Virus record (IMG/VR): IMGVR_UViG_3300016474_000281
Coordinates: 1 to 64,000 of that record
Source of the DNA: a virus
DNA: 64,000 bases
Direction: 5' to 3' (one strand)
Shown: piece by piece, positions 1-64,000 of the stretch
Layout: each line of letters opens with the position of its first letter
How positions within the stretch are numbered: position 1 is the stretch's first letter
The notes under the pieces: model-generated
Database searches by the model: none
Seen by the model: the letters and a program-made list of their open reading frames with translations, nothing else
Told to the model about the DNA's origin: nothing
Translations under genes and position numbers: made by a program

Positions 1-29
1 GGAAACCTTAATGATTCAAAACAACAACT

Positions 30-326
30 ATGTATGTAGTATTCACAAAAGAAAAAAACAAAGATGTTGTAAAAACTGAAAAGCCTAACTACGACGAGGC
101 TGTAGCTCATGTCAATGAGTTTTACAAGTCTCTAGGTTTTAGTTTAAGAGGACATCAACCTTATGATCCAAGTCAAGGCTATGGCCGTTTTACTAGTATT
201 TTAATACTTGAAAAACAAGTAGCTGAGTTTGTTCATGTGGACGGAGCTGAAGCTAAGATATATCTACAAGAGCATCTCAATGAAGTTGTAGGTTGGCACA
301 CTTACAATCACCTTGATAGTTTGTGA
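30..326 (+). CDS. hypothetical protein (98 aa)
   Basis: ATG ORF from track in the plus-strand gene train; followed by hairpin 346-397; no recognisable motif. Confidence 0.6.
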   Translation: MYVVFTKEKNKDVVKTEKPNYDEAVAHVNEFYKSLGFSLRGHQPYDPSQGYGRFTSILILEKQVAEFVHVDGAEAKIYLQEHLNEVVGWHTYNHLDSL

Positions 327-345
327 TAAATTTGCTGATTCAAAA

Positions 346-397
346 CTACAGTAACTGTTATGTTAAACACTTGATATATATGTAACAGTTACTGTAG
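346..397 (+). promoter_or_regulatory. perfect 15-bp inverted repeat with 22-nt AT-rich loop (operator or terminator-like hairpin)
   Basis: ctacagtaactgtta (346-360) and taacagttactgtag (383-397) are exact reverse complements; gttaaacac follows each arm; no T-run after the stem. Confidence 0.5.
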
Positions 398-411
398 TTA
401 AACACATAAGT

Positions 412-1119
412 ATGACAAGAGAAGAACTACTTGAAAGATATAAGGCTGGAGAACGTAAGTTCATAGCTGCAAAACTACATAAGGTTGACTTGAGAAAGGT
501 TAATCTTAGTGGCTGTGACTTTAGTCATTCGGTGTTTATTGAAGCTAAGTTTTGTTCAGCTACGCTGGATAACTGTATTTTCAACTATTGCAACTTGAAC
601 AAAGCTGACTTTAGTGGAGCTATTTTAATAGATTCAAAGCTAAACAACGCTCACTTATGTAAAGCTGTTTTAATTGGAACAGACTTGATAAAATGCGTTT
701 TAGTTAACGGTAACTTGACTGAAGCTAATTTTAGAAATGCTACACTTACAGAAGTTGATTTATCTGAAACCACACTGTATAAAGCTGTATTTAGAGAAGC
801 GACATTAAAAAATGTCAAACTGATTAAGTCTAACTTGATTCTAAGCAACTTGATAAACGTTGATTTTATTAAAGTTGATTTTTCAGAAGCTGATTTAAAA
901 AAAGCTGAAATCAGACAGTCTAACTTTGTAAAACCTATTTTGAATGAAGCTAAATTTATAGAAGCTGACTTAAGTGGAGCTGACTTGATTGACTGTGTTT
1001 TATATGGTTCAGATTTTACTAATTCTGATTTGAGAGGTACAAATTTAACTAGAGCTGATTTAACCAATGCTATACTGCTAGGTGCTAACCTGGATGGTGC
1101 AATTGGTTTAAAACAATAA
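412..1119 (+). CDS. pentapeptide-repeat protein (235 aa)
   Basis: Nearly the whole protein is tandem A(D/N)LxX-type pentapeptides (ADFSGAILIDSKLNNAHLCKAVLIGTDL, ADLSGADLIDCVLYGSDFTNSDLRGTNLTRADLTNAILLGANL). Confidence 0.85.
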   Translation: MTREELLERYKAGERKFIAAKLHKVDLRKVNLSGCDFSHSVFIEAKFCSATLDNCIFNYCNLNKADFSGAILIDSKLNNAHLCKAVLIGTDLIKCVLVNGNLTEANFRNATLTEVDLSETTLYKAVFREATLKNVKLIKSNLILSNLINVDFIKVDFSEADLKKAEIRQSNFVKPILNEAKFIEADLSGADLIDCVLYGSDFTNSDLRGTNLTRADLTNAILLGANLDGAIGLKQ

Positions 1120-1121
1120 CC

Positions 1122-1334
1122 ATGGACAAGCTGAAACAATATGTTGACAACTTAACTAGTGAACAACTGAAAAACTTATATAACTATTTTTTAAACATTA
1201 CAATAACAGATGCGAAAGTACCTGTCAAATTGTTGTTATTGTTTAAAGATTTAGGTATTTCAGGATACGAACATGCACAATCAGTTGAGATTCTAAGAGA
1301 TTTAGTTTTTGCTAAACAAAACAATAACCAATGA
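1122..1334 (+). CDS. hypothetical protein (70 aa)
   Basis: ATG ORF 2 nt after previous stop; its stop overlaps the next ATG (ATGA). Confidence 0.55.
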   Translation: MDKLKQYVDNLTSEQLKNLYNYFLNITITDAKVPVKLLLLFKDLGISGYEHAQSVEILRDLVFAKQNNNQ

Positions 1335-1570
1335 AAACACAAGTTCTTATTTTTTTAAAAGACAATACGGTTTACTATACTTCTGTAAATTTGGAAAATC
1401 CTGTTTATACATCTTTGTTAAATGGCTGTGAACCAGACAGATTTTATAAGTTTTCTGCAGGAAAATTTGCAACTAGTATTGAAGCAAAAGATACAATACA
1501 CTGTAAAGGTGTATATTTTAAAGGTGGTGACATTCAAAAAGTATTGTTAGAACCAATAAACGAGGACTAA
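1331..1570 (+). CDS. hypothetical protein (79 aa)
   Basis: ATGA overlap upstream and TAATG overlap downstream. Confidence 0.6.
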   Translation: MKTQVLIFLKDNTVYYTSVNLENPVYTSLLNGCEPDRFYKFSAGKFATSIEAKDTIHCKGVYFKGGDIQKVLLEPINED

Positions 1571-1770
1571 TGAAACAAAAAGACTTATTTATTAATGCCT
1601 TAACAGGCTTGTTTACATATTGGGGTAGTAATACACCTCCAGAAGTATTTTGGGGTTGTAATGACTTGCTACTTTGGTATGAAAAAGAATACAACGTCTC
1701 GCTAGGAATAAGGTTTGACGAAGAAAAAGATAACTTTCAAGAAGTTATTGAAGTAATAAAAAATTCATAA
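1570..1770 (+). CDS. hypothetical protein (66 aa)
   Basis: ATG shares one base with the preceding TAA. Confidence 0.6.
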   Translation: MKQKDLFINALTGLFTYWGSNTPPEVFWGCNDLLLWYEKEYNVSLGIRFDEEKDNFQEVIEVIKNS

Positions 1771-1857
1771 CCAATGAAAACATATTACACTGAATACCCA
1801 AAAGGACAGTTTAAAGGTGAAGGTCCTTCTGGAGATATATTCTAAAAACAAAGTTTG

Positions 1858-2121
1858 ATGAAAAAGATTATCTACCGAAAAAGTATGGAAGAACCAAACA
1901 CGTGTATAACTCGTGTACATACCAACACTTTAGTAGGTGATACTTACGTGATAACTACTTCATACAGTTGGACAACTCCAGAAGAGTTAGCTACTTGTCA
2001 AGATAGGTACTATGTATCTATTGAAGGTAGGCTGTATGAATATGTAACTTGGGAGCAACTATTAGAAAGGGTTGGGAAGACCTTTACGAAATATGTTAAA
2101 AAACATGGTTTAATTAGGTGA
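1858..2121 (+). CDS. hypothetical protein (87 aa)
   Basis: The track ORF starts at TTG 1855; the first ATG is 1858; followed by terminator 2127-2158. Confidence 0.55.
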   Translation: MKKIIYRKSMEEPNTCITRVHTNTLVGDTYVITTSYSWTTPEELATCQDRYYVSIEGRLYEYVTWEQLLERVGKTFTKYVKKHGLIR

Positions 2122-2126
2122 TTTTT

Positions 2127-2158
2127 GTAGCCCTGCTGTAATGGTGGGGCTACTTTTT
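2127..2158 (+). terminator. rho-independent terminator
   Basis: gtagccc (2127-2133) pairs with gggctac (2147-2153), followed by TTTTT. Confidence 0.75.
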
Positions 2159-2204
2159 CAACAAAACCTACAGCTGAAGAAATGTTGAACTATTACAATA
2201 ATAG

Positions 2205-2396
2205 ATGATGGAAAAGCTAAAACCAATTTGGTTAGTAACGTACCTCACTGTAGAGAAATCTAAAGAGGTAGAGCGTACTGAAGAAGTAACGCCTACATTT
2301 AGACAGAGACACTACACTGAGGAACAAGCAAAACAACATTTGCAGTATCATTCTAAAGATAGGTTGATACTGAGCGTTGAAATAAGAAAGATATGA
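2205..2396 (+). CDS. hypothetical protein (63 aa)
   Basis: ATG ORF; its stop overlaps the next ATG (ATGA). Confidence 0.55.
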   Translation: MMEKLKPIWLVTYLTVEKSKEVERTEEVTPTFRQRHYTEEQAKQHLQYHSKDRLILSVEIRKI

Positions 2397-2887
2397 GAGA
2401 AAATAGAGCATATTTTACAATAAAGTATCTCACTGAAGAAAAAAAGTTTGTCAGATGGGAATTACGTAAAAATTACTCACATGGTACACGTCATGGCTGT
2501 TCTCCAGATCAAGTTACTGAAGAATATAAGATGTTGTATGAAGAAAAGTATAATGAATTAAAAAAGTACAACAAAGGTAAAGACATAGATTTTGGTTGGA
2601 TTTTTATTAAAGTAGTCGGAATTCTTTATAACTACCCTAGAGAGTTCCACAACATTCGTAAAAGACAACTATCTCAACAAGTTGAGCATAGCCGTGAATA
2701 TGTATGGAAAACTACGTATAATGTTTTTTCATTTGAAAACGATCAAATTGTAGAAAAACAACACGTAGAAAACTATCCTATACCTATGGACATGGTTGGA
2801 TTTGACAACGAGCAAGCTAAGAGTTACATACAATCTGTTGTAGCAGATAATACAGAGATTGTATCTGTTGAAGTTATTTGCAAGTAA
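2393..2887 (+). CDS. hypothetical protein (164 aa)
   Basis: ATGA-coupled to the upstream ORF; terminator downstream. Confidence 0.65.
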   Translation: MRENRAYFTIKYLTEEKKFVRWELRKNYSHGTRHGCSPDQVTEEYKMLYEEKYNELKKYNKGKDIDFGWIFIKVVGILYNYPREFHNIRKRQLSQQVEHSREYVWKTTYNVFSFENDQIVEKQHVENYPIPMDMVGFDNEQAKSYIQSVVADNTEIVSVEVICK

Positions 2888-2916
2888 TAGTTTTTTTGCA
2901 TGGCATTTGGATTTGG

Positions 2917-2948
2917 TAGGGGTAGTATCTGAGCTACCCTTACTTTTT
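2917..2948 (+). terminator. rho-independent terminator
   Basis: taggggtag pairs with ctaccctta (one G-T wobble), 8-nt loop, then cTTTTT. Confidence 0.7.
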
Positions 2949-2959
2949 AACTTAGTAAC

Positions 2960-3316
2960 ATGAAAGAATTGTTTAGATTGATGTCAGGTTATAAACACCT
3001 GGTAGGAGATAAAGTATATGTCTTAGCAGAGGGTGTATTGCAAGAAGCATACATCTTTGAACGTGACTCTACGTGTGAAGGAGATAACATAGTTAAGTGC
3101 AAAGCTACATATATTATAGTGTATAATGGCACTAGACTGAGCGGTATTAAAGAGGAGCAAATATATGTAAACATACTAGATGCTATTCAGGAACTCAACT
3201 TGAGTAGAAACCAGCTATCAGATGTGTGTAACATGAGGCTAATAGAGATATTAGCCAGGTTCAAACAGGATGAAAAAACTATCAATAACTATATAAACTA
3301 CATACAACAACTATGA
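2960..3316 (+). CDS. hypothetical protein (118 aa)
   Basis: ATG ORF; ATGA overlap with the next gene. Confidence 0.65.
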   Translation: MKELFRLMSGYKHLVGDKVYVLAEGVLQEAYIFERDSTCEGDNIVKCKATYIIVYNGTRLSGIKEEQIYVNILDAIQELNLSRNQLSDVCNMRLIEILARFKQDEKTINNYINYIQQL

Positions 3317-3588
3317 GCTATGTAATTACTTGTGAAGGAAAAGGTACGTATAACTTGTTCCTAATTGACAGGTCTAAAAACAATACTAAGTGGTGGACTG
3401 TATCGCTAAGTGATGCTTTTAAGTACGAGAAAAAAGAAGCAGCTGAAAAACAAGCTAGCAAGTACTTGTACAAAAACCCTACTGTAGTCAGTTTAGATGA
3501 AGCTGTATTACTTGAGAAACATAATGAAGAACTGGAATCAGAATTAGATCATCCTTTTTCAAGTGAAGGGTTAGGACAATGGAGATAA
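3313..3588 (+). CDS. hypothetical protein (91 aa)
   Basis: ATGA-coupled ORF. Confidence 0.65.
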   Translation: MSYVITCEGKGTYNLFLIDRSKNNTKWWTVSLSDAFKYEKKEAAEKQASKYLYKNPTVVSLDEAVLLEKHNEELESELDHPFSSEGLGQWR

Positions 3589-3746
3589 ATCACATCTGGT
3601 GGTCTGTTGAAATAAAAAATAACAAGATCATCATTCAACCAACACAACAAAGACTAAGACACGGTGCTTTAGGCAGAGTGTTAATAAGTCGTTGTTTATT
3701 TCACATTGCAAAAGCTATACAACATGAAAATGAAGTACACAATTAG
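3579..3746 (+). CDS. possible small protein (55 aa), below the track threshold
   Basis: Hand-translated MEINHIWWSVEIKNNKIIIQPTQQRLRHGALGRVLISRCLFHIAKAIQHENEVHN; its ATG overlaps the previous stop as ATGGAGATAA; fills an otherwise empty gap. Confidence 0.3.
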   Translation: MEINHIWWSVEIKNNKIIIQPTQQRLRHGALGRVLISRCLFHIAKAIQHENEVHN

Positions 3747-3936
3747 TCTATTTGCTGTGCTTGTCATAGCTGTGTTATCTGCTGTAGGTGTAGATGCCGT
3801 AGTAGATACTATCACAGTTCGTGACAAACATACCCCTGAAGTCAAATTTATGTTTTGGCTTATTCTTACCTGTGTTACGTCTATTGCTGTCCTTACAGAC
3901 ATAGATGAGTTATACAAGGACAAAGACAAACAATAA
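3724..3936 (+). CDS. small membrane protein (70 aa, two hydrophobic helices)
   Basis: The track ORF begins at TTG 3706; the first ATG is 3724 (MKMKYTISLFAVLVIAVLSAVG...WLILTCVTSIAVL). Confidence 0.55.
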   Translation: MKMKYTISLFAVLVIAVLSAVGVDAVVDTITVRDKHTPEVKFMFWLILTCVTSIAVLTDIDELYKDKDKQ

Positions 3937-3942
3937 GATAAC

Positions 3943-3970
3943 CCTATAGCCCTTCTATAGGTATTTATTT
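3943..3970 (+). terminator. weak terminator-like hairpin
   Basis: cctatag (3943-3949) pairs with ctatagg (3955-3961), followed by tatttattt. Confidence 0.4.
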
Positions 3971-4053
3971 CACATTATTTAGTGCTAAAGTGGTTACAAG
4001 GTACACTAGGTAGAACCCGATAAAGGCTGTTATATAGAACAGGGGAAACTACT

Positions 4054-4296
4054 ATGTACACAACATTTTATGTCATGGTTACAGTAATAAAACAAAATGA
4101 TAAAAACATACTGCGTCATTACAAAGGTGTTCACAAAGTAAGAAGTTGTCAGTGTTCTAAAGACTGTGACTGTACTTCAGAAAGTTGGGAATACGATTTT
4201 TACACAGTACATAGAATAGGAAAGAAAACCACTAAACACAATACGCTTGAAGAAGCTGAAGTAAGGTGGAATGTTGTAAACAATTTAAATCAATAA
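4054..4296 (+). CDS. hypothetical Cys-rich protein (80 aa)
   Basis: ATG ORF; contains CQCSKDCDC. Confidence 0.55.
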   Translation: MYTTFYVMVTVIKQNDKNILRHYKGVHKVRSCQCSKDCDCTSESWEYDFYTVHRIGKKTTKHNTLEEAEVRWNVVNNLNQ

Positions 4297-4298
4297 CA

Positions 4299-4502
4299 AT
4301 GAAAAAGACTGAAATGGTACTTAAATATATTTCTTCAGAAGAACTACAAGATTGTATTAACGACTATAATCAAGATAAAAGGGCGTTAGCTGTCACAAGT
4401 CTTCGTAGGTTACTTGAGCCTCACATGGGAGTTTTAAGTTTACCTACTGTAGCAAATATTATGAAAGAACTAATTATTGAATCAAATCAACAAAATCAAT
4501 AA
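4299..4502 (+). CDS. hypothetical protein (67 aa)
   Basis: The track ORF is extended upstream; ATG 4299 lies 2 nt after the previous stop. Confidence 0.55.
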   Translation: MKKTEMVLKYISSEELQDCINDYNQDKRALAVTSLRRLLEPHMGVLSLPTVANIMKELIIESNQQNQ

Positions 4503-4504
4503 CA

Positions 4505-4729
4505 ATGAATTTACTGACTATTGGACTTATCGTAATGTGTGTAGGTAACTTTGGTATATCTGCCATATTGTTTTTAGGACAACAAAAGCTATTTAAAGCT
4601 TGTGATGTAAACAATTCTAACATACAAACTGTGAACAGGTTTTGTCAAATCTTAAATGATTTGTACATTAGCATTGTTAAAAACAAAGACAATGACACCA
4701 CTGAAGAGCCTATTCAAGACGGGGAATGA
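4505..4729 (+). CDS. small membrane protein (74 aa)
   Basis: N-terminal hydrophobic helix LLTIGLIVMCVGNFGISAILFL. Confidence 0.55.
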   Translation: MNLLTIGLIVMCVGNFGISAILFLGQQKLFKACDVNNSNIQTVNRFCQILNDLYISIVKNKDNDTTEEPIQDGE

Positions 4730-4742
4730 AACCCAAAAAAAG

Positions 4743-4967
4743 ATGATCATACAGTTTCTCAACCAAGAAGTTGAAAAGAAATGTTTTTTCAAAGTTATAG
4801 AAACTGAAGATGATTATGACATTGAGGTACAGCCACACCCACTATATCCTATGCTTCAACCTGGTGACAGGAGAGAAGATTTAGAAGATAGTGTTATCAA
4901 GTGGCTTGAGTTTTTGAGATTAATTGTTCATGTTCCTGCTAAAAATCAAATCAAATGGGTGCAGTAA
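4743..4967 (+). CDS. hypothetical protein (74 aa; start uncertain, alternatives 4656 and 4692)
   Basis: In-frame ATG 4743 is the first start that does not overlap the upstream gene. Confidence 0.5.
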   Translation: MIIQFLNQEVEKKCFFKVIETEDDYDIEVQPHPLYPMLQPGDRREDLEDSVIKWLEFLRLIVHVPAKNQIKWVQ

Positions 4968-5275
4968 AGACATACATACTAGCGCTTATCTTAGCTGGTA
5001 TGCAGCAACCAGGTGAAGTCATTACGCTTACTTCACATTACGAGTGTTTTAACATTCAGGGGATAGACTGTAAACAAATTGTGACAGTGTTCAACATCGA
5101 GTCTAAGAGGCTAGTGATGATACAAGACAAAGCTGTTACTAAGTTTGAGTATACGGCTAACCCTAAAGTGGTTGATAACAACTACATCTTGACCAGTGGC
5201 AGTAATACATTTATTATTGACCCTGTTAGGGAAGAAATAGTATGGAGAGGGGTAGTCATTAGATATTACCCTTGA
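4955..5275 (+). CDS. hypothetical protein (106 aa)
   Basis: ATG ORF; terminator downstream. Confidence 0.6.
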   Translation: MGAVKTYILALILAGMQQPGEVITLTSHYECFNIQGIDCKQIVTVFNIESKRLVMIQDKAVTKFEYTANPKVVDNNYILTSGSNTFIIDPVREEIVWRGVVIRYYP

Positions 5276-5301
5276 AGAACTGTTTAATGATGTTTTGTTT
5301 A

Positions 5302-5332
5302 GACTGGGGGCGTAATGTTCCCAGTCTTTTTT
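5302..5332 (+). terminator. rho-independent terminator
   Basis: gactggg (5302-5308) pairs with cccagtc (5320-5326), followed by TTTTTT. Confidence 0.8.
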
Positions 5333-5343
5333 AATTTTACAAT
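5332..5343 (+). promoter_or_regulatory. Bacteroidota-type -7 box directly abutting a start codon (TAatTTTa-caat-ATG)
   Basis: Same TAnnTTT(G/A)-CAnn-ATG geometry as at 19367, 29259 and 31011. Confidence 0.35.
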
Positions 5344-5484
5344 ATGCGTATAAAGAGACTTAAACTGACTATTATAACCAACTTCACAGGTAAAGATATG
5401 AGGCGTGAAAACCTCCACTTCTTTACATCTAAGGGTGCAAATGAATCTGATGAAACTTTTAGTTCAATGTTTACATTATGCTGA
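5344..5484 (+). CDS. micro-ORF A1 (46 aa)
   Basis: pep MRIKRLKLTIITNFTGKDMRRENLHFFTSKGANESDETFSSMFTLC; 3p junction is a 7-nt overlap ATGCTGA. Confidence 0.55.
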   Translation: MRIKRLKLTIITNFTGKDMRRENLHFFTSKGANESDETFSSMFTLC

Positions 5485-5618
5485 TAAATACATACAGACT
5501 AAGTGTTATATCTATACTTACAAGTAGAGACGTTAGACATGAATTTCATTATTTCTTTGCTCGTAAGGCAATAAATGATTTTGACAAATTTATTAGTTCA
5601 ACATTTACAATGATATAA
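5478..5618 (+). CDS. micro-ORF A2 (46 aa), clear paralog of A1
   Basis: pep MLINTYRLSVISILTSRDVRHEFHYFFARKAINDFDKFISSTFTMI. Confidence 0.55.
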   Translation: MLINTYRLSVISILTSRDVRHEFHYFFARKAINDFDKFISSTFTMI

Positions 5619-5620
5619 TC

Positions 5621-5764
5621 GTGGAATTAGATACAAAACAAATACTAAATACTAATCCAGCTTATTATAGCAAGCTTGCAGTAAGTATGGAAACTTTGGC
5701 CAAATCTCACGATACATTCAATAATAAATACTACGCAATAGGAACAACTTTCACAATGGTATGA
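5621..5764 (+). CDS. micro-ORF A3 (47 aa, GTG start)
   Basis: pep VELDTKQILNTNPAYYSKLAVSMETLAKSHDTFNNKYYAIGTTFTMV; cgtggaatta resembles the usual tatggaacta junction; 3p junction ATGA. Confidence 0.4.
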   Translation: MELDTKQILNTNPAYYSKLAVSMETLAKSHDTFNNKYYAIGTTFTMV

Positions 5765-5871
5765 ACATAACTAAACCTACATACATGTATATGTTTGAGT
5801 ACAGGTTCAACAGTTTGAACAAGCTGAGATTTAATCACAAGTGGACAAGTGTATTGTTATGTTGTTACTAG
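5761..5871 (+). CDS. micro-ORF A4 (36 aa)
   Basis: pep MNITKPTYMYMFEYRFNSLNKLRFNHKWTSVLLCCY; 13-nt overlap with A5. Confidence 0.45.
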   Translation: MNITKPTYMYMFEYRFNSLNKLRFNHKWTSVLLCCY

Positions 5872-5984
5872 TTAAAGCTTATTCAGAACACGCTATAAAG
5901 AAAGAAGTAGTATTTACAAAGAGTTGGATACTGAAGAATCATTGGACACTTGATAACGTATCAATTATATTCACATGCGTATAG
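5859..5984 (+). CDS. micro-ORF A5 (41 aa)
   Basis: pep MLLLVKAYSEHAIKKEVVFTKSWILKNHWTLDNVSIIFTCV; 10-nt overlap with A6. Confidence 0.45.
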   Translation: MLLLVKAYSEHAIKKEVVFTKSWILKNHWTLDNVSIIFTCV

Positions 5985-6067
5985 TAATAAAAGTTTGTAA
6001 TTCAATATCTATTTGTACAGTAGTGGAGAAATACAAAGACCTATCAATTAGATTCATATGCAAATAA
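5975..6067 (+). CDS. micro-ORF A6 (30 aa)
   Basis: pep MRIVIKVCNSISICTVVEKYKDLSIRFICK; 10-nt overlap with A7. Confidence 0.4.
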   Translation: MRIVIKVCNSISICTVVEKYKDLSIRFICK

Positions 6068-6162
6068 CTACAGGTTTTGCAGCTTACTACGTAGTTAGTT
6101 CTATAACTATTCGTAGTACTTGGCAACCTAGGTGCATGTCAACTACGTTAATATGCGAGTAA
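6058..6162 (+). CDS. micro-ORF A7 (34 aa)
   Basis: pep MQITTGFAAYYVVSSITIRSTWQPRCMSTTLICE; 10-nt overlap with the RadC-like start. Confidence 0.4.
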   Translation: MQITTGFAAYYVVSSITIRSTWQPRCMSTTLICE

Positions 6163-6590
6163 CTAAGTACAAATTAACTTGCAAACCTACTGGTAAGTTG
6201 CAAGATGCAGCTTTTGTAAAGTGTTCTAAAGACGCTTATAACATAGCTAAAAACTTTTACAAAGATGACATATTGATTTATGAAAGTTTCTATGTCATAG
6301 CACTGAATCAAGCTAATGGTGTTATTGGGTATATGTTGATCAGCCAGGGAGGTGTAACTGCTACTTGTGTTGACCCTATACTAATAGCTAAGTTTGTTAT
6401 TGACACGTTAGCTAGAGCTGTTGTGTTGATACATAATCATCCTTCAGGAAACCTTAAACCTAGTACAGCAGATATAAACCTCACTAAGAAAACAAAAGAA
6501 GCGTTAAACTCATTAGATGTTACCGTTGTTGATCACCTTATTTTAACTGAAACTGACTATTACAGTTTTGCAGACGAAGGATTATTTTAA
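6153..6590 (+). CDS. RadC-like JAB/MPN-domain protein (145 aa)
   Basis: HNHPSGNLKPSTAD (JAMM-type HxHPxG...S..D motif) and overall RadC C-terminal-domain layout; the track start GTG 6132 is trimmed to ATG 6153. Confidence 0.8.
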   Translation: MRVTKYKLTCKPTGKLQDAAFVKCSKDAYNIAKNFYKDDILIYESFYVIALNQANGVIGYMLISQGGVTATCVDPILIAKFVIDTLARAVVLIHNHPSGNLKPSTADINLTKKTKEALNSLDVTVVDHLILTETDYYSFADEGLF

Positions 6591-6606
6591 CTAAACATAA
6601 ATAATT

Positions 6607-6759
6607 ATGCAACTACATGACATTGTATTACATGTTTCTACAAATAGACAAGGAACAGTGGTGTATGTAAGTGAAAACATGTGTACCGTAGAGTTCTACG
6701 ATGATGGTCTAGGTGTATTGGAAGATATTTCTACAGATGAACTAAAAAGAATAGGATGA
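6607..6759 (+). CDS. possible small protein (50 aa), below the track threshold
   Basis: Hand-translated MQLHDIVLHVSTNRQGTVVYVSENMCTVEFYDDGLGVLEDISTDELKRIG; its stop overlaps the next ATG (ATGA). Confidence 0.4.
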   Translation: MQLHDIVLHVSTNRQGTVVYVSENMCTVEFYDDGLGVLEDISTDELKRIG

Positions 6760-7160
6760 AACTAACAGAAACTGAAGCAGGACTTTATAAGTGTTTGTTA
6801 AAAAAACACATTAAAGAACCAGTTGAAATAAACTGGTCTCTTGAAAAATCTACTGAGCAGCTACAGAGAGGTACTATAACATCTAACGATTTAGCTTTGT
6901 GTCACATTACTGGAAATAATACAAATGGGTACGAAATTGGCCCATTTAGTATACGTATTATTGATGGCATGAAACTAGATTTAAAAAAGTTAGCTGACAT
7001 AGGCGTTATTAGTGAAGATGCTTATGACCTTTGTTGTGGTTTGTTAAATGAAACAGATGATGACATAACGCTTTCTTTTTTGAGAAACTTCACTAAGCTA
7101 CCTCTGATACCCACTTCAAAAGGTATTCATATAGATATTGTTAAAGACAGTTTTAGTTAA
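6756..7160 (+). CDS. hypothetical protein (134 aa), paralog of the N-terminal half of 7179-7943
   Basis: Shares SFLRNFTKLP and the upstream aaaagaataggatga with the next gene. Confidence 0.65.
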   Translation: MKLTETEAGLYKCLLKKHIKEPVEINWSLEKSTEQLQRGTITSNDLALCHITGNNTNGYEIGPFSIRIIDGMKLDLKKLADIGVISEDAYDLCCGLLNETDDDITLSFLRNFTKLPLIPTSKGIHIDIVKDSFS

Positions 7161-7178
7161 TCGTTAAAAAAGAATAGG

Positions 7179-7943
7179 ATGACAGAGACACAAAAGTTAA
7201 TATTCTTCTTGATACTCAGGAAGTTTTTTACAGGACCTTTATATATTGAATGGTCAGAAGAAGAAGAACCTGCTGGAGTTTTTACTAAACCTGCTGGAGT
7301 TTTTACTAAAAACATACAAAAAGGTTACATACTTTGTTCAGATGATATAGTGATGGAAGTCATGGGTAATCATGTTGAAGGTTTTGAAATTGTTAGCTTT
7401 CCTGAAGATAAAGTGATAGCTGACATAAAGGAACTGTATGATACTAAACTCATTGACGAAAACTTGTATCAGTTGATGGTTGGCATTGTTGTAACGTTAG
7501 ACCATGAAGTGATCATATCTTTTCTTAGAAACTTTACTAAGTTGCCTATCAGAGGGGGTTCAACTATTATAAAGTTTGAAGATATGACTACTGAGATGAA
7601 GATACAACATGACTTATTAAAGTACACAAAAATAGTGTTTAAAAACTTTGAAATAGTACACAAAAGAACTATAGGCAACGTTAAACACTTGAAAGTTGTA
7701 TCTACAAAGCTTCAAGTTGAGATAGCTACGTTGATAGGTAATGAAGATAAAGGATATGTCATTGTACCTGATGTACCTGAAGAATTGTTCAATGATTATA
7801 TTTTTAGAACAACAATGTGTTCAAATGAGCTAAAATCAATAATACGTCAAGATGTGATAGAACATTTGTGTTCAAGTAGAGACAAAGTATATGAACCAAT
7901 CAAGTCATGGCTGAGAAGTCGTTTAAACCTACCTATTGTATGA
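7179..7943 (+). CDS. hypothetical protein (254 aa) with an in-frame 21-bp tandem duplication
   Basis: ISFLRNFTKLP paralog motif; PAGVFTK-PAGVFTK is encoded by an exact repeat. Confidence 0.7.
   Translation: MTETQKLIFFLILRKFFTGPLYIEWSEEEEPAGVFTKPAGVFTKNIQKGYILCSDDIVMEVMGNHVEGFEIVSFPEDKVIADIKELYDTKLIDENLYQLMVGIVVTLDHEVIISFLRNFTKLPIRGGSTIIKFEDMTTEMKIQHDLLKYTKIVFKNFEIVHKRTIGNVKHLKVVSTKLQVEIATLIGNEDKGYVIVPDVPEELFNDYIFRTTMCSNELKSIIRQDVIEHLCSSRDKVYEPIKSWLRSRLNLPIV
7269..7310 (+). repeat. exact 2 x 21-bp tandem direct repeat inside a CDS
   Basis: cctgctggagtttttactaaa occurs at 7269-7289 and 7290-7310. Confidence 0.95.
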
Positions 7944-8527
7944 GCTGGAACAAAGAAACAACTAAAATAAGCATCCATATCTACTTGAACAACTTGTTAG
8001 GTTATCCTTTTAAAGTCAATAGTAGTAAGACTAAAGTAATCAACAAAGATGGTGAAACAGTCTTATACTTGAGAGAAAGTGATAACAAAGCTAGTTATAC
8101 ACTCAGGGTGTCTGAAACGATATTCAAGAAAACAAATGAGAATGGGCATACCATATACGATGCTTTGTATTCATTCTTGAATAAGTTTAAGTTCACTGAC
8201 TTAGAGAAACTGTCTGCAGTTAGTGTTATAGATACCTATTTGCAAGAACGTTTATCTGATATAGTGATTAAGCCTACTAAGTCTAAGTTTCATCCTGATG
8301 ACCTTACAACAGATTTATCTGGTAGGTTGTCTTGTAACACCAAAGAAGAGTTTAGACACGTAGTAGAAATGTTGGAGTCTAGAGGGTATTCTTTCATAGA
8401 GAAAGGTAAAGTGTTTGACAAAAACCTGGTAGATTCAAACTTCTATGGTATTCAGTGGTGTCAGAATGAAAAAGATTTGTTGTATTTCTACACTACAAAA
8501 AGAAACGTATTTAATTCTTATCGTTGA
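7940..8527 (+). CDS. hypothetical protein (195 aa; alternative start 7907)
   Basis: ATG 7940 forms an ATGA overlap with the upstream stop. Confidence 0.6.
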   Translation: MSWNKETTKISIHIYLNNLLGYPFKVNSSKTKVINKDGETVLYLRESDNKASYTLRVSETIFKKTNENGHTIYDALYSFLNKFKFTDLEKLSAVSVIDTYLQERLSDIVIKPTKSKFHPDDLTTDLSGRLSCNTKEEFRHVVEMLESRGYSFIEKGKVFDKNLVDSNFYGIQWCQNEKDLLYFYTTKRNVFNSYR

Positions 8528-8540
8528 TAAACTTTAGAAC

Positions 8541-8759
8541 ATGACTGAAACTATTAAAAAAGTAGTAAAGTCTGCTCGTCACCTGCTACCTCAAATTAGA
8601 GATGGTCAGATGACTGAAGTAGAAGCAAACATTTATGTTAACAGTCTCGATGAAGACCAAATAGCTGATTTAGAGCAGCTTTATTGTAACTACATGCAAG
8701 ATGTTAACTCAGCTAACGAGATGTTAACAAAACCTGTAATCAAATCTATTCACTATTAA
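8541..8759 (+). CDS. hypothetical protein (72 aa)
   Basis: ATG ORF from track. Confidence 0.55.
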   Translation: MTETIKKVVKSARHLLPQIRDGQMTEVEANIYVNSLDEDQIADLEQLYCNYMQDVNSANEMLTKPVIKSIHY

Positions 8760-8771
8760 TTATTTATTTTT

Positions 8772-9554
8772 ATGCAAAACGTTTCATTCACTTCATTTAC
8801 AAATCTCGACAACCTGTTGAAGAATGGTAAGGCAGATAAACCTTATATTCGCCAGGTGTACAAATCAGAAAACACAGCTTACAAGTGGCGTATTGTGTTT
8901 TGTCAGAACAAGAAGTCTGTAGCTCCTCCAGACACTAATCCACTGCTTAGAAAGACACTGAATCTCAAAGAACACTCTATTGTCACAGCTATTATGACAG
9001 CTTCAGAAGAGTTCATTGAGCAACTGGGTATCAGAACTGATGTAAACACTTTCTTCTGTAACCCTAGTAATACGAGTGTTGTAGGTGACTATGTTGTAGA
9101 AGACAAGTTGATTGCAGCTGACACTATCTTTGAAACTGAAACAGTTATCAATGTGGTAGAGTCTTTCAATGTGAATCCTTATCTGAAGCAATCTGACCCG
9201 GTGATTAACCCTTCAAAGGGTACACCTGTATTGGTTCTTGCACCTGATAACGTTATGAGACCATACTACAGACATACTGAAATCATCCCTAAGTCTAACT
9301 GGGAAGGTGATCAAAGCATTGCTCAATACATTCAAAAAGAAGTTGGTGGTGTTGGTGGTAACATATTTACCTCATCTATCATGGCACAAATCCGTAAAGA
9401 CGTTACACAAAACAATGTGGACTACAACACTGTAGAACCATATCAGTCTGTTAGGCAGTCTGAACTGTTTGATGCAGTTGAAGGTGCTAACTTCTTGGAT
9501 GGTGAAGGTATTGAAGAAGATGTGAAAAATATCACCAAAGTATTTGCTCTGTAA
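8772..9554 (+). CDS. hypothetical protein (260 aa)
   Basis: Long ATG ORF; has its own terminator at 9606-9640. Confidence 0.7.
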   Translation: MQNVSFTSFTNLDNLLKNGKADKPYIRQVYKSENTAYKWRIVFCQNKKSVAPPDTNPLLRKTLNLKEHSIVTAIMTASEEFIEQLGIRTDVNTFFCNPSNTSVVGDYVVEDKLIAADTIFETETVINVVESFNVNPYLKQSDPVINPSKGTPVLVLAPDNVMRPYYRHTEIIPKSNWEGDQSIAQYIQKEVGGVGGNIFTSSIMAQIRKDVTQNNVDYNTVEPYQSVRQSELFDAVEGANFLDGEGIEEDVKNITKVFAL

Positions 9555-9605
9555 CAAACTTGGTGTATATTTGTACAGATAATTGGTTTGCTAAATTTGT
9601 TTATA

Positions 9606-9640
9606 GCTGGGGGGAGTATAAAGCTCTCTCCAGCATTTTT
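9606..9640 (+). terminator. rho-independent terminator (stem rich in G-U wobbles)
   Basis: gctggggggagt pairs with gctctctccagc (about 12 bp including wobbles), then aTTTTT. Confidence 0.6.
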
Positions 9641-9650
9641 AACTACCAAC

Positions 9651-10409
9651 ATGAAGAAAAAAGCAACACCCAAAGAGGTTTCACTACCTAGAAGATTAAA
9701 AAACATGCGTATTCAAGTACTAGATACGTACTTGTTTGATGCAATGTTTACTCTTCGCATGTTAAAAACAAAGTACGGGGATGATCTAGATGATATGTTG
9801 TACGACATGCCAGCTTTAGACATACCTGATAACACTGGTGTATCCTTGTTGGATGAAATCAAGATGGTATGGGATGACATCTATCCTATCTATGTTGTAG
9901 ATATTGTACAGCAGATACCAGATGCAGAGAGGGCTAGAGCTATCTTTCAGTATCTACCTACTGCAACTATGTTTGATGAAGGTAGCGAAGAGTTGCATGT
10001 AGCTACAGTTGAAACTAAACAAGTGGAAGAAGATGGTTCTACCAGGGTAATAAACAATGTGTATAGATTGATTAGAAAGAAGACTAGTAAGTTGTTTCCT
10101 AAGCTGCAACCAGGTCAAACTTTAGCTTTCGAGTATTTGTATGCTGTAGAAGTGAGATGTGTAACTACGGATAAAGTGTACAGGTTGCTTGTACCTGAAA
10201 GTGAATCATTTTGTAAGCAAGGTTCTTATGATGCTGCTGCTGCTATAGCTTGGACTGTAAGGCCTCCTATAACTAACCCTAAAGCTCTGGTTAGACAAGG
10301 TGAAAAATTCTTGTGGATTCACAGCTCTGACTCAGTTGTTTTACCTGCTGAACAGTGGAAACATCTTACTAAGAAAGAATACTTTAAGTATCTTGTATTT
10401 CAATCGTAA
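9651..10409 (+). CDS. hypothetical protein (252 aa)
   Basis: The track ORF starts at TTG 9588 inside the terminator; the first ATG is 9651. Confidence 0.7.
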   Translation: MKKKATPKEVSLPRRLKNMRIQVLDTYLFDAMFTLRMLKTKYGDDLDDMLYDMPALDIPDNTGVSLLDEIKMVWDDIYPIYVVDIVQQIPDAERARAIFQYLPTATMFDEGSEELHVATVETKQVEEDGSTRVINNVYRLIRKKTSKLFPKLQPGQTLAFEYLYAVEVRCVTTDKVYRLLVPESESFCKQGSYDAAAAIAWTVRPPITNPKALVRQGEKFLWIHSSDSVVLPAEQWKHLTKKEYFKYLVFQS

Positions 10410-10439
10410 ATTATTTTTTTCATCAATAACGTTATTTTT

Positions 10440-10730
10440 ATGAATGAGAATTTTGTAGTCAACGCTTTACCGCTTAATGCTGGTAACTCTGAAACCAAGC
10501 ACATCGTAGTATGTGAAGATGGTATCAAGGTAGATGCAGATGTATCTATTGATAACCCGATGCCTGGCCCCGATGATGTAGTTACGTTTAGAACTAACTC
10601 TAACGTAGATACTAAAGTGGTGCATCCTACACATGCTACAGCTATCCTACCTAAAGGTGCTGTTGTATCTTGCAATACGCAGGTAGAAAGCAATCCTTTG
10701 GGTAAAGGTATCATTCAAGCTTTTGACTAG
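10440..10730 (+). CDS. hypothetical protein (96 aa)
   Basis: ATG ORF; strong terminator downstream. Confidence 0.6.
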   Translation: MNENFVVNALPLNAGNSETKHIVVCEDGIKVDADVSIDNPMPGPDDVVTFRTNSNVDTKVVHPTHATAILPKGAVVSCNTQVESNPLGKGIIQAFD

Positions 10731-10750
10731 ATTTCACAACTTGTCAGTTT

Positions 10751-10781
10751 AGGGGGGAGGTCTGACTCCCCTCTTTTTTTT
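10751..10781 (+). terminator. rho-independent terminator
   Basis: aggggggag pairs with ctcccctct, 6-nt loop, then TTTTTTTT. Confidence 0.85.
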
Positions 10782-10798
10782 ATCTAAAAATAACACGT

Positions 10799-11755
10799 AT
10801 GCTAAATATAACACCTTACAAAGAAGCTGTAAGAGAAGCAGCTAAGGTAGGTCATTCTTATTTCAGAAATGTGATCAACGCTGCAGGTACAAGGGAACAC
10901 AGCTTGATAAAGAAACCTTCTACTGTAAAAGCCAGGTTCATTACTACTGAAGAATCTATTACACCTGACTATCTTATTGATGAGGGTGTACCTGTAATGC
11001 ACTTTATTGTAAATGATAAGTTGCAAGATAATGGATTTTACCCTTGTAGGACTATTGCTACTTTTAACATGATTGATGCTTGGTGCTTAGACATTGGTAA
11101 AGAGCAACTGCATGATGATGCTTCATGGGGTAGAGGACAAAGACCAGCAGTAAATACTTCAGCTTTGGAGTTCATGTATTTCTGTAACTGGGCTTCGTTG
11201 CAGTTTTTGAAGAATCAAATCTTTGAAACTAACCAACACTTGCTACCTCTGATTGATGGTGAAGCTATGGATAATGATGAAGCTAGAACTTACATCTTTG
11301 AAACAGCTAGCAACGATGAGATTGTAGCTATGGGTAGAAAAGTCAAAGAAGACTATACCTTTGTCATGCCTTACTTGATTATGAAAAAAGGTAATGAAGA
11401 CTGGGGTTGGTTAAACCCTGAGCGTGTAACAGTAGAGGAACTAGGTAAGAAAGCTTTATCTGTTGTTCTACCTACTGAAGACCAATGGAAGCTGATGTTG
11501 GGTGATGCACAAGAACAGGTGTTAGAAGAGATTGCATGGTTTGCAGATAACTCTAACTCTATGACTCATCCTGTAGCGTTGAAGAAACCTAACTGTTATG
11601 GGTTGTATGACCTCTTTGGTAATGTTTGGAAGATGGTACTTGAAAAACAGCTACCTCTTATGAATAAAACTGATTGGGACAAACATTTCTCTGGTAGAAA
11701 ATACTTGGATATTTTTGCATCCTGTGACAATTCAGCTTGGTTCAAACCTTTGTAA
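10799..11755 (+). CDS. FGE-sulfatase (SUMF1/EgtB-like) domain protein (318 aa)
   Basis: The C-terminal AWFADNSNSMTHPVALKKPNCYGLYDLFGNVWKMVLE matches the family signature (ThPVg.k.pN.wGLyDm.GNVwEw). Confidence 0.7.
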   Translation: MLNITPYKEAVREAAKVGHSYFRNVINAAGTREHSLIKKPSTVKARFITTEESITPDYLIDEGVPVMHFIVNDKLQDNGFYPCRTIATFNMIDAWCLDIGKEQLHDDASWGRGQRPAVNTSALEFMYFCNWASLQFLKNQIFETNQHLLPLIDGEAMDNDEARTYIFETASNDEIVAMGRKVKEDYTFVMPYLIMKKGNEDWGWLNPERVTVEELGKKALSVVLPTEDQWKLMLGDAQEQVLEEIAWFADNSNSMTHPVALKKPNCYGLYDLFGNVWKMVLEKQLPLMNKTDWDKHFSGRKYLDIFASCDNSAWFKPL

Positions 11756-11781
11756 TTGATTCATGTTTATAGATTGATTTG

Positions 11782-11813
11782 AGGAGGCTGGGTTAGTACC
11801 TGGTCTCCTTTTT
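11782..11813 (+). terminator. rho-independent terminator
   Basis: aggaggctggg pairs with cctggtctcct (3 G-T wobbles), loop ttagta, then TTTTT. Confidence 0.7.
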
Positions 11814-11824
11814 AATTCATAGCT

Positions 11825-11989
11825 ATGTTATTGAGTATTGAAAGTAAATACGGTATCAACAAAGAGTATTTTAACAACTTACTTGTTGTTGGAATGGGTT
11901 TGTACTCTGAAAAGTCAAGTTCAAAACGTGGCTTTTATTGGTTTGACTTGAAGCGTTTAGATTGTGGAACTACAACTGTTTTAATATGA
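11825..11989 (+). CDS. micro-ORF B1 (54 aa)
   Basis: pep MLLSIESKYGINKEYFNNLLVVGMGLYSEKSSSKRGFYWFDLKRLDCGTTTVLI; 3p junction ATGA. Confidence 0.5.
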   Translation: MLLSIESKYGINKEYFNNLLVVGMGLYSEKSSSKRGFYWFDLKRLDCGTTTVLI

Positions 11990-12252
11990 AACTTCTAAAG
12001 ATAAAGTTTAAAGGTGTTGGATGCAGAGATAATGTAGGTTCGTATTTAGAAAACAGACGTTTACCTTCTTATCTATACTGGTATAATAAAATTAGACAAC
12101 AGCTTTACAATGGTAATAATATGATACTAGAGACTACATATACTAAAGGTGAAACCAGTATTTTAAGTACCACCTATAGGAAACTTTGTGTACCAAACTG
12201 GCTGTTTGACCTTTCTGATTTACAGCTTAGTTTTATACCTATACTAATATGA
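11986..12252 (+). CDS. micro-ORF B2 (88 aa, looks like two fused units)
   Basis: pep MKLLKIKFKGVGCRDNVGSYLENRRLPSYLYWYNKIRQQLYNGNNMILETTYTKGETSILSTTYRKLCVPNWLFDLSDLQLSFIPILI; an internal aataatatgata junction is read in frame; 3p junction ATGA. Confidence 0.55.
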   Translation: MKLLKIKFKGVGCRDNVGSYLENRRLPSYLYWYNKIRQQLYNGNNMILETTYTKGETSILSTTYRKLCVPNWLFDLSDLQLSFIPILI

Positions 12253-12362
12253 TAGTTTCAATTAAATTCATAAAAGAATCAGATTTTACTGGATTAATGT
12301 TTCCTTTTGTAAAAGGTTGTGAAATTGATTCAGCTACTTTAATACTACACGTATGGAACTAG
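12249..12362 (+). CDS. micro-ORF B3 (37 aa)
   Basis: pep MIVSIKFIKESDFTGLMFPFVKGCEIDSATLILHVWN; 3p junction ATGGAACTAG. Confidence 0.5.
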   Translation: MIVSIKFIKESDFTGLMFPFVKGCEIDSATLILHVWN

Positions 12363-12484
12363 CAACTACAACATTAGTGTTTATGAGTTTATTTGGTGAA
12401 AGATATGTGTACAATCCACAATACTTTAGTGAGTTGTACATGAGAAAATTAGATCATGATTCTGTACATCTAACACTACACTGA
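12353..12484 (+). CDS. micro-ORF B4 (43 aa)
   Basis: pep MELATTTLVFMSLFGERYVYNPQYFSELYMRKLDHDSVHLTLH; 3p junction TGATG. Confidence 0.5.
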   Translation: MELATTTLVFMSLFGERYVYNPQYFSELYMRKLDHDSVHLTLH

Positions 12485-12588
12485 TGAAGATAAAAACCAC
12501 AGGAATACACTACAAGAAGTTTTACAAAGAATATTATTGGATCACAAACTCTAGTAAAGTGGGTAGTACATATTTAATTATACATTGA
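12484..12588 (+). CDS. micro-ORF B5 (34 aa)
   Basis: pep MKIKTTGIHYKKFYKEYYWITNSSKVGSTYLIIH; 3p junction TGATG. Confidence 0.5.
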   Translation: MKIKTTGIHYKKFYKEYYWITNSSKVGSTYLIIH

Positions 12589-12695
12589 TGGAAATCAAAA
12601 TAATATTTAAGCAATATCTTAGTGCTAAAGGGTTATTTTTCCCTAGTGTCAAGTATATATCTTCTAACGTAACTACATTATTTTACATAGTATGA
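12588..12695 (+). CDS. micro-ORF B6 (35 aa)
   Basis: pep MEIKIIFKQYLSAKGLFFPSVKYISSNVTTLFYIV; 3p junction ATGA. Confidence 0.5.
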   Translation: MEIKIIFKQYLSAKGLFFPSVKYISSNVTTLFYIV

Positions 12696-12802
12696 AAATC
12701 AAATGGTATCTTATGACTAGAATAGATATTAAAGTACATTCTACATACAGCAGTCTTACCCTAATGAATGATTCTTTAAGTACTGTAATGTTACTGATAT
12801 GA
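12692..12802 (+). CDS. micro-ORF B7 (36 aa), paralog of B12
   Basis: pep MKIKWYLMTRIDIKVHSTYSSLTLMNDSLSTVMLLI; 3p junction ATGA. Confidence 0.55.
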   Translation: MKIKWYLMTRIDIKVHSTYSSLTLMNDSLSTVMLLI

Positions 12803-12936
12803 AAGTAACTTTAAGACTAGTAGGAAGTTGTTATCTAAACAAAAAGTTTTACGTATGGTATTCAATAAAGCATTATGTTATGTGGAATACTATGAACAAA
12901 CAAATACACTGTTCAAATACATTTATGTTAATATGA
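12799..12936 (+). CDS. micro-ORF B8 (45 aa), paralog of B13
   Basis: pep MKVTLRLVGSCYLNKKFYVWYSIKHYVMWNTMNKQIHCSNTFMLI; 3p junction ATGA. Confidence 0.55.
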   Translation: MKVTLRLVGSCYLNKKFYVWYSIKHYVMWNTMNKQIHCSNTFMLI

Positions 12937-12962
12937 AAGTAGCTTTATTAGATGTGAGATGA
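12933..12962 (+). pseudogene. micro-ORF B9, 9-aa stump of a unit
   Basis: pep MKVALLDVR; normal ATGA junctions on both sides but the body is deleted. Confidence 0.4.
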
Positions 12963-13063
12963 AAATAAAAATTTCAGCAATACACGATAACAAGTTTTAT
13001 TATGAACATTCTTGGTTTATAGAAGGTTACAAAGGGTTTAGTGTACATTTAATTACAAACTGA
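12959..13063 (+). CDS. micro-ORF B10 (34 aa)
   Basis: pep MKIKISAIHDNKFYYEHSWFIEGYKGFSVHLITN; 3p junction TGATG. Confidence 0.5.
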   Translation: MKIKISAIHDNKFYYEHSWFIEGYKGFSVHLITN

Positions 13064-13179
13064 TGGAGTTAAAACTAACAGCAAAACACTATCATGTATC
13101 TGAAGATACGTGGAAGCTAGTAGATGTGTATTTTGGTTTAAAAAGTAAGTACATAGGCACTGAAATTTTACTAATATGA
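13063..13179 (+). CDS. micro-ORF B11 (38 aa)
   Basis: pep MELKLTAKHYHVSEDTWKLVDVYFGLKSKYIGTEILLI; 3p junction ATGA. Confidence 0.5.
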   Translation: MELKLTAKHYHVSEDTWKLVDVYFGLKSKYIGTEILLI

Positions 13180-13292
13180 AGATTACCTGGAAACTTATGA
13201 CCAGATTTGGTACTAAAGTACATTCTACATATAGCAATGTCAAGTTAATAGATGATAACATGAGTACTGCAATCTTATTGATATGGAAATAA
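13176..13292 (+). CDS. micro-ORF B12 (38 aa), paralog of B7
   Basis: pep MKITWKLMTRFGTKVHSTYSNVKLIDDNMSTAILLIWK; 3p junction ATGGAAATAA. Confidence 0.55.
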   Translation: MKITWKLMTRFGTKVHSTYSNVKLIDDNMSTAILLIWK

Positions 13293-13426
13293 CTTTAAAG
13301 ATAACTGGAGGTTGCTGTACAAACAAGAAGTACATTTTACTTCATTCAGCAAAATATTACGCTACTTGGCTTGGTAGAAAAGATAAACAGTTAGCTGATT
13401 GTTCATATATATTTACAATGATATGA
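13283..13426 (+). CDS. micro-ORF B13 (47 aa), paralog of B8
   Basis: pep MEITLKITGGCCTNKKYILLHSAKYYATWLGRKDKQLADCSYIFTMI; 3p junction ATGA. Confidence 0.55.
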   Translation: MEITLKITGGCCTNKKYILLHSAKYYATWLGRKDKQLADCSYIFTMI

Positions 13427-13584
13427 GACTACATAGAGAATACGGTTTTGAAGACATGGACATAGAGATACTTGTGTATGGAGGTTACTTTCATAACACT
13501 AAGCTTGGCATAGATCCGTATAAAATACTCAATGATTTTCGTAGACAGTATGAAACTCGTTCAACAATACTTACTTTAGTATGA
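13423..13584 (+). CDS. micro-ORF B14 (53 aa)
   Basis: pep MRLHREYGFEDMDIEILVYGGYFHNTKLGIDPYKILNDFRRQYETRSTILTLV; track ORF 13399-13584 trimmed to the ATG; 3p junction ATGA. Confidence 0.55.
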   Translation: MRLHREYGFEDMDIEILVYGGYFHNTKLGIDPYKILNDFRRQYETRSTILTLV

Positions 13585-13733
13585 GATTAGATAGATTATT
13601 AGGTGAAACTGATATCATCACTGCCAAAGGTAGTTATTTTAACATGCACTTCAGCAATGAAGCTAACTTAAGTTGGAGGTGTACACTTAGGCTTGCTTAT
13701 TTACTCAAATCTATAATGTTTACAATGATATGA
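13581..13733 (+). CDS. micro-ORF B15 (50 aa)
   Basis: pep MRLDRLLGETDIITAKGSYFNMHFSNEANLSWRCTLRLAYLLKSIMFTMI; 3p junction ATGA. Confidence 0.55.
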   Translation: MRLDRLLGETDIITAKGSYFNMHFSNEANLSWRCTLRLAYLLKSIMFTMI

Positions 13734-13882
13734 ATCTAAATGATTTTTTTGGTATATCTGGAGCTGGACATATTTCAAAAATGATTCAGATGAAAAGGTT
13801 TCCAACACTAATGATGCATCTTGAACTCAAGAACAGAATAGTAAAAGATTTAGGAGCTATAACTATACTAAAATGGAACTAA
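13730..13882 (+). CDS. micro-ORF B16 (50 aa)
   Basis: pep MNLNDFFGISGAGHISKMIQMKRFPTLMMHLELKNRIVKDLGAITILKWN; 3p junction ATGGAACTAA. Confidence 0.55.
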   Translation: MNLNDFFGISGAGHISKMIQMKRFPTLMMHLELKNRIVKDLGAITILKWN

Positions 13883-14016
13883 AAGTATTACGTAAGTCAG
13901 GAGCTGGATATTACTCAGAGCCTTTCAAAAAAGTTACTGAAATTGTATTTAAGAGTTATACTCCATACAGGTATAACGTAGCAAAAAATATAAGCATAAT
14001 AACTATACTGAGATGA
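13873..14016 (+). CDS. micro-ORF B17 (47 aa), tandem twin of B18
   Basis: pep MELKVLRKSGAGYYSEPFKKVTEIVFKSYTPYRYNVAKNISIITILR; 3p junction ATGA. Confidence 0.6.
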   Translation: MELKVLRKSGAGYYSEPFKKVTEIVFKSYTPYRYNVAKNISIITILR

Positions 14017-14162
14017 ACTTAAAAGTGTCACGTAAGTCAGGAGGTGGATACTTTACACAACCTTTTTTAGTAAGAAATGACATTGTGTTAATGAGTTATG
14101 TTTCATACAAGTTTAACGCAACAAAAGATACAAGCTTAATAACTATATTGATATGGAAGTAA
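14013..14162 (+). CDS. micro-ORF B18 (49 aa), tandem twin of B17
   Basis: pep MNLKVSRKSGGGYFTQPFLVRNDIVLMSYVSYKFNATKDTSLITILIWK; 3p junction ATGGAAGTAA. Confidence 0.6.
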   Translation: MNLKVSRKSGGGYFTQPFLVRNDIVLMSYVSYKFNATKDTSLITILIWK

Positions 14163-14278
14163 GAGTTAATAAAGTAGGTGGTGCTTACTACAGTTTAAAA
14201 GATAAACAAACTGATGTGTATTACTGCAGACATTTTCATTCAACACAAACTAATGGAACTAAATTAGTACTGCAATGA
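14153..14278 (+). CDS. micro-ORF B19 (41 aa)
   Basis: pep MEVRVNKVGGAYYSLKDKQTDVYYCRHFHSTQTNGTKLVLQ; 3p junction ATGA. Confidence 0.55.
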   Translation: MEVRVNKVGGAYYSLKDKQTDVYYCRHFHSTQTNGTKLVLQ

Positions 14279-14430
14279 AGGTAGTATCTAAGACATTTGT
14301 AAGTGGTCATTTTAACGAGCAGCTTAAAGATTTAGTTGGGAAGAATATTTTTATTCTCAGGTTCTTACCTTCAAAAGTAGATGGAGATATTATTAACTGT
14401 GTTACTAGTGTAAATTTTATTTCAATATGA
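14275..14430 (+). CDS. micro-ORF B20 (51 aa)
   Basis: pep MKVVSKTFVSGHFNEQLKDLVGKNIFILRFLPSKVDGDIINCVTSVNFISI; 3p junction ATGA. Confidence 0.55.
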   Translation: MKVVSKTFVSGHFNEQLKDLVGKNIFILRFLPSKVDGDIINCVTSVNFISI

Positions 14431-14537
14431 AATTAAAAAGACTTCCTATAACAAGTTACACTCACATAAGAATGGAACCCATATATTTTAGACAATTTAC
14501 TTCTAGCTTAGGAGGTGTTACAACAGTAGTGATATGA
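14427..14537 (+). CDS. micro-ORF B21 (36 aa)
   Basis: pep MKLKRLPITSYTHIRMEPIYFRQFTSSLGGVTTVVI; 3p junction ATGA. Confidence 0.5.
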   Translation: MKLKRLPITSYTHIRMEPIYFRQFTSSLGGVTTVVI

Positions 14538-14674
14538 GACTGTACGCATTAAATGTAGTTGGTTGTTATTGGAACAATAAAGGCGATAGTTTCACAATGT
14601 TAAAAAAAAAGCACTACCTTATTTATGTTTACGCAGGTAGCATAGTTGATTCAACAATATTAATATGCAATTAG
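14534..14674 (+). CDS. micro-ORF B22 (46 aa)
   Basis: pep MRLYALNVVGCYWNNKGDSFTMLKKKHYLIYVYAGSIVDSTILICN; 3p junction ATGCAATTAG. Confidence 0.55.
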   Translation: MRLYALNVVGCYWNNKGDSFTMLKKKHYLIYVYAGSIVDSTILICN

Positions 14675-14811
14675 ATCAGGTTGTATTACTTGGAGGAGAT
14701 GCTTGTGATAAATTTAGACATTTTGTTTCAAATTCAATATTGTCTGGATACTATCAAGACCCTGACTATAAACATAAACTTGACTCAATAATCTTAATGT
14801 TATGGAAATAA
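14665..14811 (+). CDS. micro-ORF B23 (48 aa)
   Basis: pep MQLDQVVLLGGDACDKFRHFVSNSILSGYYQDPDYKHKLDSIILMLWK; 3p junction ATGGAAATAA. Confidence 0.55.
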   Translation: MQLDQVVLLGGDACDKFRHFVSNSILSGYYQDPDYKHKLDSIILMLWK

Positions 14812-14957
14812 ATATAGTTAAAATGCTAGGTGGAGCTATATACAACGATAATACTCTTTTGTCAGATTCAAAGAGGAATACACATTCATCTTGGGATTTC
14901 ATATCTTTTGACACAGCTTATGATATACAGTCAACAATCTTGATGTTATGGAGTTAA
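14802..14957 (+). CDS. micro-ORF B24 (51 aa)
   Basis: pep MEINIVKMLGGAIYNDNTLLSDSKRNTHSSWDFISFDTAYDIQSTILMLWS; 3p junction ATGGAGTTAA. Confidence 0.55.
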   Translation: MEINIVKMLGGAIYNDNTLLSDSKRNTHSSWDFISFDTAYDIQSTILMLWS

Positions 14958-15091
14958 ATAGAATAGTGATTGTAGGTGGTAATATGTTTACCGAAAACAG
15001 TCTATATCAGTTTACTAAAGCTTTTCAATTCTATTCGTTACAAGTGAAACTTACTCCTCGTAGTTCAACAACATTCATACTATGGAAATAG
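14948..15091 (+). CDS. micro-ORF B25 (47 aa)
   Basis: pep MELNRIVIVGGNMFTENSLYQFTKAFQFYSLQVKLTPRSSTTFILWK; 3p junction ATGGAAATAG. Confidence 0.55.
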   Translation: MELNRIVIVGGNMFTENSLYQFTKAFQFYSLQVKLTPRSSTTFILWK

Positions 15092-15240
15092 ATAAAATCA
15101 TGATGACAGGTGGAGATATATATGAACGTTTTCCTTACATGTTTATTAAAATATATCCATTTTACTCAGTATTGTTTAATACAAACAAAACTGATTCAAC
15201 AACATTTATACTATGGGGCTGTTTAGAAAAATACAAATAA
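15082..15240 (+). CDS. micro-ORF B26 (52 aa)
   Basis: pep MEIDKIMMTGGDIYERFPYMFIKIYPFYSVLFNTNKTDSTTFILWGCLEKYK; 28-nt overlap with B27. Confidence 0.55.
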   Translation: MEIDKIMMTGGDIYERFPYMFIKIYPFYSVLFNTNKTDSTTFILWGCLEKYK

Positions 15241-15344
15241 GTGGTGGTTGTTTTAGAAATCATTTGTTTGGTTATGAACCTTTATGCGGGTGGGAATACA
15301 AAAGAATTGACCAAGATGAATCTATTATATTTTGTTTAACCTAA
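15213..15344 (+). CDS. micro-ORF B27 (43 aa), twin of B28
   Basis: pep MGLFRKIQISGGCFRNHLFGYEPLCGWEYKRIDQDESIIFCLT; 10-nt gap before B28. Confidence 0.55.
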   Translation: MGLFRKIQISGGCFRNHLFGYEPLCGWEYKRIDQDESIIFCLT

Positions 15345-15354
15345 TAAAACTATT

Positions 15355-15486
15355 ATGAATCTTTTTAAAAGAATAATCTATGGAGGTGGGCGTGGTAGTC
15401 ATTCAAAAAGTATAAACCTGGTTTTACATTTGTATAACTTCAATAAGGTTAAACCAGATGAATCAATTATAACTGTTTGTTTATGA
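15355..15486 (+). CDS. micro-ORF B28 (43 aa), twin of B27
   Basis: pep MNLFKRIIYGGGRGSHSKSINLVLHLYNFNKVKPDESIITVCL; 3p junction ATGA. Confidence 0.55.
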   Translation: MNLFKRIIYGGGRGSHSKSINLVLHLYNFNKVKPDESIITVCL

Positions 15487-15611
15487 AGATAGCAATGATG
15501 AAGAGAGGTTTATCTTTCTTTAATACAAGAACAAATCCAGCTTTTCATCCCTGGACTTACTCAGCTAAAATGACAAATGTACTTATTGGAACAAAACTTA
15601 TCTTGATATGA
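15483..15611 (+). CDS. micro-ORF B29 (42 aa)
   Basis: pep MKIAMMKRGLSFFNTRTNPAFHPWTYSAKMTNVLIGTKLILI; 3p junction ATGA. Confidence 0.5.
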   Translation: MKIAMMKRGLSFFNTRTNPAFHPWTYSAKMTNVLIGTKLILI

Positions 15612-15757
15612 AACTAAAAAGTAGAATAATTGGAGAAGGTTACGGCATGTCTAAAAGAGAAATAAGAGATAACAAAGGAAACTCTTATTACCACGCGATG
15701 AAGTTTAAAGATGGTTCTAAAGCAGCTTCAGTAAACATTATACTAACATGGAACTAG
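15608..15757 (+). CDS. micro-ORF B30 (49 aa)
   Basis: pep MKLKSRIIGEGYGMSKREIRDNKGNSYYHAMKFKDGSKAASVNIILTWN; 3p junction ATGGAACTAG. Confidence 0.55.
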   Translation: MKLKSRIIGEGYGMSKREIRDNKGNSYYHAMKFKDGSKAASVNIILTWN

Positions 15758-15888
15758 ATACAATAAGTAAAGGTTACAGTTTTAAATCACCTTTAGCAAA
15801 CATCACCTACATGACCTTAGTTAAAGATACTAAGGTCAAGTTTAGTACGTTGGCAACAAGTAGTATGTTGCTAATATTGACACGATGA
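15748..15888 (+). CDS. micro-ORF B31 (46 aa)
   Basis: pep MELDTISKGYSFKSPLANITYMTLVKDTKVKFSTLATSSMLLILTR; 3p junction ATGA. Confidence 0.55.
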   Translation: MELDTISKGYSFKSPLANITYMTLVKDTKVKFSTLATSSMLLILTR

Positions 15889-16019
15889 GAATTGGAAACA
15901 ACTTATTTGGAGGTAGTTATTATATGCCTAAGAATATAAAGATAGTTGCAGATTATCACGGTGTATTAAGACATACAGCTTCATCCCTTAGAAGTACAAC
16001 ACTTATCTTATGGAACTAA
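15885..16019 (+). CDS. micro-ORF B32 (44 aa)
   Basis: pep MRIGNNLFGGSYYMPKNIKIVADYHGVLRHTASSLRSTTLILWN; 3p junction ATGGAACTAA. Confidence 0.55.
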   Translation: MRIGNNLFGGSYYMPKNIKIVADYHGVLRHTASSLRSTTLILWN

Positions 16020-16156
16020 AAACAGATACGTTTGGTAGTTGCTATTTTACAGATGGACAGTGGCACAAAGACTTTATGTTAGACGCTAACTTTATCTCTA
16101 TTAGTGAAAGTGTTCAGACTCAAAGTAAAAGCGCAATACTAGTACTATGGAATTAA
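16010..16156 (+). CDS. micro-ORF B33 (48 aa)
   Basis: pep MELKTDTFGSCYFTDGQWHKDFMLDANFISISESVQTQSKSAILVLWN; 3p junction ATGGAATTAA. Confidence 0.6.
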   Translation: MELKTDTFGSCYFTDGQWHKDFMLDANFISISESVQTQSKSAILVLWN

Positions 16157-16305
16157 AGTTTGACATATCAGGAGGTAGTCACGCTACTACAGACTTAGTT
16201 AGTGTTCAAAAGAAATCTGTGTTTGACACAGACTTTAAAATTTTTAAAGCTAGGGAACTTCATGGACACAATCACATAAGTACAAATTTGATAGTATGGA
16301 ACTGA
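16147..16305 (+). CDS. micro-ORF B34 (52 aa)
   Basis: pep MELKFDISGGSHATTDLVSVQKKSVFDTDFKIFKARELHGHNHISTNLIVWN; 3p junction ATGGAACTGA. Confidence 0.6.
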   Translation: MELKFDISGGSHATTDLVSVQKKSVFDTDFKIFKARELHGHNHISTNLIVWN

Positions 16306-16445
16306 GAACTAACACACTAGGTAATTGCTACTGTACAAATAAGAATCACTATAAAGTGCCAATGGATAACACGACAAATTACGCTCCTATCAGAACATTC
16401 TTGATACTTAAAAATAGAGGTATAACACTAATACTATGGAACTAA
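16296..16445 (+). CDS. micro-ORF B35 (49 aa)
   Basis: pep MELRTNTLGNCYCTNKNHYKVPMDNTTNYAPIRTFLILKNRGITLILWN; 3p junction ATGGAACTAA. Confidence 0.6.
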   Translation: MELRTNTLGNCYCTNKNHYKVPMDNTTNYAPIRTFLILKNRGITLILWN

Positions 16446-16585
16446 CTGTTGATATATTTGGTAGTAGCTATGATATAGACTCACTTGAACATACAGTGTT
16501 TATAACAGAATTTAGTGTACTTATGCCTATATCAAGATGTTATGAAGTTAAAAATACAGGTGCAATCTTACTGTTATGGAACTAA
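16436..16585 (+). CDS. micro-ORF B36 (49 aa)
   Basis: pep MELTVDIFGSSYDIDSLEHTVFITEFSVLMPISRCYEVKNTGAILLLWN; 3p junction ATGGAACTAA. Confidence 0.6.
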   Translation: MELTVDIFGSSYDIDSLEHTVFITEFSVLMPISRCYEVKNTGAILLLWN

Positions 16586-16722
16586 AGTCTGATATATCAG
16601 GTGCTTCTTATGGAGGATCCTACTTTGTAGATAGGACAAGAATACAACTTAAACGATATGAATTTATATCTGCTGGAATTTGGAAAGGAAAAACTATATC
16701 AACACTATTTGTATGCAGTTAA
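16576..16722 (+). CDS. micro-ORF B37 (48 aa)
   Basis: pep MELKSDISGASYGGSYFVDRTRIQLKRYEFISAGIWKGKTISTLFVCS; 3p junction ATGCAGTTAA. Confidence 0.6.
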   Translation: MELKSDISGASYGGSYFVDRTRIQLKRYEFISAGIWKGKTISTLFVCS

Positions 16723-16856
16723 GAGTTAACTTCTTAGGAATATGCTACTCCAAATGTGAAGTAAGAGATAGAGATATTAAGTCACAACGTTGGGAGTTTG
16801 TAGAAATTAAATCTTGGAATCAAAAAAACATGTCAACGTTAATGTTATGTATTTAG
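16713..16856 (+). CDS. micro-ORF B38 (47 aa)
   Basis: pep MQLRVNFLGICYSKCEVRDRDIKSQRWEFVEIKSWNQKNMSTLMLCI; 3p junction ATGTATTTAG. Confidence 0.55.
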   Translation: MQLRVNFLGICYSKCEVRDRDIKSQRWEFVEIKSWNQKNMSTLMLCI

Positions 16857-16987
16857 ATTTTAAAATGATTGGAGCTGGGTATGAAACACATAACCAATGG
16901 TACAGGATTCAATCTGCTTTAATGGCATTTGGAATACACCGTGGATTTAACGATTTAGACGTAGGATTAAAAACAATACTAATATGA
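16847..16987 (+). CDS. micro-ORF B39 (46 aa)
   Basis: pep MYLDFKMIGAGYETHNQWYRIQSALMAFGIHRGFNDLDVGLKTILI; 3p junction ATGA. Confidence 0.55.
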   Translation: MYLDFKMIGAGYETHNQWYRIQSALMAFGIHRGFNDLDVGLKTILI

Positions 16988-17124
16988 AAATAGCATCAGA
17001 TTTAGCTGGAGGTTCTATATATAACACTAAAAGTATACTTAAAAGTGTATTTGTGCAACCAGCATTATACAGACAAAGAGAAAAAACCGATTCAACTAGA
17101 AGTAGTATAACTATACTAATATGA
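16984..17124 (+). CDS. micro-ORF B40 (46 aa)
   Basis: pep MKIASDLAGGSIYNTKSILKSVFVQPALYRQREKTDSTRSSITILI; 3p junction ATGA. Confidence 0.6.
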   Translation: MKIASDLAGGSIYNTKSILKSVFVQPALYRQREKTDSTRSSITILI

Positions 17125-17267
17125 AACTAAAAATAAATTATAGAGGCATTTCAATATTTCAAAAAGATACATATCTTGAATCTGCTAAGTCACAAAAAGG
17201 ACTGGCACAACAATATGTAAGCTTTTTTGTAAATAAAGTATTAAGTACAACAACATTACTAATATGA
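17121..17267 (+). CDS. micro-ORF B41 (48 aa)
   Basis: pep MKLKINYRGISIFQKDTYLESAKSQKGLAQQYVSFFVNKVLSTTTLLI; 3p junction ATGA. Confidence 0.55.
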   Translation: MKLKINYRGISIFQKDTYLESAKSQKGLAQQYVSFFVNKVLSTTTLLI

Positions 17268-17413
17268 AGTTACAATCAGATATTGTTGGTGGATCGTATG
17301 TACAGAATGAAGATTGTTTTAAACTTCATCTTATAGGTGTAGAGTATTCTGATACGTATACTTTTCTCAGCTATGTAGATAACAATGTAGGTTTAATATC
17401 ATTACTAGTATGA
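17264..17413 (+). CDS. micro-ORF B42 (49 aa)
   Basis: pep MKLQSDIVGGSYVQNEDCFKLHLIGVEYSDTYTFLSYVDNNVGLISLLV; 3p junction ATGA. Confidence 0.6.
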   Translation: MKLQSDIVGGSYVQNEDCFKLHLIGVEYSDTYTFLSYVDNNVGLISLLV

Positions 17414-17553
17414 AATTAAGATTAAATGGAACATTAACTTCTCCTTATATGGGAGCAAGCTGTTATACTGGAATCAATCATAAGAGACATAGTTCTTTAA
17501 AGCTGTGGGCACGTCTACCCAGGACTTGTGGAGCTTCAATTGTGTTGATATGA
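17410..17553 (+). CDS. micro-ORF B43 (47 aa)
   Basis: pep MKLRLNGTLTSPYMGASCYTGINHKRHSSLKLWARLPRTCGASIVLI; 3p junction ATGA. Confidence 0.55.
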   Translation: MKLRLNGTLTSPYMGASCYTGINHKRHSSLKLWARLPRTCGASIVLI

Positions 17554-17681
17554 AGTTGATAGAAAACTTAAACATATATCACTGTTCTTTAGACAAAGAA
17601 AGACAACTATGCCAATTCAAGTATAAACACCATTATGCTGTCATAAATGAATACATAAGTTGTTTAAACATACTGATATGA
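17550..17681 (+). CDS. micro-ORF B44 (43 aa)
   Basis: pep MKLIENLNIYHCSLDKERQLCQFKYKHHYAVINEYISCLNILI; 3p junction ATGA. Confidence 0.55.
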   Translation: MKLIENLNIYHCSLDKERQLCQFKYKHHYAVINEYISCLNILI

Positions 17682-17806
17682 AACTGAGTTATGAATGTTT
17701 TAAGAGAAGAGGCATATACTTTAAAGGATACTTGACATCACCTAAACATACTATTTTCATTCAAGTCAAGTATTGGGACGTAGGTATGTTAAACATATTG
17801 TCATAA
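17678..17806 (+). CDS. micro-ORF B45 (42 aa)
   Basis: pep MKLSYECFKRRGIYFKGYLTSPKHTIFIQVKYWDVGMLNILS; the 3p junction is ATAA because the next unit has lost its ATG. Confidence 0.5.
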   Translation: MKLSYECFKRRGIYFKGYLTSPKHTIFIQVKYWDVGMLNILS

Positions 17807-17928
17807 GATTGCATTACTTTATATTGTTTAGAGGATCAAGTTACAGTTCTATAAAAAAAGGTGTATTTGTAAATACGTCTCTTCGTAACAGAAACAAAAC
17901 TAAATCAATAATTACAGCACTTCTATGA
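17803..17928 (+). pseudogene. micro-ORF B46: intact 41-codon unit whose start codon is ATA (TTG two codons later)
   Basis: pep (I)RLHYFILFRGSSYSSIKKGVFVNTSLRNRNKTKSIITALL; tcATAAgat sits where other units have tcATGAaa; 3p junction ATGA. Confidence 0.4.
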
Positions 17929-18068
17929 ACATAATGTGTAAAATAAGAATGACTGGAGGAGACTATTCAACAGGACACTTTGATAGATTTATATATCAGA
18001 ATAAGTGTTACGAACATTACTTGGATCGTAGGTTTATTGAAACAGCTTTACAGCTTATTGTTATATGA
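17925..18068 (+). CDS. micro-ORF B47 (47 aa)
   Basis: pep MNIMCKIRMTGGDYSTGHFDRFIYQNKCYEHYLDRRFIETALQLIVI; 3p junction ATGA. Confidence 0.55.
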   Translation: MNIMCKIRMTGGDYSTGHFDRFIYQNKCYEHYLDRRFIETALQLIVI

Positions 18069-18112
18069 AACTTAATTCGTTATACACTATGAGACTTAAT
18101 CCGTTGTACACT
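18065..18112 (+). repeat. 2 x 24-bp tandem repeat (21/24 identical)
   Basis: atgaaacttaattcgttatacact (18065-18088) and atgagacttaatccgttgtacact (18089-18112). Confidence 0.9.
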
Positions 18113-18208
18113 ACAATTGTTTGTATAGGTATGCATAGGACATTAGCTTATTACCAGCCAATTACAAGATTAAGTTATGAAGATTCAATTATACTTGTAA
18201 CAATATGA
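18065..18208 (+). CDS. micro-ORF B48 (47 aa) with an internal 24-bp tandem duplication of its own start region
   Basis: pep MKLNSLYTMRLNPLYTTIVCIGMHRTLAYYQPITRLSYEDSIILVTI; 3p junction ATGA. Confidence 0.55.
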   Translation: MKLNSLYTMRLNPLYTTIVCIGMHRTLAYYQPITRLSYEDSIILVTI

Positions 18209-18351
18209 ATCTATCCTGGAACGATAACAACTGGCCTTTTACTATAATGGTTAGAGGAGGTAACTTTAAGCGATGTGCACACATGTACACTACTGGTATA
18301 TATGTAACTTACTCTTCAAAACATTACTCAGCTATACTAGTGACAACATGA
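18205..18351 (+). CDS. micro-ORF B49 (48 aa)
   Basis: pep MNLSWNDNNWPFTIMVRGGNFKRCAHMYTTGIYVTYSSKHYSAILVTT; 3p junction ATGA. Confidence 0.55.
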   Translation: MNLSWNDNNWPFTIMVRGGNFKRCAHMYTTGIYVTYSSKHYSAILVTT

Positions 18352-18485
18352 TACTAAATACATTTGTACAATTGAGAGGTACTTGTAACTGCCTGAGAAG
18401 AAAGACAAAAGATGGAGCTATTAGGAGAGGTGTATGGTTTAGCGCGCAAGTAAAATCTCACGGTTTACTACTGGTTTTAATTTAA
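18348..18485 (+). CDS. micro-ORF B50 (45 aa)
   Basis: pep MILNTFVQLRGTCNCLRRKTKDGAIRRGVWFSAQVKSHGLLLVLI; track ORF 18273-18485 trimmed to the ATG; 11-nt gap follows. Confidence 0.55.
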   Translation: MILNTFVQLRGTCNCLRRKTKDGAIRRGVWFSAQVKSHGLLLVLI

Positions 18486-18496
18486 ACAAACATAAG

Positions 18497-18643
18497 ATGA
18501 AATTAACTCAAGACAGTTTGTTGTTGCTATCTAAAGGTGGCCACTACTTAGGTAAGGAAAGTATTTTGGATCATGAAATATGTTATCTTTCATTCTTTCG
18601 TACAAAATACATTCACAAATCAATAACAACTATTTTAATATGA
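18497..18643 (+). CDS. micro-ORF B51 (48 aa)
   Basis: pep MKLTQDSLLLLSKGGHYLGKESILDHEICYLSFFRTKYIHKSITTILI; 3p junction ATGA. Confidence 0.6.
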   Translation: MKLTQDSLLLLSKGGHYLGKESILDHEICYLSFFRTKYIHKSITTILI

Positions 18644-18783
18644 AACTAGTGGAAAGTAGGAAGATAGGAATTTGTTTTAGATCCCGTCCTTTTGTAGCAG
18701 ATAGTGTGTCTGTATTTACAGGGTTTAACAACTTTACATTTCTTTTAGAAAATACATTAGGAACTTATTTAATACTGATATGA
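18640..18783 (+). CDS. micro-ORF B52 (47 aa)
   Basis: pep MKLVESRKIGICFRSRPFVADSVSVFTGFNNFTFLLENTLGTYLILI; track ORF 18580-18783 trimmed to the ATG; 3p junction ATGA. Confidence 0.55.
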   Translation: MKLVESRKIGICFRSRPFVADSVSVFTGFNNFTFLLENTLGTYLILI

Positions 18784-18908
18784 ATTTACACAGGTATCGT
18801 ATAGCTGGAATATCGTATAGACAGAAGTATAACATAGGGTTTATACCTTTTTTTGATAGCCTTAACAAAAGAGATGTTGATGAATCAATAACATTTATAC
18901 TGATATGA
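18780..18908 (+). CDS. micro-ORF B53 (42 aa)
   Basis: pep MNLHRYRIAGISYRQKYNIGFIPFFDSLNKRDVDESITFILI; 3p junction ATGA. Confidence 0.55.
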   Translation: MNLHRYRIAGISYRQKYNIGFIPFFDSLNKRDVDESITFILI

Positions 18909-19048
18909 ATTTAACTATAAAACTGAAACATTATCCGTTTTATCTTAAACAAGATAAGATGTATCAAGCTGATGTGGCTTCTGAAAAGTTAATTTTTAAA
19001 GTGACAGCACAGCATCATTCATACAGTGTGAAAGTGATTCTTGCTTAA
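18905..19048 (+). CDS. micro-ORF B54 (47 aa)
   Basis: pep MNLTIKLKHYPFYLKQDKMYQADVASEKLIFKVTAQHHSYSVKVILA; 16-nt gap follows. Confidence 0.5.
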   Translation: MNLTIKLKHYPFYLKQDKMYQADVASEKLIFKVTAQHHSYSVKVILA

Positions 19049-19064
19049 CACAAACAATACAGTT

Positions 19065-19202
19065 ATGCCGTTGTTGTTTCAAAGAATAGGGTTATCCTAC
19101 ATGAGTTTAAACCACTATGAAATAATTACTAATATGAAGTTGCGAGCTGTTGTTTGTAAAGCAGGTAACTTTAGCTCAAAAATGATATTGACATGGAACT
19201 AG
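19065..19202 (+). CDS. micro-ORF B55 (45 aa, two short units fused in frame)
   Basis: pep MPLLFQRIGLSYMSLNHYEIITNMKLRAVVCKAGNFSSKMILTWN; an internal attactaatatgaag junction is read through; 3p junction ATGGAACTAG. Confidence 0.45.
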   Translation: MPLLFQRIGLSYMSLNHYEIITNMKLRAVVCKAGNFSSKMILTWN

Positions 19203-19336
19203 CTATAGACTTTATAGGAGCTACACATTCTCAAAGTGAATTTCATGTAAAGATTTACATGAACCCCGTACAGTTTTACAGTTTTTTTATATTTGAAAAA
19301 GATGAACTTAGGTCTGCAATATTTAATTTGATGTAA
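19193..19336 (+). CDS. micro-ORF B56 (47 aa), last unit of array B
   Basis: pep MELAIDFIGATHSQSEFHVKIYMNPVQFYSFFIFEKDELRSAIFNLM. Confidence 0.5.
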   Translation: MELAIDFIGATHSQSEFHVKIYMNPVQFYSFFIFEKDELRSAIFNLM

Positions 19337-19343
19337 AAGTTTA

Positions 19344-19374
19344 TTTGCAACATTGACTTAAATAGTTATCTTTG
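19344..19374 (+). promoter_or_regulatory. Bacteroidota-type promoter (TTTG-N19-TAtcTTTG) 4 nt upstream of an ATG
   Basis: TTTG at 19344-19347 and TATCTTTG at 19367-19374 with a 19-nt spacer; ATG at 19379 implies a leaderless or near-leaderless mRNA. Confidence 0.5.
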
Positions 19375-19378
19375 CAGC

Positions 19379-19618
19379 ATGAGTAGTGTAGAAACAGCTA
19401 TAGTAGCTATCATCGAACAAAGAGCTAAGAAAGGGTTGGAGACCTATGGTGTAACCCTGGATAGAACTGATTATCCTGTTGAACAAGGTATATCAGATGC
19501 TATTGAAGAAGCACTTGACCTAGCTATATACTTACAGAAATGTAAGCAAGAAATAGCTAAATTGAGAAGTTACATTCAAGAACTAGAAGTAAAGATTAAA
19601 ACGTATGAGCAACATTAA
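19379..19618 (+). CDS. hypothetical helical protein (79 aa)
   Basis: ATG ORF; EEALDLAIYL is faintly reminiscent of all-alpha NTP-pyrophosphohydrolase folds (weak). Confidence 0.6.
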   Translation: MSSVETAIVAIIEQRAKKGLETYGVTLDRTDYPVEQGISDAIEEALDLAIYLQKCKQEIAKLRSYIQELEVKIKTYEQH

Positions 19619-19802
19619 ACTGTGGGAGATAGCTGTATTCTTGTTACCTGTAGCTTTGGTATATACTCCATTGCGTAAACAGTTTATAGCTGCATCAAAG
19701 TGGTTGAGAGATACTACTATAAAGAACGTGAAACATTTGAAGTTGGTGTTACCTGTGGCTTTGATAGCTTTAGTGTACATCATATACAAAGATAGAAAAT
19801 AA
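19605..19802 (+). CDS. small membrane protein (65 aa, two hydrophobic helices)
   Basis: WEIAVFLLPVALVY and LVLPVALIALVYII; 14-nt overlap with the upstream gene. Confidence 0.5.
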   Translation: MSNIKLWEIAVFLLPVALVYTPLRKQFIAASKWLRDTTIKNVKHLKLVLPVALIALVYIIYKDRK

Positions 19803-19833
19803 CATATTTTTAGGTCATTACGGTTTTTCTTGT

Positions 19834-19907
19834 AACAGAGTAGCTTAAATGGTAGAGCACAAGACTCATAATCTTGATGGATGCAGGTTCAAATCCTGTC
19901 TTTGTTA
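19834..19907 (+). tRNA. tRNA with anticodon CAT (elongator Met or lysidine-dependent Ile2); no encoded CCA
   Basis: Hand-folded cloverleaf: acceptor aacagag/ctttgtt, D-arm gctt-aaatggta-gagc, anticodon arm caaga-ctCATaa-tcttg, T-arm gcagg-ttcaaat-cctgt. The anticodon stem lacks the three G-C pairs of initiator tRNA. Ends are +/- 2 nt. Confidence 0.75.
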
Positions 19908-19919
19908 CTAATTTAAACT

Positions 19920-20309
19920 ATGAACAACAACATTCACAAATTAGCACAACATTACCTTAATACAGCTATATCACTGTCTAACCTATCTAAGGTAGAAACT
20001 TTGCAAGTAGGTGCAGTGATAGTAGATACACAGGGTAACATAGTTGGAGTTGGATACAATTCAGCTCCTTTCTACTTAGAAGACCCACAAGATTTATATG
20101 AGACTACAGTTCATGCTGAAGAGATGGCTTTATTATCTAGAAGTGATCAACCTCACTTGTTAGTATGTACTCATGCACCTTGTTTATCTTGTGCAAGTAA
20201 GATGTTCTTAGCTGGAGTGAAAGAAGTGTGGTACAAGAACCCTTACAAAAACGATAAAGGACTACAATACTTAGAAAGATTAGGTATAAAAACGAAACAA
20301 TATGAATGA
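19920..20309 (+). CDS. dCMP/cytidine deaminase, zinc-binding (129 aa)
   Basis: VHAEEMAL (HAE zinc/catalytic motif) and PCLSCA (PCxxC). Confidence 0.85.
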   Translation: MNNNIHKLAQHYLNTAISLSNLSKVETLQVGAVIVDTQGNIVGVGYNSAPFYLEDPQDLYETTVHAEEMALLSRSDQPHLLVCTHAPCLSCASKMFLAGVKEVWYKNPYKNDKGLQYLERLGIKTKQYE

Positions 20310-21030
20310 TAGTAATGAGGTAGTGAACAAGAACAAGGTAGAGTTATTAGACTTTGCAGGATCAGACTTACATATAGCTGTAACTGCCTGGGCTTCTACT
20401 CATCTTGACTTAGGCTTAGTAAGTTCAGACAACATCAAGGAAAGGATACCTATGATGATTGATGCTATACTGAGTACAGTTTCAAGGAAAAGAACACCTG
20501 AAGAACTAATCAGGTTTTTAGGTTTGAACCAACACAGTTCTCCATTTAGGTCTAGTTGGTTTATGTTTGGTTTCCGTGAAGATGTAGCTACCCACATTCA
20601 TTTGTTAAAACATGTAGTGCTTATCTCGAATACTAATTCAGAATCAGCTAGGTACAAAGAAGTTAAAGACAAGATGTATCTACCTGAAGACTGGTTAGAC
20701 ACTGAAGTAGGTGAGTATTGGTATGACTTGTTGGAACTATACACTCAGATGGGGTTTGACTACTACCATAGATGTGTCAAAGAACTGATAGCTGCAGGGC
20801 ATGATAAAGCTAGAGTTAAAGAGACAGCCAGGTATTTCTTAACGATGAACTCACAAAGAGATGTTGTTAGAACACTTACTTTAGATGGGTTGATACAGTT
20901 GTATTACAAGAGAGGTCCTAAGAGCAAGTCACAAAAAGAAGTACAAAAGATAGTAGAAGACATGTTAAACGAGGTTAAAAATATTCCTGGAGAACCTTTT
21001 AAATATAGTCTTGAAGCATTTAATCTATGA
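20302..21030 (+). CDS. thyX: flavin-dependent thymidylate synthase ThyX-like, divergent (242 aa)
   Basis: NSESARY resembles the ThyX S-x-x-S-x-R-Y signature; the C-terminal RYFLTMNSQRDVVRTLTLDGLIQLYYKR....SQKEVQ parallels the ThyX helix; adjacent to dCMP deaminase. Confidence 0.6.
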   Translation: MNDSNEVVNKNKVELLDFAGSDLHIAVTAWASTHLDLGLVSSDNIKERIPMMIDAILSTVSRKRTPEELIRFLGLNQHSSPFRSSWFMFGFREDVATHIHLLKHVVLISNTNSESARYKEVKDKMYLPEDWLDTEVGEYWYDLLELYTQMGFDYYHRCVKELIAAGHDKARVKETARYFLTMNSQRDVVRTLTLDGLIQLYYKRGPKSKSQKEVQKIVEDMLNEVKNIPGEPFKYSLEAFNL

Positions 21031-21350
21031 GTGAAGAATATCTTAACGCTTTACAAGAGTGTAAGGATCATACTGTATTAGTTGAAGCTGCAATACGATT
21101 AGAGTCGTTGATAGATAGAACTGGATATAACTCTATGCAGGAATACTATAAAGAACAATTGAACATCTTGAATAAAAGAATTAAAGAACTTACCACTACT
21201 AACTATAAAGTAGGAGACAGGTTGTTTGACACTAAGTACAAACGTTATGTGAAAGTTATAGCTTGTGAAGGTAACGTATATACAGTGCAAAATGATAGAA
21301 AAAATATACAAGTTATCGAAGGTAAGTACTTGACAAAGCGAGGTAGTTAA
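21027..21350 (+). CDS. hypothetical protein (107 aa)
   Basis: ATGA-coupled ORF. Confidence 0.6.
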   Translation: MSEEYLNALQECKDHTVLVEAAIRLESLIDRTGYNSMQEYYKEQLNILNKRIKELTTTNYKVGDRLFDTKYKRYVKVIACEGNVYTVQNDRKNIQVIEGKYLTKRGS

Positions 21351-21384
21351 CTTATCTTTGTATTGCTTAGTTTCTTAACCTGTT

Positions 21385-21414
21385 GAGGGCTTCTGTAACA
21401 AGAAGCTCTTTTTT
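21385..21414 (+). terminator. rho-independent terminator
   Basis: gagggcttct pairs with agaagctctt (with wobbles), loop gtaaca, then TTTTTT. Confidence 0.7.
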
Positions 21415-21418
21415 GTCT

Positions 21419-21601
21419 ATGCTAGATACAGAACAAAAGTTGTGGAGGTTGTTTCACTTGCAACTATGCCACTATGGATTTGAACTACTGCCATATACAG
21501 ATGGCTTAATGTGGTTGTTATGTTTTGTATCTTTTATAGTTACAACTCCTCTCATGTTGTGGTACGTGCTAGAAGCATTTGTACACATGTTAACTCCCTG
21601 A
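21419..21601 (+). CDS. small membrane protein (60 aa) leading into array C
   Basis: Track ORF (TTG 21383) trimmed to ATG 21419, downstream of the terminator; hydrophobic LMWLLCFVSFIVTTPLMLWYVL; stop followed by ATG of C1 (TGATATG). Confidence 0.45.
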   Translation: MLDTEQKLWRLFHLQLCHYGFELLPYTDGLMWLLCFVSFIVTTPLMLWYVLEAFVHMLTP

Positions 21602-21602
21602 T

Positions 21603-21749
21603 ATGAAATTCACATTTAAAATGGCTGGTATAGCTGCGGTAACTGAAGTTTATTTTGTAAAAAATTATCACAACAAAGTACTTTTTACAACGGCTATACC
21701 TTGTAAAGTAAGAACTAGAAGTTGTGGTAATAAATTATTACTAGCGTGA
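21603..21749 (+). CDS. micro-ORF C1 (48 aa), twin of C2
   Basis: pep MKFTFKMAGIAAVTEVYFVKNYHNKVLFTTAIPCKVRTRSCGNKLLLA; the 3p junction is GTGA because the next start is GTG. Confidence 0.5.
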   Translation: MKFTFKMAGIAAVTEVYFVKNYHNKVLFTTAIPCKVRTRSCGNKLLLA

Positions 21750-21901
21750 AAATAACGTTAAAGATTAAATTAACTGGGGCAGGTGCTTTAACTGCAGTTT
21801 ATTACATAAAGAGTTATCAAAGTATAATAGTTTTTGAATCTGCTCTAAGCAATAATGTAAAATGTTCTTATTGGAGTAGTAAATTCTTACTAATATGCTA
21901 A
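21746..21901 (+). CDS. micro-ORF C2 (51 aa, GTG start)
   Basis: pep VKITLKIKLTGAGALTAVYYIKSYQSIIVFESALSNNVKCSYWSSKFLLIC; 7-nt overlap with C3. Confidence 0.4.
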   Translation: MKITLKIKLTGAGALTAVYYIKSYQSIIVFESALSNNVKCSYWSSKFLLIC

Positions 21902-22011
21902 TGATTTTCAATGCTGCTGCTTTAACTAATCATACTAAACTAGCTAATTACTTTCGTTTAAAAGCTAAACATGGAGGTAAGCTGGGTAGTTGTAAATTTA
22001 TACTAATATGA
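21895..22011 (+). CDS. micro-ORF C3 (38 aa)
   Basis: pep MLMIFNAAALTNHTKLANYFRLKAKHGGKLGSCKFILI; 3p junction ATGA. Confidence 0.5.
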   Translation: MLMIFNAAALTNHTKLANYFRLKAKHGGKLGSCKFILI

Positions 22012-22157
22012 ACATACCTATAAAAATGTCAGGTGCATCTTACATTAGTAATAAGATCACAACAAATTTAGAAAGGTCAAAACAAAGAGTATTAACAAAA
22101 AGCACCTTTCTACATGTTCACACAAGTAATGTTGGCAGTTTATTTTTATTGACATGA
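22008..22157 (+). CDS. micro-ORF C4 (49 aa), twin of C5
   Basis: pep MNIPIKMSGASYISNKITTNLERSKQRVLTKSTFLHVHTSNVGSLFLLT; 3p junction ATGA. Confidence 0.55.
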   Translation: MNIPIKMSGASYISNKITTNLERSKQRVLTKSTFLHVHTSNVGSLFLLT

Positions 22158-22300
22158 ACATACTCGTACACGTATTAGGTGCATCTCATATCAGCTACAG
22201 GTCTACCTTAGATACAGAAAGGTTAGGGTCAGGTAGACAAGGGTTTTGCGGTTTACATACTCGTGCAAATAATTGTAGTTTAATACTTATTTTGACATGA
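22154..22300 (+). CDS. micro-ORF C5 (48 aa), twin of C4
   Basis: pep MNILVHVLGASHISYRSTLDTERLGSGRQGFCGLHTRANNCSLILILT; 3p junction ATGA. Confidence 0.55.
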   Translation: MNILVHVLGASHISYRSTLDTERLGSGRQGFCGLHTRANNCSLILILT

Positions 22301-22461
22301 AACTAAAACTAAATGTCACAAGTATATCTTGTTGCAGTTGCATAGGTGCAGCTAAAAACTATAAACGTGTAACATGTTTTTTATCTAGCAAGGTTTCTTC
22401 ACCTGTATTAGTACAAAATGGTTTAATTCACGGTAGTATATTTGTATTAGCATGGAACTAA
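22297..22461 (+). CDS. micro-ORF C6 (54 aa)
   Basis: pep MKLKLNVTSISCCSCIGAAKNYKRVTCFLSSKVSSPVLVQNGLIHGSIFVLAWN; 3p junction ATGGAACTAA. Confidence 0.55.
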   Translation: MKLKLNVTSISCCSCIGAAKNYKRVTCFLSSKVSSPVLVQNGLIHGSIFVLAWN

Positions 22462-22622
22462 TGAGAATAGGGTATAGTGGTAATGTTGTTTTCCCCTGGG
22501 GAGGTAGTTGTCTATCAACTTTAAAGATAGGTTTTTCACAATACCCTATATCTAAAAGTAGCGGATATGCTATGCACGTGTTTAAAACACCACTGATAAG
22601 TACTTACTTAGTATTGATATGA
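22452..22622 (+). CDS. micro-ORF C7 (56 aa)
   Basis: pep MELMRIGYSGNVVFPWGGSCLSTLKIGFSQYPISKSSGYAMHVFKTPLISTYLVLI; 3p junction ATGA. Confidence 0.55.
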   Translation: MELMRIGYSGNVVFPWGGSCLSTLKIGFSQYPISKSSGYAMHVFKTPLISTYLVLI

Positions 22623-22753
22623 ACATATATACAATTGGTTTATATAAAGGTATGGTCTTTAAGAATACGCACAAAGACACTTTAAAGTGCTACCTACCTA
22701 GAGACATACTGTTTAAAACAACAGATTTAACATCATATTTTTTAATCACTTAA
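22619..22753 (+). CDS. micro-ORF C8 (44 aa), last unit of array C
   Basis: pep MNIYTIGLYKGMVFKNTHKDTLKCYLPRDILFKTTDLTSYFLIT. Confidence 0.5.
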   Translation: MNIYTIGLYKGMVFKNTHKDTLKCYLPRDILFKTTDLTSYFLIT

Positions 22754-22765
22754 ACAATCATTCAC

Positions 22766-23080
22766 ATGCAAACTGAGGTATTAGATTTGTTGAAACAGAA
22801 GTTACAGGAAATAGACCCTGGTAAATCTGTACATGTACGTTGTAACAACAAGTTAGTGTATGAATCTTTTTTAAAAGGTTTGTTATCTAATTCAAAAGAT
22901 TGGTTGAAAGAACGTAATGTTAGAGCTACACAAGCTGAAGACAAGAAGTACTACATTGAGATTGAGTTCTTGAGCAACCAAGAAGCTGTGACCATAGCCA
23001 AAGGGTTTATGGTTAAGTTGAAAGAATACATTGACATGAAGTTGTTAGAAATCGTTTACAGAGATTTAAATCCACAATGA
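22766..23080 (+). CDS. hypothetical protein (104 aa)
   Basis: ATG ORF; ATGA overlap with the next gene. Confidence 0.6.
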   Translation: MQTEVLDLLKQKLQEIDPGKSVHVRCNNKLVYESFLKGLLSNSKDWLKERNVRATQAEDKKYYIEIEFLSNQEAVTIAKGFMVKLKEYIDMKLLEIVYRDLNPQ

Positions 23081-23586
23081 TGTATAGCTTATTGATGTTG
23101 TTCTGTATAGACACTATACCAACGGATTTAGGTACGTACTTACCTGAAGTAAATATCTACGCTGATCATCAACAAAGAGTAGAAACATTAGCTAGGTTGG
23201 TGTATTCTGAATCAGGTAATCAAAGTTTGATAGCTAAAAAAGCTGTAGCCAACGTAGTATTAAATCGCATGGAGTACTTTGATTTGTCTTTAGAACAAGT
23301 TATCTTTAAGCGCAATCAGTTTAACGGTGTAGGTACTAAGTGGTTTAGAGCTAAGTTTGACAAAGATAGCTACGAAGCTGCCCTATCTGTTTTATCTGGT
23401 GAAAGAATAATACAACCAGACATACTTTACTTTGCTAACGAGAAAAGAGCCACTAACAAGACTTGGATCAAGTTTATAAGTAAGTATAAAGCTTTTCAGT
23501 TAGAAGACCACGTATTTTACTATGACATACTTGCAAGGACTTTATACAGCAAAACAGGTAGCTTTAGACGTAGAGTGCTTCCCTAA
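23077..23586 (+). CDS. SleB/CwlJ-family cell-wall hydrolase (169 aa), candidate endolysin
   Basis: LARLVYSESGNQSLIAKKAVANVVLNRME...VIFKRNQFNGV matches the Hydrolase_2 core (E-x-x-G-E...AV..VvlNR...V..q..QF). Confidence 0.75.
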   Translation: MMYSLLMLFCIDTIPTDLGTYLPEVNIYADHQQRVETLARLVYSESGNQSLIAKKAVANVVLNRMEYFDLSLEQVIFKRNQFNGVGTKWFRAKFDKDSYEAALSVLSGERIIQPDILYFANEKRATNKTWIKFISKYKAFQLEDHVFYYDILARTLYSKTGSFRRRVLP

Positions 23587-25360
23587 CTTTTTCTGTGTAT
23601 CCATATCTGATTTAAAAGATAACTTAGTAACGTTCATCTTTGATAAGAAACAAGATGATAGACCTGAGCTTATCAAGTTTCTAAACCACTGTGACAAGGG
23701 TATAGAAGTAATTACTTTTAACGGTAAGCACTATGACTGCCCTATACTTAACTTTGTCAGGTTGAATCCTACTTGTACTACTGAAGAGATAAAAGAGTTC
23801 TCTGACATAGTTATCAATGTAGAAGCTTGGTGGAAAGAGTATCACAACAAGAAATACAAGTATCACCATAAGTGGGTAGATATTGATTTGTTCTTGTATT
23901 GGTCACAGATGCTTAGGAGAGCTAAGAAGATAAGTCTTAAAGGTCTAGCTATCCAGTTGCGTTATCCTGTGGTACAAGAGTTGCCTATTAAACATGATGC
24001 TTTAGTTACAGATGACAACAGAGACATGTTGTTAGAGTACAACAGCGTACATGACATAGGTATTATGAAGTACTTGATGGAGAAAACATTTAACTGGCAA
24101 GGTAAGAAGTCATCGTTTCCAGAGATGATAGCTTTACGTAAGACAGCTATGGAACAGTATAAGTTTGATAAGAACTGTATGTCCTGGGATGCTGTAAAGC
24201 TAGGTTTGAATGTAGCTTTATCTTTGAACACAACTGAGATAGGTGAACCTAGACACTTCACTAAGTTTGGAGAAGTGGTCAGTGATAAGATAAAGTTTTA
24301 CACGCCACAGCTTACTAAGTTATTGTCAGAAGTAAAGGAGTGGCCTTCAGATAAGAAGTTGCACTTGCACTTAAACTATCTAGGTGCAGCCTTACATATG
24401 AAGCAGGGTGGTATCCATACATCTAATAACCCTTGTACGGTTAAAGAGAAAGAAGGTTATATCTTTCATTCTCTAGATGTTAGTGGCTACTACCCTGCAC
24501 TAGGTGAAACACTTAAAGTAAAGCTACATGAACAACTAGGTATTATTAGAAGGCAGAGATTAGAGTTGAAACATAAAGGTTTAGGTAAGACACCTGAAGC
24601 TAACTTGTTAAAGCTATCTGCTAACTCATTAGTAGGTAATTTCCAACAAGAGAAAGGTGAAATATATGACCCTGTATCATTCTTTACCATATCTATCAAT
24701 GGACAGTTGTTCTTACTCATGCTTATGGAGTGGGTATCTCATCTAGGGGTAGAGTTAGTAATGGCTAATACAGATGGTTTTGAAGTGTTTGTACCAGAAC
24801 ACAACTACGATAAGTTTATGTCTATGTGTAAAGCATGGGAAGAATATACTGGTTTTGAACTGGAGCATTTCAGATACAAAGCTATCTATATGCAGCATGT
24901 AAATTCTTATCTAGGTGTATTTGATGATGGTACTTACAAGGAGAAAGGCTGGTTTGTAACTGATCCAGACTTAGGCAACAAAGTAGATTTTTTAGCTGTA
25001 CCTAAAGCTGTCAACAACTACTTGTTACATAACATACCTGTTGAAGAAACTTTATCTAAGTGTAGCATATATGACTTTTGTGGTGCGCAAAAGCTAGATA
25101 AGACATATACAGCTTACTTAGGTGGAGACAAACTACCACAAAGGTTAAACGTGTATTATGTTAGCACTAAAGGTAACTACTTGATGAAAGGTAGGAGTGG
25201 TAAGAAAGCATGGATTGCAGACCTCACCAAAGTTAAAGTAGAAGTGTTTAACAAGTACCATGAAGGGCCTTACAATATTGACATGACATTTTACAAGAAC
25301 AAAGCAGATAAGATGCTTCAAGAACTGGGTGTTAAGTCTGTACAAACTACATTGTTTTGA
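23522..25360 (+). CDS. family-B DNA polymerase (612 aa)
   Basis: ExoI ALDVE, ExoII NGKHYDCPIL, motif A LDVSGYYPA (DxxSLYP-like), motif B KLSANSLVG (KxxxNSxxG), motif C ANTDG (DTD-like); 65-nt overlap with the upstream gene. Confidence 0.8.
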   Translation: MTYLQGLYTAKQVALDVECFPNFFCVSISDLKDNLVTFIFDKKQDDRPELIKFLNHCDKGIEVITFNGKHYDCPILNFVRLNPTCTTEEIKEFSDIVINVEAWWKEYHNKKYKYHHKWVDIDLFLYWSQMLRRAKKISLKGLAIQLRYPVVQELPIKHDALVTDDNRDMLLEYNSVHDIGIMKYLMEKTFNWQGKKSSFPEMIALRKTAMEQYKFDKNCMSWDAVKLGLNVALSLNTTEIGEPRHFTKFGEVVSDKIKFYTPQLTKLLSEVKEWPSDKKLHLHLNYLGAALHMKQGGIHTSNNPCTVKEKEGYIFHSLDVSGYYPALGETLKVKLHEQLGIIRRQRLELKHKGLGKTPEANLLKLSANSLVGNFQQEKGEIYDPVSFFTISINGQLFLLMLMEWVSHLGVELVMANTDGFEVFVPEHNYDKFMSMCKAWEEYTGFELEHFRYKAIYMQHVNSYLGVFDDGTYKEKGWFVTDPDLGNKVDFLAVPKAVNNYLLHNIPVEETLSKCSIYDFCGAQKLDKTYTAYLGGDKLPQRLNVYYVSTKGNYLMKGRSGKKAWIADLTKVKVEVFNKYHEGPYNIDMTFYKNKADKMLQELGVKSVQTTLF

Positions 25361-25653
25361 GCTACTTAGTGATGAGTGTATTAGCTATGCACAAAGCAGA
25401 TGAGGATAAACCTATTTTCTGGGTTATACGTGAAGATAAAGCTCTGGAGAAAATGTTGTTTAAAGGTGAGTTAGACATCGAATACTTATACTTCAACAAC
25501 ATCATAGGTATGTTATACAAAGGAGACTTTTTAACCTATGAACCTACACCTGAAGAAAAAAGGTTTGGTATATTTGATAGAGCTTTACCAGTACCAGGGT
25601 TTGACATGGAAGACAATATATTTATGTTTAGTATTGATAATGTAAAAAACTAA
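25357..25653 (+). CDS. hypothetical protein (98 aa)
   Basis: Overlap-coupled ORF. Confidence 0.6.
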   Translation: MSYLVMSVLAMHKADEDKPIFWVIREDKALEKMLFKGELDIEYLYFNNIIGMLYKGDFLTYEPTPEEKRFGIFDRALPVPGFDMEDNIFMFSIDNVKN

Positions 25654-25657
25654 GCGT

Positions 25658-26887
25658 ATGTCACAAAAGTTTGAAAGGAACTTTAAAGCATTGAGTAACT
25701 TACAAGACACTGTACCAGGGTTGGTGAAACAACATCAGTCATTGATACTACAGTGGGAGACAGGTGTAGGTAAGACACTACCTGCACTACGTACGGCTGA
25801 AAAACTAGGTGGTAAGTGGTTGTGGGTTATGTCAATGAATATACAAGGAGCTAACGTGAAAGCTGAAATGATGAAGTTCAAGATTAGAGCTAACATCAAG
25901 TTCATTCACTATGCTTCACTACATAAAGAAACTAGTTCTTACACAGGTATTATCTTAGATGAAGTGCATAAGCTTACTGAGAACTATGCTACTCACTTCA
26001 AAAAGATTAACACTAAGTATGTATTAGGTCTATCTGCTTCTATACCAGATGATAGAAAGTTGTTGCTACAAGACTTGTTGAAGCCAGCATGGTCTAAGGT
26101 AACTATGGCTAGAGCTATGCAGCTAGGTATCTTACCTCCTATACAGATTATTGGTGTGGAGTTAGATATCAACTTAGACCCTAACAGGTATAACGTACCT
26201 ATGAAAAGGTTTAAGAAAGTAGAAGATCATCCTTATGAACTTAACCAGATGTCATTCAGTGACTACATGATGTCTAGCTACATACAACATAACTTTATGG
26301 TTACTGGTTGTACGTTGAAACAGAGGTTGCAAGTCATTGAAAGGGAAATGGAGTTTTGGAAAGAGCTACAAAGAAAAGATTGGGAAAAAAAATACGAATG
26401 GACTGTAGAAACTAGGTCTTTACCGCTAGGTTCAGAAAGAAAGCGTGTCTTAGCTGAGTTCAAAAGTAGGTTTATGCCTATCATAGAAGAGCGGTTGAAG
26501 AATAAGAACTTTAGATACGTAGTGTTCAATGAGAACATAGACCAGGTAGAATCTAATGAAGGGGTTAAGATACATTCACAGCAGAAGAGTGCAGATAATG
26601 AACAAGCCATCAAAGACTTCAATGAAGGTAAGACTAATGTGTTGCAAGTAGTTAAGATGCTGAATGAGGGTATCAACTTAGTGAACATTGATGCTGTAGT
26701 AATTCTAGCTCTCAACAGTACTTCTGTTCAAAACATACAACGTAGAGGTAGATCAGTCAGAGGTGATAATCCACTAGTCATAGTGTTGTATGTCAAAGAC
26801 ACTAAAGATGAGCTTAACTTCAAAGAGTTCACCAAAGATTACAAAGAGTTTACCACGATAAGACCTATTATTGATTTCACAAAATAA
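25658..26887 (+). CDS. SF2 (DEAD/DEAH-box, SNF2-like) helicase (409 aa)
   Basis: Walker A ETGVGKT, Walker B/DEVH ILDEVHKL, motif VI QRRGRSVR. Confidence 0.85.
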   Translation: MSQKFERNFKALSNLQDTVPGLVKQHQSLILQWETGVGKTLPALRTAEKLGGKWLWVMSMNIQGANVKAEMMKFKIRANIKFIHYASLHKETSSYTGIILDEVHKLTENYATHFKKINTKYVLGLSASIPDDRKLLLQDLLKPAWSKVTMARAMQLGILPPIQIIGVELDINLDPNRYNVPMKRFKKVEDHPYELNQMSFSDYMMSSYIQHNFMVTGCTLKQRLQVIEREMEFWKELQRKDWEKKYEWTVETRSLPLGSERKRVLAEFKSRFMPIIEERLKNKNFRYVVFNENIDQVESNEGVKIHSQQKSADNEQAIKDFNEGKTNVLQVVKMLNEGINLVNIDAVVILALNSTSVQNIQRRGRSVRGDNPLVIVLYVKDTKDELNFKEFTKDYKEFTTIRPIIDFTK

Positions 26888-26892
26888 AATGT

Positions 26893-27384
26893 ATGTTGCC
26901 AATTAACGAAGAGATTAGAACTAGAGCAGATGAGCTTGAACTAGATGTTGAAGCGGTGTATTTGTTTTGTTTCGCACTACAGCATAACTTAGTAGGTTAT
27001 CTGATAGAGAAACAACTGATTACTAAGCAGAATGAACATGACTACAGGATTAACTTTACAGAGATTAGTGGAGATGGTGAAATTGTATTGCGTTACCCGT
27101 TGTACAAACAATCTGTAGATGCTACTTCTTTTCAAAGTTTCTTTGATAAGTTGAAGAGTACAGGTATGGAGCTCAACGGTTATCCTTTCAATGCACAGAA
27201 GTATTCAGTATTTACAAGAGATGAAGCGACGGTAGAGAACTACAACAAGTTGAAGATGATGGTTGAAAACTTTGATGAAGACAAGATGGTAAGGGTAGTA
27301 CAACACTACTACAGTACTGTAGAACAATGTAAGAATTTACGTAACTTTTTATCTACAGATGCTTACACTCAATACGAACTATGA
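26893..27384 (+). CDS. hypothetical protein (163 aa)
   Basis: ATG ORF; ATGA overlap downstream. Confidence 0.65.
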   Translation: MLPINEEIRTRADELELDVEAVYLFCFALQHNLVGYLIEKQLITKQNEHDYRINFTEISGDGEIVLRYPLYKQSVDATSFQSFFDKLKSTGMELNGYPFNAQKYSVFTRDEATVENYNKLKMMVENFDEDKMVRVVQHYYSTVEQCKNLRNFLSTDAYTQYEL

Positions 27385-28454
27385 ACCTATTAAAGCTAGT
27401 TAAGAAAGCTGTTGATGGTAACGTATTAGGTGCTAGGACAGGACTTACCTCAATGAACATGAACGCTGGTGGTATTCACCCTGGCATGTATATAGGTGTA
27501 GCATCAGAGCAGAAAGTAGGTAAATCTACATTTGTGTTAGAGTACTTTGTAACATCTTTGTTAGAACTTAATCCAGATGTGGAGTTTGAGTTCAACATAC
27601 TTAGTACTGAGATGCCTAGAGTAATGTTAGAAGCTAAGATGGTTAGTAGGTATATCTTTAAGAAATACAACATAGCCCTTAGCACTAACTATATCTTAGG
27701 TAGGAAACTTAATCCTGATGGTAGTAGAGTGAAGTTGAGTCAAGAACATTACGACCTCATTCAAAAAGTTATTAAGGATTATATACAGCCTATATCTGGT
27801 GAGTTTGACGAGAATGGTAAGTTGTTGTATCCTGGTAGAATCAATTGGTTAAACAAAGAGAATCCTACTGGTGTTAAAAGGCAGATTGTAACGTATGCTG
27901 AAAACAACGGTGAGATAATCAAACAACCAATACAGATAACTATGGATGATGGTACGTTGAAAGGTGTAGATAAAATGATTGGTTACAAACCAAACAAGCC
28001 TAACAAAATAGTCATCAACATAGTTGACCATGTGAGACAACTGCCTAAAGAAAGAAACTTTGATATGAAGAAGAATGTAGACAAGATGAGTGAGTACTTA
28101 GTTGAGATAAGTAACGTATTCAGCTTTGTCAATGTAGCAGTCATACACCTTAATCGTTGGGCTTCACAAGATGCAGTAAAGTTTTACGGTGATAAGTTAA
28201 TACCTACTTCAGATGCTATCAAAGACACTGGTAACATAGGTGAAGACGTATCTTTACTTATTACTATGATGGATCCTTCAGACCCTGCTTATAAGTTAAA
28301 CAGACATTTAGGTTATGACTTTGTAAGTTGGAATACAGAAAATACTAATGCAAGGTATAGGTCAGCTCATATTGTAGAAAACAGATATGGGCCAACAGCT
28401 AACATGAAGTTAGGTTTTAATGGTCAAGCTAATCATTTTTTTGAAATTAAATAA
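27381..28454 (+). CDS. DnaB-family / RecA-fold replicative helicase-like ATPase (357 aa)
   Basis: Walker A GVASEQKVGKST, Walker B-like IVINIVDHVRQL; lies inside the replication module. Confidence 0.6.
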   Translation: MNLLKLVKKAVDGNVLGARTGLTSMNMNAGGIHPGMYIGVASEQKVGKSTFVLEYFVTSLLELNPDVEFEFNILSTEMPRVMLEAKMVSRYIFKKYNIALSTNYILGRKLNPDGSRVKLSQEHYDLIQKVIKDYIQPISGEFDENGKLLYPGRINWLNKENPTGVKRQIVTYAENNGEIIKQPIQITMDDGTLKGVDKMIGYKPNKPNKIVINIVDHVRQLPKERNFDMKKNVDKMSEYLVEISNVFSFVNVAVIHLNRWASQDAVKFYGDKLIPTSDAIKDTGNIGEDVSLLITMMDPSDPAYKLNRHLGYDFVSWNTENTNARYRSAHIVENRYGPTANMKLGFNGQANHFFEIK

Positions 28455-28461
28455 TTAACCA

Positions 28462-29229
28462 ATGGTATCTTTTTGTGTTGCTGGTTATCCAGCTGCAGGT
28501 AAATCTACTTCTATCTTCCCTAATGAACAGTTGAACATTAAAGGTTTAGACCCTTTGAAAACGATGTACATCAACTGTGCAGGTGAAGGTAAACGTATCT
28601 TGTATCCTAAGTGGCGTGAAGTATTTAAAGCTGGTACAAGTATTAAAGAGGGAGGTAGGTATTATGCTTCACGTAACCCTAAGCAAATATCTGAACTGAT
28701 TAAGTATGTAGCTAAGGAACGTAAAGATGTTAACTTTATTGTTATTGACGACGCTAACTTGGTCATGGGTATGCAAGTACTCAGTGCCACAAAGAAGATG
28801 GAACGAGATGATTGGGCTACTCTAGCTACAAACACCTGGTCTATGTTCAACGTGATCAATGAGATTTCTTCTAATCCAGAACTTAACAGGTCAGATTTGT
28901 TTATCATCTACACTATGCACTTGCATACTAAGGAGACATACAATGACTCACTAGGTCAAGTTTCTTTGTCTTCCACTAAACATGTACTAGCTACATCAGG
29001 TCAGATGATTAACAACAACGTACCACTTGCATCTATCTGGGACATTATTATTGTAGCTAACTGTAGAGTAAATATGACTACTGGTCAACCAGAGTATTTC
29101 TTTGAGACCAGACCTATTGATAATACTCCAGCTAGAGCACCTATTGGTATGTTTGGCACATCACAATTTACCAATGACTTAGGTGCAGTAGTAGATGCTA
29201 TTTGTGCTTACGATGGTATTACTCTGTAA
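28462..29229 (+). CDS. P-loop ATPase (255 aa)
   Basis: Walker A GYPAAGKST and Walker B FIVIDDAN. Confidence 0.65.
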   Translation: MVSFCVAGYPAAGKSTSIFPNEQLNIKGLDPLKTMYINCAGEGKRILYPKWREVFKAGTSIKEGGRYYASRNPKQISELIKYVAKERKDVNFIVIDDANLVMGMQVLSATKKMERDDWATLATNTWSMFNVINEISSNPELNRSDLFIIYTMHLHTKETYNDSLGQVSLSSTKHVLATSGQMINNNVPLASIWDIIIVANCRVNMTTGQPEYFFETRPIDNTPARAPIGMFGTSQFTNDLGAVVDAICAYDGITL

Positions 29230-29258
29230 TTTATTATTCATCATATTATATAATTCTT

Positions 29259-29266
29259 TAAATTTG
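29259..29266 (+). promoter_or_regulatory. -7 box TAaaTTTG, 4 nt upstream of the ATG
   Basis: taaatttg-cact-ATG has the same geometry as 19367-19381. Confidence 0.4.
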
Positions 29267-29270
29267 CACT

Positions 29271-29954
29271 ATGTATAGTTACGGTAATTTTTCAGAGTCT
29301 GATGGCTCAAAAGGTAGCAAGTTCAAACCAGGAGTAAATGATTGCTTTCTGAAGAAGTTTGAATTGGTAACTGTTCAATCTGACAACTACAATGGTAAAG
29401 CATTGGATTTGGAGTTTGAGATCAACGGTGAAATTCTACCTACTCGTAAGTTTCCTATTGTAAAAGAAAAGGTTGCAGCTTTAGTCAAGCTCAATCCTGA
29501 CTGGTACTTCAAGTATGTCAACAAGGAGAAAGTATTGCTTACAGTAGATGAAGTGTATGCACGTGATGTAGATAAGCTTTCTAGCTGGATCCGTCATGTA
29601 GTATCCGCTTACATTGGTGTTGAAGTTTACAACAACGCTATATCTGAATGGCTTAGCTCTATGCAAGGTACAGAGATAACGTTTGAAATGTTTGTATCAT
29701 TGAACAAAAGCTTGTTGCCACCTCATTTTAAATCTATTCCAGCTAAGGTAGTGTTGGGGTATTACAAAAATAGTACCTACCTTACTGTACCTAGAGCTGT
29801 ATCTGATGGCAACTTCTTTTCAACAGAGTTGTTTAATGATAGGACACTGGTCAGCCCTGACAGCAAGAACTTCAAATCCGTCAAGTTTGGTGATAAGATT
29901 GAACAAGAACCAAACACAGTAGATACTGTAGGTGATGACATAGCACCATTTTAA
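29271..29954 (+). CDS. putative ssDNA-binding protein (227 aa)
   Basis: The acidic C-terminal tip VGDDIAPF resembles the bacterial SSB DDDIPF tail; position is between ATPase and primase; the OB fold is not verifiable by eye. Confidence 0.5.
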   Translation: MYSYGNFSESDGSKGSKFKPGVNDCFLKKFELVTVQSDNYNGKALDLEFEINGEILPTRKFPIVKEKVAALVKLNPDWYFKYVNKEKVLLTVDEVYARDVDKLSSWIRHVVSAYIGVEVYNNAISEWLSSMQGTEITFEMFVSLNKSLLPPHFKSIPAKVVLGYYKNSTYLTVPRAVSDGNFFSTELFNDRTLVSPDSKNFKSVKFGDKIEQEPNTVDTVGDDIAPF

Positions 29955-29973
29955 CTTTTCATAGCTATACGAG

Positions 29974-30005
29974 AGGGGTAGCAATAACGCTATCCCTTTC
30001 TTTTT
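29974..30005 (+). terminator. rho-independent terminator
   Basis: aggggtagc pairs with gctatccct (one wobble), loop aataac, then ttcTTTTT. Confidence 0.75.
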
Positions 30006-30016
30006 AACCCTGTAGT

Positions 30017-31006
30017 ATGTATGGCATTGTTAGAGAAGACAGAGGTGATCTGTTACAACAGATAGACCACTTAAAAGCATGGCGTATGGTGTTAGGTTTT
30101 CATGTAGAACCTTACCAACTTATTACGTCACCTTTTAGAGCAGATGCTAACCCTTCTTGTTACTTGTCTGAGTACAAAGGTGTATTGTTGTTTACTGACT
30201 GGGCTTTTACAGAATACAACAAGTACACAGTGATACATGCTATAGCTCATTTGTCTGGCAGTAGTTTCAGAGAAGCTTACTGGCAGCTATATGAATGGCA
30301 CTGGTATGGTAAAGCTATACAAGTAGGTAGTATCACCTGTACTAGTGTAACACGTAAAGTCAATAGGTTGAATGGTAAAGATATATTCTTTGAACCATTT
30401 TACATTGACGGTAAACCAGCATATACTACAGCGGATAGAGACTATTGGTCTAAGCGTAATATAACCTATCCAGAGTTATTTAACGGTAATCAGGGTTGCT
30501 ATTCAGTGCGTTATCTACTTGTCAATGGTTATAGTAAACCACCAAAGACATATCCTTGTTATGCGCTGACATTTAACAACAGTGACCATTTCAAAGTGTA
30601 TTGTCCTTTGAACAGTAAAGAAGAGAGGTTTCCAATGAGTACAGCTACCAAAGATGATTATTGGAAATGGGGTCATGGTACTAGTGAATGTGTTATAACT
30701 AAATCTTTCAAAGATGGTGTATTGATACATAAACTTACAGGACTTGACACCTATGCTTTTCAATCTGAATCTATGTTACCTACAAATCTAGAAGTGCTAT
30801 CTCACTATGATAAAAGAGTTATAGTGTATGATAATGATGCTGCAGGTATTACAGGGTCTAACAAAGTCAAAGCTATGTTTGATACTAGCTTTACTGGTAA
30901 CAACAAACAAGTATGGTATCCAGAAGCACTAGGTAAAGACACTGATGACATGGTAGTTAAAGGTTATGGAAATTTAGCTAAGTCTCTTATTATGTTATCT
31001 AAATAA
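30017..31006 (+). CDS. DNA primase, DnaG-like Toprim domain (329 aa)
   Basis: VIVYDNDAAG...GKDTDDMV (Toprim acidic motifs); N-terminal SPFRADANPSC resembles a degenerate primase zinc-finger region. Confidence 0.7.
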   Translation: MYGIVREDRGDLLQQIDHLKAWRMVLGFHVEPYQLITSPFRADANPSCYLSEYKGVLLFTDWAFTEYNKYTVIHAIAHLSGSSFREAYWQLYEWHWYGKAIQVGSITCTSVTRKVNRLNGKDIFFEPFYIDGKPAYTTADRDYWSKRNITYPELFNGNQGCYSVRYLLVNGYSKPPKTYPCYALTFNNSDHFKVYCPLNSKEERFPMSTATKDDYWKWGHGTSECVITKSFKDGVLIHKLTGLDTYAFQSESMLPTNLEVLSHYDKRVIVYDNDAAGITGSNKVKAMFDTSFTGNNKQVWYPEALGKDTDDMVVKGYGNLAKSLIMLSK

Positions 31007-31010
31007 TTAC

Positions 31011-31018
31011 TACTTTTA
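31011..31018 (+). promoter_or_regulatory. -7-like box TActTTTa, 4 nt upstream of the ATG
   Basis: tactttta-catt-ATG has the same geometry as 19367 and 29259. Confidence 0.3.
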
Positions 31019-31022
31019 CATT

Positions 31023-31466
31023 ATGAAGACAACTCAAGGTAAGAGAAACAGACTCAATGGACACAACTTTGAAAGACTTATACGTAAGCTGTGGATAGCT
31101 GCAGGTTGGGTACATGCTTTAACTTCAAGGTCAGAGAGTAAAAATGCAGATGACCAGGGGTTAGACTTAGTACATACTGCGCCATTTGGTGTACAGTGTA
31201 AGTATGCTAAGGTTAGACCAAACTACATAGAGGTACTTTCTAACATGCCAGCTGTCTTTAAAAACATATTGTTTCACAAACAGCCTAAAGGTAAAACCTA
31301 TGTCATTATGGAAGAAGCTACCTTTTGGTTTATCTTAGAAAACTATGCTACAAAAATCGAAGGAGAAGGCAAAACAAATCTTGCAGTATTACCAAGTAGA
31401 AGCAGTAAGTCAGTCACTAATAAAAGCAACACTGTGGCCAAGTCTAAAGGAAAAGAAAAACAGTAA
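31023..31466 (+). CDS. putative PD-(D/E)XK-fold nuclease, Holliday-junction-resolvase-like (147 aa)
   Basis: GHNFERLIRKLWIAAGW...DDQGLDLVHTAPFGVQCKY resembles the Hjc/RecU-type G..FE...(D)...(E/Q)xK layout. Confidence 0.45.
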   Translation: MKTTQGKRNRLNGHNFERLIRKLWIAAGWVHALTSRSESKNADDQGLDLVHTAPFGVQCKYAKVRPNYIEVLSNMPAVFKNILFHKQPKGKTYVIMEEATFWFILENYATKIEGEGKTNLAVLPSRSSKSVTNKSNTVAKSKGKEKQ

Positions 31467-31470
31467 TGCT

Positions 31471-32292
31471 ATGTTAGCTGGTAGTTTGTTTGACTGCTTA
31501 GTTACCACACCTGAGTTAGAAAAAGAGTTGTTTATACAGTGGACACAGTCTGTACCTATCCCTAAAGGTAAAGTGAAAGAGGTGGTAGAAGCTTTCCATA
31601 AAGCATTACCTGAAGCTACATTGTTGATGGAACATACTGAAGAATTGTTCTCTATCTTAGGATCCATGCAGTATCAAACTAACTGGAGTAGAGAGGTAAG
31701 ACTTAATTCAGTCATTGTTAAATCACATGGTCAAGCTTATCTAGACCACTTGTTCTTGTTGGGAGATAAGAAACTAGTTGATGCACCTACCAGGATTAAG
31801 GTAGGAGGTTATGCTAATGACCTTAGAGCTATGTACTACGAGTTGATCAGCAAAGCACAAACTCAAGTACCTTTGTATTTCACTTATGAAGGTATAGCTT
31901 GTAAAGGTCTGGTAGATATTCTCATTGAAGAAGAAGATGCAGTATCTTTTTATGACCTCAAGTTTACAGAGTTGTCATTAGATGATTACTACACTGAGAT
32001 TAGAAGGAGAAGGTCTGACCTGCAACTATCTTTTTACGGGTATGGTATTGAACAACTGTATGGCAAACCAGCTACAGGTAGTTTGTTAGTTTATTCTGCT
32101 GTAGATAGAGCTGCTTCAGTAATAACTTTATCTAATGTAGATATGGCTATTGCTAGATATGGTGCTATCAAAGACACAGGTAAGATTCACATTAACAACA
32201 CAACAATAGAGAATAGAATACGTATCAAAGGATGGGAAGATTTCTTTTATCCTAACAAGTTAGAAGGTACTGTTGACTCTATCTGGAACTAA
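31471..32292 (+). CDS. RecB/Cas4-family PD-(D/E)XK exonuclease-like protein (273 aa)
   Basis: GLVDIL...FYDLKFT (D...DxK) followed by QLSFY (QxxxY); track start 31345 trimmed to ATG 31471, just after the upstream stop. Confidence 0.5.
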   Translation: MLAGSLFDCLVTTPELEKELFIQWTQSVPIPKGKVKEVVEAFHKALPEATLLMEHTEELFSILGSMQYQTNWSREVRLNSVIVKSHGQAYLDHLFLLGDKKLVDAPTRIKVGGYANDLRAMYYELISKAQTQVPLYFTYEGIACKGLVDILIEEEDAVSFYDLKFTELSLDDYYTEIRRRRSDLQLSFYGYGIEQLYGKPATGSLLVYSAVDRAASVITLSNVDMAIARYGAIKDTGKIHINNTTIENRIRIKGWEDFFYPNKLEGTVDSIWN

Positions 32293-32317
32293 TTTATTCA
32301 TTCACAATTATATCATT

Positions 32318-33088
32318 ATGACTTTAGAAAAATTGTTTGAGTACAAAGCAGTAAAAAGCAACAACAACTTTGTAACACTGCCTGATCCTGAACAAGTACT
32401 TGCTCCAGCTCTGGAGATACTTGAACCACATGTCAGCAAGTTCAATGTTTATGTACAAGATGCTTCTAGACAAGCTGTAGAAGCTGACAACACTACTGAG
32501 TACAAGATTGCTGACAGAGTACTTGTTGAAGCTGTACTGAATCCAGACACTTATCAACATGGTGTAGATAAGTTTAGTACTGTAATTGGTTTCTTGTGGG
32601 CACTTGACGTTAAGACTCCAGCAGCTAAGGTGTATCTTGGTTTTGAAAACAGTGCTTGTCTGAACTTGAGTGTATTCAATGCTATTGACATTGTAGAAAA
32701 ACCATTTGCAGCCAATGACTTTAACGCTATCTATGATTCAGTTCGTAACTTTTTGAATAGAGCTGAAGATCGTAGAGAAACTTTGGTAGAAGCTGTAGAG
32801 TACATGAACTATGAGATACTTGAAGAAGATGAGTTTAACAAAGTACTGGGTGAAGTAGTTGTTAAAGCACATCTTACCCAGAGTATGTCTTCCAATGCTT
32901 CACAAATGGTTGATCATCTGATTAAGCCTAAAGGACGTTACTACAAGTCAGACAAGAAGTTTACTCGTTGGGATATGTACAATGCTTTGACGTTTACTAT
33001 GCCTAAGTTTGATGCTTCTACTAGTTCACCTGTAAATATCAAGACTGCAGACAAAGTACTATCTGCTTACCAGTTCTTCAAAGGATGA
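32318..33088 (+). CDS. hypothetical protein (256 aa)
   Basis: The track ORF starts at TTG 32273; the first ATG is 32318. Confidence 0.65.
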   Translation: MTLEKLFEYKAVKSNNNFVTLPDPEQVLAPALEILEPHVSKFNVYVQDASRQAVEADNTTEYKIADRVLVEAVLNPDTYQHGVDKFSTVIGFLWALDVKTPAAKVYLGFENSACLNLSVFNAIDIVEKPFAANDFNAIYDSVRNFLNRAEDRRETLVEAVEYMNYEILEEDEFNKVLGEVVVKAHLTQSMSSNASQMVDHLIKPKGRYYKSDKKFTRWDMYNALTFTMPKFDASTSSPVNIKTADKVLSAYQFFKG

Positions 33089-33693
33089 TTGACATAACGA
33101 CAAAAAACCCTTATCAGAATCGTACTGGAGCTTATCTAGCTCAACCTCTCATATCTAAATTACACTATGACACTAGAGTGGTAGTATGTAAGTTTAGATT
33201 GATGTGGGGTTTGTATGATATGGATTATGTGTTAGCTAAACGGTTAAAGACATATCCAGACCATAAGAAGCTTTTTGTCTTGTTAAACCTATCTGGAGAT
33301 ACGAAGAAAGCTATGAAGACTATTAGGAATGATGCTTATTTTTACGATGCTTACCCTGTAGATTTGAAAAACAAACACAAGGTAATGGTAGTATTTAAGC
33401 TCCCTAAAGTCATACATAAAGCTTTCAATAAGTTTATGGAAGGTAAGTTTTCAGAGATGTACCCACACAATATGTTATATGAGTTTGGTATATACAACGA
33501 TTCTCGTGTACATACGGTACTTACTAGAAACTACAACGACAAAGAGTACTTAGATATTTATCTGAAAAGGATGCTAGATACGTTTGGTGTAACTAAAGAT
33601 GCTGTAGTAGATGAAGAACTGGACAACCATTTCATTAGTCCTACTGTTGAAGCATTTAATGTTAACCATACTGGATTACCTAGAAGTGCTTAG
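33085..33693 (+). CDS. hypothetical protein (202 aa)
   Basis: ATGA-coupled ORF. Confidence 0.65.
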   Translation: MIDITTKNPYQNRTGAYLAQPLISKLHYDTRVVVCKFRLMWGLYDMDYVLAKRLKTYPDHKKLFVLLNLSGDTKKAMKTIRNDAYFYDAYPVDLKNKHKVMVVFKLPKVIHKAFNKFMEGKFSEMYPHNMLYEFGIYNDSRVHTVLTRNYNDKEYLDIYLKRMLDTFGVTKDAVVDEELDNHFISPTVEAFNVNHTGLPRSA

Positions 33694-33718
33694 TGTAATT
33701 ATTATTGTTCAACCAAAG

Positions 33719-33747
33719 GGGAGGGGGTCATACCTCTCCCTTCTTTT
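33719..33747 (+). terminator. rho-independent terminator
   Basis: gggagggg pairs with cctctccc (one wobble), loop gtcata, then ttcTTTT. Confidence 0.75.
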
Positions 33748-33754
33748 AACTTTG
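33747..33754 (+). promoter_or_regulatory. -7 box TAacTTTG, 3 nt upstream of the ATG
   Basis: taactttg-ttt-ATG at 33758. Confidence 0.35.
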
Positions 33755-33757
33755 TTT

Positions 33758-34009
33758 ATGGAAACTTGGTTTAGAGTAGATTCAGCACTTGAAAGTATTG
33801 AACCTATTGAAGTAGAAAGAACTACTGAAATGTTGTTGTTTTTACCTAATGGGGATAAACTTTGGAAAGCCTCTAGTTATGTTAGGTATTTCCCTACACG
33901 TGAAGATGCTAAGCTGTATATCATACATAAGCTACAAAACTTGATTGATGAAGCATATAGTAGGATGCAGTTCTATAATGACAAACTACAAAACGCTAAT
34001 AAGCTATGA
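33758..34009 (+). CDS. hypothetical protein (83 aa)
   Basis: Track ORF 33611 runs through the terminator; trimmed to ATG 33758. Confidence 0.55.
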   Translation: METWFRVDSALESIEPIEVERTTEMLLFLPNGDKLWKASSYVRYFPTREDAKLYIIHKLQNLIDEAYSRMQFYNDKLQNANKL

Positions 34010-34329
34010 AGTTAGATGGAGTTGATGGTGTAATATCTACTAATGCAAATAGAGTAGAAGTTATTACAGATGAAGGTAGGGCTTATACTAACTGGAAAGC
34101 ATCTAACATTGTACAGTTGTATTTGCAAGATGAAGGACGTACTTTGAAGATATTTATCAGTCAAAATAGAGAGATACCTACACATGTAGATTTTTATCGT
34201 TACGTAGAAACCAACTACGACAGAGTAGAAATGGATAACAGAGGAAGATGTTTTATTAACAAGAATGAAGGTATACGTACTTTAACCTTAGAAGAAGTAT
34301 ATCAAGAGTTTACTAAAACTAACTTATGA
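34006..34329 (+). CDS. hypothetical protein (107 aa)
   Basis: ATGA-coupled ORF. Confidence 0.6.
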   Translation: MKLDGVDGVISTNANRVEVITDEGRAYTNWKASNIVQLYLQDEGRTLKIFISQNREIPTHVDFYRYVETNYDRVEMDNRGRCFINKNEGIRTLTLEEVYQEFTKTNL

Positions 34330-34748
34330 TCAGCATTGTAGACAACTGGTTGAAAAATTTTGAAGTGGATTTGAATAGGAATCCAGCAGTGATAGAGCTG
34401 TATGAAAAACTTATTCAAGAAGAACTAGCTGAGTTGAAAGCTGAAACAGAACCAGGTGAATCTGAACTGAAAGAATGTGCAGACTTGTTATGGGTTACGC
34501 TAGGTCTGTTGCTAGCTAAAGGTTACACTTCAGAGCAACTAAGTCAAGCACTTAACCTGGTGGCAGTAAGTAATTTCTCAAAGCTTAGCACTGAACAAGA
34601 AGCTAAAGCATTTGTAGAAGCTAACCCTGGTACTAGCTACAAAGTAAATGAGTTTGGTAGATGTATTATTTTGAACGCTAACGGTAAAATTCAAAAAGGT
34701 CCTAACTATGAACAAGCTAAACTCTCGTCTCTCTTTAGGGTGGGTTAG
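34326..34748 (+). CDS. MazG-like all-alpha NTP pyrophosphohydrolase (140 aa)
   Basis: LIQEELAELKAE....ELKECADLLWVTLGL contains the EExxE...ExxD metal-binding helices. Confidence 0.6.
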   Translation: MISIVDNWLKNFEVDLNRNPAVIELYEKLIQEELAELKAETEPGESELKECADLLWVTLGLLLAKGYTSEQLSQALNLVAVSNFSKLSTEQEAKAFVEANPGTSYKVNEFGRCIILNANGKIQKGPNYEQAKLSSLFRVG

Positions 34749-34977
34749 ACCTGCTTTACTGATTGTTATGTTAGCTGCTGCACTGGTAGTATTAGACCCT
34801 GTACGCACTAAGGTTGTTACTAAGACAGTGACAGCTAGTTGTCCTATTGATATGAACTTGTTAGTAGATCAGATTGTTCAACAAAGTCCAGACGTGAGTA
34901 GAGAAGAAGCTAGGGCTTATGTAGAACATGAACTAGCTAACTTTAGTCGCAGACTGGTTCAAAATCAAAACAAATGA
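34708..34977 (+). CDS. membrane-anchored small protein (89 aa)
   Basis: N-terminal helix RPALLIVMLAAALVVL; 41-nt overlap upstream. Confidence 0.5.
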   Translation: MNKLNSRLSLGWVRPALLIVMLAAALVVLDPVRTKVVTKTVTASCPIDMNLLVDQIVQQSPDVSREEARAYVEHELANFSRRLVQNQNK

Positions 34978-35690
34978 TGGAATCTTTCTTCAGCTCCATT
35001 GTACCCATATTAGTTGTATCTGGCTTAGGTCTAGGTATATACTTTATTGCCAGGTCAAAGAATGATGGTACTGGCTTAGTCAAAGAGTTTAAAGCTAAAA
35101 AAGTTATCTTCTTAGAAGTGATACTTGCTGGTATGAACTTGATAGAAGCTATGGTAGCAGCTGAAATCAGTGAGACACAAGGTGTTAACTATGCTACTAG
35201 ACTAGGTATGCACTTGTTTTTAGCTCTACTCAGTATCGTGGTAGGTACTACTTACTTTAGTCAGTTGAGAGATATGGCTATAGCTATCAAAGAAGTGAAG
35301 AGACCTACTGTCATAATCAAGGAGACAGTAGAAGTACTCTTTGCATCCGTGTTGCTGTTTGTACCTCCTTTTGCTAACACTATGTTTATTGTATTGGGTA
35401 GAGGTAAAGCAAACGAGTTAGAAGCTTTTATGGGTAACATGGGTCACTTGCATGTTTTTCAAGCAATGTTTTCTGTAAAAGACCCTGTTAGTTTCGTAAG
35501 TTCTATTATCTTTGTACTTCATGTTATAGGTATCATCTACTTAGGTTTGTATGGTCTTGAACTAGCTAAAGACCAGTTAGAAACAGAACCAGAAGATGAA
35601 CCAGAACAAGAGATAACTGTTAAACCTATTAACAAACCTGGAGACTTGTTTAACAAAGACAATTTAGGAGATAGGTTTAAACCAAGATAA
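34974..35690 (+). CDS. polytopic membrane protein (238 aa)
   Basis: About 5-6 hydrophobic segments and an acidic C-terminal tail EPEDEPEQE; last plus-strand gene before the strand switch. Confidence 0.65.
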   Translation: MMESFFSSIVPILVVSGLGLGIYFIARSKNDGTGLVKEFKAKKVIFLEVILAGMNLIEAMVAAEISETQGVNYATRLGMHLFLALLSIVVGTTYFSQLRDMAIAIKEVKRPTVIIKETVEVLFASVLLFVPPFANTMFIVLGRGKANELEAFMGNMGHLHVFQAMFSVKDPVSFVSSIIFVLHVIGIIYLGLYGLELAKDQLETEPEDEPEQEITVKPINKPGDLFNKDNLGDRFKPR

Positions 35691-35720
35691 TTGTATTTTA
35701 GTCATACTGGGATTCTCTTC

Positions 35721-35757
35721 AGGAGGGGTAGTTACTAGCTATCCCTCCTTTTTTTTT
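35721..35757 (+). terminator. strong terminator at the convergent strand switch
   Basis: aggaggggtag pairs with ctatccctcct (11 bp, one wobble), loop ttactag, then a T9 run; the stop of the minus-strand 1337-aa gene lies inside the T-run. Confidence 0.85.
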
Positions 35758-38700
35758 ACCTGGTCGCAGCTTGATCTGTTTCTAGTATATCTAAGAACTT
35801 ACGTAGCTGATAAGCACCTTGAATCAGACCAGTAGTATAGTGCAACTTACCTGTCTTATCTCTAGCATCTTCTCTACCAGAAAGTACATCAATGGTTTCA
35901 TCTACAGTGTTGACCAATAAGTTCTTCACATGATTCAACAAGCCTGTGATAGGTATAGGGTTAGATACAAGCTTGATGTATTCAGCAGGGTCATAGGTAA
36001 AAGATACTTCAGTCTTAGTTCTGTTAATTACCTTATACATCTGGTGTGTAAGCCACATCTCTGACCATAGTGGTTCACCGTCATCATCCCAGTCTGCACC
36101 TAACATAGCTATAGCACCTACTAACAACAACATTACTTCAATCTCACCTAGTGCTGCTCTAACCTGTCCTTGCCTCATAGCTATAAATGATTCATAGGTA
36201 GGGAACTTAGCTAACATGCCTGGGTAGTTTTCATACTTCTTCTTGAACATAGCATAGTGTTTTTGCATAAGTTCATCGTTAAGTACTAACTTACCGCCTA
36301 TCATTCTAGCTATGCTGTTGTATGTCAGTAAGTTCTTACCTACAAAACCTATTGTTCTAGCTAGTGTCCTAAAGAAATACACTACTGTATTAGCGTTATC
36401 TTCAAACTCATTGTTAGCCCATACAGCTCTATACCTACCTTCTTCAGATACATCTAGTACATCGTTAAACCTCAATGCACCAAACCTTTCTTTTAAGATA
36501 GAAGGCATCCATGATTTAAACTGCATGATGATCTTACCTGCTAATGTAGTCTGCCAATAAGCTATATCTTCTTGTGATAGTGTACCTGTAACTCTTTTTT
36601 GACCAGCTCTCACAGCTTGTTGAAACTGCATGATAGCTCTCTTGCTCTGTTCTTCATCTAAACCTTCAATAGACCAAACATTGTTATCAGACAATACCAT
36701 GCTGTCATATACATTTTTAGTTCCAGCAGGTAGGTTTACTAACAACCTTACATTACCGTCTTTGTCAAAGCCATAAGATTGAGCCATAGCTACAGTGATG
36801 TGGTTATCTAACCTCTCTTGACCATAAGACCACGGAGCCATGAGTAAACGTTGATCTAAGTATCTGTTAAGGTTGCTGCTATACAACGGATTACCTAGAA
36901 CACTCTTGATACCACCTTCACGCTGTCTCATAATATCAGTTAACATATCTTCATTGTGTACACCAAAGAAGAAAGCTATAGAGTGGTATTTCTTATGGTC
37001 TTTAACCATTAAGTTAGTTGCTTTGTTCCACTTCTTTGTATCCCATATCTGTCCTTTTACTGCTTCTAACCTAGCGTTGACCTGACCAGCTACATAAGAT
37101 GATGCAGCAGGGATGATACCTAGACCTAGTGACCTCAGTGAAAAATAAGACAACAGCTTTTCAACTACATACTTAGTGCTAGGACTCACGTTGCCTTGTG
37201 TCTTGATACCATACAGGTGATAATCTTTTATAGCATCAAATACAGTAGCTGTCATAGATGCAGAACCACTCTTCTCTTTAGTAGCTGCATTGTGCATGAA
37301 GTCAAATACTTTTCTACCCCAACCTCCTTCTTCATACTTAACCATTTTTATCATGTCTTGTAAAGCTAGTACTTCAGCTTCTATCTTTGACATGTGCTTG
37401 TGGTTAGATACAGTTTTAGCCATCAACCTGAATGAAGCAGATATATCTTTGCTCAACTGTGCTGTATCTATGTTACCGTCACTATCTCTGAATGGTTGGG
37501 TGAAGTATAGAGGTATCTTTTTATCTTCCATTTCTTCATACTCCATAGAACCAAACATCTGACTATCTTGTTTGACTTCTAAACTCTCCTTCACATCTTT
37601 CAACAAGGTAGGAAAAGCTCTGTCTCTACCTAGTTTCTCAATCATAGAAGCTCTCACCATAGGGTAAAACAAAGAACTGTGTATCATGTCATATCCTACC
37701 TCACTTCTCCATTTAGCTACAGTGTCGTGTAAGAACTGATAATAGTTTAACAGAGGTGCATTATCTTTGATAAACCTATACTCTTGTGATTCATTAGCTA
37801 TGATTACTGCTGGCTTTATCTCTAACCAGTAGTTCTTTTTAAACCATGCTTTTCTATGTAGTGGCTGACCTAAGTTGTTTAACGACAAGTCATTGTTTTC
37901 TTTCCATGTAGCTATAGAGTTTTTGATAAGTCTCTCTCTGGTAGCTGTATCTTCTACTTTCTTGTATCTCTCTGTATATACTTCAGTGATTTCTTTCAAC
38001 GTAGCTGCATACCATTCAGGGTAGGTTTGTCCTTTAGCGTTTTTACCTGACCTTCTCTGGTAGTTGTTTAAGAAGAAAGATACATCTTCTCTAGACCTAG
38101 CTTCATTGATTTGTTGTCTAAATGACTGACTCACCCTACCATAGAACAATGCTTTGTCTTTATCTACCAGATAGTTAAACACTTGTTCCATGGTCTCACC
38201 TCTAGACCTAGCCCATTCTAATAACGGTTTCTCTACTTTAGCTAGAGCTTCATCAAAGTCTCTTAGTTCTTTCCTTTGCTCATTATACCCTTGCTGAAAC
38301 AAGTCTTGTGCATGTCTAAGTATAGGGTTTTGTGATTCAGTAGTAGTGCTTGCAAGTAACGTTAGTAAGTCATCTTCACTGAGTCTTATCTCGCCACCTT
38401 CCATGTTTATCTTGCCATATCTACTTTCTATGTTAGCTAACAACTTGTTGATGTAGTTCTCCCACAGTATAGCAGCTGTCTTAGCTAGTTCTTCTTCATG
38501 TATGTCTAATCTTATGTTGGTCTCACTAGCACTATCTGTTAAAGCTCTTTTAAAGTCTATGACAGCTTTGATGTAGGTATGACTTTCTTTGAGCTTAGCA
38601 AAGTCCATTTTGTTTATCTCATCTTCAGTTAAGGTGCTAGCTAGCTTCACTGCATCTTTCACCAAGTAGGTAGCATCCATGTTGTTGGTGAAAGCATCTA

Positions 38701-39769
38701 TAGCGTCGTAGATAGATTGTAACCTCTGCTCCAACTGTGGTCTATCCATTCTACTAGACTTAGACATAGCTTCTTTGAGGTTTTGTATTTCCTCGTATCT
38801 AGTCTTTAAAAAAGCATTGATTGCGGCATTGTCATAGTTAGCTGTACCTACTGTTTTAAACGCAGTAGATAGTGCTTTATCTTCTCTGCTTACACCTATG
38901 ATGTTGTTTAACCCTGATATTTTGTTCTTGTCATCGTACTTATACCCCATCAGTAGAGGAACCATCTTAGTGTATCTTACATTGGTAGTGCCATAGTATT
39001 CCAACAACACATCTTTGTAAGTATTCATCTGTATCTCCCATCCCATTCTAGTGCTGTAAGGTACATAGTCTGTTGTACTTAGCTGTATAGCACCATCAGC
39101 ATTACGAGTTACTGAACCCCCTTTAGGACTCATTGTTTTAAAGTCATATATAGCTGTACTACCATCTGAAAATACAGCTACTAAATCCATAGTACCTCCA
39201 ATGCTTCTACGTGGATCAACTACTACATTCTCAGTGAGCAACCTAGCTGTCTTAGTGCTGTCTATACTGTTTTGCATATCTTTCACTTCAGACAAGATAG
39301 CTTTTACACTAGATACTAATGAAGCTAGTTGGCTATCTGTAAGTGCATATTCACCTTGACCAAACATGTTTATCAAAGCTTCAGCATCCATCTTACCTGT
39401 AGCTTGTACCTGGTCTATCATGGTCTGCATAGCTTTATGCACCTGAGTACCATACTCCATCTGTTTGGTGTTATCAGCTTTCCTGTCACCAAATATCTTT
39501 CTGTAGTATCTAGCTACTGCATCTGTAACTCGATTACCTAGATATATCTCAGTATAGCCTCCTTGTCCATCTAGCACTGTATAACGCTTTTGGTCATCTC
39601 CTACCTTACTAGCATCTACAGTTTGTTGTTTTAACTTTACTGCTTGTGAAGTAAATTCCAAAGCATTGACTACAGCTTCTTGTGATTTTTCACCACCTGT
39701 AAGACTTATGAACAACTTATTCTTTACCGCCTCACGTAGCTCCATGAAGGTAGGTGTTTTACAACTCAT
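35756..39769 (-). CDS. large virion-associated protein (1337 aa), function unknown
   Basis: Uninterrupted 4-kb ORF; track start TTG 39778 trimmed to ATG 39769, which forms an ATGA overlap with the upstream stop; N-terminus MSCKTP. Confidence 0.8.
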   Translation of the reverse strand: MSCKTPTFMELREAVKNKLFISLTGGEKSQEAVVNALEFTSQAVKLKQQTVDASKVGDDQKRYTVLDGQGGYTEIYLGNRVTDAVARYYRKIFGDRKADNTKQMEYGTQVHKAMQTMIDQVQATGKMDAEALINMFGQGEYALTDSQLASLVSSVKAILSEVKDMQNSIDSTKTARLLTENVVVDPRRSIGGTMDLVAVFSDGSTAIYDFKTMSPKGGSVTRNADGAIQLSTTDYVPYSTRMGWEIQMNTYKDVLLEYYGTTNVRYTKMVPLLMGYKYDDKNKISGLNNIIGVSREDKALSTAFKTVGTANYDNAAINAFLKTRYEEIQNLKEAMSKSSRMDRPQLEQRLQSIYDAIDAFTNNMDATYLVKDAVKLASTLTEDEINKMDFAKLKESHTYIKAVIDFKRALTDSASETNIRLDIHEEELAKTAAILWENYINKLLANIESRYGKINMEGGEIRLSEDDLLTLLASTTTESQNPILRHAQDLFQQGYNEQRKELRDFDEALAKVEKPLLEWARSRGETMEQVFNYLVDKDKALFYGRVSQSFRQQINEARSREDVSFFLNNYQRRSGKNAKGQTYPEWYAATLKEITEVYTERYKKVEDTATRERLIKNSIATWKENNDLSLNNLGQPLHRKAWFKKNYWLEIKPAVIIANESQEYRFIKDNAPLLNYYQFLHDTVAKWRSEVGYDMIHSSLFYPMVRASMIEKLGRDRAFPTLLKDVKESLEVKQDSQMFGSMEYEEMEDKKIPLYFTQPFRDSDGNIDTAQLSKDISASFRLMAKTVSNHKHMSKIEAEVLALQDMIKMVKYEEGGWGRKVFDFMHNAATKEKSGSASMTATVFDAIKDYHLYGIKTQGNVSPSTKYVVEKLLSYFSLRSLGLGIIPAASSYVAGQVNARLEAVKGQIWDTKKWNKATNLMVKDHKKYHSIAFFFGVHNEDMLTDIMRQREGGIKSVLGNPLYSSNLNRYLDQRLLMAPWSYGQERLDNHITVAMAQSYGFDKDGNVRLLVNLPAGTKNVYDSMVLSDNNVWSIEGLDEEQSKRAIMQFQQAVRAGQKRVTGTLSQEDIAYWQTTLAGKIIMQFKSWMPSILKERFGALRFNDVLDVSEEGRYRAVWANNEFEDNANTVVYFFRTLARTIGFVGKNLLTYNSIARMIGGKLVLNDELMQKHYAMFKKKYENYPGMLAKFPTYESFIAMRQGQVRAALGEIEVMLLLVGAIAMLGADWDDDGEPLWSEMWLTHQMYKVINRTKTEVSFTYDPAEYIKLVSNPIPITGLLNHVKNLLVNTVDETIDVLSGREDARDKTGKLHYTTGLIQGAYQLRKFLDILETDQAATR

Positions 39770-40152
39770 ATAGCACAATCTAGTTCTAGTACTCCTTTGT
39801 CAAAGAGACTGGTTAAATAATCGGTTTCTTCAGCAGTGAATCCAGCAGGTAGTTTCTTGTTTGAACTTTGCCATATATCTACTGCAGCTTGTCTATCTTT
39901 CTCCATACGTTCTACATAGCTTTCTACCACTACTGTATCTTCTTCTCTATCCGTTATGCTGTCAAAAGCTTCTGGTATAGGTTTAAGATAACCGTCTTCT
40001 ATGTTGAACAAAGTTATACCTGACTGCCTATGTAAAGCATTTAAGTAAAACCCTATGTTCTTAGACACCTTCATGTTAGCGTCTATAGCTTTGTTGGTAT
40101 ATAAGTAAGATAGAGCGTTATCTAAAGGGTTGTTAAATGGCTTGCAACTCAT
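39766..40152 (-). CDS. hypothetical protein (128 aa)
   Basis: ATGA-coupled on both sides; N-terminus MSCKPF. Confidence 0.65.
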   Translation of the reverse strand: MSCKPFNNPLDNALSYLYTNKAIDANMKVSKNIGFYLNALHRQSGITLFNIEDGYLKPIPEAFDSITDREEDTVVVESYVERMEKDRQAAVDIWQSSNKKLPAGFTAEETDYLTSLFDKGVLELDCAI

Positions 40153-40640
40153 AGCTTATCTTTAAGTTCATTATCATATAGTCTTAGTTGTACAGGGTCA
40201 GTACCAAAGAGGTCTAATCTGTTCTTCATGTCGTGGTATTCCTCTAGTTCATGTATCTGTATAGCTATGTATTTCTGTGCTATGTTAAAAGACTTCATAC
40301 ACATAGCTTTCAAAGCCGCCTTAGCTAAGTCTTCACATTCTTGTGTCACTTCATATTCATGTTGTAAGGTAGTACGTATGACACCATCTAACCCTTCAAA
40401 TGATTTGTCAGGTACAATGATGTCTCTAGTCTCAGGTTGTATGTCTAAAGCTAACAAGTATTCTCTAGCTATGTCAGCATGTTCTAGTTCTTCTTGTGCA
40501 AACTTGTGCCACAACTTAGCTGCATTGAAATAACCAATGTCTTGTAGGTGTACTGACATCTTTAAGTACAGCCTGGAACTAGATTCTTCGTGGTTTATAC
40601 GAGTGTTGAATAGTTCTAATAAATCTTTATCTAACATCAT
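40149..40640 (-). CDS. ferritin-like (non-heme ferritin/Ftn-type) protein (163 aa)
   Basis: FNTRINHEESSSRLYLKMS, AQEELEHA (ExxH) and LQHEYEVTQECE fit the ferroxidase-centre ligand pattern of bacterial ferritins. Confidence 0.8.
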   Translation of the reverse strand: MMLDKDLLELFNTRINHEESSSRLYLKMSVHLQDIGYFNAAKLWHKFAQEELEHADIAREYLLALDIQPETRDIIVPDKSFEGLDGVIRTTLQHEYEVTQECEDLAKAALKAMCMKSFNIAQKYIAIQIHELEEYHDMKNRLDLFGTDPVQLRLYDNELKDKL

Positions 40641-40664
40641 GTTGTTATGTTTTTACAAAGTTAA

Positions 40665-43600
40665 TCAAAGTTTAGGACAATTATTTTTAACGTTAGTCCA
40701 GTTTTTACCTGAGCTAGTTTGTACATATTGTTTGAACTGTTGTATGTCTGAGTTAGAACCTAAGATGTGTATTTGTTCTGAAGTTTTTACAGCATAGTTT
40801 TTACCAAATTCAAACTCTTCACCTCCTGGGCCAGCATCTTCAACTTGTTCAAAAATCAAAGAGTCACCTTTAAAAGTATTTAAGTAATCTAACGCATTTT
40901 GTCCATCTCCTCTAGTGCTACCAGCAAATCTTAAAGTATCAACACGATCTGGATTTACAGCGTTAATTATAACAGATATAGTATTGGAAGTAGACGGTTT
41001 ATGAAACTGTTTAGAATAATCAGTAGAAGAAGCTTTCATATATTCTATAGTTTTTTGAACTATAATATCTATTTCATCATCACTAATTTTATATGTTTCT
41101 TGAATTATGTTTAGTTTTTCTTCAAACAATTTTACATTTGTTTTAAGATCTGACGCTAAAGACTTTAAATCTACACTATTAAATATAGTAGCTACTTGTT
41201 TATTTTCGCCAAACCAGTAACCATACTGATTTGATTTGTTAGTTGTTTTCTTAGAACCCTTATCTAGTGCAAATTTTTCTTTTTTAAACCAAGTACCAAC
41301 TGTACCGTGATAAACAATATCTTTAACCTTACTATCAGGAAATACAGTATCTAAGTATTGAGAATATTGTTCTTGTGTACCTATACTAGATAACTCTGGA
41401 GTTTGTTCAAACACAAACTCTACACCAGGTTTGATAGGTTGTGTTGTATTTAAATCCTGTCTTGTTAAATCTGACTCTACAGTTGTTGTCTGTCTGCTAG
41501 GAAACAATAATCCAGTAATGTCATTAACTGTTAAGTTTTCAGGTAATTGGTTTAAATCTTTTTGTGGCAATATTTTTTGAAACACATCTTCATTCTCATC
41601 ATAATAATCTTCGTCAATAAGTACTACTCTACTTGTAATTAAACTTCTAGGATATTTTTTAGCTGCTTCTTTAAGTGCTGCTACTTTAAAGTTAATTACT
41701 GCTTGAGAAATATATTCTTTTTCTTTAATGTTTGTTTTAGGTTTATTACTTTCATATTCTTCTTTTGTAATTTCAATCCACGTGTCACCTTGACTTTTTG
41801 AATATTCTTTATTAAAATATCTTATATACCTTATTCCATTTGCATAGTATCCAAATATCCCTGAGCCATCTGAATCTTCTACTTCAGATACTACTAACTG
41901 TTTAATGCTCTGAATATCTGTAGTATTATTTCTTGTTTTAATCGGTTTTTTACCTTTTATTATCTCAAACTCAAATTGACTTGCGTTCAATCCTTTAATT
42001 GTTTTTTTACCATTACTTATATCGTATAATCTAAGTTCACCTCCTAAATAAGTATTTATGATTTTAAAACTACTGTCTCCGTCGTATGTAGCATTAGCTC
42101 CAATAAAATTTATTTTTTCTTCAACTTCAGGTTCAATTAGTTTACCATACTTATCATCTAATATTTTATTAAATTGATTTATTATTTGTTTTACTTCATA
42201 CGGGACATTTTCTCCGTAACGTATTCTAAAATTATTTTTAGTTAAAGCAATTACAGATTCGTTGTAAGTATAAGTTGTTCTGTAACTATCAATTGTATCT
42301 GCAAGATTTGGTTCTATTGTACTTAAATTTCTCAAAGGAACGGATTTAGTTAAAGCTATTCCTGTTGTGATGTTATTCTTATCTGTAAAAGCTTTTTCTA
42401 AACCATTTAGTTGCCCAAACGAAGAAGTATGATTATCTGTTTTAGATGCCATTATAATATCTTCTGATTTAGGATAAGCTACAATATAAATAAAAGTTCC
42501 TTGTTTTATTCTTTTTGAAACAACTTCAATACCTTGACCTACGTTTCCTTTAGGAGCTGTAGAAAAAGATAACTCTATCTTTGTTCCAGCTTTTTCATAG
42601 TCATTTAAAATACTGAGTAAACTTTGAACCCATGATAATGTATCTCTTGCAGAATCATAATAAGCATCTTTAATATGATAAAATTCATGTCCTCTTGAAT
42701 ATACTTCTTCAGGATCATATTGAATATCATTTTCTTTTTTCCATCGTTCTATAATTTCTCTTGACTGTTCATACTCTTTGTTTTTTACTATAAAATCCCT
42801 TATAATCTTTATAGAAGCAATTTCTTTTTTTTCTTTATCTGAACTGTCAAACCAAGAAGATATTTTTTTCACAATACCTTCTTCAGATTTATTTTCAAAC
42901 TTTTCTAATTTTTTCAACTTTGCATTTAGCCACTGAGGAGTTATGTTTTCTAGTTTTACATCAGTATCTAGAGAAGCCAAGCTTTTAATTTCATTATTAA
43001 CTTCTTCTAGTGTGTCATATTTATTTCCTAGTGGAGTTGAATATTCTATTTTATAATTAGGAAGAATAATCTTATTGTTACCGTAACCCATAATTTCAGC
43101 CAGATCATTAAGCGTGGTTGTTATAGGTAATTCATCTATTCTTATTTCATCTTGTAATAAAAGACGTTTTACAAAATCAGATATCTGCTTCCAAAGTTCT
43201 TTTAATTTAGAAATAAGAGTAGCGTTTTGTTTAGTATCAAGTTTATCAGCAGCCATAAGACCAAGAAGTTCTACAATAGCTTCTTCTTGTTGTTCTTCTA
43301 ACGTGTAATTTTTTTGTACGTATTTATCTGTGCGACGGTCATAGACTTGTTTGTTTATATATTTAGACTTAACTTCATTTAATACGTCTTTACCGACACC
43401 GTATTCAAGCTCCTTTAGTAAATTATCGTATAATTTTGTATTTGTTTTTTTAATAGCTTTAATAATAGGATGAGCTAATATTTCATGAAAAGGTGTGTCA
43501 GGTGTCATATGTGCTATATTAAGCACCGATGTCATACCTTTGTTGTATCCTTTCCAATCAACATTTGGATTATTTTCAAATTCTACTTCACCTCCTATTC

Positions 43601-43997
43601 TATTAGCAATTTTATAAGATAAATCTTTTAAAGCTGCAATAGACCTGTGTCTGTCAGTAGAAAAAGGAACTAACACTTTAAACAAAGTACTAACAAGTGG
43701 TTCACCGTTGTTATCTGTATTAGGTAACTTATCAGCTTTCCAATTACCAAATGAATCTACAAAACTAGCTGTATATGCTTTACTCCATGCAGCTAAAGCT
43801 ATTTCTTCATTGCTGTTATCTTTAAAGTATTCTGTATCAAGTATTGATGACACATACTTATCTGTTGTAACAACTTGTTTAAATGCAGGATTTACAAGTT
43901 TAGACTTCAACGTGTCATACAACATACTAGGTTTACCGTTAGGTGCTAGTACTTCAATTATGTTGTTGGTGTTATCTCTTTTTATCTGACAAGCCAT
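40665..43997 (-). CDS. large virion protein (1110 aa) with an HEILAH metallopeptidase-like motif
   Basis: Uninterrupted ORF; track start GTG 44015 trimmed to ATG 43997 (MACQIK); HEILAH is encoded at 43470-43487. Confidence 0.8.
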   Translation of the reverse strand: MACQIKRDNTNNIIEVLAPNGKPSMLYDTLKSKLVNPAFKQVVTTDKYVSSILDTEYFKDNSNEEIALAAWSKAYTASFVDSFGNWKADKLPNTDNNGEPLVSTLFKVLVPFSTDRHRSIAALKDLSYKIANRIGGEVEFENNPNVDWKGYNKGMTSVLNIAHMTPDTPFHEILAHPIIKAIKKTNTKLYDNLLKELEYGVGKDVLNEVKSKYINKQVYDRRTDKYVQKNYTLEEQQEEAIVELLGLMAADKLDTKQNATLISKLKELWKQISDFVKRLLLQDEIRIDELPITTTLNDLAEIMGYGNNKIILPNYKIEYSTPLGNKYDTLEEVNNEIKSLASLDTDVKLENITPQWLNAKLKKLEKFENKSEEGIVKKISSWFDSSDKEKKEIASIKIIRDFIVKNKEYEQSREIIERWKKENDIQYDPEEVYSRGHEFYHIKDAYYDSARDTLSWVQSLLSILNDYEKAGTKIELSFSTAPKGNVGQGIEVVSKRIKQGTFIYIVAYPKSEDIIMASKTDNHTSSFGQLNGLEKAFTDKNNITTGIALTKSVPLRNLSTIEPNLADTIDSYRTTYTYNESVIALTKNNFRIRYGENVPYEVKQIINQFNKILDDKYGKLIEPEVEEKINFIGANATYDGDSSFKIINTYLGGELRLYDISNGKKTIKGLNASQFEFEIIKGKKPIKTRNNTTDIQSIKQLVVSEVEDSDGSGIFGYYANGIRYIRYFNKEYSKSQGDTWIEITKEEYESNKPKTNIKEKEYISQAVINFKVAALKEAAKKYPRSLITSRVVLIDEDYYDENEDVFQKILPQKDLNQLPENLTVNDITGLLFPSRQTTTVESDLTRQDLNTTQPIKPGVEFVFEQTPELSSIGTQEQYSQYLDTVFPDSKVKDIVYHGTVGTWFKKEKFALDKGSKKTTNKSNQYGYWFGENKQVATIFNSVDLKSLASDLKTNVKLFEEKLNIIQETYKISDDEIDIIVQKTIEYMKASSTDYSKQFHKPSTSNTISVIINAVNPDRVDTLRFAGSTRGDGQNALDYLNTFKGDSLIFEQVEDAGPGGEEFEFGKNYAVKTSEQIHILGSNSDIQQFKQYVQTSSGKNWTNVKNNCPKL

Positions 43998-44008
43998 AAT
44001 TAGTTTAT

Positions 44009-47000
44009 TTAACACTGAGTTTTTAATTCGTTAGGTATGTCTGTTAAAGAAAAAGTTGTTCGTGATCCATCAGTTCTTAGTTGCTCAACTACTTCAGCTA
44101 ATGCTGTAACGTGTGTTCCTTGACCTCTATTTGCTAACTTACCGGCATATAACAATGTAGCACCGTCTAATTTACCTTGATTAATTTGAGTAAGTATCCA
44201 TTCTCTTTGTTGTGAGTTTATTTGCATTCCGGTGTCATTATTAAAACCAAACTCTTCTAAAAGTCTTTGTTTTAAATATTGATATGTTTGAGGAGCTTTT
44301 TCTTTTAGTTTAGCTAGTCCAGTACCTAACCCATCTTTAGGAAATACTACATTTTTTCCAATAGCTTTTATTTTAGAAATATCGCCATCTATTACAATTT
44401 TATTTTTAGCTAAATCTTTATCAGTCATAAAAGCAGACTCTGCATTAGAAGGAGCAAGTTTAGTAGCAATACCCATAGCATTAGGATTATTTCTAATCTG
44501 AGCTTGCCCTCCTGTACCAGTTCTTTGAGTATTATCTCCAAAAACATATATTTTATTTAAATTAGTTTTCACATCAGCATTTGTGTATCTGTCAACAATT
44601 TCTAAATTTGTAGTAATCCAATTCTTATAAGCCGCCACCGCATCAGCAATTGAATCTACTTTAACAGTATTACCGTAACCAGCTTCACTAAAAGGATTGC
44701 CAAAATGTTCATTTGGATTAGCTGCTGTAGTTCTCATAACATTTACACCTTCAGCTGTATAAACAGGTCTTGATTCTAAATCTCCTTTCCATTCTCTAGA
44801 CAAATCTATTGTAGGTTTTGATACAGATAACATTGTTTTCTCTGAAACTTTCTTAAACATATCAGGTTTAACTTGATTCATAGTTGCTGGAGTATTCCAA
44901 CGCATAACATAAGGATTAGATAACCTGTCTATAGTCAATGCACCATACTTGTTTTGACCTCTGCTGTATCTAACTCCATTATACACATTGTTAACACCAT
45001 ACTTTACCAGGTTAAACTGTTTAGCTTTATTTCTAAATGCTTCTGGATAATAAGAAGGTACAGCATTGGCATATTCAGCTATCTCATTCACCCCTATATT
45101 CATATCGTAAAACCCTACCTCTTTAGCAAAATCATTGAACACTTTGTAATCTATAGCTTCAGATACAGTGAATGGAGAGAAGCCAAACAAAGACTTTACA
45201 TAAGCGTTGTACATGATAAACTTACGTTGTTCTTCTACACTCAAGTCTTGAAAGTTATCGTACATATCTTTTAAATACAACTCATGTCCACCTCTATTTT
45301 TAAGGTATGTTATAGTAACGTTTTTATCTGTAACAGGGTCTTTAGCTACTTCTTTAACTGTCTGCAACTGTTGTAAGAAAGTATTACCATACAATATGTC
45401 TCCAGGTAGATTAGCCCTGTTAATCAACTCATCTATCCAGTTTGTCTGCATAATGTTTTCAAAGCTATACACAGGATACTTAGCTAACACTTTCTTTACA
45501 AAGAAGTGAGATTTAAAACCATTCACTAAGTCCTTCATAACTTTAAGCTTACCACTACCATAGATGCGTTCACTTACCGCTGGTACAATATCTTTATACA
45601 ACAACTTAGCATCTCCCTTATATGTAAAATACAAACTAGTCAAGTTTTTGTACAGCTCCCACTGCTTGTAAAACATATTCATAAAACCATCTTCTACACT
45701 TTGCTGTATCATACTACTTTGTTGCAACTCTAATATACGTTGGTTTTGGTCTTCTACAGCAGAAGCGTTTTGTGCTGGCTTAGTATCTGGTGTATTAGCT
45801 ACCCCTACCCTTAGTTGTTCATCAGCTAGTTTCTCAGTATGTATGTAAGCAGCTAACACTTGAATAGCATCTGCTTGATTAGTAAATGATTTAGCTACTT
45901 GTTCAGCAGTAACTGTGAGTTCACCTACCTTTGACAACTCATCTCTTATACGATCAGCTACAGCTTTACCAAAAGCATGTTCTAATATCAAGTCTTCTCG
46001 TTTACCTTTTAATACACCTTGTAAGTTCTTAGCTTTAACCGTAGTAGATTCAAACAAATCTTTAGCTAACAAATACCTACTCACTAAAGGAGAAGCTACA
46101 GCGTTAACCATCAACTCTGAACTTACACCTCTACGTATAGCTAACATCAAAGGGCCAATAGTGTTCTTCTGTATGTTTAACATTACAGCATACGGGTTCT
46201 TTACACCATCTACTTGAGAAGTAAGTACAGTACTCACCGACTCTGTAATGTGTCTATAATCACTGTCATACATGCTGTAATAGTTACTTCTATCTCCTTC
46301 AAAAGGTATCTTATTAACTAATACACCTTTATCTGTCAATACTCTTGATGTAGCTGTCCAACCATCTATTACAGATACAGGATACTGCTTAGCGTTGTTA
46401 GCTACCAGACCTACGTTGATCTTAGATTGAGCCATGTTTACAGCGTTGGGTAACTGCTTAGCTATACTTCCAACATCACTGAACTGAAGTGCAATAGTAA
46501 CTGATTCAAGGTCGTTCTTGTCATACTTAACTTTCTTAGCATCTAGTACTTGTTTGAATAAATCTTTACTCAACCATGCTTCATTCACTGGTGCCATCAA
46601 CGTATGAAAGTTCTCAGGTAGTAACAACAACTCTATCTCCGCACCTAACAACCTGTTATATACACTTTCAGCTGACTTACCAGACCTATCTATTTCTGGC
46701 ATATACACTTGTTGCTTATCAATGTCGAAGTCAGAAGAACTGATAGGTACAATCTCACTAGGTAGCACTATGTAGTTTTGCATAGTAGGTAGAGCAAACT
46801 CTTTAACAGCATATACACCGTTGAATGACAGTTGCTGGTTAGGGATACGTAGTGACTTTACTATTATCTTGTTGCTACCTTTATTGTATTTCTGTATAGC
46901 CTTAGCTATGTTTGTCTCACCTGTCATAGCTAACAACTTATCAATCATGCTTACAGGTAGAGGTATAATGACTTCAGCAGGTTTCACTACTCCATTCTCT

Positions 47001-50000
47001 ATACGGTAGTTTTGCAACCTGTTAGACCTTTGACCAGGTACATCATCTTGTCCATAACCATACACGCTAAATTGAGCCATCATCTCACCTGGTCTCTTAG
47101 TACGTACAGCTTCATTAGATACTAAACTAAACAATACTGGTTCAAGCCTGTTGAAGCTAGCTAACAAGTCTATAGGTGTATCTTTATCTAGCAAGTCTAC
47201 TGCAGCTAATAAGTTAGGCTGTGACAACTGTGCTTTGATAGATTCTTTCACCCTATCTAAGTTGTTTATGTTGCCTTGCTCATCTATGCCTAACTGTTTC
47301 TTTACATTGTCATAGTGCTTGTCTAACACTGCTTTTAACGCATCTCTGTAATTAGCTATAGCGGTATATATCTTACTTGCAGCTTTCTTTTGGTCTTCAC
47401 TCAACTCATTCCAGGTATCTCTATTGCCAAAGTCTGCAGGTAAATCTTTAGGTATGCCTTCATTGTTATACAAGTTAGACATCATAATAGTTACAGACTG
47501 AGTAGCGTTCTTTATCTTACCTTTTTCTTCATTAGACATAGCTACTTGTTCTTTGAGGTAGTCTGCCCTAAGGTAAGAGAATGTATTGTCTTCAACAGAG
47601 TACTGTTCTACGTCAATGTTTTCTATGTTAGCAGGTACAGCTTTCTTAGTAGCACTATCTAAAGGCAGTATGTCTGTACCATTCTTTAACATGTATTCGT
47701 GCAACTGCTTTAACTTACCTGTACCTAACGCCATACTAGGTGTTATCAGGTGAAATGAAGTCTTCCTAATACCGTTAACAGTTACTTCTTGATGTGTAAC
47801 TGGACCAGAATAGATAGGTTTCAACATAGTGAATGGAGCTAGAAGTTTCTTTCTCTTCTTGTCCATATCTTTAAATGCACCTGGTCTAGTGTTAGCACTA
47901 TCTTCTTGATCCATCAACTTAACAGGTTGATACCCTACTTTATTGACAGCACTCACTTTACCATCAGCACTTAGATATACTAACGGGTCTAACGTGTTTT
48001 GATTAAGTATAGCTAGTTCAAGCTGAAAAGTGTTCTCTAGCTGCTGAGACCATTGACCTAACCTTGTCTTGTACTCTCTATAAAAAAACATGTTGGTATA
48101 GGTAGCACCATCAGCTTCTTCATAATCTTTGAAAGCAATTATCCATTCTTCAGCTCTCTGTTCAGCTATTGTCTCTGGTAACTTGTCGTAGTTGATTAGA
48201 CCATCTTTAAACACTTGCTTCATCTGTGCTAACTCTTCTTGAGTTAAAGATGTACGTGGTCCAACTAATGTTTTCTCTTTGATGATACCTTGAGACTTGA
48301 GTTGTGGATCACCATACGTATAAGTTACACCGTCAATAGTATAAGTGTCTTTCTTATTGCTTTCAACAACTATCCTGTTAGTGTCTTTGTCATTTACTAA
48401 AGGAACTCCAGATGAAGATAAACTTTGAATACGCTTAAACAAGTTAGCCATGTTAGGATATTCACCAGCATAACCAGAGAATACTCTTAAATCTTCATGG
48501 TAGTGGATGATGTATTTCCTAGCTACCTGTCTCATAGCAGGTTCTACCTTACCTTTCAAACTGTCATATATCTCTTTAGATAAGTATATAGGCACTCCAT
48601 CTATGGTAGGTATAGTACCAGAAGCATCTGCATATACATCTTTCAAGTATTGCAAGAAATCATCTTCCAACTGTTTGACATAACCTTCTAATGCTGACTT
48701 GTATTTATCTGCTAGCTGTCTAGGTGTAAGGGTAACATCTTTGCTTAAATCTTTTATATTTAAGAAAGAAAACAACTTGAGCTGATCACCTCCCATCTTC
48801 TTAAATACCTTGTAGTCTTTTCTGTTTGACCATACTCTAAGTTCATCATACAACAAGTTAGCTAGGTAGTTTACAGGGTTTACATTCTCTAAGTAGTCTT
48901 GTTTGCTTTCAAAGCTACCTGCAAAGATAGAACCTCTATCACCATGCTTTATACCAAAATACTTTACTTCTGTACCTGTAACTGTTAAAGCAGAACGTAT
49001 AAGCATAGGTATCATGTCTGGTGCTAACAAGTTCTTAGCATCTACACCATCTGTATAAGTCATCCCTGTGAACAAGTTGATGTTAAACCTGTCACCTAAT
49101 AACCATTGTTTTAACAATACAGAGTTTGTTCTCCAGTTACCTTCACTGTCTTGATAGAAGTTAAAACTATCTTGTACGTAGAAAGGAAGTAGCTTCTCTA
49201 AATATGCTATACGTTGTGATACTATATCTCCTTCTTCATCTACTGGTAGGTTCACTACATAGTTTATAGCGTTTTCAATTTGTTTCTGATAAGTGGTCTT
49301 AGTGAATGGAAACACCCTGTCATTGTTATGGTTTAATATAACTCCTTGCTCATTAGGTGCATATCTGTTAGCTACAGTTAATACTTTACGCAAGCTACCT
49401 AGTATAGCATAGTCTCTACCTTTAGGGTCTAACATCAGCTTTCTGTCAAACACATTGGCAAAAGATAAGTTAGTACCAGATACATTTTGTACTGTTTGTA
49501 AGAAATCCGTTGTAACAGTAACCATGTCTGTTATAACTCTTTTAACAGTGTTGTTGGAACCAGGCAGTACAGTGTTTAATATCTCACTGGTGAGTGTTAT
49601 ACCTGTCAATGCTTTAAAGTTAGCTATGAGGTTTGGATTTTGTAAAGCATCTAACAAGTCACTATTAGATTTATATGCAGATAACAACCGCATCTTCATA
49701 TCTCTAATCTGTGTCTCAAACCTGGTATTCTCATCTAAAGGTTGTACTTGCAAATTATCTTCAGACCATACCCCTTTATACATCTCATAGTACACGTTGT
49801 TGAGACTAGCTAAGAACTGGTTGCGCAACTTAACTTTAGCTTCACTAGCAGGTACTCCAGCTACTGTGCCTAACCTCTCTAACAATACTTTTACCCAGGG
49901 TTTCTCATTGATGTTGGCTCTCAATACAGCTTCTACGTTGTTCCAGTTTTGAGGTGTATCTTTAAGCATCTTGTACAACGTATATATAATATCGTTGAAT

Positions 50001-51184
50001 GGTACTAGCTTAGGTAGCTTGTAATGCTTTGTAGGGGTATCACTGATGATAGATACAGCTAACAACTTTACAGCTCTAGTCACATGGTCTAGTGGATCAC
50101 TCTCCCATGAAGCTTTCATAAAGGCATAGTCATTACCTACACTGTCTTCATCACCTTCATCTTTTTTAGTATCTGGATCAGCATCATCCCCTTCTTCTAA
50201 CTTAACACTGTCTTTATTTAAGCTTATATTTAATGTGCTTAACCTGGCATTGAGGTCATCTAACAGTTTAGATTCAGGTCTAACCATCAACTTATCATTG
50301 ACTACTTTTAACATGTCCGCATCTAAAGCGTGAAGTACTCTAGTGTCTTTGTTAGGGTCTTTTTCTAAAGCATCATATACATTTAATATAGCTCTGCCTA
50401 AGTAGCGTGTAGGTTCAACATCATCAAATGAACCTTTATCTGCTATATCGTTGAACAAGTTAGACATCATGTCAGCTACAATAGCTTCAACAAGTTCATT
50501 CTTCTGGTCAGTGGTAAGCTCTAACACTAATGTATCACCATTAAGCCCATCTGCTTTGTAGTTGAGTTGTATTCTAGCTTCAGCACCTTTGACACTATAA
50601 GACTTTACAGGTGCAGCTCTAAACCCTCCTTCACGTATAGTTCTGTATATACCTTCAATGTCTTTTAACCCTAACATCTTACGTATAAAAGCTAACATAC
50701 GTTGAAAGAAGTTTTGTACAGGCTTAGGTACTACATAGTTACCATCAGCTAACTGATACATCATAAATTCATCTGCTAACAATTCTTCAATCAACGTATC
50801 TGTATCTGCTTCTGGGTATAGTTTCTTCTTGTTCTTTAGTGATTCTTTAAACCCTTGTCTCCCTTTATATTCCTGTAACAATGCTTTACGTTGTTCATCA
50901 GTAAGCATCATTCTAAATACTCTATGGAAAGCTTCGTGGTATTCATCACCTTGTACAAACATATCTGACAGTAGTATCTTACCATCTTCTTGAAACCTAC
51001 CTACAGCTTGGTTGTTAATAAGTCCATGTACTAGTTCAATGTCAGACTCTTCCATGTCTAACAAGTTAAGTACATTTTGTTTAGCTTGATTGATGCTACC
51101 TAGCTGCACTCTACCTTGTGCAATAGCTTCTAACATCTCATTCTTAGAATAAGTCTTATCTCTGTACGTATATTGACAAGCCAT
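44009..51184 (-). CDS. giant multidomain virion protein (2391 aa); candidate crAss-type virion RNA polymerase
   Basis: DFDID Asp triad encoded at 46718-46732; N-terminal zincin motif HEAFH at 50924-50938; C-terminal HFGNPF...AYKNWI (DUF4326-like). The size and context match the crAss-like virion RNAP genes. CDS confidence is high, but function confidence is about 0.5. Confidence 0.8.
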   Translation of the reverse strand: MACQYTYRDKTYSKNEMLEAIAQGRVQLGSINQAKQNVLNLLDMEESDIELVHGLINNQAVGRFQEDGKILLSDMFVQGDEYHEAFHRVFRMMLTDEQRKALLQEYKGRQGFKESLKNKKKLYPEADTDTLIEELLADEFMMYQLADGNYVVPKPVQNFFQRMLAFIRKMLGLKDIEGIYRTIREGGFRAAPVKSYSVKGAEARIQLNYKADGLNGDTLVLELTTDQKNELVEAIVADMMSNLFNDIADKGSFDDVEPTRYLGRAILNVYDALEKDPNKDTRVLHALDADMLKVVNDKLMVRPESKLLDDLNARLSTLNISLNKDSVKLEEGDDADPDTKKDEGDEDSVGNDYAFMKASWESDPLDHVTRAVKLLAVSIISDTPTKHYKLPKLVPFNDIIYTLYKMLKDTPQNWNNVEAVLRANINEKPWVKVLLERLGTVAGVPASEAKVKLRNQFLASLNNVYYEMYKGVWSEDNLQVQPLDENTRFETQIRDMKMRLLSAYKSNSDLLDALQNPNLIANFKALTGITLTSEILNTVLPGSNNTVKRVITDMVTVTTDFLQTVQNVSGTNLSFANVFDRKLMLDPKGRDYAILGSLRKVLTVANRYAPNEQGVILNHNNDRVFPFTKTTYQKQIENAINYVVNLPVDEEGDIVSQRIAYLEKLLPFYVQDSFNFYQDSEGNWRTNSVLLKQWLLGDRFNINLFTGMTYTDGVDAKNLLAPDMIPMLIRSALTVTGTEVKYFGIKHGDRGSIFAGSFESKQDYLENVNPVNYLANLLYDELRVWSNRKDYKVFKKMGGDQLKLFSFLNIKDLSKDVTLTPRQLADKYKSALEGYVKQLEDDFLQYLKDVYADASGTIPTIDGVPIYLSKEIYDSLKGKVEPAMRQVARKYIIHYHEDLRVFSGYAGEYPNMANLFKRIQSLSSSGVPLVNDKDTNRIVVESNKKDTYTIDGVTYTYGDPQLKSQGIIKEKTLVGPRTSLTQEELAQMKQVFKDGLINYDKLPETIAEQRAEEWIIAFKDYEEADGATYTNMFFYREYKTRLGQWSQQLENTFQLELAILNQNTLDPLVYLSADGKVSAVNKVGYQPVKLMDQEDSANTRPGAFKDMDKKRKKLLAPFTMLKPIYSGPVTHQEVTVNGIRKTSFHLITPSMALGTGKLKQLHEYMLKNGTDILPLDSATKKAVPANIENIDVEQYSVEDNTFSYLRADYLKEQVAMSNEEKGKIKNATQSVTIMMSNLYNNEGIPKDLPADFGNRDTWNELSEDQKKAASKIYTAIANYRDALKAVLDKHYDNVKKQLGIDEQGNINNLDRVKESIKAQLSQPNLLAAVDLLDKDTPIDLLASFNRLEPVLFSLVSNEAVRTKRPGEMMAQFSVYGYGQDDVPGQRSNRLQNYRIENGVVKPAEVIIPLPVSMIDKLLAMTGETNIAKAIQKYNKGSNKIIVKSLRIPNQQLSFNGVYAVKEFALPTMQNYIVLPSEIVPISSSDFDIDKQQVYMPEIDRSGKSAESVYNRLLGAEIELLLLPENFHTLMAPVNEAWLSKDLFKQVLDAKKVKYDKNDLESVTIALQFSDVGSIAKQLPNAVNMAQSKINVGLVANNAKQYPVSVIDGWTATSRVLTDKGVLVNKIPFEGDRSNYYSMYDSDYRHITESVSTVLTSQVDGVKNPYAVMLNIQKNTIGPLMLAIRRGVSSELMVNAVASPLVSRYLLAKDLFESTTVKAKNLQGVLKGKREDLILEHAFGKAVADRIRDELSKVGELTVTAEQVAKSFTNQADAIQVLAAYIHTEKLADEQLRVGVANTPDTKPAQNASAVEDQNQRILELQQSSMIQQSVEDGFMNMFYKQWELYKNLTSLYFTYKGDAKLLYKDIVPAVSERIYGSGKLKVMKDLVNGFKSHFFVKKVLAKYPVYSFENIMQTNWIDELINRANLPGDILYGNTFLQQLQTVKEVAKDPVTDKNVTITYLKNRGGHELYLKDMYDNFQDLSVEEQRKFIMYNAYVKSLFGFSPFTVSEAIDYKVFNDFAKEVGFYDMNIGVNEIAEYANAVPSYYPEAFRNKAKQFNLVKYGVNNVYNGVRYSRGQNKYGALTIDRLSNPYVMRWNTPATMNQVKPDMFKKVSEKTMLSVSKPTIDLSREWKGDLESRPVYTAEGVNVMRTTAANPNEHFGNPFSEAGYGNTVKVDSIADAVAAYKNWITTNLEIVDRYTNADVKTNLNKIYVFGDNTQRTGTGGQAQIRNNPNAMGIATKLAPSNAESAFMTDKDLAKNKIVIDGDISKIKAIGKNVVFPKDGLGTGLAKLKEKAPQTYQYLKQRLLEEFGFNNDTGMQINSQQREWILTQINQGKLDGATLLYAGKLANRGQGTHVTALAEVVEQLRTDGSRTTFSLTDIPNELKTQC

Positions 51185-54100
51185 TTATTTACAGTTTGTT
51201 TTGTTTATAATACCTCTACTTACAGCTGCTTCTAATATTGATTCTGCATCTCGTCTTAAATCTGCTTTCTTACTAGTTTTAAACTTCACTAAGTCAGCTA
51301 TTGCATTTACTTTTGTAATGTAAGGATTGTTATACATTGACGTATCTCCTTTCAAAGCTTTCCTAAAATCTTTCCTGTTATTATAACCTAAAGGCAACAA
51401 CTTAGCGTAGTCTGGTTTCATTGAAGTAGGTATCTCTGTTACATACATGTTTAAAAGTACAGCCATAGTTCCTTGTGCTGCTTTCTCTATGTTTAACAAA
51501 TCACTAGACTTCTTGATGTTTAACGCTTCTCTAACTTCTGGAGCTATACTTGTAATACGTATCTGAGTAACTCCTACAGAAGGATTCTTATCTATACCAA
51601 AACTCTGTAAGTCTAATTGCACAATGTCTGTCAGATAGCCTAACCTACCTCTTACCCTACCATATTCACCAAAGCTACTCTCTCTACCAAAAACACCATA
51701 AGCTAACTTAGCTATGTTATCGTATGTAGCTGAAGTTACTGTAGGATACAGCTTAAGCAGTTGTGGTTTCACATTAAACAAGTTGTCTAAGAATTGTTGG
51801 CCATGAGGTGTAGTTTGATCTACTTCATAACCTTTAACATCTTTCTGTAAAAACACTCCTACTTTATTATAGTTTGGTCTAGCTATGGCAGATATTAACA
51901 TCTGACCCCATATACTCTTAACCTTACCCTGTAACACATCTTCAATGTTATCCTGGTGTACTCTACCATGAATGTTGTGTTCTAAAACTAGTTTACCATC
52001 ACCAGACTTTTTGATGATACCAGCATGTGAAGTATATACGTCTATACCTTCCCTATATGCTTGTTCAGTAAACATAGAACCTTCATAGAACAAACTTACT
52101 ACATCTCCTTCCCTGAATGAGTTGATATCAATTTCAGATCTAGTAGCATTGATTTGATTCTTTACTGAAGCTGTTATACCTGCTTTGCTTAAACCTTCTT
52201 TCTTAACATAGTTTTTAAAAGCATTATATACAAATGTACCACCACCACTTCTAACCATATTACCTGAAGCTGTCCAGGCATGTCCAAATAAACCTATCTC
52301 ATTGTATCTGTTACCACCTACAGTAGAAGCTATCTGGTTGTTAATAAATTGCTGACACCCTTCAAACTTAACATTACTAAATGTACTGGGTAAGAAACTA
52401 GCTTCTACAATGTTTACAGTATTAGGTACAGCTCTTAACGTACCATGAGGTGCTCTGATCTGACCTGTGTTGTAGTACAGCGTTAAAGCTAATCCAGATA
52501 AAGTAAGAAACTTTACAATGTCTTTAACTAGCTTACGTAGCTTTTCTCCTAATGTTTTACGTACTTTACCATCATTTTGTAAAGCAGTTCTAACTTCTTG
52601 TTCAACTAAAGCTTGTACTTCTTCTTCTTTAACGTTGTTTTCTTCTGCTATCTCTTTCTTTAACTCATCGTCGATACTATCTGCTACAGCATTGGTTATT
52701 ACTGTATCATTAGTTTGTTGTACAGCTTGTTCTACTGTTGCAGTAGTAACTTCTTCATCTGGATCAACACCTGATGTGTTAAGGTTGTTACTTTCAAGTA
52801 CTTCTTCTTTTTGCTCTGTAGTTAAAGTATCTATGTTGTCTATAGTGACACTGTTAGGTTCTTCATCTTGTTCTTCAGTTAATTTAACAGATACACCTTT
52901 AGACCTTAACGCTGCTATAGCTCCTTGACCTTTATTTGTATTTTTAGCTGGAGCTGGTTGTGTTACGGGTGCAACTGGTTCAAGTGGTGCTGTTTGTATA
53001 TTTGGTGTTGCAGGTGCAGCTTGTTGTTTTACAGTTTCAGTTTCCTCTGGTGTTACTGTTGTTGTAGCTTCAGGTGCAGTTGCAGTTTCAGGTGCAAATG
53101 TTTGAGTTAATGTTTCAAAGATAGAACCTTTCTTTTCAGCAGCAGGTTCAGGTTTTGTTTCTTCCTCTACCTGTGTTTGCACCCCTGTCTTAGCTAATCC
53201 TTTATTTATCTTAGCCTTAGCTGCCTCCCAGTTTACACTAGCTCCAGCTTCTGCTAACATCTCTTCAATGACATTAGCTTCTTGCATGAAAGGTATAAAC
53301 TTACTGTTAGATAGCTTATTGTTTAACTTGTTCTGAAACTCACTAAACGACTTACTCTGGTTCATCAAGTTAATAAACTCTTGTATAGCAGCTAGCTTAT
53401 CTACACTAGCTGCTGGAGCAGTTGTTGGAGCAGGTGCAGAAGGTTTAGGTTGATAAGGTTGTTTTACCTTTATTTCTTGTTTAAACAATTCAGTGTTAAC
53501 TACCGCACCACTATCATCAAACTCTAAATGTCTTTGTGCAAACCTGGGTAAACCGTATTTATCTAACACTTCTCTGCTAGGGGACTGTACAAAAGACCTG
53601 TCTAACACAGCTTTAACATAGCTATGTCCTACGTTGATAGACTTTAGTTTTTTACTACCATCCTTGTTAGTTATAACTTCCAACTTATAATGTGTACCAG
53701 ACCTGTTCTGCAACAAGTTGTAGTTAGCATTGAATCTCTTTGTTCTTAGAAAATCAATCAGAGGAGCTAAAGCTGCATAGTCACCTTTCTGATATGCTTC
53801 CATGATAGATAGCGTAGTCATAGTTTGGTTTCCAAAATGCAACACCCCCTTAGTAACATAGATGTCATATTTTTTAGGAGGTCTTTTAAAGTCTGTACCC
53901 CAGTTCATAATCATGCTCATAAGTGATACAGAACCAGACTTCATGTTTAACACTGGAACATCTTTAAGGTCTACATCTTTACTACCTATACGTGTTGAAC
54001 CCTCTAACCCATCCTCGTATATGTCTTCTAATTTAGATACTTTACTTATATATCCACCTAGCTTGCTAATCAGATATAGAGCTACCTCAATCTCACTATC

Positions 54101-57100
54101 TGTAAGGGTTTGTGTTTGTAAAGGTATCATTGAGCCATCATTCAGTTCTATGTACACTCTACCTGACTGTAACCCACTTAGTTTTTCATCTGAGAACGAG
54201 CTATCACCTATACCTTTAAAGTTAGCTTTTACTACACCAAACTTACCTTCAGCAGGATTACCTGCTTTATTTAAAGTTAAACCTAGTGATTCAAGCGTAG
54301 GAAAAGCCATAGTGTTACCTGCATCATCTACAGCTTTAACAGCTATACCTCTACTTACTCTAACTACTTTCAACACATCTCTAGCATCTACACCTAATGC
54401 TTTTTGTTCAACTGCTTTATCTCTTACTCCTTTGATGAAAGCTTCGTACTTCAACTTGTTATATACTATAGCTAGAGGTAGTAACGCACCGTACACCTCT
54501 TGCTTAGTCTCTAATCCTTCTAGTGATATGTCATACCCTTTCTCAACCATCTTAGCTTTCAATGCAGCTAACTTGTCTTTGTTGATAGGGTCTGTAGAGG
54601 TTATGTCTTTGCTCTTTAAGTCAATAGTCTTTTGTGAACTATCTAACAAGTGGTTTATGAAGTTAGACAGTAAAGCTCTATTGGCTACTTTAACCGTATC
54701 ACCAAACTTAACTTCTGGAGTCATCAAAGAGTTTATCAAAGGTAAACCTTCATGGATCATCACTTTGTTATCTCTATCTAGTATGACTATATATACAGCA
54801 CCTTCACGTCTATCTTGTGGTGTACCACTAATAGCTTCTCTTAACTGACTAGCTGTATCTGCATCTGTTATATCACTGAAGTCAGTATCGTTAAATGCTG
54901 GTACATAAGGTAGTACTTTAAACTCATCTCCTTGCAATGTATCTAACCATCTAAAGAATGCTTTTTGAAACTCACTAGGATTGACTACAGGTAACTTATA
55001 CCCTTCTTCAGCATCTAATAATTGGTCTTTACCATTACTGTCTTGTTCTAAGTTACGACCAGAGCTAGTTGCTAAAGCTAATGTCTTATTAGTTGTTTCA
55101 TCTAAATCTACTTTAGGGAAACCTTCTTCATCACTTAGTGGATCCCAGGGAGGTCTAACTTGCCCACCTGATAGCTTACGTAGCTTCTTATACACTCTGT
55201 TGTATAGGTTTTGTAAGGCTTCTCTTTGTTGCTCTACTATAGCTACCCGTTGCTTTAACTTATCTAGATTGTTATATCTAGGTTGTGTATATTCTTTTAA
55301 TTTCTGTTCTGCATATTGACTAAAAAATATAGGAGACGTTACATCTAGAGGTAGATAAGGTGCTACATCTTTGACAAAGCTATCTAGTACAGATTCATAC
55401 TCTGTTCCAGCAGCAACATTGTACAAGTATTTAAATACATCGTTGATGTCACCAGAGGCTAAAGCTTCAGCTAGACCAGCCCACTTATCTAGTATCTCTG
55501 TAGGTACATCTTTCTTAGTTACACCACTAGCTTCAATCTCATTAAGCAACAAATCAATTAAAGTCTTAGTGTTCTCTAAATCTATCTTTAACTGATTAAA
55601 CTCTTCTACATCATTTGTTATGTTGCCTATCTGTTCATTTAACTTCAACAGTATCTCATCTATCAACCCTTGTTCAAAGATGTCAATGATGCCTTGTAGT
55701 TCAGTAGGAGCTAGTTTAGTTTCTTCTAACACAACAGCATCTTGCAGTACAGCTTCAAAGAAAGCTCTGTCATACAGTTGCATGAACCCTTCTTTAGGTT
55801 TAGCTAGCTCTACTAACTTATCTCTGTTTTGTAAAAAGTATAACTGAGTATTCTGTAAAGCATTGACTTGTGCTGTCAACATGTTTACTTCAGCTTCTAA
55901 GTTAGTTACTAAAGCTGTGTTAGTACGTATAGTTATCTCTAACTGATTCTTTAACTCCCTTAGCTTATCTGCTTCTTTTTGAAATGCTTTACGTACAGTC
56001 TTTTTCTTAGTGAACTTAGCTAGTACTTCTTCTAGTTTTTGCTTAGCTGTCTCTAATACTTTCTTAGTGGAATCTAAGTTTCTTTGTGCCTCACCTAATG
56101 TTCTTTTTAGTTCTTCAGACCTACTACCAAAAGCTGTTAACATAGCTTCTACCATAGTGTCTTGCTCAATCTTAGCTAAGTCATCATCTATCTTCTGCTT
56201 AGCTATCTTGTATTCAGCTTTAGTAAGTACAGTAAGATTGCTGAACTGCTTTATCTTAAACAACTGCAACCAGTCACTAGGTTTGTTCTTAAACCTTAAC
56301 CCACTAGTTCTATTTGTTATTACAAATCCATCTGGTTCTTGTATAATCTCATAGATATTGCCTTTCTTGTTCTGTACATAAAAAGGTTCTAATACTATAG
56401 GTAGTCCAGTCTCAGGGTCTCTAATTACATTATACCCTTTGCTTAACAACACATTGGCTATGATGTTATATACAGCTACCCTATCTCCTTCAGGTAACTC
56501 TATGCCATCAAACCTTATCTTAGAACCTGCTTTAACCAGTTGTCTAGCTTGTCTATCTGCTTCCCATCTCTCTTTCAACCTGGTAGCTGTAGCATTGTCT
56601 AACAACCTAGTTTTTAGTTCTGTAGTAGTAGCATTTAACAAAGCTAAGTCAGTCATCTTAGCTTCATAGTTCACTACCCCAGACTTTATATCTGCTATTT
56701 GTGCATCTCTTTCTTTTAGTAGATCATCTTTTTGTTCCTTAGTAAGTTCTTCTCCAGCAGCTCCTTTGACTTTATTATTGTATATGTTCTTAGCTTGTTC
56801 AATCTTTTTAGTGGCAGCCTCTGTCTCTTGAGTTAGTTTCTCAGCTATCTCTTCTAGGTTAGACATGTATAACATACTATCTACAGCTCTCATGTTAGAC
56901 TGCAACATGAACTTTTCAAAGTCTAACTTTTCTTCAGGTGCTACTTCAATACCGTATCTAGTGTTTACATTGTAAGTACGAGCTGCTTGATATATGTTTT
57001 CAAACTTCTTAGCTCTACCCCTCATGTCTTCAACCAGCTTTTTCTTAGCATCTGGTTTTAGTTTGACACCAGTAGATAGTTCATATCTCTCCTCTAAAGA

Positions 57101-58813
57101 ATCAGCTACATCTTCTATATGTGCATCTAACATTTCAAATCCAGCAGGGTTACTAGCAAACCTACTGAAGTAAGCTATATCTCTATTTAACCTCACTAAC
57201 TCTAAAGCTGAAGCATTGCTGATAGACTTTAAACCACTTGTTAGTGATTCTGGTATTAACGTATTTATGATTTGCTTAGATTCTTCTGGTGACAGTTTTA
57301 TGTCTTGTGTGAACAACACATTTAAGTCAGCCATAGCTTTAGTTACATCACCTTCATATTTCTCAATGAGGTCATCAAAGTAATTACCTATAGCAAACTT
57401 GTATGTCTCATCTTGTAACTTAGTAGCATCTAACTTACCTTCTACAGATAAGTTCTTCAACTGGTCTTTACCTAGTTTGAGGTTGCTAAAGTTACGGGTC
57501 ATAACATCAATCAACCCTTCTTGTTTCTCTTTAGCTGTGTAACCTAACATAGTCTTTAACTTACCCATAGGCGTGTCAGCTATTGTAGTAGCTTCTCTAC
57601 CCATAAGTAAAGCTTTTTGGTCTCTCACATCTGCAATACCACTGATACCACCTACAGCTCCACCTAACAAACCACCTAAGAATACAGACTTACCAAACTC
57701 TATGTCTGGATCATCACCAAACAAGCTTTCAAAGTTTTCAGCATATCTTTGTAATGACCTGGCAAAGTCTCCTTCAGCTTGTTGAAATGTAGTTTGTAAA
57801 CCTTCTTCAATAAAACCTTCAGCTATAGTTCCTGCTGCAAACTTTACCAAACCTTGCTGTATTGGTTTAAAGGCAGGAGTACCACCTTTCAAAGCTGTAG
57901 ATAGTTGTTTGCCTACACTAGGTAATCTGTTAAACCCATTGAATACATATTTCTCTAACAACGTGTTACTCACAGTAAGTAACGCCATGTTCAACCCCAT
58001 CACTTTGTTAGCTATGATACTAGCTTCTTCTGGTGTCTTACCTTCCTGTATCATAGTCTCATAGGTGTCCATAGCTTCAGCTGAACTCTCTAAGACAGTG
58101 TTTACAGTTACAGCTAAACCAGAATCAATGTTTCTAGCTAACTTACCAAAGTCCATACCTCTGCCAGTAGAACCTAGTGTCTTTACTAAGAACTTACCTA
58201 GCTGGTTAGTATCACCTGTAAGCTGTACAAACTTTGAACCATCTACAGCTAAATCACCTAACTTACCTGCCTTAGCTATACCTCTTGCTGCAGCACCTCC
58301 TACACCTAATGTCTTTATCCAAGCTCCAGGTATCATAAAAGATAATAAGGTACCTACAGCATCTGCACCTTCTGAAGCAAAGAAGTATGGATTAAATATC
58401 TGACCCCACAACCCTTTCTCTTGTACACTAGGAGGTACATATACTTCAGTAAACCTACCTAGTGCAAACTCTTGTAAAGCGTTGAAGTTTTCTAACCACA
58501 AGTTATCCATAGCTGTAGTAGAACCCATTGCTGAACCTATAGCACCATAGATGTTACCAGGTGCTTTCAATGTTTCAAACACTACATTCTCTACTATGTT
58601 ACCTACACCTTTGAGTATAAGCTCACCAGTAGATTGAGATAAAGCTCTAGATTCTTCTAACCCTCTAATGCCACCTGCAACAGAAGCTATGGGATCAGCT
58701 CTCTTAAAAGCTTTAGTGTCATACTCAATACCACTAGGTGCTTGTATCTTAGGTGAACCCCCAACTAAAGATTGCATAGTCTTAGGGTCAATCAAATCTC
58801 TAAACTTAGCCAT
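51185..58813 (-). CDS. giant virion/ejection protein (2542 aa) with a C-terminal TM segment, CHAP/NlpC-P60-like peptidase and SLT lytic transglycosylase
   Basis: FGRESSFGEYG...GVTQIR (SLT, about 51400-51720); C..HAGIIKKSGDGKLVLEHN (Cys/His peptidase, about 51950-52360); TM FLTLSGLALTLYY; Pro/Ala/Thr/Glu-rich linker; long coiled-coil stretches. Confidence 0.85.
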   Translation of the reverse strand: MAKFRDLIDPKTMQSLVGGSPKIQAPSGIEYDTKAFKRADPIASVAGGIRGLEESRALSQSTGELILKGVGNIVENVVFETLKAPGNIYGAIGSAMGSTTAMDNLWLENFNALQEFALGRFTEVYVPPSVQEKGLWGQIFNPYFFASEGADAVGTLLSFMIPGAWIKTLGVGGAAARGIAKAGKLGDLAVDGSKFVQLTGDTNQLGKFLVKTLGSTGRGMDFGKLARNIDSGLAVTVNTVLESSAEAMDTYETMIQEGKTPEEASIIANKVMGLNMALLTVSNTLLEKYVFNGFNRLPSVGKQLSTALKGGTPAFKPIQQGLVKFAAGTIAEGFIEEGLQTTFQQAEGDFARSLQRYAENFESLFGDDPDIEFGKSVFLGGLLGGAVGGISGIADVRDQKALLMGREATTIADTPMGKLKTMLGYTAKEKQEGLIDVMTRNFSNLKLGKDQLKNLSVEGKLDATKLQDETYKFAIGNYFDDLIEKYEGDVTKAMADLNVLFTQDIKLSPEESKQIINTLIPESLTSGLKSISNASALELVRLNRDIAYFSRFASNPAGFEMLDAHIEDVADSLEERYELSTGVKLKPDAKKKLVEDMRGRAKKFENIYQAARTYNVNTRYGIEVAPEEKLDFEKFMLQSNMRAVDSMLYMSNLEEIAEKLTQETEAATKKIEQAKNIYNNKVKGAAGEELTKEQKDDLLKERDAQIADIKSGVVNYEAKMTDLALLNATTTELKTRLLDNATATRLKERWEADRQARQLVKAGSKIRFDGIELPEGDRVAVYNIIANVLLSKGYNVIRDPETGLPIVLEPFYVQNKKGNIYEIIQEPDGFVITNRTSGLRFKNKPSDWLQLFKIKQFSNLTVLTKAEYKIAKQKIDDDLAKIEQDTMVEAMLTAFGSRSEELKRTLGEAQRNLDSTKKVLETAKQKLEEVLAKFTKKKTVRKAFQKEADKLRELKNQLEITIRTNTALVTNLEAEVNMLTAQVNALQNTQLYFLQNRDKLVELAKPKEGFMQLYDRAFFEAVLQDAVVLEETKLAPTELQGIIDIFEQGLIDEILLKLNEQIGNITNDVEEFNQLKIDLENTKTLIDLLLNEIEASGVTKKDVPTEILDKWAGLAEALASGDINDVFKYLYNVAAGTEYESVLDSFVKDVAPYLPLDVTSPIFFSQYAEQKLKEYTQPRYNNLDKLKQRVAIVEQQREALQNLYNRVYKKLRKLSGGQVRPPWDPLSDEEGFPKVDLDETTNKTLALATSSGRNLEQDSNGKDQLLDAEEGYKLPVVNPSEFQKAFFRWLDTLQGDEFKVLPYVPAFNDTDFSDITDADTASQLREAISGTPQDRREGAVYIVILDRDNKVMIHEGLPLINSLMTPEVKFGDTVKVANRALLSNFINHLLDSSQKTIDLKSKDITSTDPINKDKLAALKAKMVEKGYDISLEGLETKQEVYGALLPLAIVYNKLKYEAFIKGVRDKAVEQKALGVDARDVLKVVRVSRGIAVKAVDDAGNTMAFPTLESLGLTLNKAGNPAEGKFGVVKANFKGIGDSSFSDEKLSGLQSGRVYIELNDGSMIPLQTQTLTDSEIEVALYLISKLGGYISKVSKLEDIYEDGLEGSTRIGSKDVDLKDVPVLNMKSGSVSLMSMIMNWGTDFKRPPKKYDIYVTKGVLHFGNQTMTTLSIMEAYQKGDYAALAPLIDFLRTKRFNANYNLLQNRSGTHYKLEVITNKDGSKKLKSINVGHSYVKAVLDRSFVQSPSREVLDKYGLPRFAQRHLEFDDSGAVVNTELFKQEIKVKQPYQPKPSAPAPTTAPAASVDKLAAIQEFINLMNQSKSFSEFQNKLNNKLSNSKFIPFMQEANVIEEMLAEAGASVNWEAAKAKINKGLAKTGVQTQVEEETKPEPAAEKKGSIFETLTQTFAPETATAPEATTTVTPEETETVKQQAAPATPNIQTAPLEPVAPVTQPAPAKNTNKGQGAIAALRSKGVSVKLTEEQDEEPNSVTIDNIDTLTTEQKEEVLESNNLNTSGVDPDEEVTTATVEQAVQQTNDTVITNAVADSIDDELKKEIAEENNVKEEEVQALVEQEVRTALQNDGKVRKTLGEKLRKLVKDIVKFLTLSGLALTLYYNTGQIRAPHGTLRAVPNTVNIVEASFLPSTFSNVKFEGCQQFINNQIASTVGGNRYNEIGLFGHAWTASGNMVRSGGGTFVYNAFKNYVKKEGLSKAGITASVKNQINATRSEIDINSFREGDVVSLFYEGSMFTEQAYREGIDVYTSHAGIIKKSGDGKLVLEHNIHGRVHQDNIEDVLQGKVKSIWGQMLISAIARPNYNKVGVFLQKDVKGYEVDQTTPHGQQFLDNLFNVKPQLLKLYPTVTSATYDNIAKLAYGVFGRESSFGEYGRVRGRLGYLTDIVQLDLQSFGIDKNPSVGVTQIRITSIAPEVREALNIKKSSDLLNIEKAAQGTMAVLLNMYVTEIPTSMKPDYAKLLPLGYNNRKDFRKALKGDTSMYNNPYITKVNAIADLVKFKTSKKADLRRDAESILEAAVSRGIINKTNCK

Positions 58814-61530
58814 TATTCTTCAGGTTCGTTATCTACATCATAAGTATCATCCATAAAACCACTGCCCATTACAGCTTGTAGGAAAGCTTGTTGCTTATCT
58901 CCATACTGTCTAGTCAGTTTGGTCATCCTACCTAACTCCATTAAAGTGTTTTGATCACCACTCTGCAACATAGCTTTCATATTTAGTATAGCAGATACAG
59001 CTGCGTCATGGCTTACCTCTCCACTGCCTAAACCTTGTGATAATACACCTCTCATATCTGTACCTGTAAGAGGTCTGCCAGAAGCTAAGGTTTCTTCAGC
59101 TTGAGCTGTCAAAGGTAACACGTAAGACTTACCTACATTAGTAACATTTAGGTATGGTGTTATGTAACTATCTTTTACACGTACTGGAGGCAACTGATAT
59201 ACACCAGGTTCATTGTACGTATTAGCTTTACGTCTTATAGTGTTTGCATCAAATCCAGTGCTAGGTTGATTATCCATGTCAAACAACTGAGACATAGACC
59301 TGTAAAACACTTCTTCATTCTTAGGTGTCATCCTCTCATAGTCAAAAGCTACAGCAGCTTGAGTTACTACATAGTTGCGCACCCACTCTTTATTCTTTAA
59401 CCCTTCAACAGGTACAGTGACAGGTACAGGTTGTGAGAACCCACCTTTTACAGGTTCTTGTACATATAAGGTAAGCATCTGTTGGTTAGTACCATTACCT
59501 GACATATTTGTTATGACAGCATCACTGAGTTTTAAATCTTGTCTGAACTTACCTTTAACTGTTAGCAACTTCCTCTGTTCTTTATCCAACATAGACATAT
59601 CTATGACTGTGCCTATGTTTTGACCTATAGCTTCAGTTAGTTGTTTGTTGCTCTTAGACATCTCATCATGGTCAACACCATACGTATATACTGAACCCAA
59701 TACTTTCTTGTGTAATGTTGGATTTTCTAACTTTATTTTGTTCAAATATCTATCTAACTCCTTTAGTGTAGCAGGGTCTTTTTTAGCCAACAAGTCTTTT
59801 ACTTGAGATACTGTTGTTCTTATACTTCGTGTTTCAGGTTCAGTAGGCCATAAAGGACTTGTCACAGAAGGAACATTTACATAAAGCATAGTACTAAAGT
59901 CTGCTAACAGCCTATCATCTTTCAACACCTCATCAGCTACCCTCTCCACTATGTCCACATTAGCTTTATACATAGACCAAGAGTTAGTCAATACATCGTA
60001 CTGATTATCCAACTTAACTCTACCTGCATCTCCTTCAGCTAAAAACCTATTAGCCATATCACTGTATGACATTTTCTTATTACTAACCCCACTATTCTGT
60101 AACGATTGTTCAAAGCCTCTTTTAAACAACTGCTTTTGTTGCTCAGTCATATTAGCCATACTAGTCACTCCAGCATTAGCTAGACCTTTACTTACAGCAG
60201 AACTAAACTCACCTACTACCACACCATACCTTTGTCCAGTAGCATCAAATACTTGACTCAAACCACCTAAACCTTGCTTAGCTACCTCTACAGCATTTTT
60301 GTAGTTTGTTTTAGACTTGTTCATCATATCTATAGGACTAGGTAGATTTAGCTGAGCTGTATCTTTGACAGTAAGCAATGGCATCTGTGAAGGAGGTTGA
60401 AACTCCATCATCAAGTTGCGCATAGCGTTCATCTGTCTTCTTTGTAAAGCTAACCTATCCCATTCTAACTTGCCTGTCTGTTTAGTGTAAGCATACTTAT
60501 CTAACATTGCATCTTGCATGTCTTGCTGTATCCTCAACTTATAAACACTGGTAGCATCTAAGTCACCATAGTTTATCTTTGACATGTTATCTACTTCAGA
60601 CCTCAAGTCAGCTAAAGCATCATTAGTCTTATCTCCTATAACTCCATCTGCTTTTACACCTAACTTACGTTGTGCAGATACTATATCTTTGTAGTTACCA
60701 CTGTTTAAGTCTTTCTCTATCTGACTTAACATGTCTGAAGCTGTCTTTATCCTGTCTTTTTGTTCTTGTTGAAAAGCACCTAGTACAGCTTGTTGTCCTT
60801 CAGCTCCAGCCATACCTGCTCTATATTGTGCTTGTATGTTTATAGCATAGTCTATACGTGGGTCTTTCATAAAGGCAGACATAGCTTTACTCAGTTCTGC
60901 TTTAGATACTTGTTCAGTTGTACCTACCCAGTAAAACATTTCACCTCTACGTTCAATGCCTGTTCTAGTATCTGCTTTCCAATCTTTTAAAAAGTCATCT
61001 GTCTCTTTTAACACATTAACTTCTTTCATCATGTTAGGTGCAGATATAGTCTTTCTACCACCTGTCAATGGATCATAACCAGAACCTTCTTCTGCAGCTT
61101 GTCTTACTAGGTTAGTATATACATATTTATATGCAGGGTCAGTATTGTCTTTAGTGAACTCTTTAACTTCTTCCAATGCTTTTTGATAGTCTTGGTAAAA
61201 CCCTTGTACACTGCCAAATACACCAGTAGGTTTCCACATAGAACTTAGTACACCTTTAGCATCTCTTAGACCTTTCATGGCTTCACTAACTCTACCTGTA
61301 GCAAAACCTTCAGATACACCTTTCACAAGGTCATCTACTTCTTTTAAAGCAGCTTGTACTAATGGTTTATCAGCTTCCACATATTGAGGTGAAAGCTCCC
61401 TCATCTGTTCATACATATCTTTCTCCTGCTGCATACCTTGTATTTGAGCTTGCATCTGCTCAAATGGTAATTGCAACTTAGGTAACTCAAATGTTACTGG
61501 AGAAAGTCTTGTGCCTAACGCTATAGCCAT
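58813..61530 (-). CDS. large virion-associated protein (905 aa), function unknown
   Basis: Uninterrupted ORF; its TAA shares one base with the downstream ATG. Confidence 0.8.
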   Translation of the reverse strand: MAIALGTRLSPVTFELPKLQLPFEQMQAQIQGMQQEKDMYEQMRELSPQYVEADKPLVQAALKEVDDLVKGVSEGFATGRVSEAMKGLRDAKGVLSSMWKPTGVFGSVQGFYQDYQKALEEVKEFTKDNTDPAYKYVYTNLVRQAAEEGSGYDPLTGGRKTISAPNMMKEVNVLKETDDFLKDWKADTRTGIERRGEMFYWVGTTEQVSKAELSKAMSAFMKDPRIDYAINIQAQYRAGMAGAEGQQAVLGAFQQEQKDRIKTASDMLSQIEKDLNSGNYKDIVSAQRKLGVKADGVIGDKTNDALADLRSEVDNMSKINYGDLDATSVYKLRIQQDMQDAMLDKYAYTKQTGKLEWDRLALQRRQMNAMRNLMMEFQPPSQMPLLTVKDTAQLNLPSPIDMMNKSKTNYKNAVEVAKQGLGGLSQVFDATGQRYGVVVGEFSSAVSKGLANAGVTSMANMTEQQKQLFKRGFEQSLQNSGVSNKKMSYSDMANRFLAEGDAGRVKLDNQYDVLTNSWSMYKANVDIVERVADEVLKDDRLLADFSTMLYVNVPSVTSPLWPTEPETRSIRTTVSQVKDLLAKKDPATLKELDRYLNKIKLENPTLHKKVLGSVYTYGVDHDEMSKSNKQLTEAIGQNIGTVIDMSMLDKEQRKLLTVKGKFRQDLKLSDAVITNMSGNGTNQQMLTLYVQEPVKGGFSQPVPVTVPVEGLKNKEWVRNYVVTQAAVAFDYERMTPKNEEVFYRSMSQLFDMDNQPSTGFDANTIRRKANTYNEPGVYQLPPVRVKDSYITPYLNVTNVGKSYVLPLTAQAEETLASGRPLTGTDMRGVLSQGLGSGEVSHDAAVSAILNMKAMLQSGDQNTLMELGRMTKLTRQYGDKQQAFLQAVMGSGFMDDTYDVDNEPEE

Positions 61531-61533
61531 CTC

Positions 61534-62799
61534 TTATAGTTTTAAAGAATTTAACCAACCACCTTTTTTGTTTTGAGGTAGCTTAGCTAATCTCTCATTG
61601 ATTTCTTTCACCTTAGCTTCATAGCCAGGTACAGTAGGATTGTTTAACACATATAGGTCATCTACACTGAGTTTAACTCCACCAGATACAGCTTTGTTGA
61701 TGATGTCTTTAGCACTGGCAAACTTAAAGTCTTTAGAGCCTAGTGTAGCTGCTAATAAGTCTTGTTGTGCTAAGTTAGCTCTATAGTTAGTTATCTCTTG
61801 ACCAGCTTGACCTACAGAACCTAACATGTCACCAACAAAACTCTGTAGCTGTGCCTTACTAGCTGTAGTCATAGCTCTAGCTTGTTCTCTAGCACCTCTT
61901 TGTTCTGAACCTAAACTCTGTAGTCCAGCAGCTCTAGCTTGTCTGTAAGCATTTTCTTGTTGTTGACCAGATAGCATAGCTTCTTGCAACCTACCCATAA
62001 CTTCACTTTGAGTGTTTTGTAACAGAGATTGACGTACAGCTTCATTCTGTATTCCAGATACACTACCTCTAGCTCTAGCTTGTTCTTGCTGTAGTTTTTG
62101 TGTTACTGGAGTTATGTCAAACTGCATCTGTTCTAGCTCTCTTCTAGCTTGTGCTTCGTAAGGATTTAGTATAGGTGAATATCTCTCATAACCACTAGCT
62201 GCCATCAAACCTTTACCTAGTGTTTCAATACCTTTACCTATAGCTAGAGGAGTCATCACATTAGATAAGAACCCAGTCTTACTTTCTTTAACTGCTTTAG
62301 ACTTGTCTATGCTTTGATTGACTAGTGTAGTTAGTCGGTTAGCATCACCTAAGGTAGTAGTCAAAGGTTTACCTAGTGTAAGGGGTTTATCTGTAACAGG
62401 TAGAGGAGCCGTAGCTAATGTGTTGTCTGTAGGTAGCACAGATGTTACTTGCCCTACTGTAGGATTAGTCAACCCTGTAGGTAATAACGTAGTACGTGTA
62501 GGTGATAAGTTAATGTTAAACTGTTTATTAAACGGATCACCTAATACCCCTGCATTAACATAGTTAGGTAAGTTACCTCCCATAGCTTTTAACAACCTTC
62601 TATTCTGTTGCAATGTATCTACAGCAGCTTCTTTAATCCTAGTAACTTCTTGCATCTTTACCAACTCTTCAATCTCAGCTAGAAAAGAACGCTTAGACAA
62701 AGGGTTAGTATCTCTGTCTTTGTACTTGTCACTAATCTTCTTAGAAGCTTGTGCAAATGTCTTACCCGTGTATCTTTGACTTATGTGTTTAGTTTTCAT
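61534..62799 (-). CDS. hypothetical virion-module protein (421 aa)
   Basis: ATG ORF; Gln/Ala-rich helical C-terminal half. Confidence 0.75.
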   Translation of the reverse strand: MKTKHISQRYTGKTFAQASKKISDKYKDRDTNPLSKRSFLAEIEELVKMQEVTRIKEAAVDTLQQNRRLLKAMGGNLPNYVNAGVLGDPFNKQFNINLSPTRTTLLPTGLTNPTVGQVTSVLPTDNTLATAPLPVTDKPLTLGKPLTTTLGDANRLTTLVNQSIDKSKAVKESKTGFLSNVMTPLAIGKGIETLGKGLMAASGYERYSPILNPYEAQARRELEQMQFDITPVTQKLQQEQARARGSVSGIQNEAVRQSLLQNTQSEVMGRLQEAMLSGQQQENAYRQARAAGLQSLGSEQRGAREQARAMTTASKAQLQSFVGDMLGSVGQAGQEITNYRANLAQQDLLAATLGSKDFKFASAKDIINKAVSGGVKLSVDDLYVLNNPTVPGYEAKVKEINERLAKLPQNKKGGWLNSLKL

Positions 62800-63425
62800 A
62801 TTACTAACTTGTCGCTAAATATATATGTGTCATTCTTACGCTGATACCTGGTTTCATTACCTTCTACTTCAGCTATTGCTTTTTTGGAAGGTGTACCTTT
62901 TTGTGATACTAGTATGCCACCATTAGCATGTGACCTACCTTTATAAAAAGACAAATCATCTTTACCTGTCAACATACCACCATACTCCATTTTAGACTTT
63001 ATCTTACGCTCTTGCTCTAACATCTGCTTAGTAGGTTTTTTACCAGAACCTCTGTTAGCTCTGATGTTATCCCACAAACCAGGTCTGGAGTAACTACCAT
63101 CTTTACGCTTTATCAAACCACCTTTTTGCATCATAGGTGTAGAAGAATACATCTTGTTAAATGAACTCTTATTAGCTTGCTGTTGCGCTAACATATCTAA
63201 CACTGTACCACCAACTCCAGATACAGCACTACCTATAATACCACCTATGCCAGGTATCATAGAAGCTAAACCACCTACACCTTTAACTATGTTTGAAGCA
63301 GTATTTAATGAACTACCATTTGCATATTTAGGTAGTTTCTTTTTTAATTTACCACCTTTACTGTATGTTTTTAACCTGTCCTTATACTTTAAAGGAGGAG
63401 GCCCTACAACAAGTCTAGTTTTCAT
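62796..63425 (-). CDS. basic glycine-rich protein (209 aa)
   Basis: GVGGLASMIPGIGGIIGSAVSGVGG segment; ATGA-coupled. Confidence 0.65.
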   Translation of the reverse strand: MKTRLVVGPPPLKYKDRLKTYSKGGKLKKKLPKYANGSSLNTASNIVKGVGGLASMIPGIGGIIGSAVSGVGGTVLDMLAQQQANKSSFNKMYSSTPMMQKGGLIKRKDGSYSRPGLWDNIRANRGSGKKPTKQMLEQERKIKSKMEYGGMLTGKDDLSFYKGRSHANGGILVSQKGTPSKKAIAEVEGNETRYQRKNDTYIFSDKLVI

Positions 63426-63748
63426 TTCATTTTAGTTTTATATGTACCCATCAAAGGTAAATATCCACCTTCTTCCCATTTACCTAATCTCTTATGCCAA
63501 TACAATGGTGAGAACTTATCTGTAGCTTTAGCTGAGTTTTTACCACCCATCCTGTTCCAAAAGTTCTTTCTTCTTTTTTCACTTCCATGTTGACTAAAGT
63601 CTTTCATAGAACTGTCACCACCATGTACTACTTTGTACTTATCACCTTTCTTAGCTAGTACCATCCACTTCTTACCTGGTCTAGTACTCTTTTTCTTTTG
63701 TCCTACTTTAGTAAAACCTTTGTTCTTGTATCTATCTGGAATAGCCAT
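63422..63748 (-). CDS. small basic protein (108 aa)
   Basis: Lys/Arg-rich; ATGA-coupled to the downstream gene. Confidence 0.6.
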   Translation of the reverse strand: MAIPDRYKNKGFTKVGQKKKSTRPGKKWMVLAKKGDKYKVVHGGDSSMKDFSQHGSEKRRKNFWNRMGGKNSAKATDKFSPLYWHKRLGKWEEGGYLPLMGTYKTKMK

Positions 63749-63750
63749 AG

Positions 63751-63918
63751 TTATTTGTTTTTAGCCATCTTTCTGAAATTTACTGCGAGCCTATACCTAC
63801 GTGAACCTGGAGGACATGAAGGCCCACCAAAGTTCTTACCAGTACAAACTCCTTCTGTACCTCTTCTTTTTATTGAAGCTGTAGCTTTTTGTATCCAATT
63901 TTTCTTACTATCTTTCAT
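63751..63918 (-). CDS. possible small basic protein (55 aa), below the track threshold
   Basis: Hand-translated MKDSKKNWIQKATASIKRRGTEGVCTGKNFGGPSCPPGSRRYRLAVNFRKMAKNK; its stop is 2 nt from the next start. Confidence 0.4.
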   Translation of the reverse strand: MKDSKKNWIQKATASIKRRGTEGVCTGKNFGGPSCPPGSRRYRLAVNFRKMAKNK

Positions 63919-64000
63919 AGTTAACTGGTTGTGTTACAGTTAATAAATAACTTATATTACCTTGTTTGTGGCAAGTTAGTATAATCTGTGATATAAAGCA

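Follow-up and report, generated by a model that had tools for sequence, protein, structure and literature searches.

Junctions between chained micro-ORFs of a phage genome combine hydrophobic tail codons with a probable SD-free translation start context

The window, a stretch of 64,000 nucleotides that forms the first 64 kb of a circularly assembled phage genome of 102,932 bp, carries three arrays (A, B and C) of chained micro-ORFs within its rightward early/replication block (Table 1). The DNA polymerase of the phage is 27–29% identical to the DNA polymerases of crAss-like phages, whose hosts are usually Bacteroidota. The host of this phage is probably also a member of the Bacteroidota, judging from the affinity of its DNA polymerase, the SD-less context of its gene starts and the TAnnTTTG boxes found elsewhere in its genome. 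Arrays A–C hold 69 listed units, mostly of 34–56 codons, which belong to one family with the consensus M-[KE]-[LI]-x5-G-[GAS]-x-[YF] ... [FY] ... [SG]-x-x-x and then three hydrophobic residues; the hydrophobic tail spans 5–7 residues. The family is very divergent, with a mean column identity of 20% and a pairwise amino acid identity whose median is 22% and maximum 58%. The units are coding: none of their 3156 codons is an in-frame stop, against 0.10–0.13 stops per codon in the other two frames. Note that two units lack an ATG start and are otherwise in normal register with their junction context kept, namely unit 17803 (ATA) and unit 21746 (GTG).

Table 1. Micro-ORF arrays, junction blocks and associated features of the window (minus positions are counted from the downstream ATG)
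Feature	Position	Strand	Description
Head-type module, further copy	~2915-2970	+	Copy of the array head module
Array A head module	5301..5346	+	Hairpin, TTTTTAATT, 7 nt, ATG (same layout as array B head)
Array A	5344..6162	+	6 listed members of the micro-ORF family; A at -12 in all 4 junctions used
Head-type module, further copy	9606-9653	+	Copy of the array head module
Array B head module	11781..11827	+	13-bp G+C-rich hairpin, TTTTTAATT, 7 nt, first ATG; T at -12
Array B	11825..19336	+	55 chained micro-ORFs of 34-88 aa; gives 50/61 same-register junctions
Junction block B22/23	14648..14667	+	D-S-T-I-L-I tail codons of unit 14534 and ATG of unit 14665; A at -12, -6 and -3
Junction block B23/24	14782..14805	+	D-S-I-I-L-M-L-W tail of unit 14665 and ATG of unit 14802; stop/start overlap of 10 nt, ATGGAAATAA; A at -12 and -6, G at -3
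Junction block B24/25	14928..14951	+	Q-S-T-I-L-M-L-W tail and ATG of unit 14948; A at -12, G at -6, G at -3
Junction block B25/26	15062..15085	+	S-S-T-T-F-I-L-W tail and ATG of unit 15082; A at -12 and -3
Junction block B26/27	15193..15216	+	D-S-T-T-F-I-L-W tail and ATG of unit 15213; A at -12 and -3
tRNA, anticodon CAT	19834-19908	+	Just past array B
Array C	21603..22753	+	8 micro-ORFs; 7 junctions used

No PHROGs family was matched by any of 40 units and Rfam gave zero matches in the arrays. AlphaFold2, run on an alignment of 40 paralogues, yielded no usable fold (pLDDT 59.7, pTM 0.21) and did not support a pairing of the N- and C-terminal segments of the micro-proteins. A profile search of 1.84 billion representatives recovered, beyond the units of the window itself, a handful of close variants, and blastn with the array as query gave no match among 50,697 phage records. 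Related loci were looked for in viral contigs with the upstream 318-aa protein, the DNA polymerase and protein P0008, in metagenome contigs with P0001 and in genome contigs with ThyX, and none was confirmed; the relatives found are known as proteins only, from Logan, ENA and JGI assemblies. A DNA pattern built on three junctions matched at least 118 loci in viral contigs and, among those listed, none has a chain of at least 5 micro-ORFs, while the same chain criterion applied to the window returns chains of 18, 18, 7 and 6 micro-ORFs. The early “long intergenic” regions of Cellulophaga phage phi14:2 are highly transcribed, and small ORF annotations were removed there in 2020. That these RNAs might be unannotated micro-ORF chains was considered and rejected: positions 2904–4602 of NC_021806 carry no overlapping micro-ORF chain like those of the arrays.

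Junctions were anchored on the ATG of the downstream unit. In 61 of them the upstream ORF lies in the same register, with a codon at positions (-2, -1, +1), and the statistics given here use these 61. The register is shared because the stop of the upstream ORF is set by the first codons of the next unit, which read A-TGA or A-TGG-AAN-TAA. Stop and start overlap by 4 nt at 34 junctions, by 1 nt at 3 and by 7–28 nt at 24, the latter class being mostly ATGGAANTAA; 4 junctions have gaps of 10–22 nt. The second base of codon 3 (+8), which encodes L, I, V, F or M, is T in 65 of 65 units. In the TGG class this T forms the TAA stop of the upstream ORF, and it is invariant even where the upstream ORF ends on TGA and no TAA is needed.

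The information profile of 65 junctions has a strict 3-nt period and its conservation is limited to positions -20 to +10. Between -21 and -1 the 61 junctions total 8.57 bits, of which 4.95 (58%) fall on codon position 2 of the upstream ORF, 1.42 on position 1 and 2.19 on position 3. Codon position 2 is T (at -1, -4, -7 and -10), which codes the hydrophobic tail. The tail residues are reached through unrelated codon families: leucine at -5 to -3 is written CTA 11 times, TTG 10, CTG 7, TTA 5 and CTT once (19 CTN, 15 TTR), and the codon at -20 to -18 is serine as AGY in 15 junctions and as TCN in 10, with glycine in 14. There is also an enrichment of C at -5 and of G at -3, which a mere need for A/U-rich sequence does not predict. 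The use of unrelated codons for the same residues, together with the enriched C and G, argues that the tail peptide is selected in its own right, and the earlier suggestion that its conservation might be a by-product of a nucleic acid signal finds no support here.

The five consecutive junctions of array B listed in Table 1 had been proposed to share a block of about 22 nt, and all five quoted strings occur exactly where they had been placed. A MAFFT alignment of the five units has 28 invariant columns, 14 of them within the last ~24 columns and the others at the ATG and codons 2–4 and at GGTGGAG (Gly-Gly), while the cores are unalignable. With up to 3 mismatches allowed, the window contains 4 matches to a degenerate 21-mer built from the block (0.12 expected). 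The distance from block to ATG is one codon shorter in B22/23 than in the other four junctions, and 5 of the ~7 codons of the block vary synonymously within the five. The motif GAWTCAAYA, reported by the original prediction ahead of the ATG in distant units as well, has 6 exact copies in the window, both strands included (2.7 expected; at least 6 in 4 of 100 shuffles), 3 of them in the arrays, and is not significantly enriched. With up to one mismatch it has 23 matches in the arrays, 10 of which end no more than 25 nt ahead of the ATG of a unit (by position, 19% would be expected; binomial P = 0.006), and 9 of these 10 are in the reading frame as D/E/K-S-T/I. Thus the distant copies close to an ATG exist but are mostly inexact, and their in-frame reading identifies the block as a sub-family version of the C-terminal tail. 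The shared block is real and narrower than was first stated.

Silent sites were compared with the prediction from the encoded amino acids and codon usage by a Poisson-binomial test under two nulls, the unit cores and the 70 other genes of the phage. A codon-usage null was used in place of dS between paralogues since synonymous sites are saturated (closest pair 58% and median 22% amino acid identity). A is found at -12 in 54 of 61 junctions, with 29.8 expected from the cores and 25.3 from the other genes (P = 7e-14 and 8e-18, respectively), and at -6 in 43 of 61 (31.5 and 29.3 expected; P = 1e-3 and 2e-4). At -3 the bias is for a purine (50 of 61, with 37.6 expected from the cores and 41.5 from the other genes; P = 1e-5 and 5e-4), A alone being not enriched (27 versus 25.7 expected). 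The control third positions -9 and -15 show no excess under either null, and the excess at -18 and -21 is marginal with the other-genes null (P = 3e-3 and 2e-2) and absent with the unit-core null. None of thirteen downstream codon columns has a third-position excess save +9, where junctions with a 10-nt overlap carry the central A of the TAA that stops the upstream ORF (19/20). The claim that the conservation of the junctions is partly at the nucleotide level therefore holds, and a raised constraint on silent sites relative to core usage is found at -12, -6 and -3 while -9, -15, -18 and -21 are free.

The bias at -12 is the strongest. The codon at -14 to -12 specifies eight different amino acids (I, T, S, K, L, A, V and E) and nevertheless ends in A in 51 of 58 junctions; threonine at this place is ACA 11 times and never ACT, a codon that is common one codon to either side. 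Relative to the flanking third positions -9 and -15 the excess of A has a Fisher P of 4e-12. It is present in all arrays (A, 4/4; the two halves of B, 23/25 and 21/25; C, 6/7), and array C also has A at -6 in 6/7 junctions and a purine at -3 in 7/7. Codons ending in A are disfavoured genome-wide before a codon starting with A, which makes the codon-usage null conservative for A at -12. The three junctions with non-coding gaps (15355, 18497 and 19065) have A-rich spacers without the T periodicity and keep A at -12 in all cases, while the first units of the four array segments have T at this position. In 23 overlapping junctions of the same phage outside the arrays, A is found at -6 in 11 (7.0 expected; P = 0.02) and at -12 in 12 (9.9 expected; not significant). 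The weakness of the bias in these ordinary overlaps indicates that near-fixation of A at -12 is specific to the arrays, plausibly because the hydrophobic tail leaves few other sites for adenines.

These positions have a counterpart in the SD-less initiation regions of Flavobacterium johnsoniae, in which ribosome profiling and reporters identified an A tract at -14 to -11 and adenines at -3, -6, -12 and -13 as positive determinants of initiation (Baez et al. 2019, PMC6847099). Note that the A of AUG is numbered 0 in that study, so its upstream positions are equal to those used here. Of the seven third positions between -3 and -21, three are biased under both nulls and all three are among the published determinants. 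The determinant at -13 has no equivalent in the junctions, where A is found in 22%; the low value is due to the site being codon position 2 (T/C). The frequencies of A at -14, -12 and -11 are 64%, 88% and 64%, and the mean number of adenines at -14 to -10 is 2.41 in junctions, 2.81 in the other genes and 1.78 in register-matched core windows. The 70 other genes of the phage have 56–69% A at -13 to -10 and ~50% at -6 to -3, with very little G, including at -15 to -5. SD-like 4-mers between -20 and -4 were found in 3 of 61 junctions and 2 of 70 other genes, against 8.8% of random coding windows. The mean MFE from -35 to +10 is -3.4 kcal/mol in junctions, equal to that of shuffles, whereas the cores are more structured (-4.9 kcal/mol; P = 0.001), and just 2 of 61 junction windows reach -8 kcal/mol. 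The unpaired probability at -15 to -10 is 0.56–0.59 compared to a mean of 0.48, a small peak of accessibility. Additional ATGs are fewer between -21 and -1, and all twelve found there are methionine codons of the upstream frame. Taken with the A tract of the other genes, the published SD-less positions and the low folding are consistent with one of the options put forward by the original prediction, an unstructured A-rich landing pad for (re)initiating ribosomes.

The heads of the arrays differ from their internal junctions. A recurrent module composed of a G+C-rich hairpin (MFE -18 to -21 kcal/mol), TTTTTAAYT, 6–7 nt and an ATG is found at the heads of arrays A and B and in two further copies (Table 1). 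It might act as a terminator placed directly against the following start, as a combined terminator and promoter, or as a phage promoter of the hairpin type. Strong hairpins are present at the heads of A and B, and no strong terminator was found inside the arrays.

Could the nucleotide likeness of the junctions be a consequence of conserved tail and N-terminal codons, of codon usage and of shared ancestry? The weight of codon position 2 in the block information, the encoding of leucine and serine by unrelated codons and the synonymous variation in the five junctions all accord with selection acting on the peptide; nonetheless a purely peptide-level origin has a hardly appreciable likelihood, in view of the A at -12 that is retained across codons for eight amino acids and far exceeds that at the flanking third positions, and of the saturation of the paralogues, in which common ancestry cannot hold a single third position. 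At the DNA level, the blocks might instead be microhomologies kept alike by unequal recombination or gene conversion while the array expands and contracts. The window does seem to differ from a close relative by the gain or loss of whole units with a junction as breakpoint, as protein P0002 of the relative joins the region of unit 12799 straight to unit 13283, and TRF reports a tandem repeat of 140 nt with 2.1 copies of 77% identity. Conversion would homogenise all positions, however, and variation is free at -9, -15, -18 and at codon position 1, only codon position 2 and three third positions being kept; moreover neighbouring blocks have at most ~20 imperfect bases in common. Recombination is accordingly an improbable cause of the likeness, if somewhat less so than peptide conservation. 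Aligned to positions 12799–13426 of the window, P0002 (from a Logan assembly) shows an alternative frame of unit 12799 running into unit 13283, so that the relative lacks ~350 nt comprising a 9-codon remnant at 12933 and three units, a whole-unit difference in copy number.

Two further readings place the signal in the production or maturation of the RNA. Each junction might be a promoter, read by a host sigma factor or by the virion RNA polymerase, which would make each unit its own, possibly leaderless, transcription unit. No promoter consensus is known for the virion RNA polymerases of crAss-like phages, so the absence of a motif is not by itself decisive against a promoter, and some genes of this phage do have a -7-like box a few bases ahead of the ATG. 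Among early transcripts of phi14:2 no common upstream motif was found (bioRxiv 10.1101/2020.03.07.982082). The arrays contain 7 TAnnTTTG boxes in 9.5 kb, that is 0.74/kb compared to 1.41/kb in the rest of the rightward region, at no fixed distance from the next ATG (7 to 130 nt), the seventh lying at the end of array B, and sigma-70-like matches are not in excess (74 versus 84.5 in shuffles). The junction conservation has codon periodicity and is confined to -20 to +10, and none of the IUPAC patterns tried with at least 22 bits fits more than 3 of the ~65 junctions, which argues against any element of fixed sequence. Promoters of the phage N4 virion RNA polymerase have a short stable hairpin. 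Junctions have no such hairpins, unlike the N4-type promoters and the array heads (-18 to -20 kcal/mol). A promoter repeated at each unit, as had been envisaged, is thus unsupported, lacking a -33/-7 motif and a hairpin and having a 3-nt period, and we consider it very unlikely. Scarcely better are the prospects of the block being a single-stranded A/U-rich endonuclease site at which the array transcript is cut to unit-length mRNAs. Sites of the RNase E/G type are likewise unstructured and A/U-rich, but beyond the three A/R positions no motif is conserved and those three match initiation determinants; the A tract is also seen ahead of ordinary phage genes, and cleavage within 12 nt of the ATG on its upstream side would detach the upstream ORF from its stop codon. 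An RNase site is not needed to explain the data.

The junction block is most probably a dual-use sequence that carries both the C-terminal tail codons of one micro-gene and the start site of the next on a polycistronic mRNA. In the upstream frame it would be selected for a tail made of a small residue (S/G), three variable residues and three hydrophobic ones, with the stop being supplied by the opening codons of the next unit, A-TGA or A-TGG-AAN-TAA. As RNA it would serve to initiate translation of the next micro-gene, as an SD-free region of the Bacteroidota type. Since the hydrophobic tail fixes T at every codon position 2, adenines go where the code allows, and their placement would be chiefly at the synonymous -12, -6 and -3 (purine) and also at the first codon positions -14 and -11. 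Each unit would probably be started by termination-reinitiation at overlaps of 1–13 nt or by internal de novo initiation, and A at -12, A at -6 and a purine at -3 are expected to raise the efficiency of initiation. The statistics of the junctions, their little structure and their lack of SD and promoter motifs are direct observations; translation of each unit and coupling between units are predicted from the sequence.

Both aspects of this dual-use junction have known counterparts. Like the SD-less initiation regions of Bacteroidota (PMC6847099), the junctions have no SD, an A tract at about -14 to -11, the positive positions -3, -6 and -12, little structure near the start and few extra AUGs between -21 and -1. 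They differ in that the whole region is itself coding, for the upstream hydrophobic tail, which makes -13 and -10 pyrimidines and pushes the adenines to third and first codon positions, in the frequency of A at -12 (88% versus 57% in the ordinary genes of the phage) and in having G as common as A at -3. Bacteroidetes were set apart as a fourth pattern with no SD at all, being uniquely SD-free both in de novo initiation and in reinitiation at overlaps (Huber et al. 2019, PMC6728339). The termination-reinitiation pairs of that study (ATGA/TGATG) resemble the junctions in the co-directional genes with overlaps of 4 nt (34 here) or 1 nt (3 here) and, for those of Bacteroidetes, in the lack of an SD in the 3′ end of the upstream gene. 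By contrast, the arrays link up to 55 very short genes (~45 codons) in succession, 24 junctions overlap by 7–28 nt and coupling is putative. The mechanism is of a known kind, a dual-coded overlap junction with initiation of the Bacteroidota type, in a setting that is unusually iterated and informative.

A more far-reaching version, which we regard as possible but rather doubtful, is that the junction is a dedicated SD-less reinitiation module by which one loading event at the array head is relayed through up to 55 micro-genes. Ribosomes would load at the hairpin-TTTTTAAYT-ATG module, end translation of each unit on A-TGA or TAA, be held by A(-12), A(-6) and R(-3) and restart 1–13 nt upstream, with a frame step of -1 per unit. 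Such a relay, if true, would answer what stands in for the SD in Bacteroidota reinitiation, with 61 natural replicates.

What guides the choice of start sites without SD is only partly known in Bacteroidota, chiefly from ribosome profiling and a small number of reporters in a single species. In the arrays the same junction is written 61 times under a strong competing coding constraint, and the silent sites rank the positions base by base: -12, then -3 and -6, are those that matter, and -9 and -15 those that do not. The junctions would show what replaces the SD in one phage. They give independent support from the phage side to the Kozak-like model of initiation and provide a compact panel of naturally occurring variants that reporter assays could use. 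With respect to annotation, the data argue that such arrays are operons of real, individually started micro-genes and neither non-coding repeats nor strings of mini transcription units.

Directly past the last stop of array B, positions 19337–19381 read TTTG, 19 nt, TAtcTTTG, 4 nt and ATG. The organization is that of a good candidate promoter of the Bacteroidota -33/-7 type, placed for a near-leaderless transcript of the gene at 19379, which codes a 79-aa protein. The tRNA with anticodon CAT follows. A role as initiator tRNA was ruled out by its paired 1-72 positions and an anticodon stem lacking three consecutive G-C pairs; elongation with Met, or with Ile at AUA codons, may be its function. 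Ile is most often encoded by ATA, which is also the most frequent codon at three junction positions.

Follow-up and report, generated by a model that had tools for sequence, protein, structure and literature searches.

Multigene families are a recognised feature of eukaryotic viruses, as illustrated by MGF 100, 110, 360 and 505 of African swine fever virus (ASFV) and by the ‘gene accordions’ formed through amplification of K3L in poxviruses. In bacteriophages, early host-takeover genes are clustered in the class I genes of T7, the host-takeover module of SPO1 and the pre-early genes of T5, while anti-defence genes are grouped in anti-CRISPR operons. T4-type phages possess internal protein (IP) loci, at least one product of which counteracts host defence. 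Prochlorosins and other double-glycine-leader peptides are encoded in multiple copies, with a conserved leader joined to a hypervariable core. Within the crAss-like phages, regions of short ORFs have been noted in the Zeta group, and some members reassign stop codons (Yutin et al. 2021, PMC7886860).

The window considered here, the first 64,000 nucleotides of IMG/VR record IMGVR_UViG_3300016474_000281, contains three arrays of tiling mini-genes of a kind for which full-text literature searches found no description. Judged by the genes of the window, the source genome is a divergent crAss-like phage of ~103 kb, with a freshwater member of the Bacteroidota as its probable host; genes for capsid, portal and terminase are located beyond this stretch. 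The Crassvirales-like signature consists of a match to the crAss cargo-protein domain PF25725 (61534-62799), giant ORFs and a replication block comprising DnaB, an SNF2-type helicase and PolA, with Helicase_C and DnaB_C matches in the window. The giant ORFs, two in number and both on the minus strand, are 2391 and 2542 aa long, a size and position that would suit virion-RNAP-type proteins. The best matches of the DNA polymerase are GenBank crAss-like phages, at 26-29% identity, and when the region was compared with GenBank phages by blastn, a tRNA match was the only result.

All three arrays are on the plus strand. Array A (5344-6162) has 7 units, the last of which overlaps the start of a RadC-like JAB-domain gene (6153-6590, plus strand; Pfam PF04002, E=4.7e-35) that is thereby coupled to the 3' end of the array and whose HxH...S..D motif is intact by reading. 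Array B (11825-19336) has ~55 units of the same family as array C and is preceded on its 5' side by a gene assigned by Pfam to the FGE-sulfatase family, which is C-type-lectin-like. The early-type region around the arrays also holds a pentapeptide-repeat protein. The initial annotation put the family at 71 units; a recount gives ~70, made up of 66 units of at least 36 aa and four of 30-34 aa, which together occupy ~9.5 kb or ~9% of the genome.

Array C, the subject of this analysis, lies at 21603-22753, where eight co-directional mini-ORFs of 38-56 aa tile the plus strand with stop-start overlaps and run from C1 to C8 in relative frames 0,2,1,0,2,1,0,2. The coordinates, the frames and the TGATATG junction at the start of the array were all found as first described. 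The transcription unit opens with a terminator-like hairpin and T-run (21385-21410, plus strand), equivalents of which stand 5' of array A (5301-5327) and array B (11781-11810). Next comes TM60 (21419-21601, plus strand), a 60-aa predicted membrane ORF with one hydrophobic segment and no match in a Pfam search, which ends in TGA, followed by a single T and then the ATG of C1. Homologues of TM60 are found directly 5' of the same slot in five relatives (L005, L010, L017, L019 and L020). On the other side, the slot is bounded by the conserved orf104 (22766-23080, plus strand), beyond which are a cell-wall hydrolase (Hydrolase_2) and the DNA polymerase, such that hairpin, TM60, array C, orf104, hydrolase and polymerase form a conserved operon in which the units are oriented toward the replication genes. 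Terminator-like hairpins were found neither inside arrays A, B and C nor between C8 and the polymerase gene, and sigma-70-like promoters are rarer than in shuffled sequence.

Two pairs of units are tandem twins, as had been proposed: C1 (21603-21749, 48 aa) with C2 (21746-21901, 51 aa) at z ~10, and C4 (22008-22157, 49 aa) with C5 (22154-22300, 48 aa) at z ~7. C1 differs from its close relatives at 21-22% of nucleotides with its frame still open. The C1/C2 junction is GTGA in the window and ATGA in relatives, and C2 accordingly starts with GTG here and with ATG in relatives; C2 has three very different alleles among near-identical phages, and its ortholog P0001 is present in three Logan assemblies. 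C3 (21895-22011, 38 aa) has a pN/pS of 0.28. For C7 (22452-22622, 56 aa) the value is 0.21, and 53 of its 56 residues are identical in L010. C6 (22297-22461, 54 aa) is found in the window genome only. Relative to L003, L010 and L017 it corresponds to a unit-exact indel of ~155-165 nt, as read off two alignments, whose breakpoints fall within the C5 and C6 tail boxes, and in these relatives the body of C5 is joined to the tail of C6. C8 (22619-22753, 44 aa) scores weakly against the family profile and has an ortholog in L019; it is the oldest unit of the slot that can be traced.

A number of signatures indicate that these ORFs encode proteins. In the array C region, ORFs that begin with ATG and reach 36 aa or more take up 0.87 of the plus strand, compared with a mean of 0.08 and a maximum of 0.45 in 300 dinucleotide shuffles, the figure for the minus strand being 0. 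Intra-array periods are 2 mod 3 in all but three cases, despite the wide range of unit lengths. Three independent relatives keep these frames open, with no stops in the unit frame against 4-10 per unit in the off-frames, and the indels relative to L001-L003, read off the alignment, are in-frame: one of 3 nt, one of 12 nt, which falls in C8 of L003, and one whole unit. The dN/dS ratio is 0.52 for units and 0.15 for flanking genes, while the off-frames of C1 and C8 give 0.8-1.1. Every one of the 66 units has a start codon (ATG in 60, TTG in 4, GTG in 2), and stop and start overlap at 57 of 63 junctions. GC content and local RNA folding are minimal at unit starts, and the initiation regions at the junctions are A/T-rich and weakly structured. 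Codon-position bias is gene-like. Less favourably, in amino-acid composition the units are intermediate between real genes and random ORFs of this A/T-rich DNA. The same arrangement recurs in independent assemblies and is thus not an assembly artefact. Taken together, the evidence shows that the units of array C are genuine protein-coding genes, and evolutionary support for their translation is strong. Conservation of the unit tails may in part stem from the start region of the following cistron and not from the protein.

The regular ~140-nt spacing, the conserved junctions and the location beside replication genes might instead be taken as marks of a non-coding tandem repeat, such as a structured RNA array, iterons or a promoter array. 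However, RNAalifold returned 0 consensus pairs for 20 units, Rfam reported the tRNA alone, the junction DNA is weakly conserved in a pattern expected of hydrophobic codons, and all of the coding signatures contradict this idea, which is almost certainly wrong. It is barely credible, too, that the array is a single long gene whose repeat polyprotein is produced by stop reassignment or serial -1 frameshifting. Every junction does carry an identical -1 frame shift, and stop reassignment occurs in some crAss-like phages (PMC7886860). Nevertheless, all three stop codons are in use (TGA 38, TAA 20 and TAG 8 among the 66 units) and, as each next unit is in another frame, read-through of any of them would meet a further stop within a few codons. 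Moreover, a conserved slippery heptamer is absent from the junctions, each of which has a conserved ATG, and dozens of successive frameshifts would give a negligible yield.

The relationship of array C to the other arrays was addressed with a profile built from B units alone, using as controls 62 size-matched ORFs from the rest of the window. Seven of the eight C units scored 5.4-14.9 bits, above all 62 controls (at most 4.5 bits; Mann-Whitney p=4e-6), while C8 fell within the noise. The homology of C units to A and B units that was originally claimed is thereby borne out for all but C8. The family plan comprises M-x-L/I at the start, Gly at about position 9, a mid-unit aromatic residue, a tail of the form [S/G]-x-x-hydrophobic-x-L-hydrophobic and an overlap with a -1 frame step. 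As initially proposed, it is largely kept in array C, but C3 and C8 fit it poorly; Gly near position 9 is seen in 6-7 of the eight units, being absent from C3 and replaced by Ser in C6, with C8 atypical. The tail Ser is encoded by both TCN and AGY codons, and Gly is also found at this site.

Array C had been described as a distinct sub-family of longer units richer in Cys and Ser. Both differences are trends only (48.5 versus 46.7 aa, p=0.15; Cys+Ser, p=0.22), and the sub-family itself is not borne out beyond the two local duplications C1/C2 and C4/C5; the best partners of C3, C6, C7 and C8 are scattered B units, and the units that occupy the same slot in L020 (73% polymerase identity) do not resemble window C units more than B units, with no slot-specific similarity. 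These data support the view that A, B and C belong to one ORFan family in which C forms no deep sub-family.

Relatives were recovered from IMG/VR by a pattern scan with a polymerase alignment, a scan with a single polymerase having found none. The slot between the 60-aa ORF and orf104 contains no units in L005, two in L019 (polymerase identity 91.5%), one of them C4-like, and seven in L003, L010 and L017, compared with eight in the window; in L020 it holds five units, RadC and one more unit. With 0, 2, 5, 7 or 8 units in different genomes, array C is thus a locus in its own right, expanding and contracting within a conserved operon. The array-plus-RadC module is found at three different genome places in three lineages (the window, L005 and L020). 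In L017 the array B locus spans only ~5.9 kb, units having been lost, gained, duplicated and reordered.

Arrays B and C were initially thought to be separated only by a tRNA, a dCMP deaminase and ThyX (19337-21602), either as an island inserted into one ancestral array or because arrays seed new loci. These three genes are present, the tRNA being a non-initiator for which elongator Met and Ile2 are the candidates, but the interval also includes four further ORFs. As for its origin, the variability of the slot shows that C is a locus of its own, yet a sister subclade (L007, L011, L021-L023) without the nucleotide-metabolism island has one contiguous array spanning the stretch between the FGE-sulfatase-like gene and the polymerase module. 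It may therefore be that an ancestral single array was split by an inserted island.

Whole units have been gained and lost between relatives, and the nucleotide divergence of units is ~3.5 times that of the flanking genes. The alignments show a family that evolves by birth and death, by recombination at conserved unit ends, duplication of neighbours and replacement of alleles, with its units under moderate purifying selection, as judged by a dN/dS of about 0.5. Chains of at least six tiling mini-ORFs occur in all lineages that have a polymerase at least 61% identical and enough upstream DNA, and are absent from ~40 more distant loci. Within the clade every lineage keeps 40-70 units, but where two lineages share 61% polymerase identity, the units of one can no longer be recognised in the other, and neither profile-profile nor HMM comparison detected homology between the window family and the ‘LK[HY]I’-tailed arrays of the sister subclade. 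Selection may consequently act on the architecture and not on particular sequences, which would fit filler or decoys as well as specific effectors.

On balance, the reading favoured here is that array C consists of eight separately initiated, translationally coupled mini-genes belonging to a ~70-copy ORFan family, maintained by birth and death as a repertoire of host-interaction mini-proteins. The main rival is that the units are translated filler, that is, selfish or neutral repeats whose peptides are inert and whose frames stay open only to avoid polarity or mRNA decay upstream of needed genes (orf104, hydrolase and DNA polymerase; RadC). Array C does belong to a conserved operon in which no terminator-like site intervenes ahead of the polymerase module, array A and the arrays of L005 and L020 run straight into RadC, and the complete turnover of unit sequences between lineages, with the architecture alone persisting, is also what filler would predict, as are the partly random-ORF-like composition and the weak structure predictions. 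Filler is nonetheless considered unlikely. A dN/dS of ~0.5 in the unit frame against ~1 in off-frames indicates amino-acid constraint, conservation of Gly9 and of the tail Ser/Gly extends over different codon families, and clade-wide retention of 40-70 units, despite unit-exact deletions, would be hard to explain without benefit in a size-limited genome.

Database searches place the family among the ORFans. The units match nothing in Pfam, NCBIfam or PHROGs; when the unit alignment was used to query 5.8 billion proteins through a word index, only the ortholog P0001 was found, and exhaustive HMMER against 1.84 billion representatives found only own or near-identical units and one spurious protein. 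The latter, a repeat protein on a gene-sparse 675-kb contig taken as eukaryotic, was rejected. Thus, no homologue of known function was found in Pfam, NCBIfam, PHROGs or the 1.84 billion representatives. Every relative in the databases is a separate protein of 46-53 aa, and none forms part of a longer one. With an alignment of 30 paralogues, AlphaFold2 predicted strands at residues 6-13 and 41-48 (block-mean pLDDT ~83) around a centre below 50, in a model that is weak overall (mean pLDDT 64, pTM 0.33); a gappy 58-sequence alignment gave no structure, and Foldseek found no structural neighbour in PDB or BFVD. Tentatively, the products would be small basic proteins in which conserved N- and C-terminal strands pair around a variable loop of ~25 residues.

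Following this model, the mini-protein repertoire favoured above might operate as follows. In each unit an N-terminal strand (M-x-L/I-x-...-G) would pair with the hydrophobic C-terminal strand ([S/G]-x-x-hydrophobic-x-L-hydrophobic), and the pair would present the variable loop of ~25 residues. The repertoire could then act on host components early or mid-infection, in host takeover or counter-defence, with an arms race perhaps maintaining both copy number and loop diversity, by analogy with the multigene families and gene accordions of eukaryotic viruses. A more speculative extension, and a doubtful one, is that the units form a combinatorial ‘display’ repertoire: two-strand clasps with hypervariable loops that serve as broad binders or decoys against host defence or quality-control proteins, dozens being made from one coupled polycistron, with unit shuffling renewing the set and the RadC-like JAB enzyme possibly acting with them or processing them. 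If so, this would be a new form of phage counter-defence, achieved by diversity and copy number in place of dedicated inhibitors.

The conserved ends and variable middle of the units bring two other types of system to mind. In one, the units would be precursors of processed or exported peptides, with a G-G/G-A/G-S mini leader or a site for the RadC-like JAB peptidase, matured into bacteriocin-like, signalling or modified peptides. Position 9 is almost invariably Gly, commonly within GG, GA or GS, and many units have a hydrophobic residue at -4; in three lineages of the GG-type subclade a RadC-like JAB gene comes after arrays, and none was seen near the arrays of the subclade without the GG motif. 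A leader of 9-10 residues, however, is far shorter than known double-glycine leaders, and none of 58 units matched the double-glycine leader or bacteriocin models of Pfam and NCBIfam, even at E up to 10. Peptidase-containing exporters or transporters and maturases were found neither in the ~20 larger Pfam-scanned ORFs of the window nor in the Pfam annotations of relatives, and RadC is absent from the ends of arrays B and C. Peptide precursors are therefore regarded as very improbable. Equally, silent donor cassettes for gene conversion of the vls/pilS type, or targets of retroelement hypermutation, would be expected to have conserved ends and a variable centre and to show raised synonymous and non-synonymous divergence, as these units do, and the gene before array B has a C-type-lectin-like fold, a common retroelement target. 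Against this, six-frame translation of the window revealed no match outside the arrays that could be an expression-site copy, the database matches are all stand-alone, and no unit has lost its own start or stop codon. Substitutions affect A, C, G and T in balanced proportions, without adenine bias, and no reverse transcriptase was found in the scanned window ORFs or in the gene annotations of relatives. A donor role is scarcely plausible.

Gene callers annotated only about half of the units, which are named in no database. A phage clade nevertheless spends about a tenth of its genome on these arrays, keeping the architecture while the sequences turn over wholly. If the peptides are functional, they would represent an unexplored class of phage mini-proteins and a natural bacteriophage gene accordion. 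If they are translated filler, operon polarity alone can hold tens of frames open, and caution would be warranted in small-ORF discovery based on open-frame conservation. In the former case, with dozens of paralogues, many metagenome alleles and unit-exact gains and losses, the arrays would offer a tractable system for studying the birth, diversification and death of very small proteins. Their recurrent coupling to a RadC-like JAB gene also provides a starting point for explaining what phage RadC proteins do, which has long been unclear.

Among the systems outlined at the outset, the Zeta-group regions (PMC7886860) are similarly stretches of crAss-like genomes in which short ORFs encode nothing recognisable. 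Their ORFs are described as ‘of different polarities’ and received no family analysis, whereas the present arrays lie on one strand as overlapping, paralogous and evidently coding tiles, in a phage whose polymerase is only ~28% identical to those of GenBank crAss-like phages. As with the prochlorosins, there are many ~50-codon paralogues that vary in the middle, are conserved at the ends and contain a Gly-Gly-like motif. However, the leader would be only 9-10 residues, no leader model matches, the C-terminus is conserved as well, and a modifying enzyme or exporter was not found in the scanned ORFs.

The T4 IP loci resemble the arrays in that neighbouring genes of a hyperplastic region join a short conserved terminal segment to a body of high variability. 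They differ in that IP proteins are larger, small in number and expressed late, and carry a capsid-targeting sequence that the prohead protease cuts. Like the takeover and anti-CRISPR clusters, the mini-genes are small, co-directional, packed, fast-evolving, mostly ORFans, and located upstream of or among replication genes. Those clusters, however, consist of unrelated genes, whereas the arrays comprise dozens of paralogues on one plan, and no anti-CRISPR-associated regulator adjoins them. The ASFV multigene families and poxvirus K3L share with the arrays tandem paralogues whose copy number differs among close strains and which come and go by unequal recombination, together with evolution faster than that of core genes and an assumed role in host interaction. 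They differ in that a target is known for no member of the phage family, which reaches ~70 copies in a ~103-kb genome, and in that its genes, of 30-60 codons, overlap stop to start and would be co-translated from long polycistrons.

On the + strand of 21603-22753 (array C), eight ORFs of 38-56 codons, C1 to C8 in 5' to 3' order, tile without gaps and, as the initial annotation had described, a 60-aa ORF (21419-21601) abuts the first of them through TGA-T-ATG. Neighbouring units overlap by 4, 7 or 10 nt (ATGA, GTGA, ATGCTAA or ATGGAACTAA), so that every start lies in the -1 frame relative to the preceding stop. On the + strand here, ORFs that start with ATG and reach at least 36 aa account for 0.87 of the sequence, against a mean of 0.08 and a maximum of 0.45 in 300 dinucleotide-preserving shuffles, and are absent from the opposite strand. 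One unit has a GTG start in the window and ATG in its relatives. The same architecture is found in array A (5344-6162) and array B (11825-19336; ORF coverage 0.94). The earlier count of 71 units is close to our total of about 70, spanning ~9.5 kb, which includes four units of 30-34 aa that a first size cut-off had missed. Within array B, a block of three to four units is itself duplicated (12484-12936 versus 12959-13426): 12692/13176 and 12799/13283, for example, are twins, as are the 34-aa units at 12484 and 12959.

The units are protein-coding and make up a coding multigene family. Within arrays, the period from one unit to the next (98 to 263 nt) is 2 mod 3 in all except three cases, and the length differences from three related loci, L001-L003, preserve the frame, amounting to 3 nt, 12 nt and a complete unit (alignment read by eye). 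Three independent assemblies share 89-95% identity with the window, and in each of them every C unit is free of stops in its annotated frame, while the other two frames contain 4-10 stops each. The dN/dS ratio (Nei-Gojobori) between the window and the related locus L010 is 0.52 for 12 orthologous units and 0.15 for seven flanking genes; for C1 and C8 read off-frame it is 0.8-1.1. It stays below 1 along the whole unit (N-terminal part 0.57, centre 0.47, tail 0.65). Seven positions before the unit end a small residue is conserved, either Gly or Ser, the latter by both TCN and AGY codons, and the conserved Leu of the tail uses five codons. Codon-position bias in unit centres resembles that of ordinary genes but is less pronounced. 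At unit starts, GC content and the predicted local RNA structure are at their minimum, as expected of initiation regions. RNAalifold found no consensus base pair among 20 units and the sole Rfam match was a tRNA; the reading of the arrays as RNA or DNA repeats is disfavoured. Units start with ATG in 60 of 66 cases and overlap at 57 of 63 junctions, a layout known from translationally coupled genes. A polyprotein produced from the units by recoding is likewise disfavoured.

Array C had been proposed to form a distinct sub-family of longer, Cys/Ser-richer units. Scored with a profile built from B units alone, seven C units reach 5.4-14.9 bits and outscore every one of the 62 control ORFs (36-60 aa, rest of the window, six frames; maximum 4.5; p=4e-6), while C8 falls within the noise. 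A 30-sequence alignment gives B and C units a common plan, with M-x-L/I, Gly at position 9 (at least 90%), a mid-unit aromatic residue and a hydrophobic tail. C1/C2 (z ~10) and C4/C5 (z ~7) are indeed adjacent twins, but C3, C6, C7 and C8 pair best with scattered B units, and the differences in length and Cys/Ser content are not significant. Thus, array C belongs to the same family and carries two recent local duplications, and its status as a separate sub-family does not hold.

The predicted products are basic (median pI 9.4) and low in Glu, Asp, Pro and Ala; their interpretation as leader-peptide precursors is disfavoured. A first AlphaFold2 run on a gappier alignment gave no structure. With a tight paralogue alignment, strands are predicted at residues 6-13 and 41-48 (block-mean pLDDT ~83), residues 18-35 stay below 50, and the whole model has a mean of 64 and a pTM of 0.33; Foldseek returned no structural neighbour for it. 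In our reading the two predicted strands may pair with each other, which would give, tentatively, a clasp plus a loop. Non-synonymous divergence in the unit centre is twice that of the tail, consistent with this picture. AUA codon usage is 6.2% in units and 2.6% in ordinary genes. The only tRNA of the window (19834-19908) has a CAU anticodon; its paired A1-U72 and an anticodon stem without a G-C run rule out an initiator, and the AUA usage suggests that it might be a lysidine-type tRNA-Ile2.

The family undergoes birth-and-death evolution. Between the window and its close relatives (L001-L003, L010 and L017; polymerase 99% identical), nucleotide identity is 94-98% in flanking genes and 73-96% in units, with an overall divergence of 4.1% and 14.5%, respectively. 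The transition/transversion ratio is 2.8 in flanks and 1.5 in units, and the same comparison revealed no adenine-specific substitution bias in units. C6 is missing from the close relatives, where the C5 body is fused to the C6 tail at a breakpoint within the tail boxes, and C2 occurs as three very different alleles. In L017, array B measures ~5.9 kb rather than 7.5 kb, with missing, extra, duplicated and locally reordered units at 46-92% amino-acid identity. The L017 polymerase gene (10766-12594) is called as two ORFs (181 and 427 aa) in the ENA assembly; it is whole (609 aa; L018/L010 5124-6953) in Logan assembly ERR9973195, which has an identical orf104 protein, and the split is probably an assembly frameshift. 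Independent contigs start inside an array (L004, at window position 18869, L005 and L020), which points to short-read assemblies breaking at the repeats, so that array lengths in public contigs may be underestimates.

The window is a crAss-like phage: it has a crAss cargo-protein domain (61534-62799), two - strand ORFs (2391 and 2542 aa) and, on the + strand, a replication block that includes DnaB-type and SNF2-type helicases. Its DNA polymerase is 26-29% identical to those of GenBank crAss-like phages, and blastn found no close GenBank phage. An ENA metagenome contig contains the whole window as an identical stretch, and the longest contig carrying orf104 has 102,932 nt. The GC skew and the coding strand both switch sign at ~35.7-36 kb, where the + strand early/replication block meets giant virion-type genes on the - strand. 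The + strand block starts with a 235-aa pentapeptide-repeat protein (412-1119; PF00805, E=1e-57); such proteins are often DNA mimics.

Seven strong hairpin plus T-run sites on the + strand (2127-2153, 2915-2944, 5301-5327, 9606-9634, 10751-10774, 11781-11810 and the terminator-like 21385-21410) seem to punctuate the operons of the early/replication region. Most lie closely upstream of a gene start, as directly checked for the three that open array A (5301), array B (11781) and the 60-aa ORF with array C (21385). No strong site lies inside the arrays, and the 7.5 kb of array B hold one weak 6-bp hairpin match (13620). The arrays are inside operons, upstream of needed genes, and loss of their translation could be selected against via polarity. 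This fits the main rival explanation, in which the arrays are translated filler, kept translated to avoid polarity.

Upstream of array B lies an FGE-sulfatase-family gene (10799-11755) with a C-type-lectin-like fold, the usual target of diversity-generating retroelements; such a gene immediately precedes the large array in the window, L007, L011, L017, L021 and L022. The window ORFs and relatives' gene annotations that were scanned contained no reverse transcriptase, nor was adenine-biased variation seen, and a role of the units as donor cassettes or retroelement targets is disfavoured.

Chains of at least six tiling mini-ORFs occur in every lineage with a polymerase at least 61% identical and enough upstream DNA (the window, L005, L007/L023/L025, L010, L011/L022, L017, L020 and L021), invariably on the polymerase strand, and in none of ~40 loci from more distant phages. 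In subclade I (the window, L010/L017, L019, L020 and L005) the units contain Gly and have tails rich in I/L, and the gene order is orf79, dCMP deaminase, (ThyX), orf107, 60-aa ORF, C slot, orf104 (22766-23080), hydrolase, polymerase. The C slot holds no units in L005 (polymerase 61%), two in L019 (91.5%), five, RadC and then one in L020 (73%), seven in L010 (99%), L017 and L003 (which stops short of the polymerase) and eight in the window. Subclade II (L007, L011 and L021-L023; polymerase 61-63% identical) has a single contiguous array of ~45-55 mini-ORFs of 31-60 aa in the slot of array B (L007 3738-7790; L011 1545-7858; also L021, L022 and L023), bounded by an FGE-sulfatase-like gene on one side and by AAA ATPase, hydrolase and polymerase genes on the other. 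The unit tail ends in L-K-[H/Y]-I, whose Lys never varies in an alignment of 48 units, and each start is preceded, at 9-13 nt, by a TAAAA box. Similarity to the window's units is not detectable, and such complete turnover of unit sequence between subclades also fits filler.

A RadC-like JAB-domain gene (PF04002), whose motif HNHPSG...S..D reads as intact, directly follows the last array unit, overlapping or at most 6 nt away, in the window (6153-6590, array A), L005 (893-1321) and L020 (4343-4792). The adjacency recurs at three different genome positions in three lineages. No RadC was seen within 10 kb of subclade II arrays, whose units have no Gly motif.

We infer a host-interaction role of the units under an arms race from how fast they evolve, how their copy number changes, how long their architecture has been kept, their place in the early region and their linkage to RadC. 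Filler accounts poorly for the amino-acid-level constraint on the units and for the retention of 40-70 of them although deletions are frequent.

Family libraries scanned with the units gave no matching entries, and a search of 1.84 billion representative proteins revealed no relatives beyond the window's phage group. One candidate, the 151-aa protein P0129 (L015 10001-10456), comes from a 675-kb contig with few genes. It repeats DIFGAGYFT[HY]LKAM five times, and these copies hit the N-terminal unit motif; we judged the hit to be due to chance, the repeat being of low complexity. The literature searched contained no description of such mini-ORF arrays; the nearest statement in it is one sentence in Yutin et al. 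2021 (PMC7886860) on short-ORF regions of Zeta-group crAss-like phages with ORFs 'of different polarities'. Conceptually, the arrays resemble viral multigene families and gene accordions; what is new is the mini-gene size of their members, their overlap-coupled polycistronic form and their scale in a phage.
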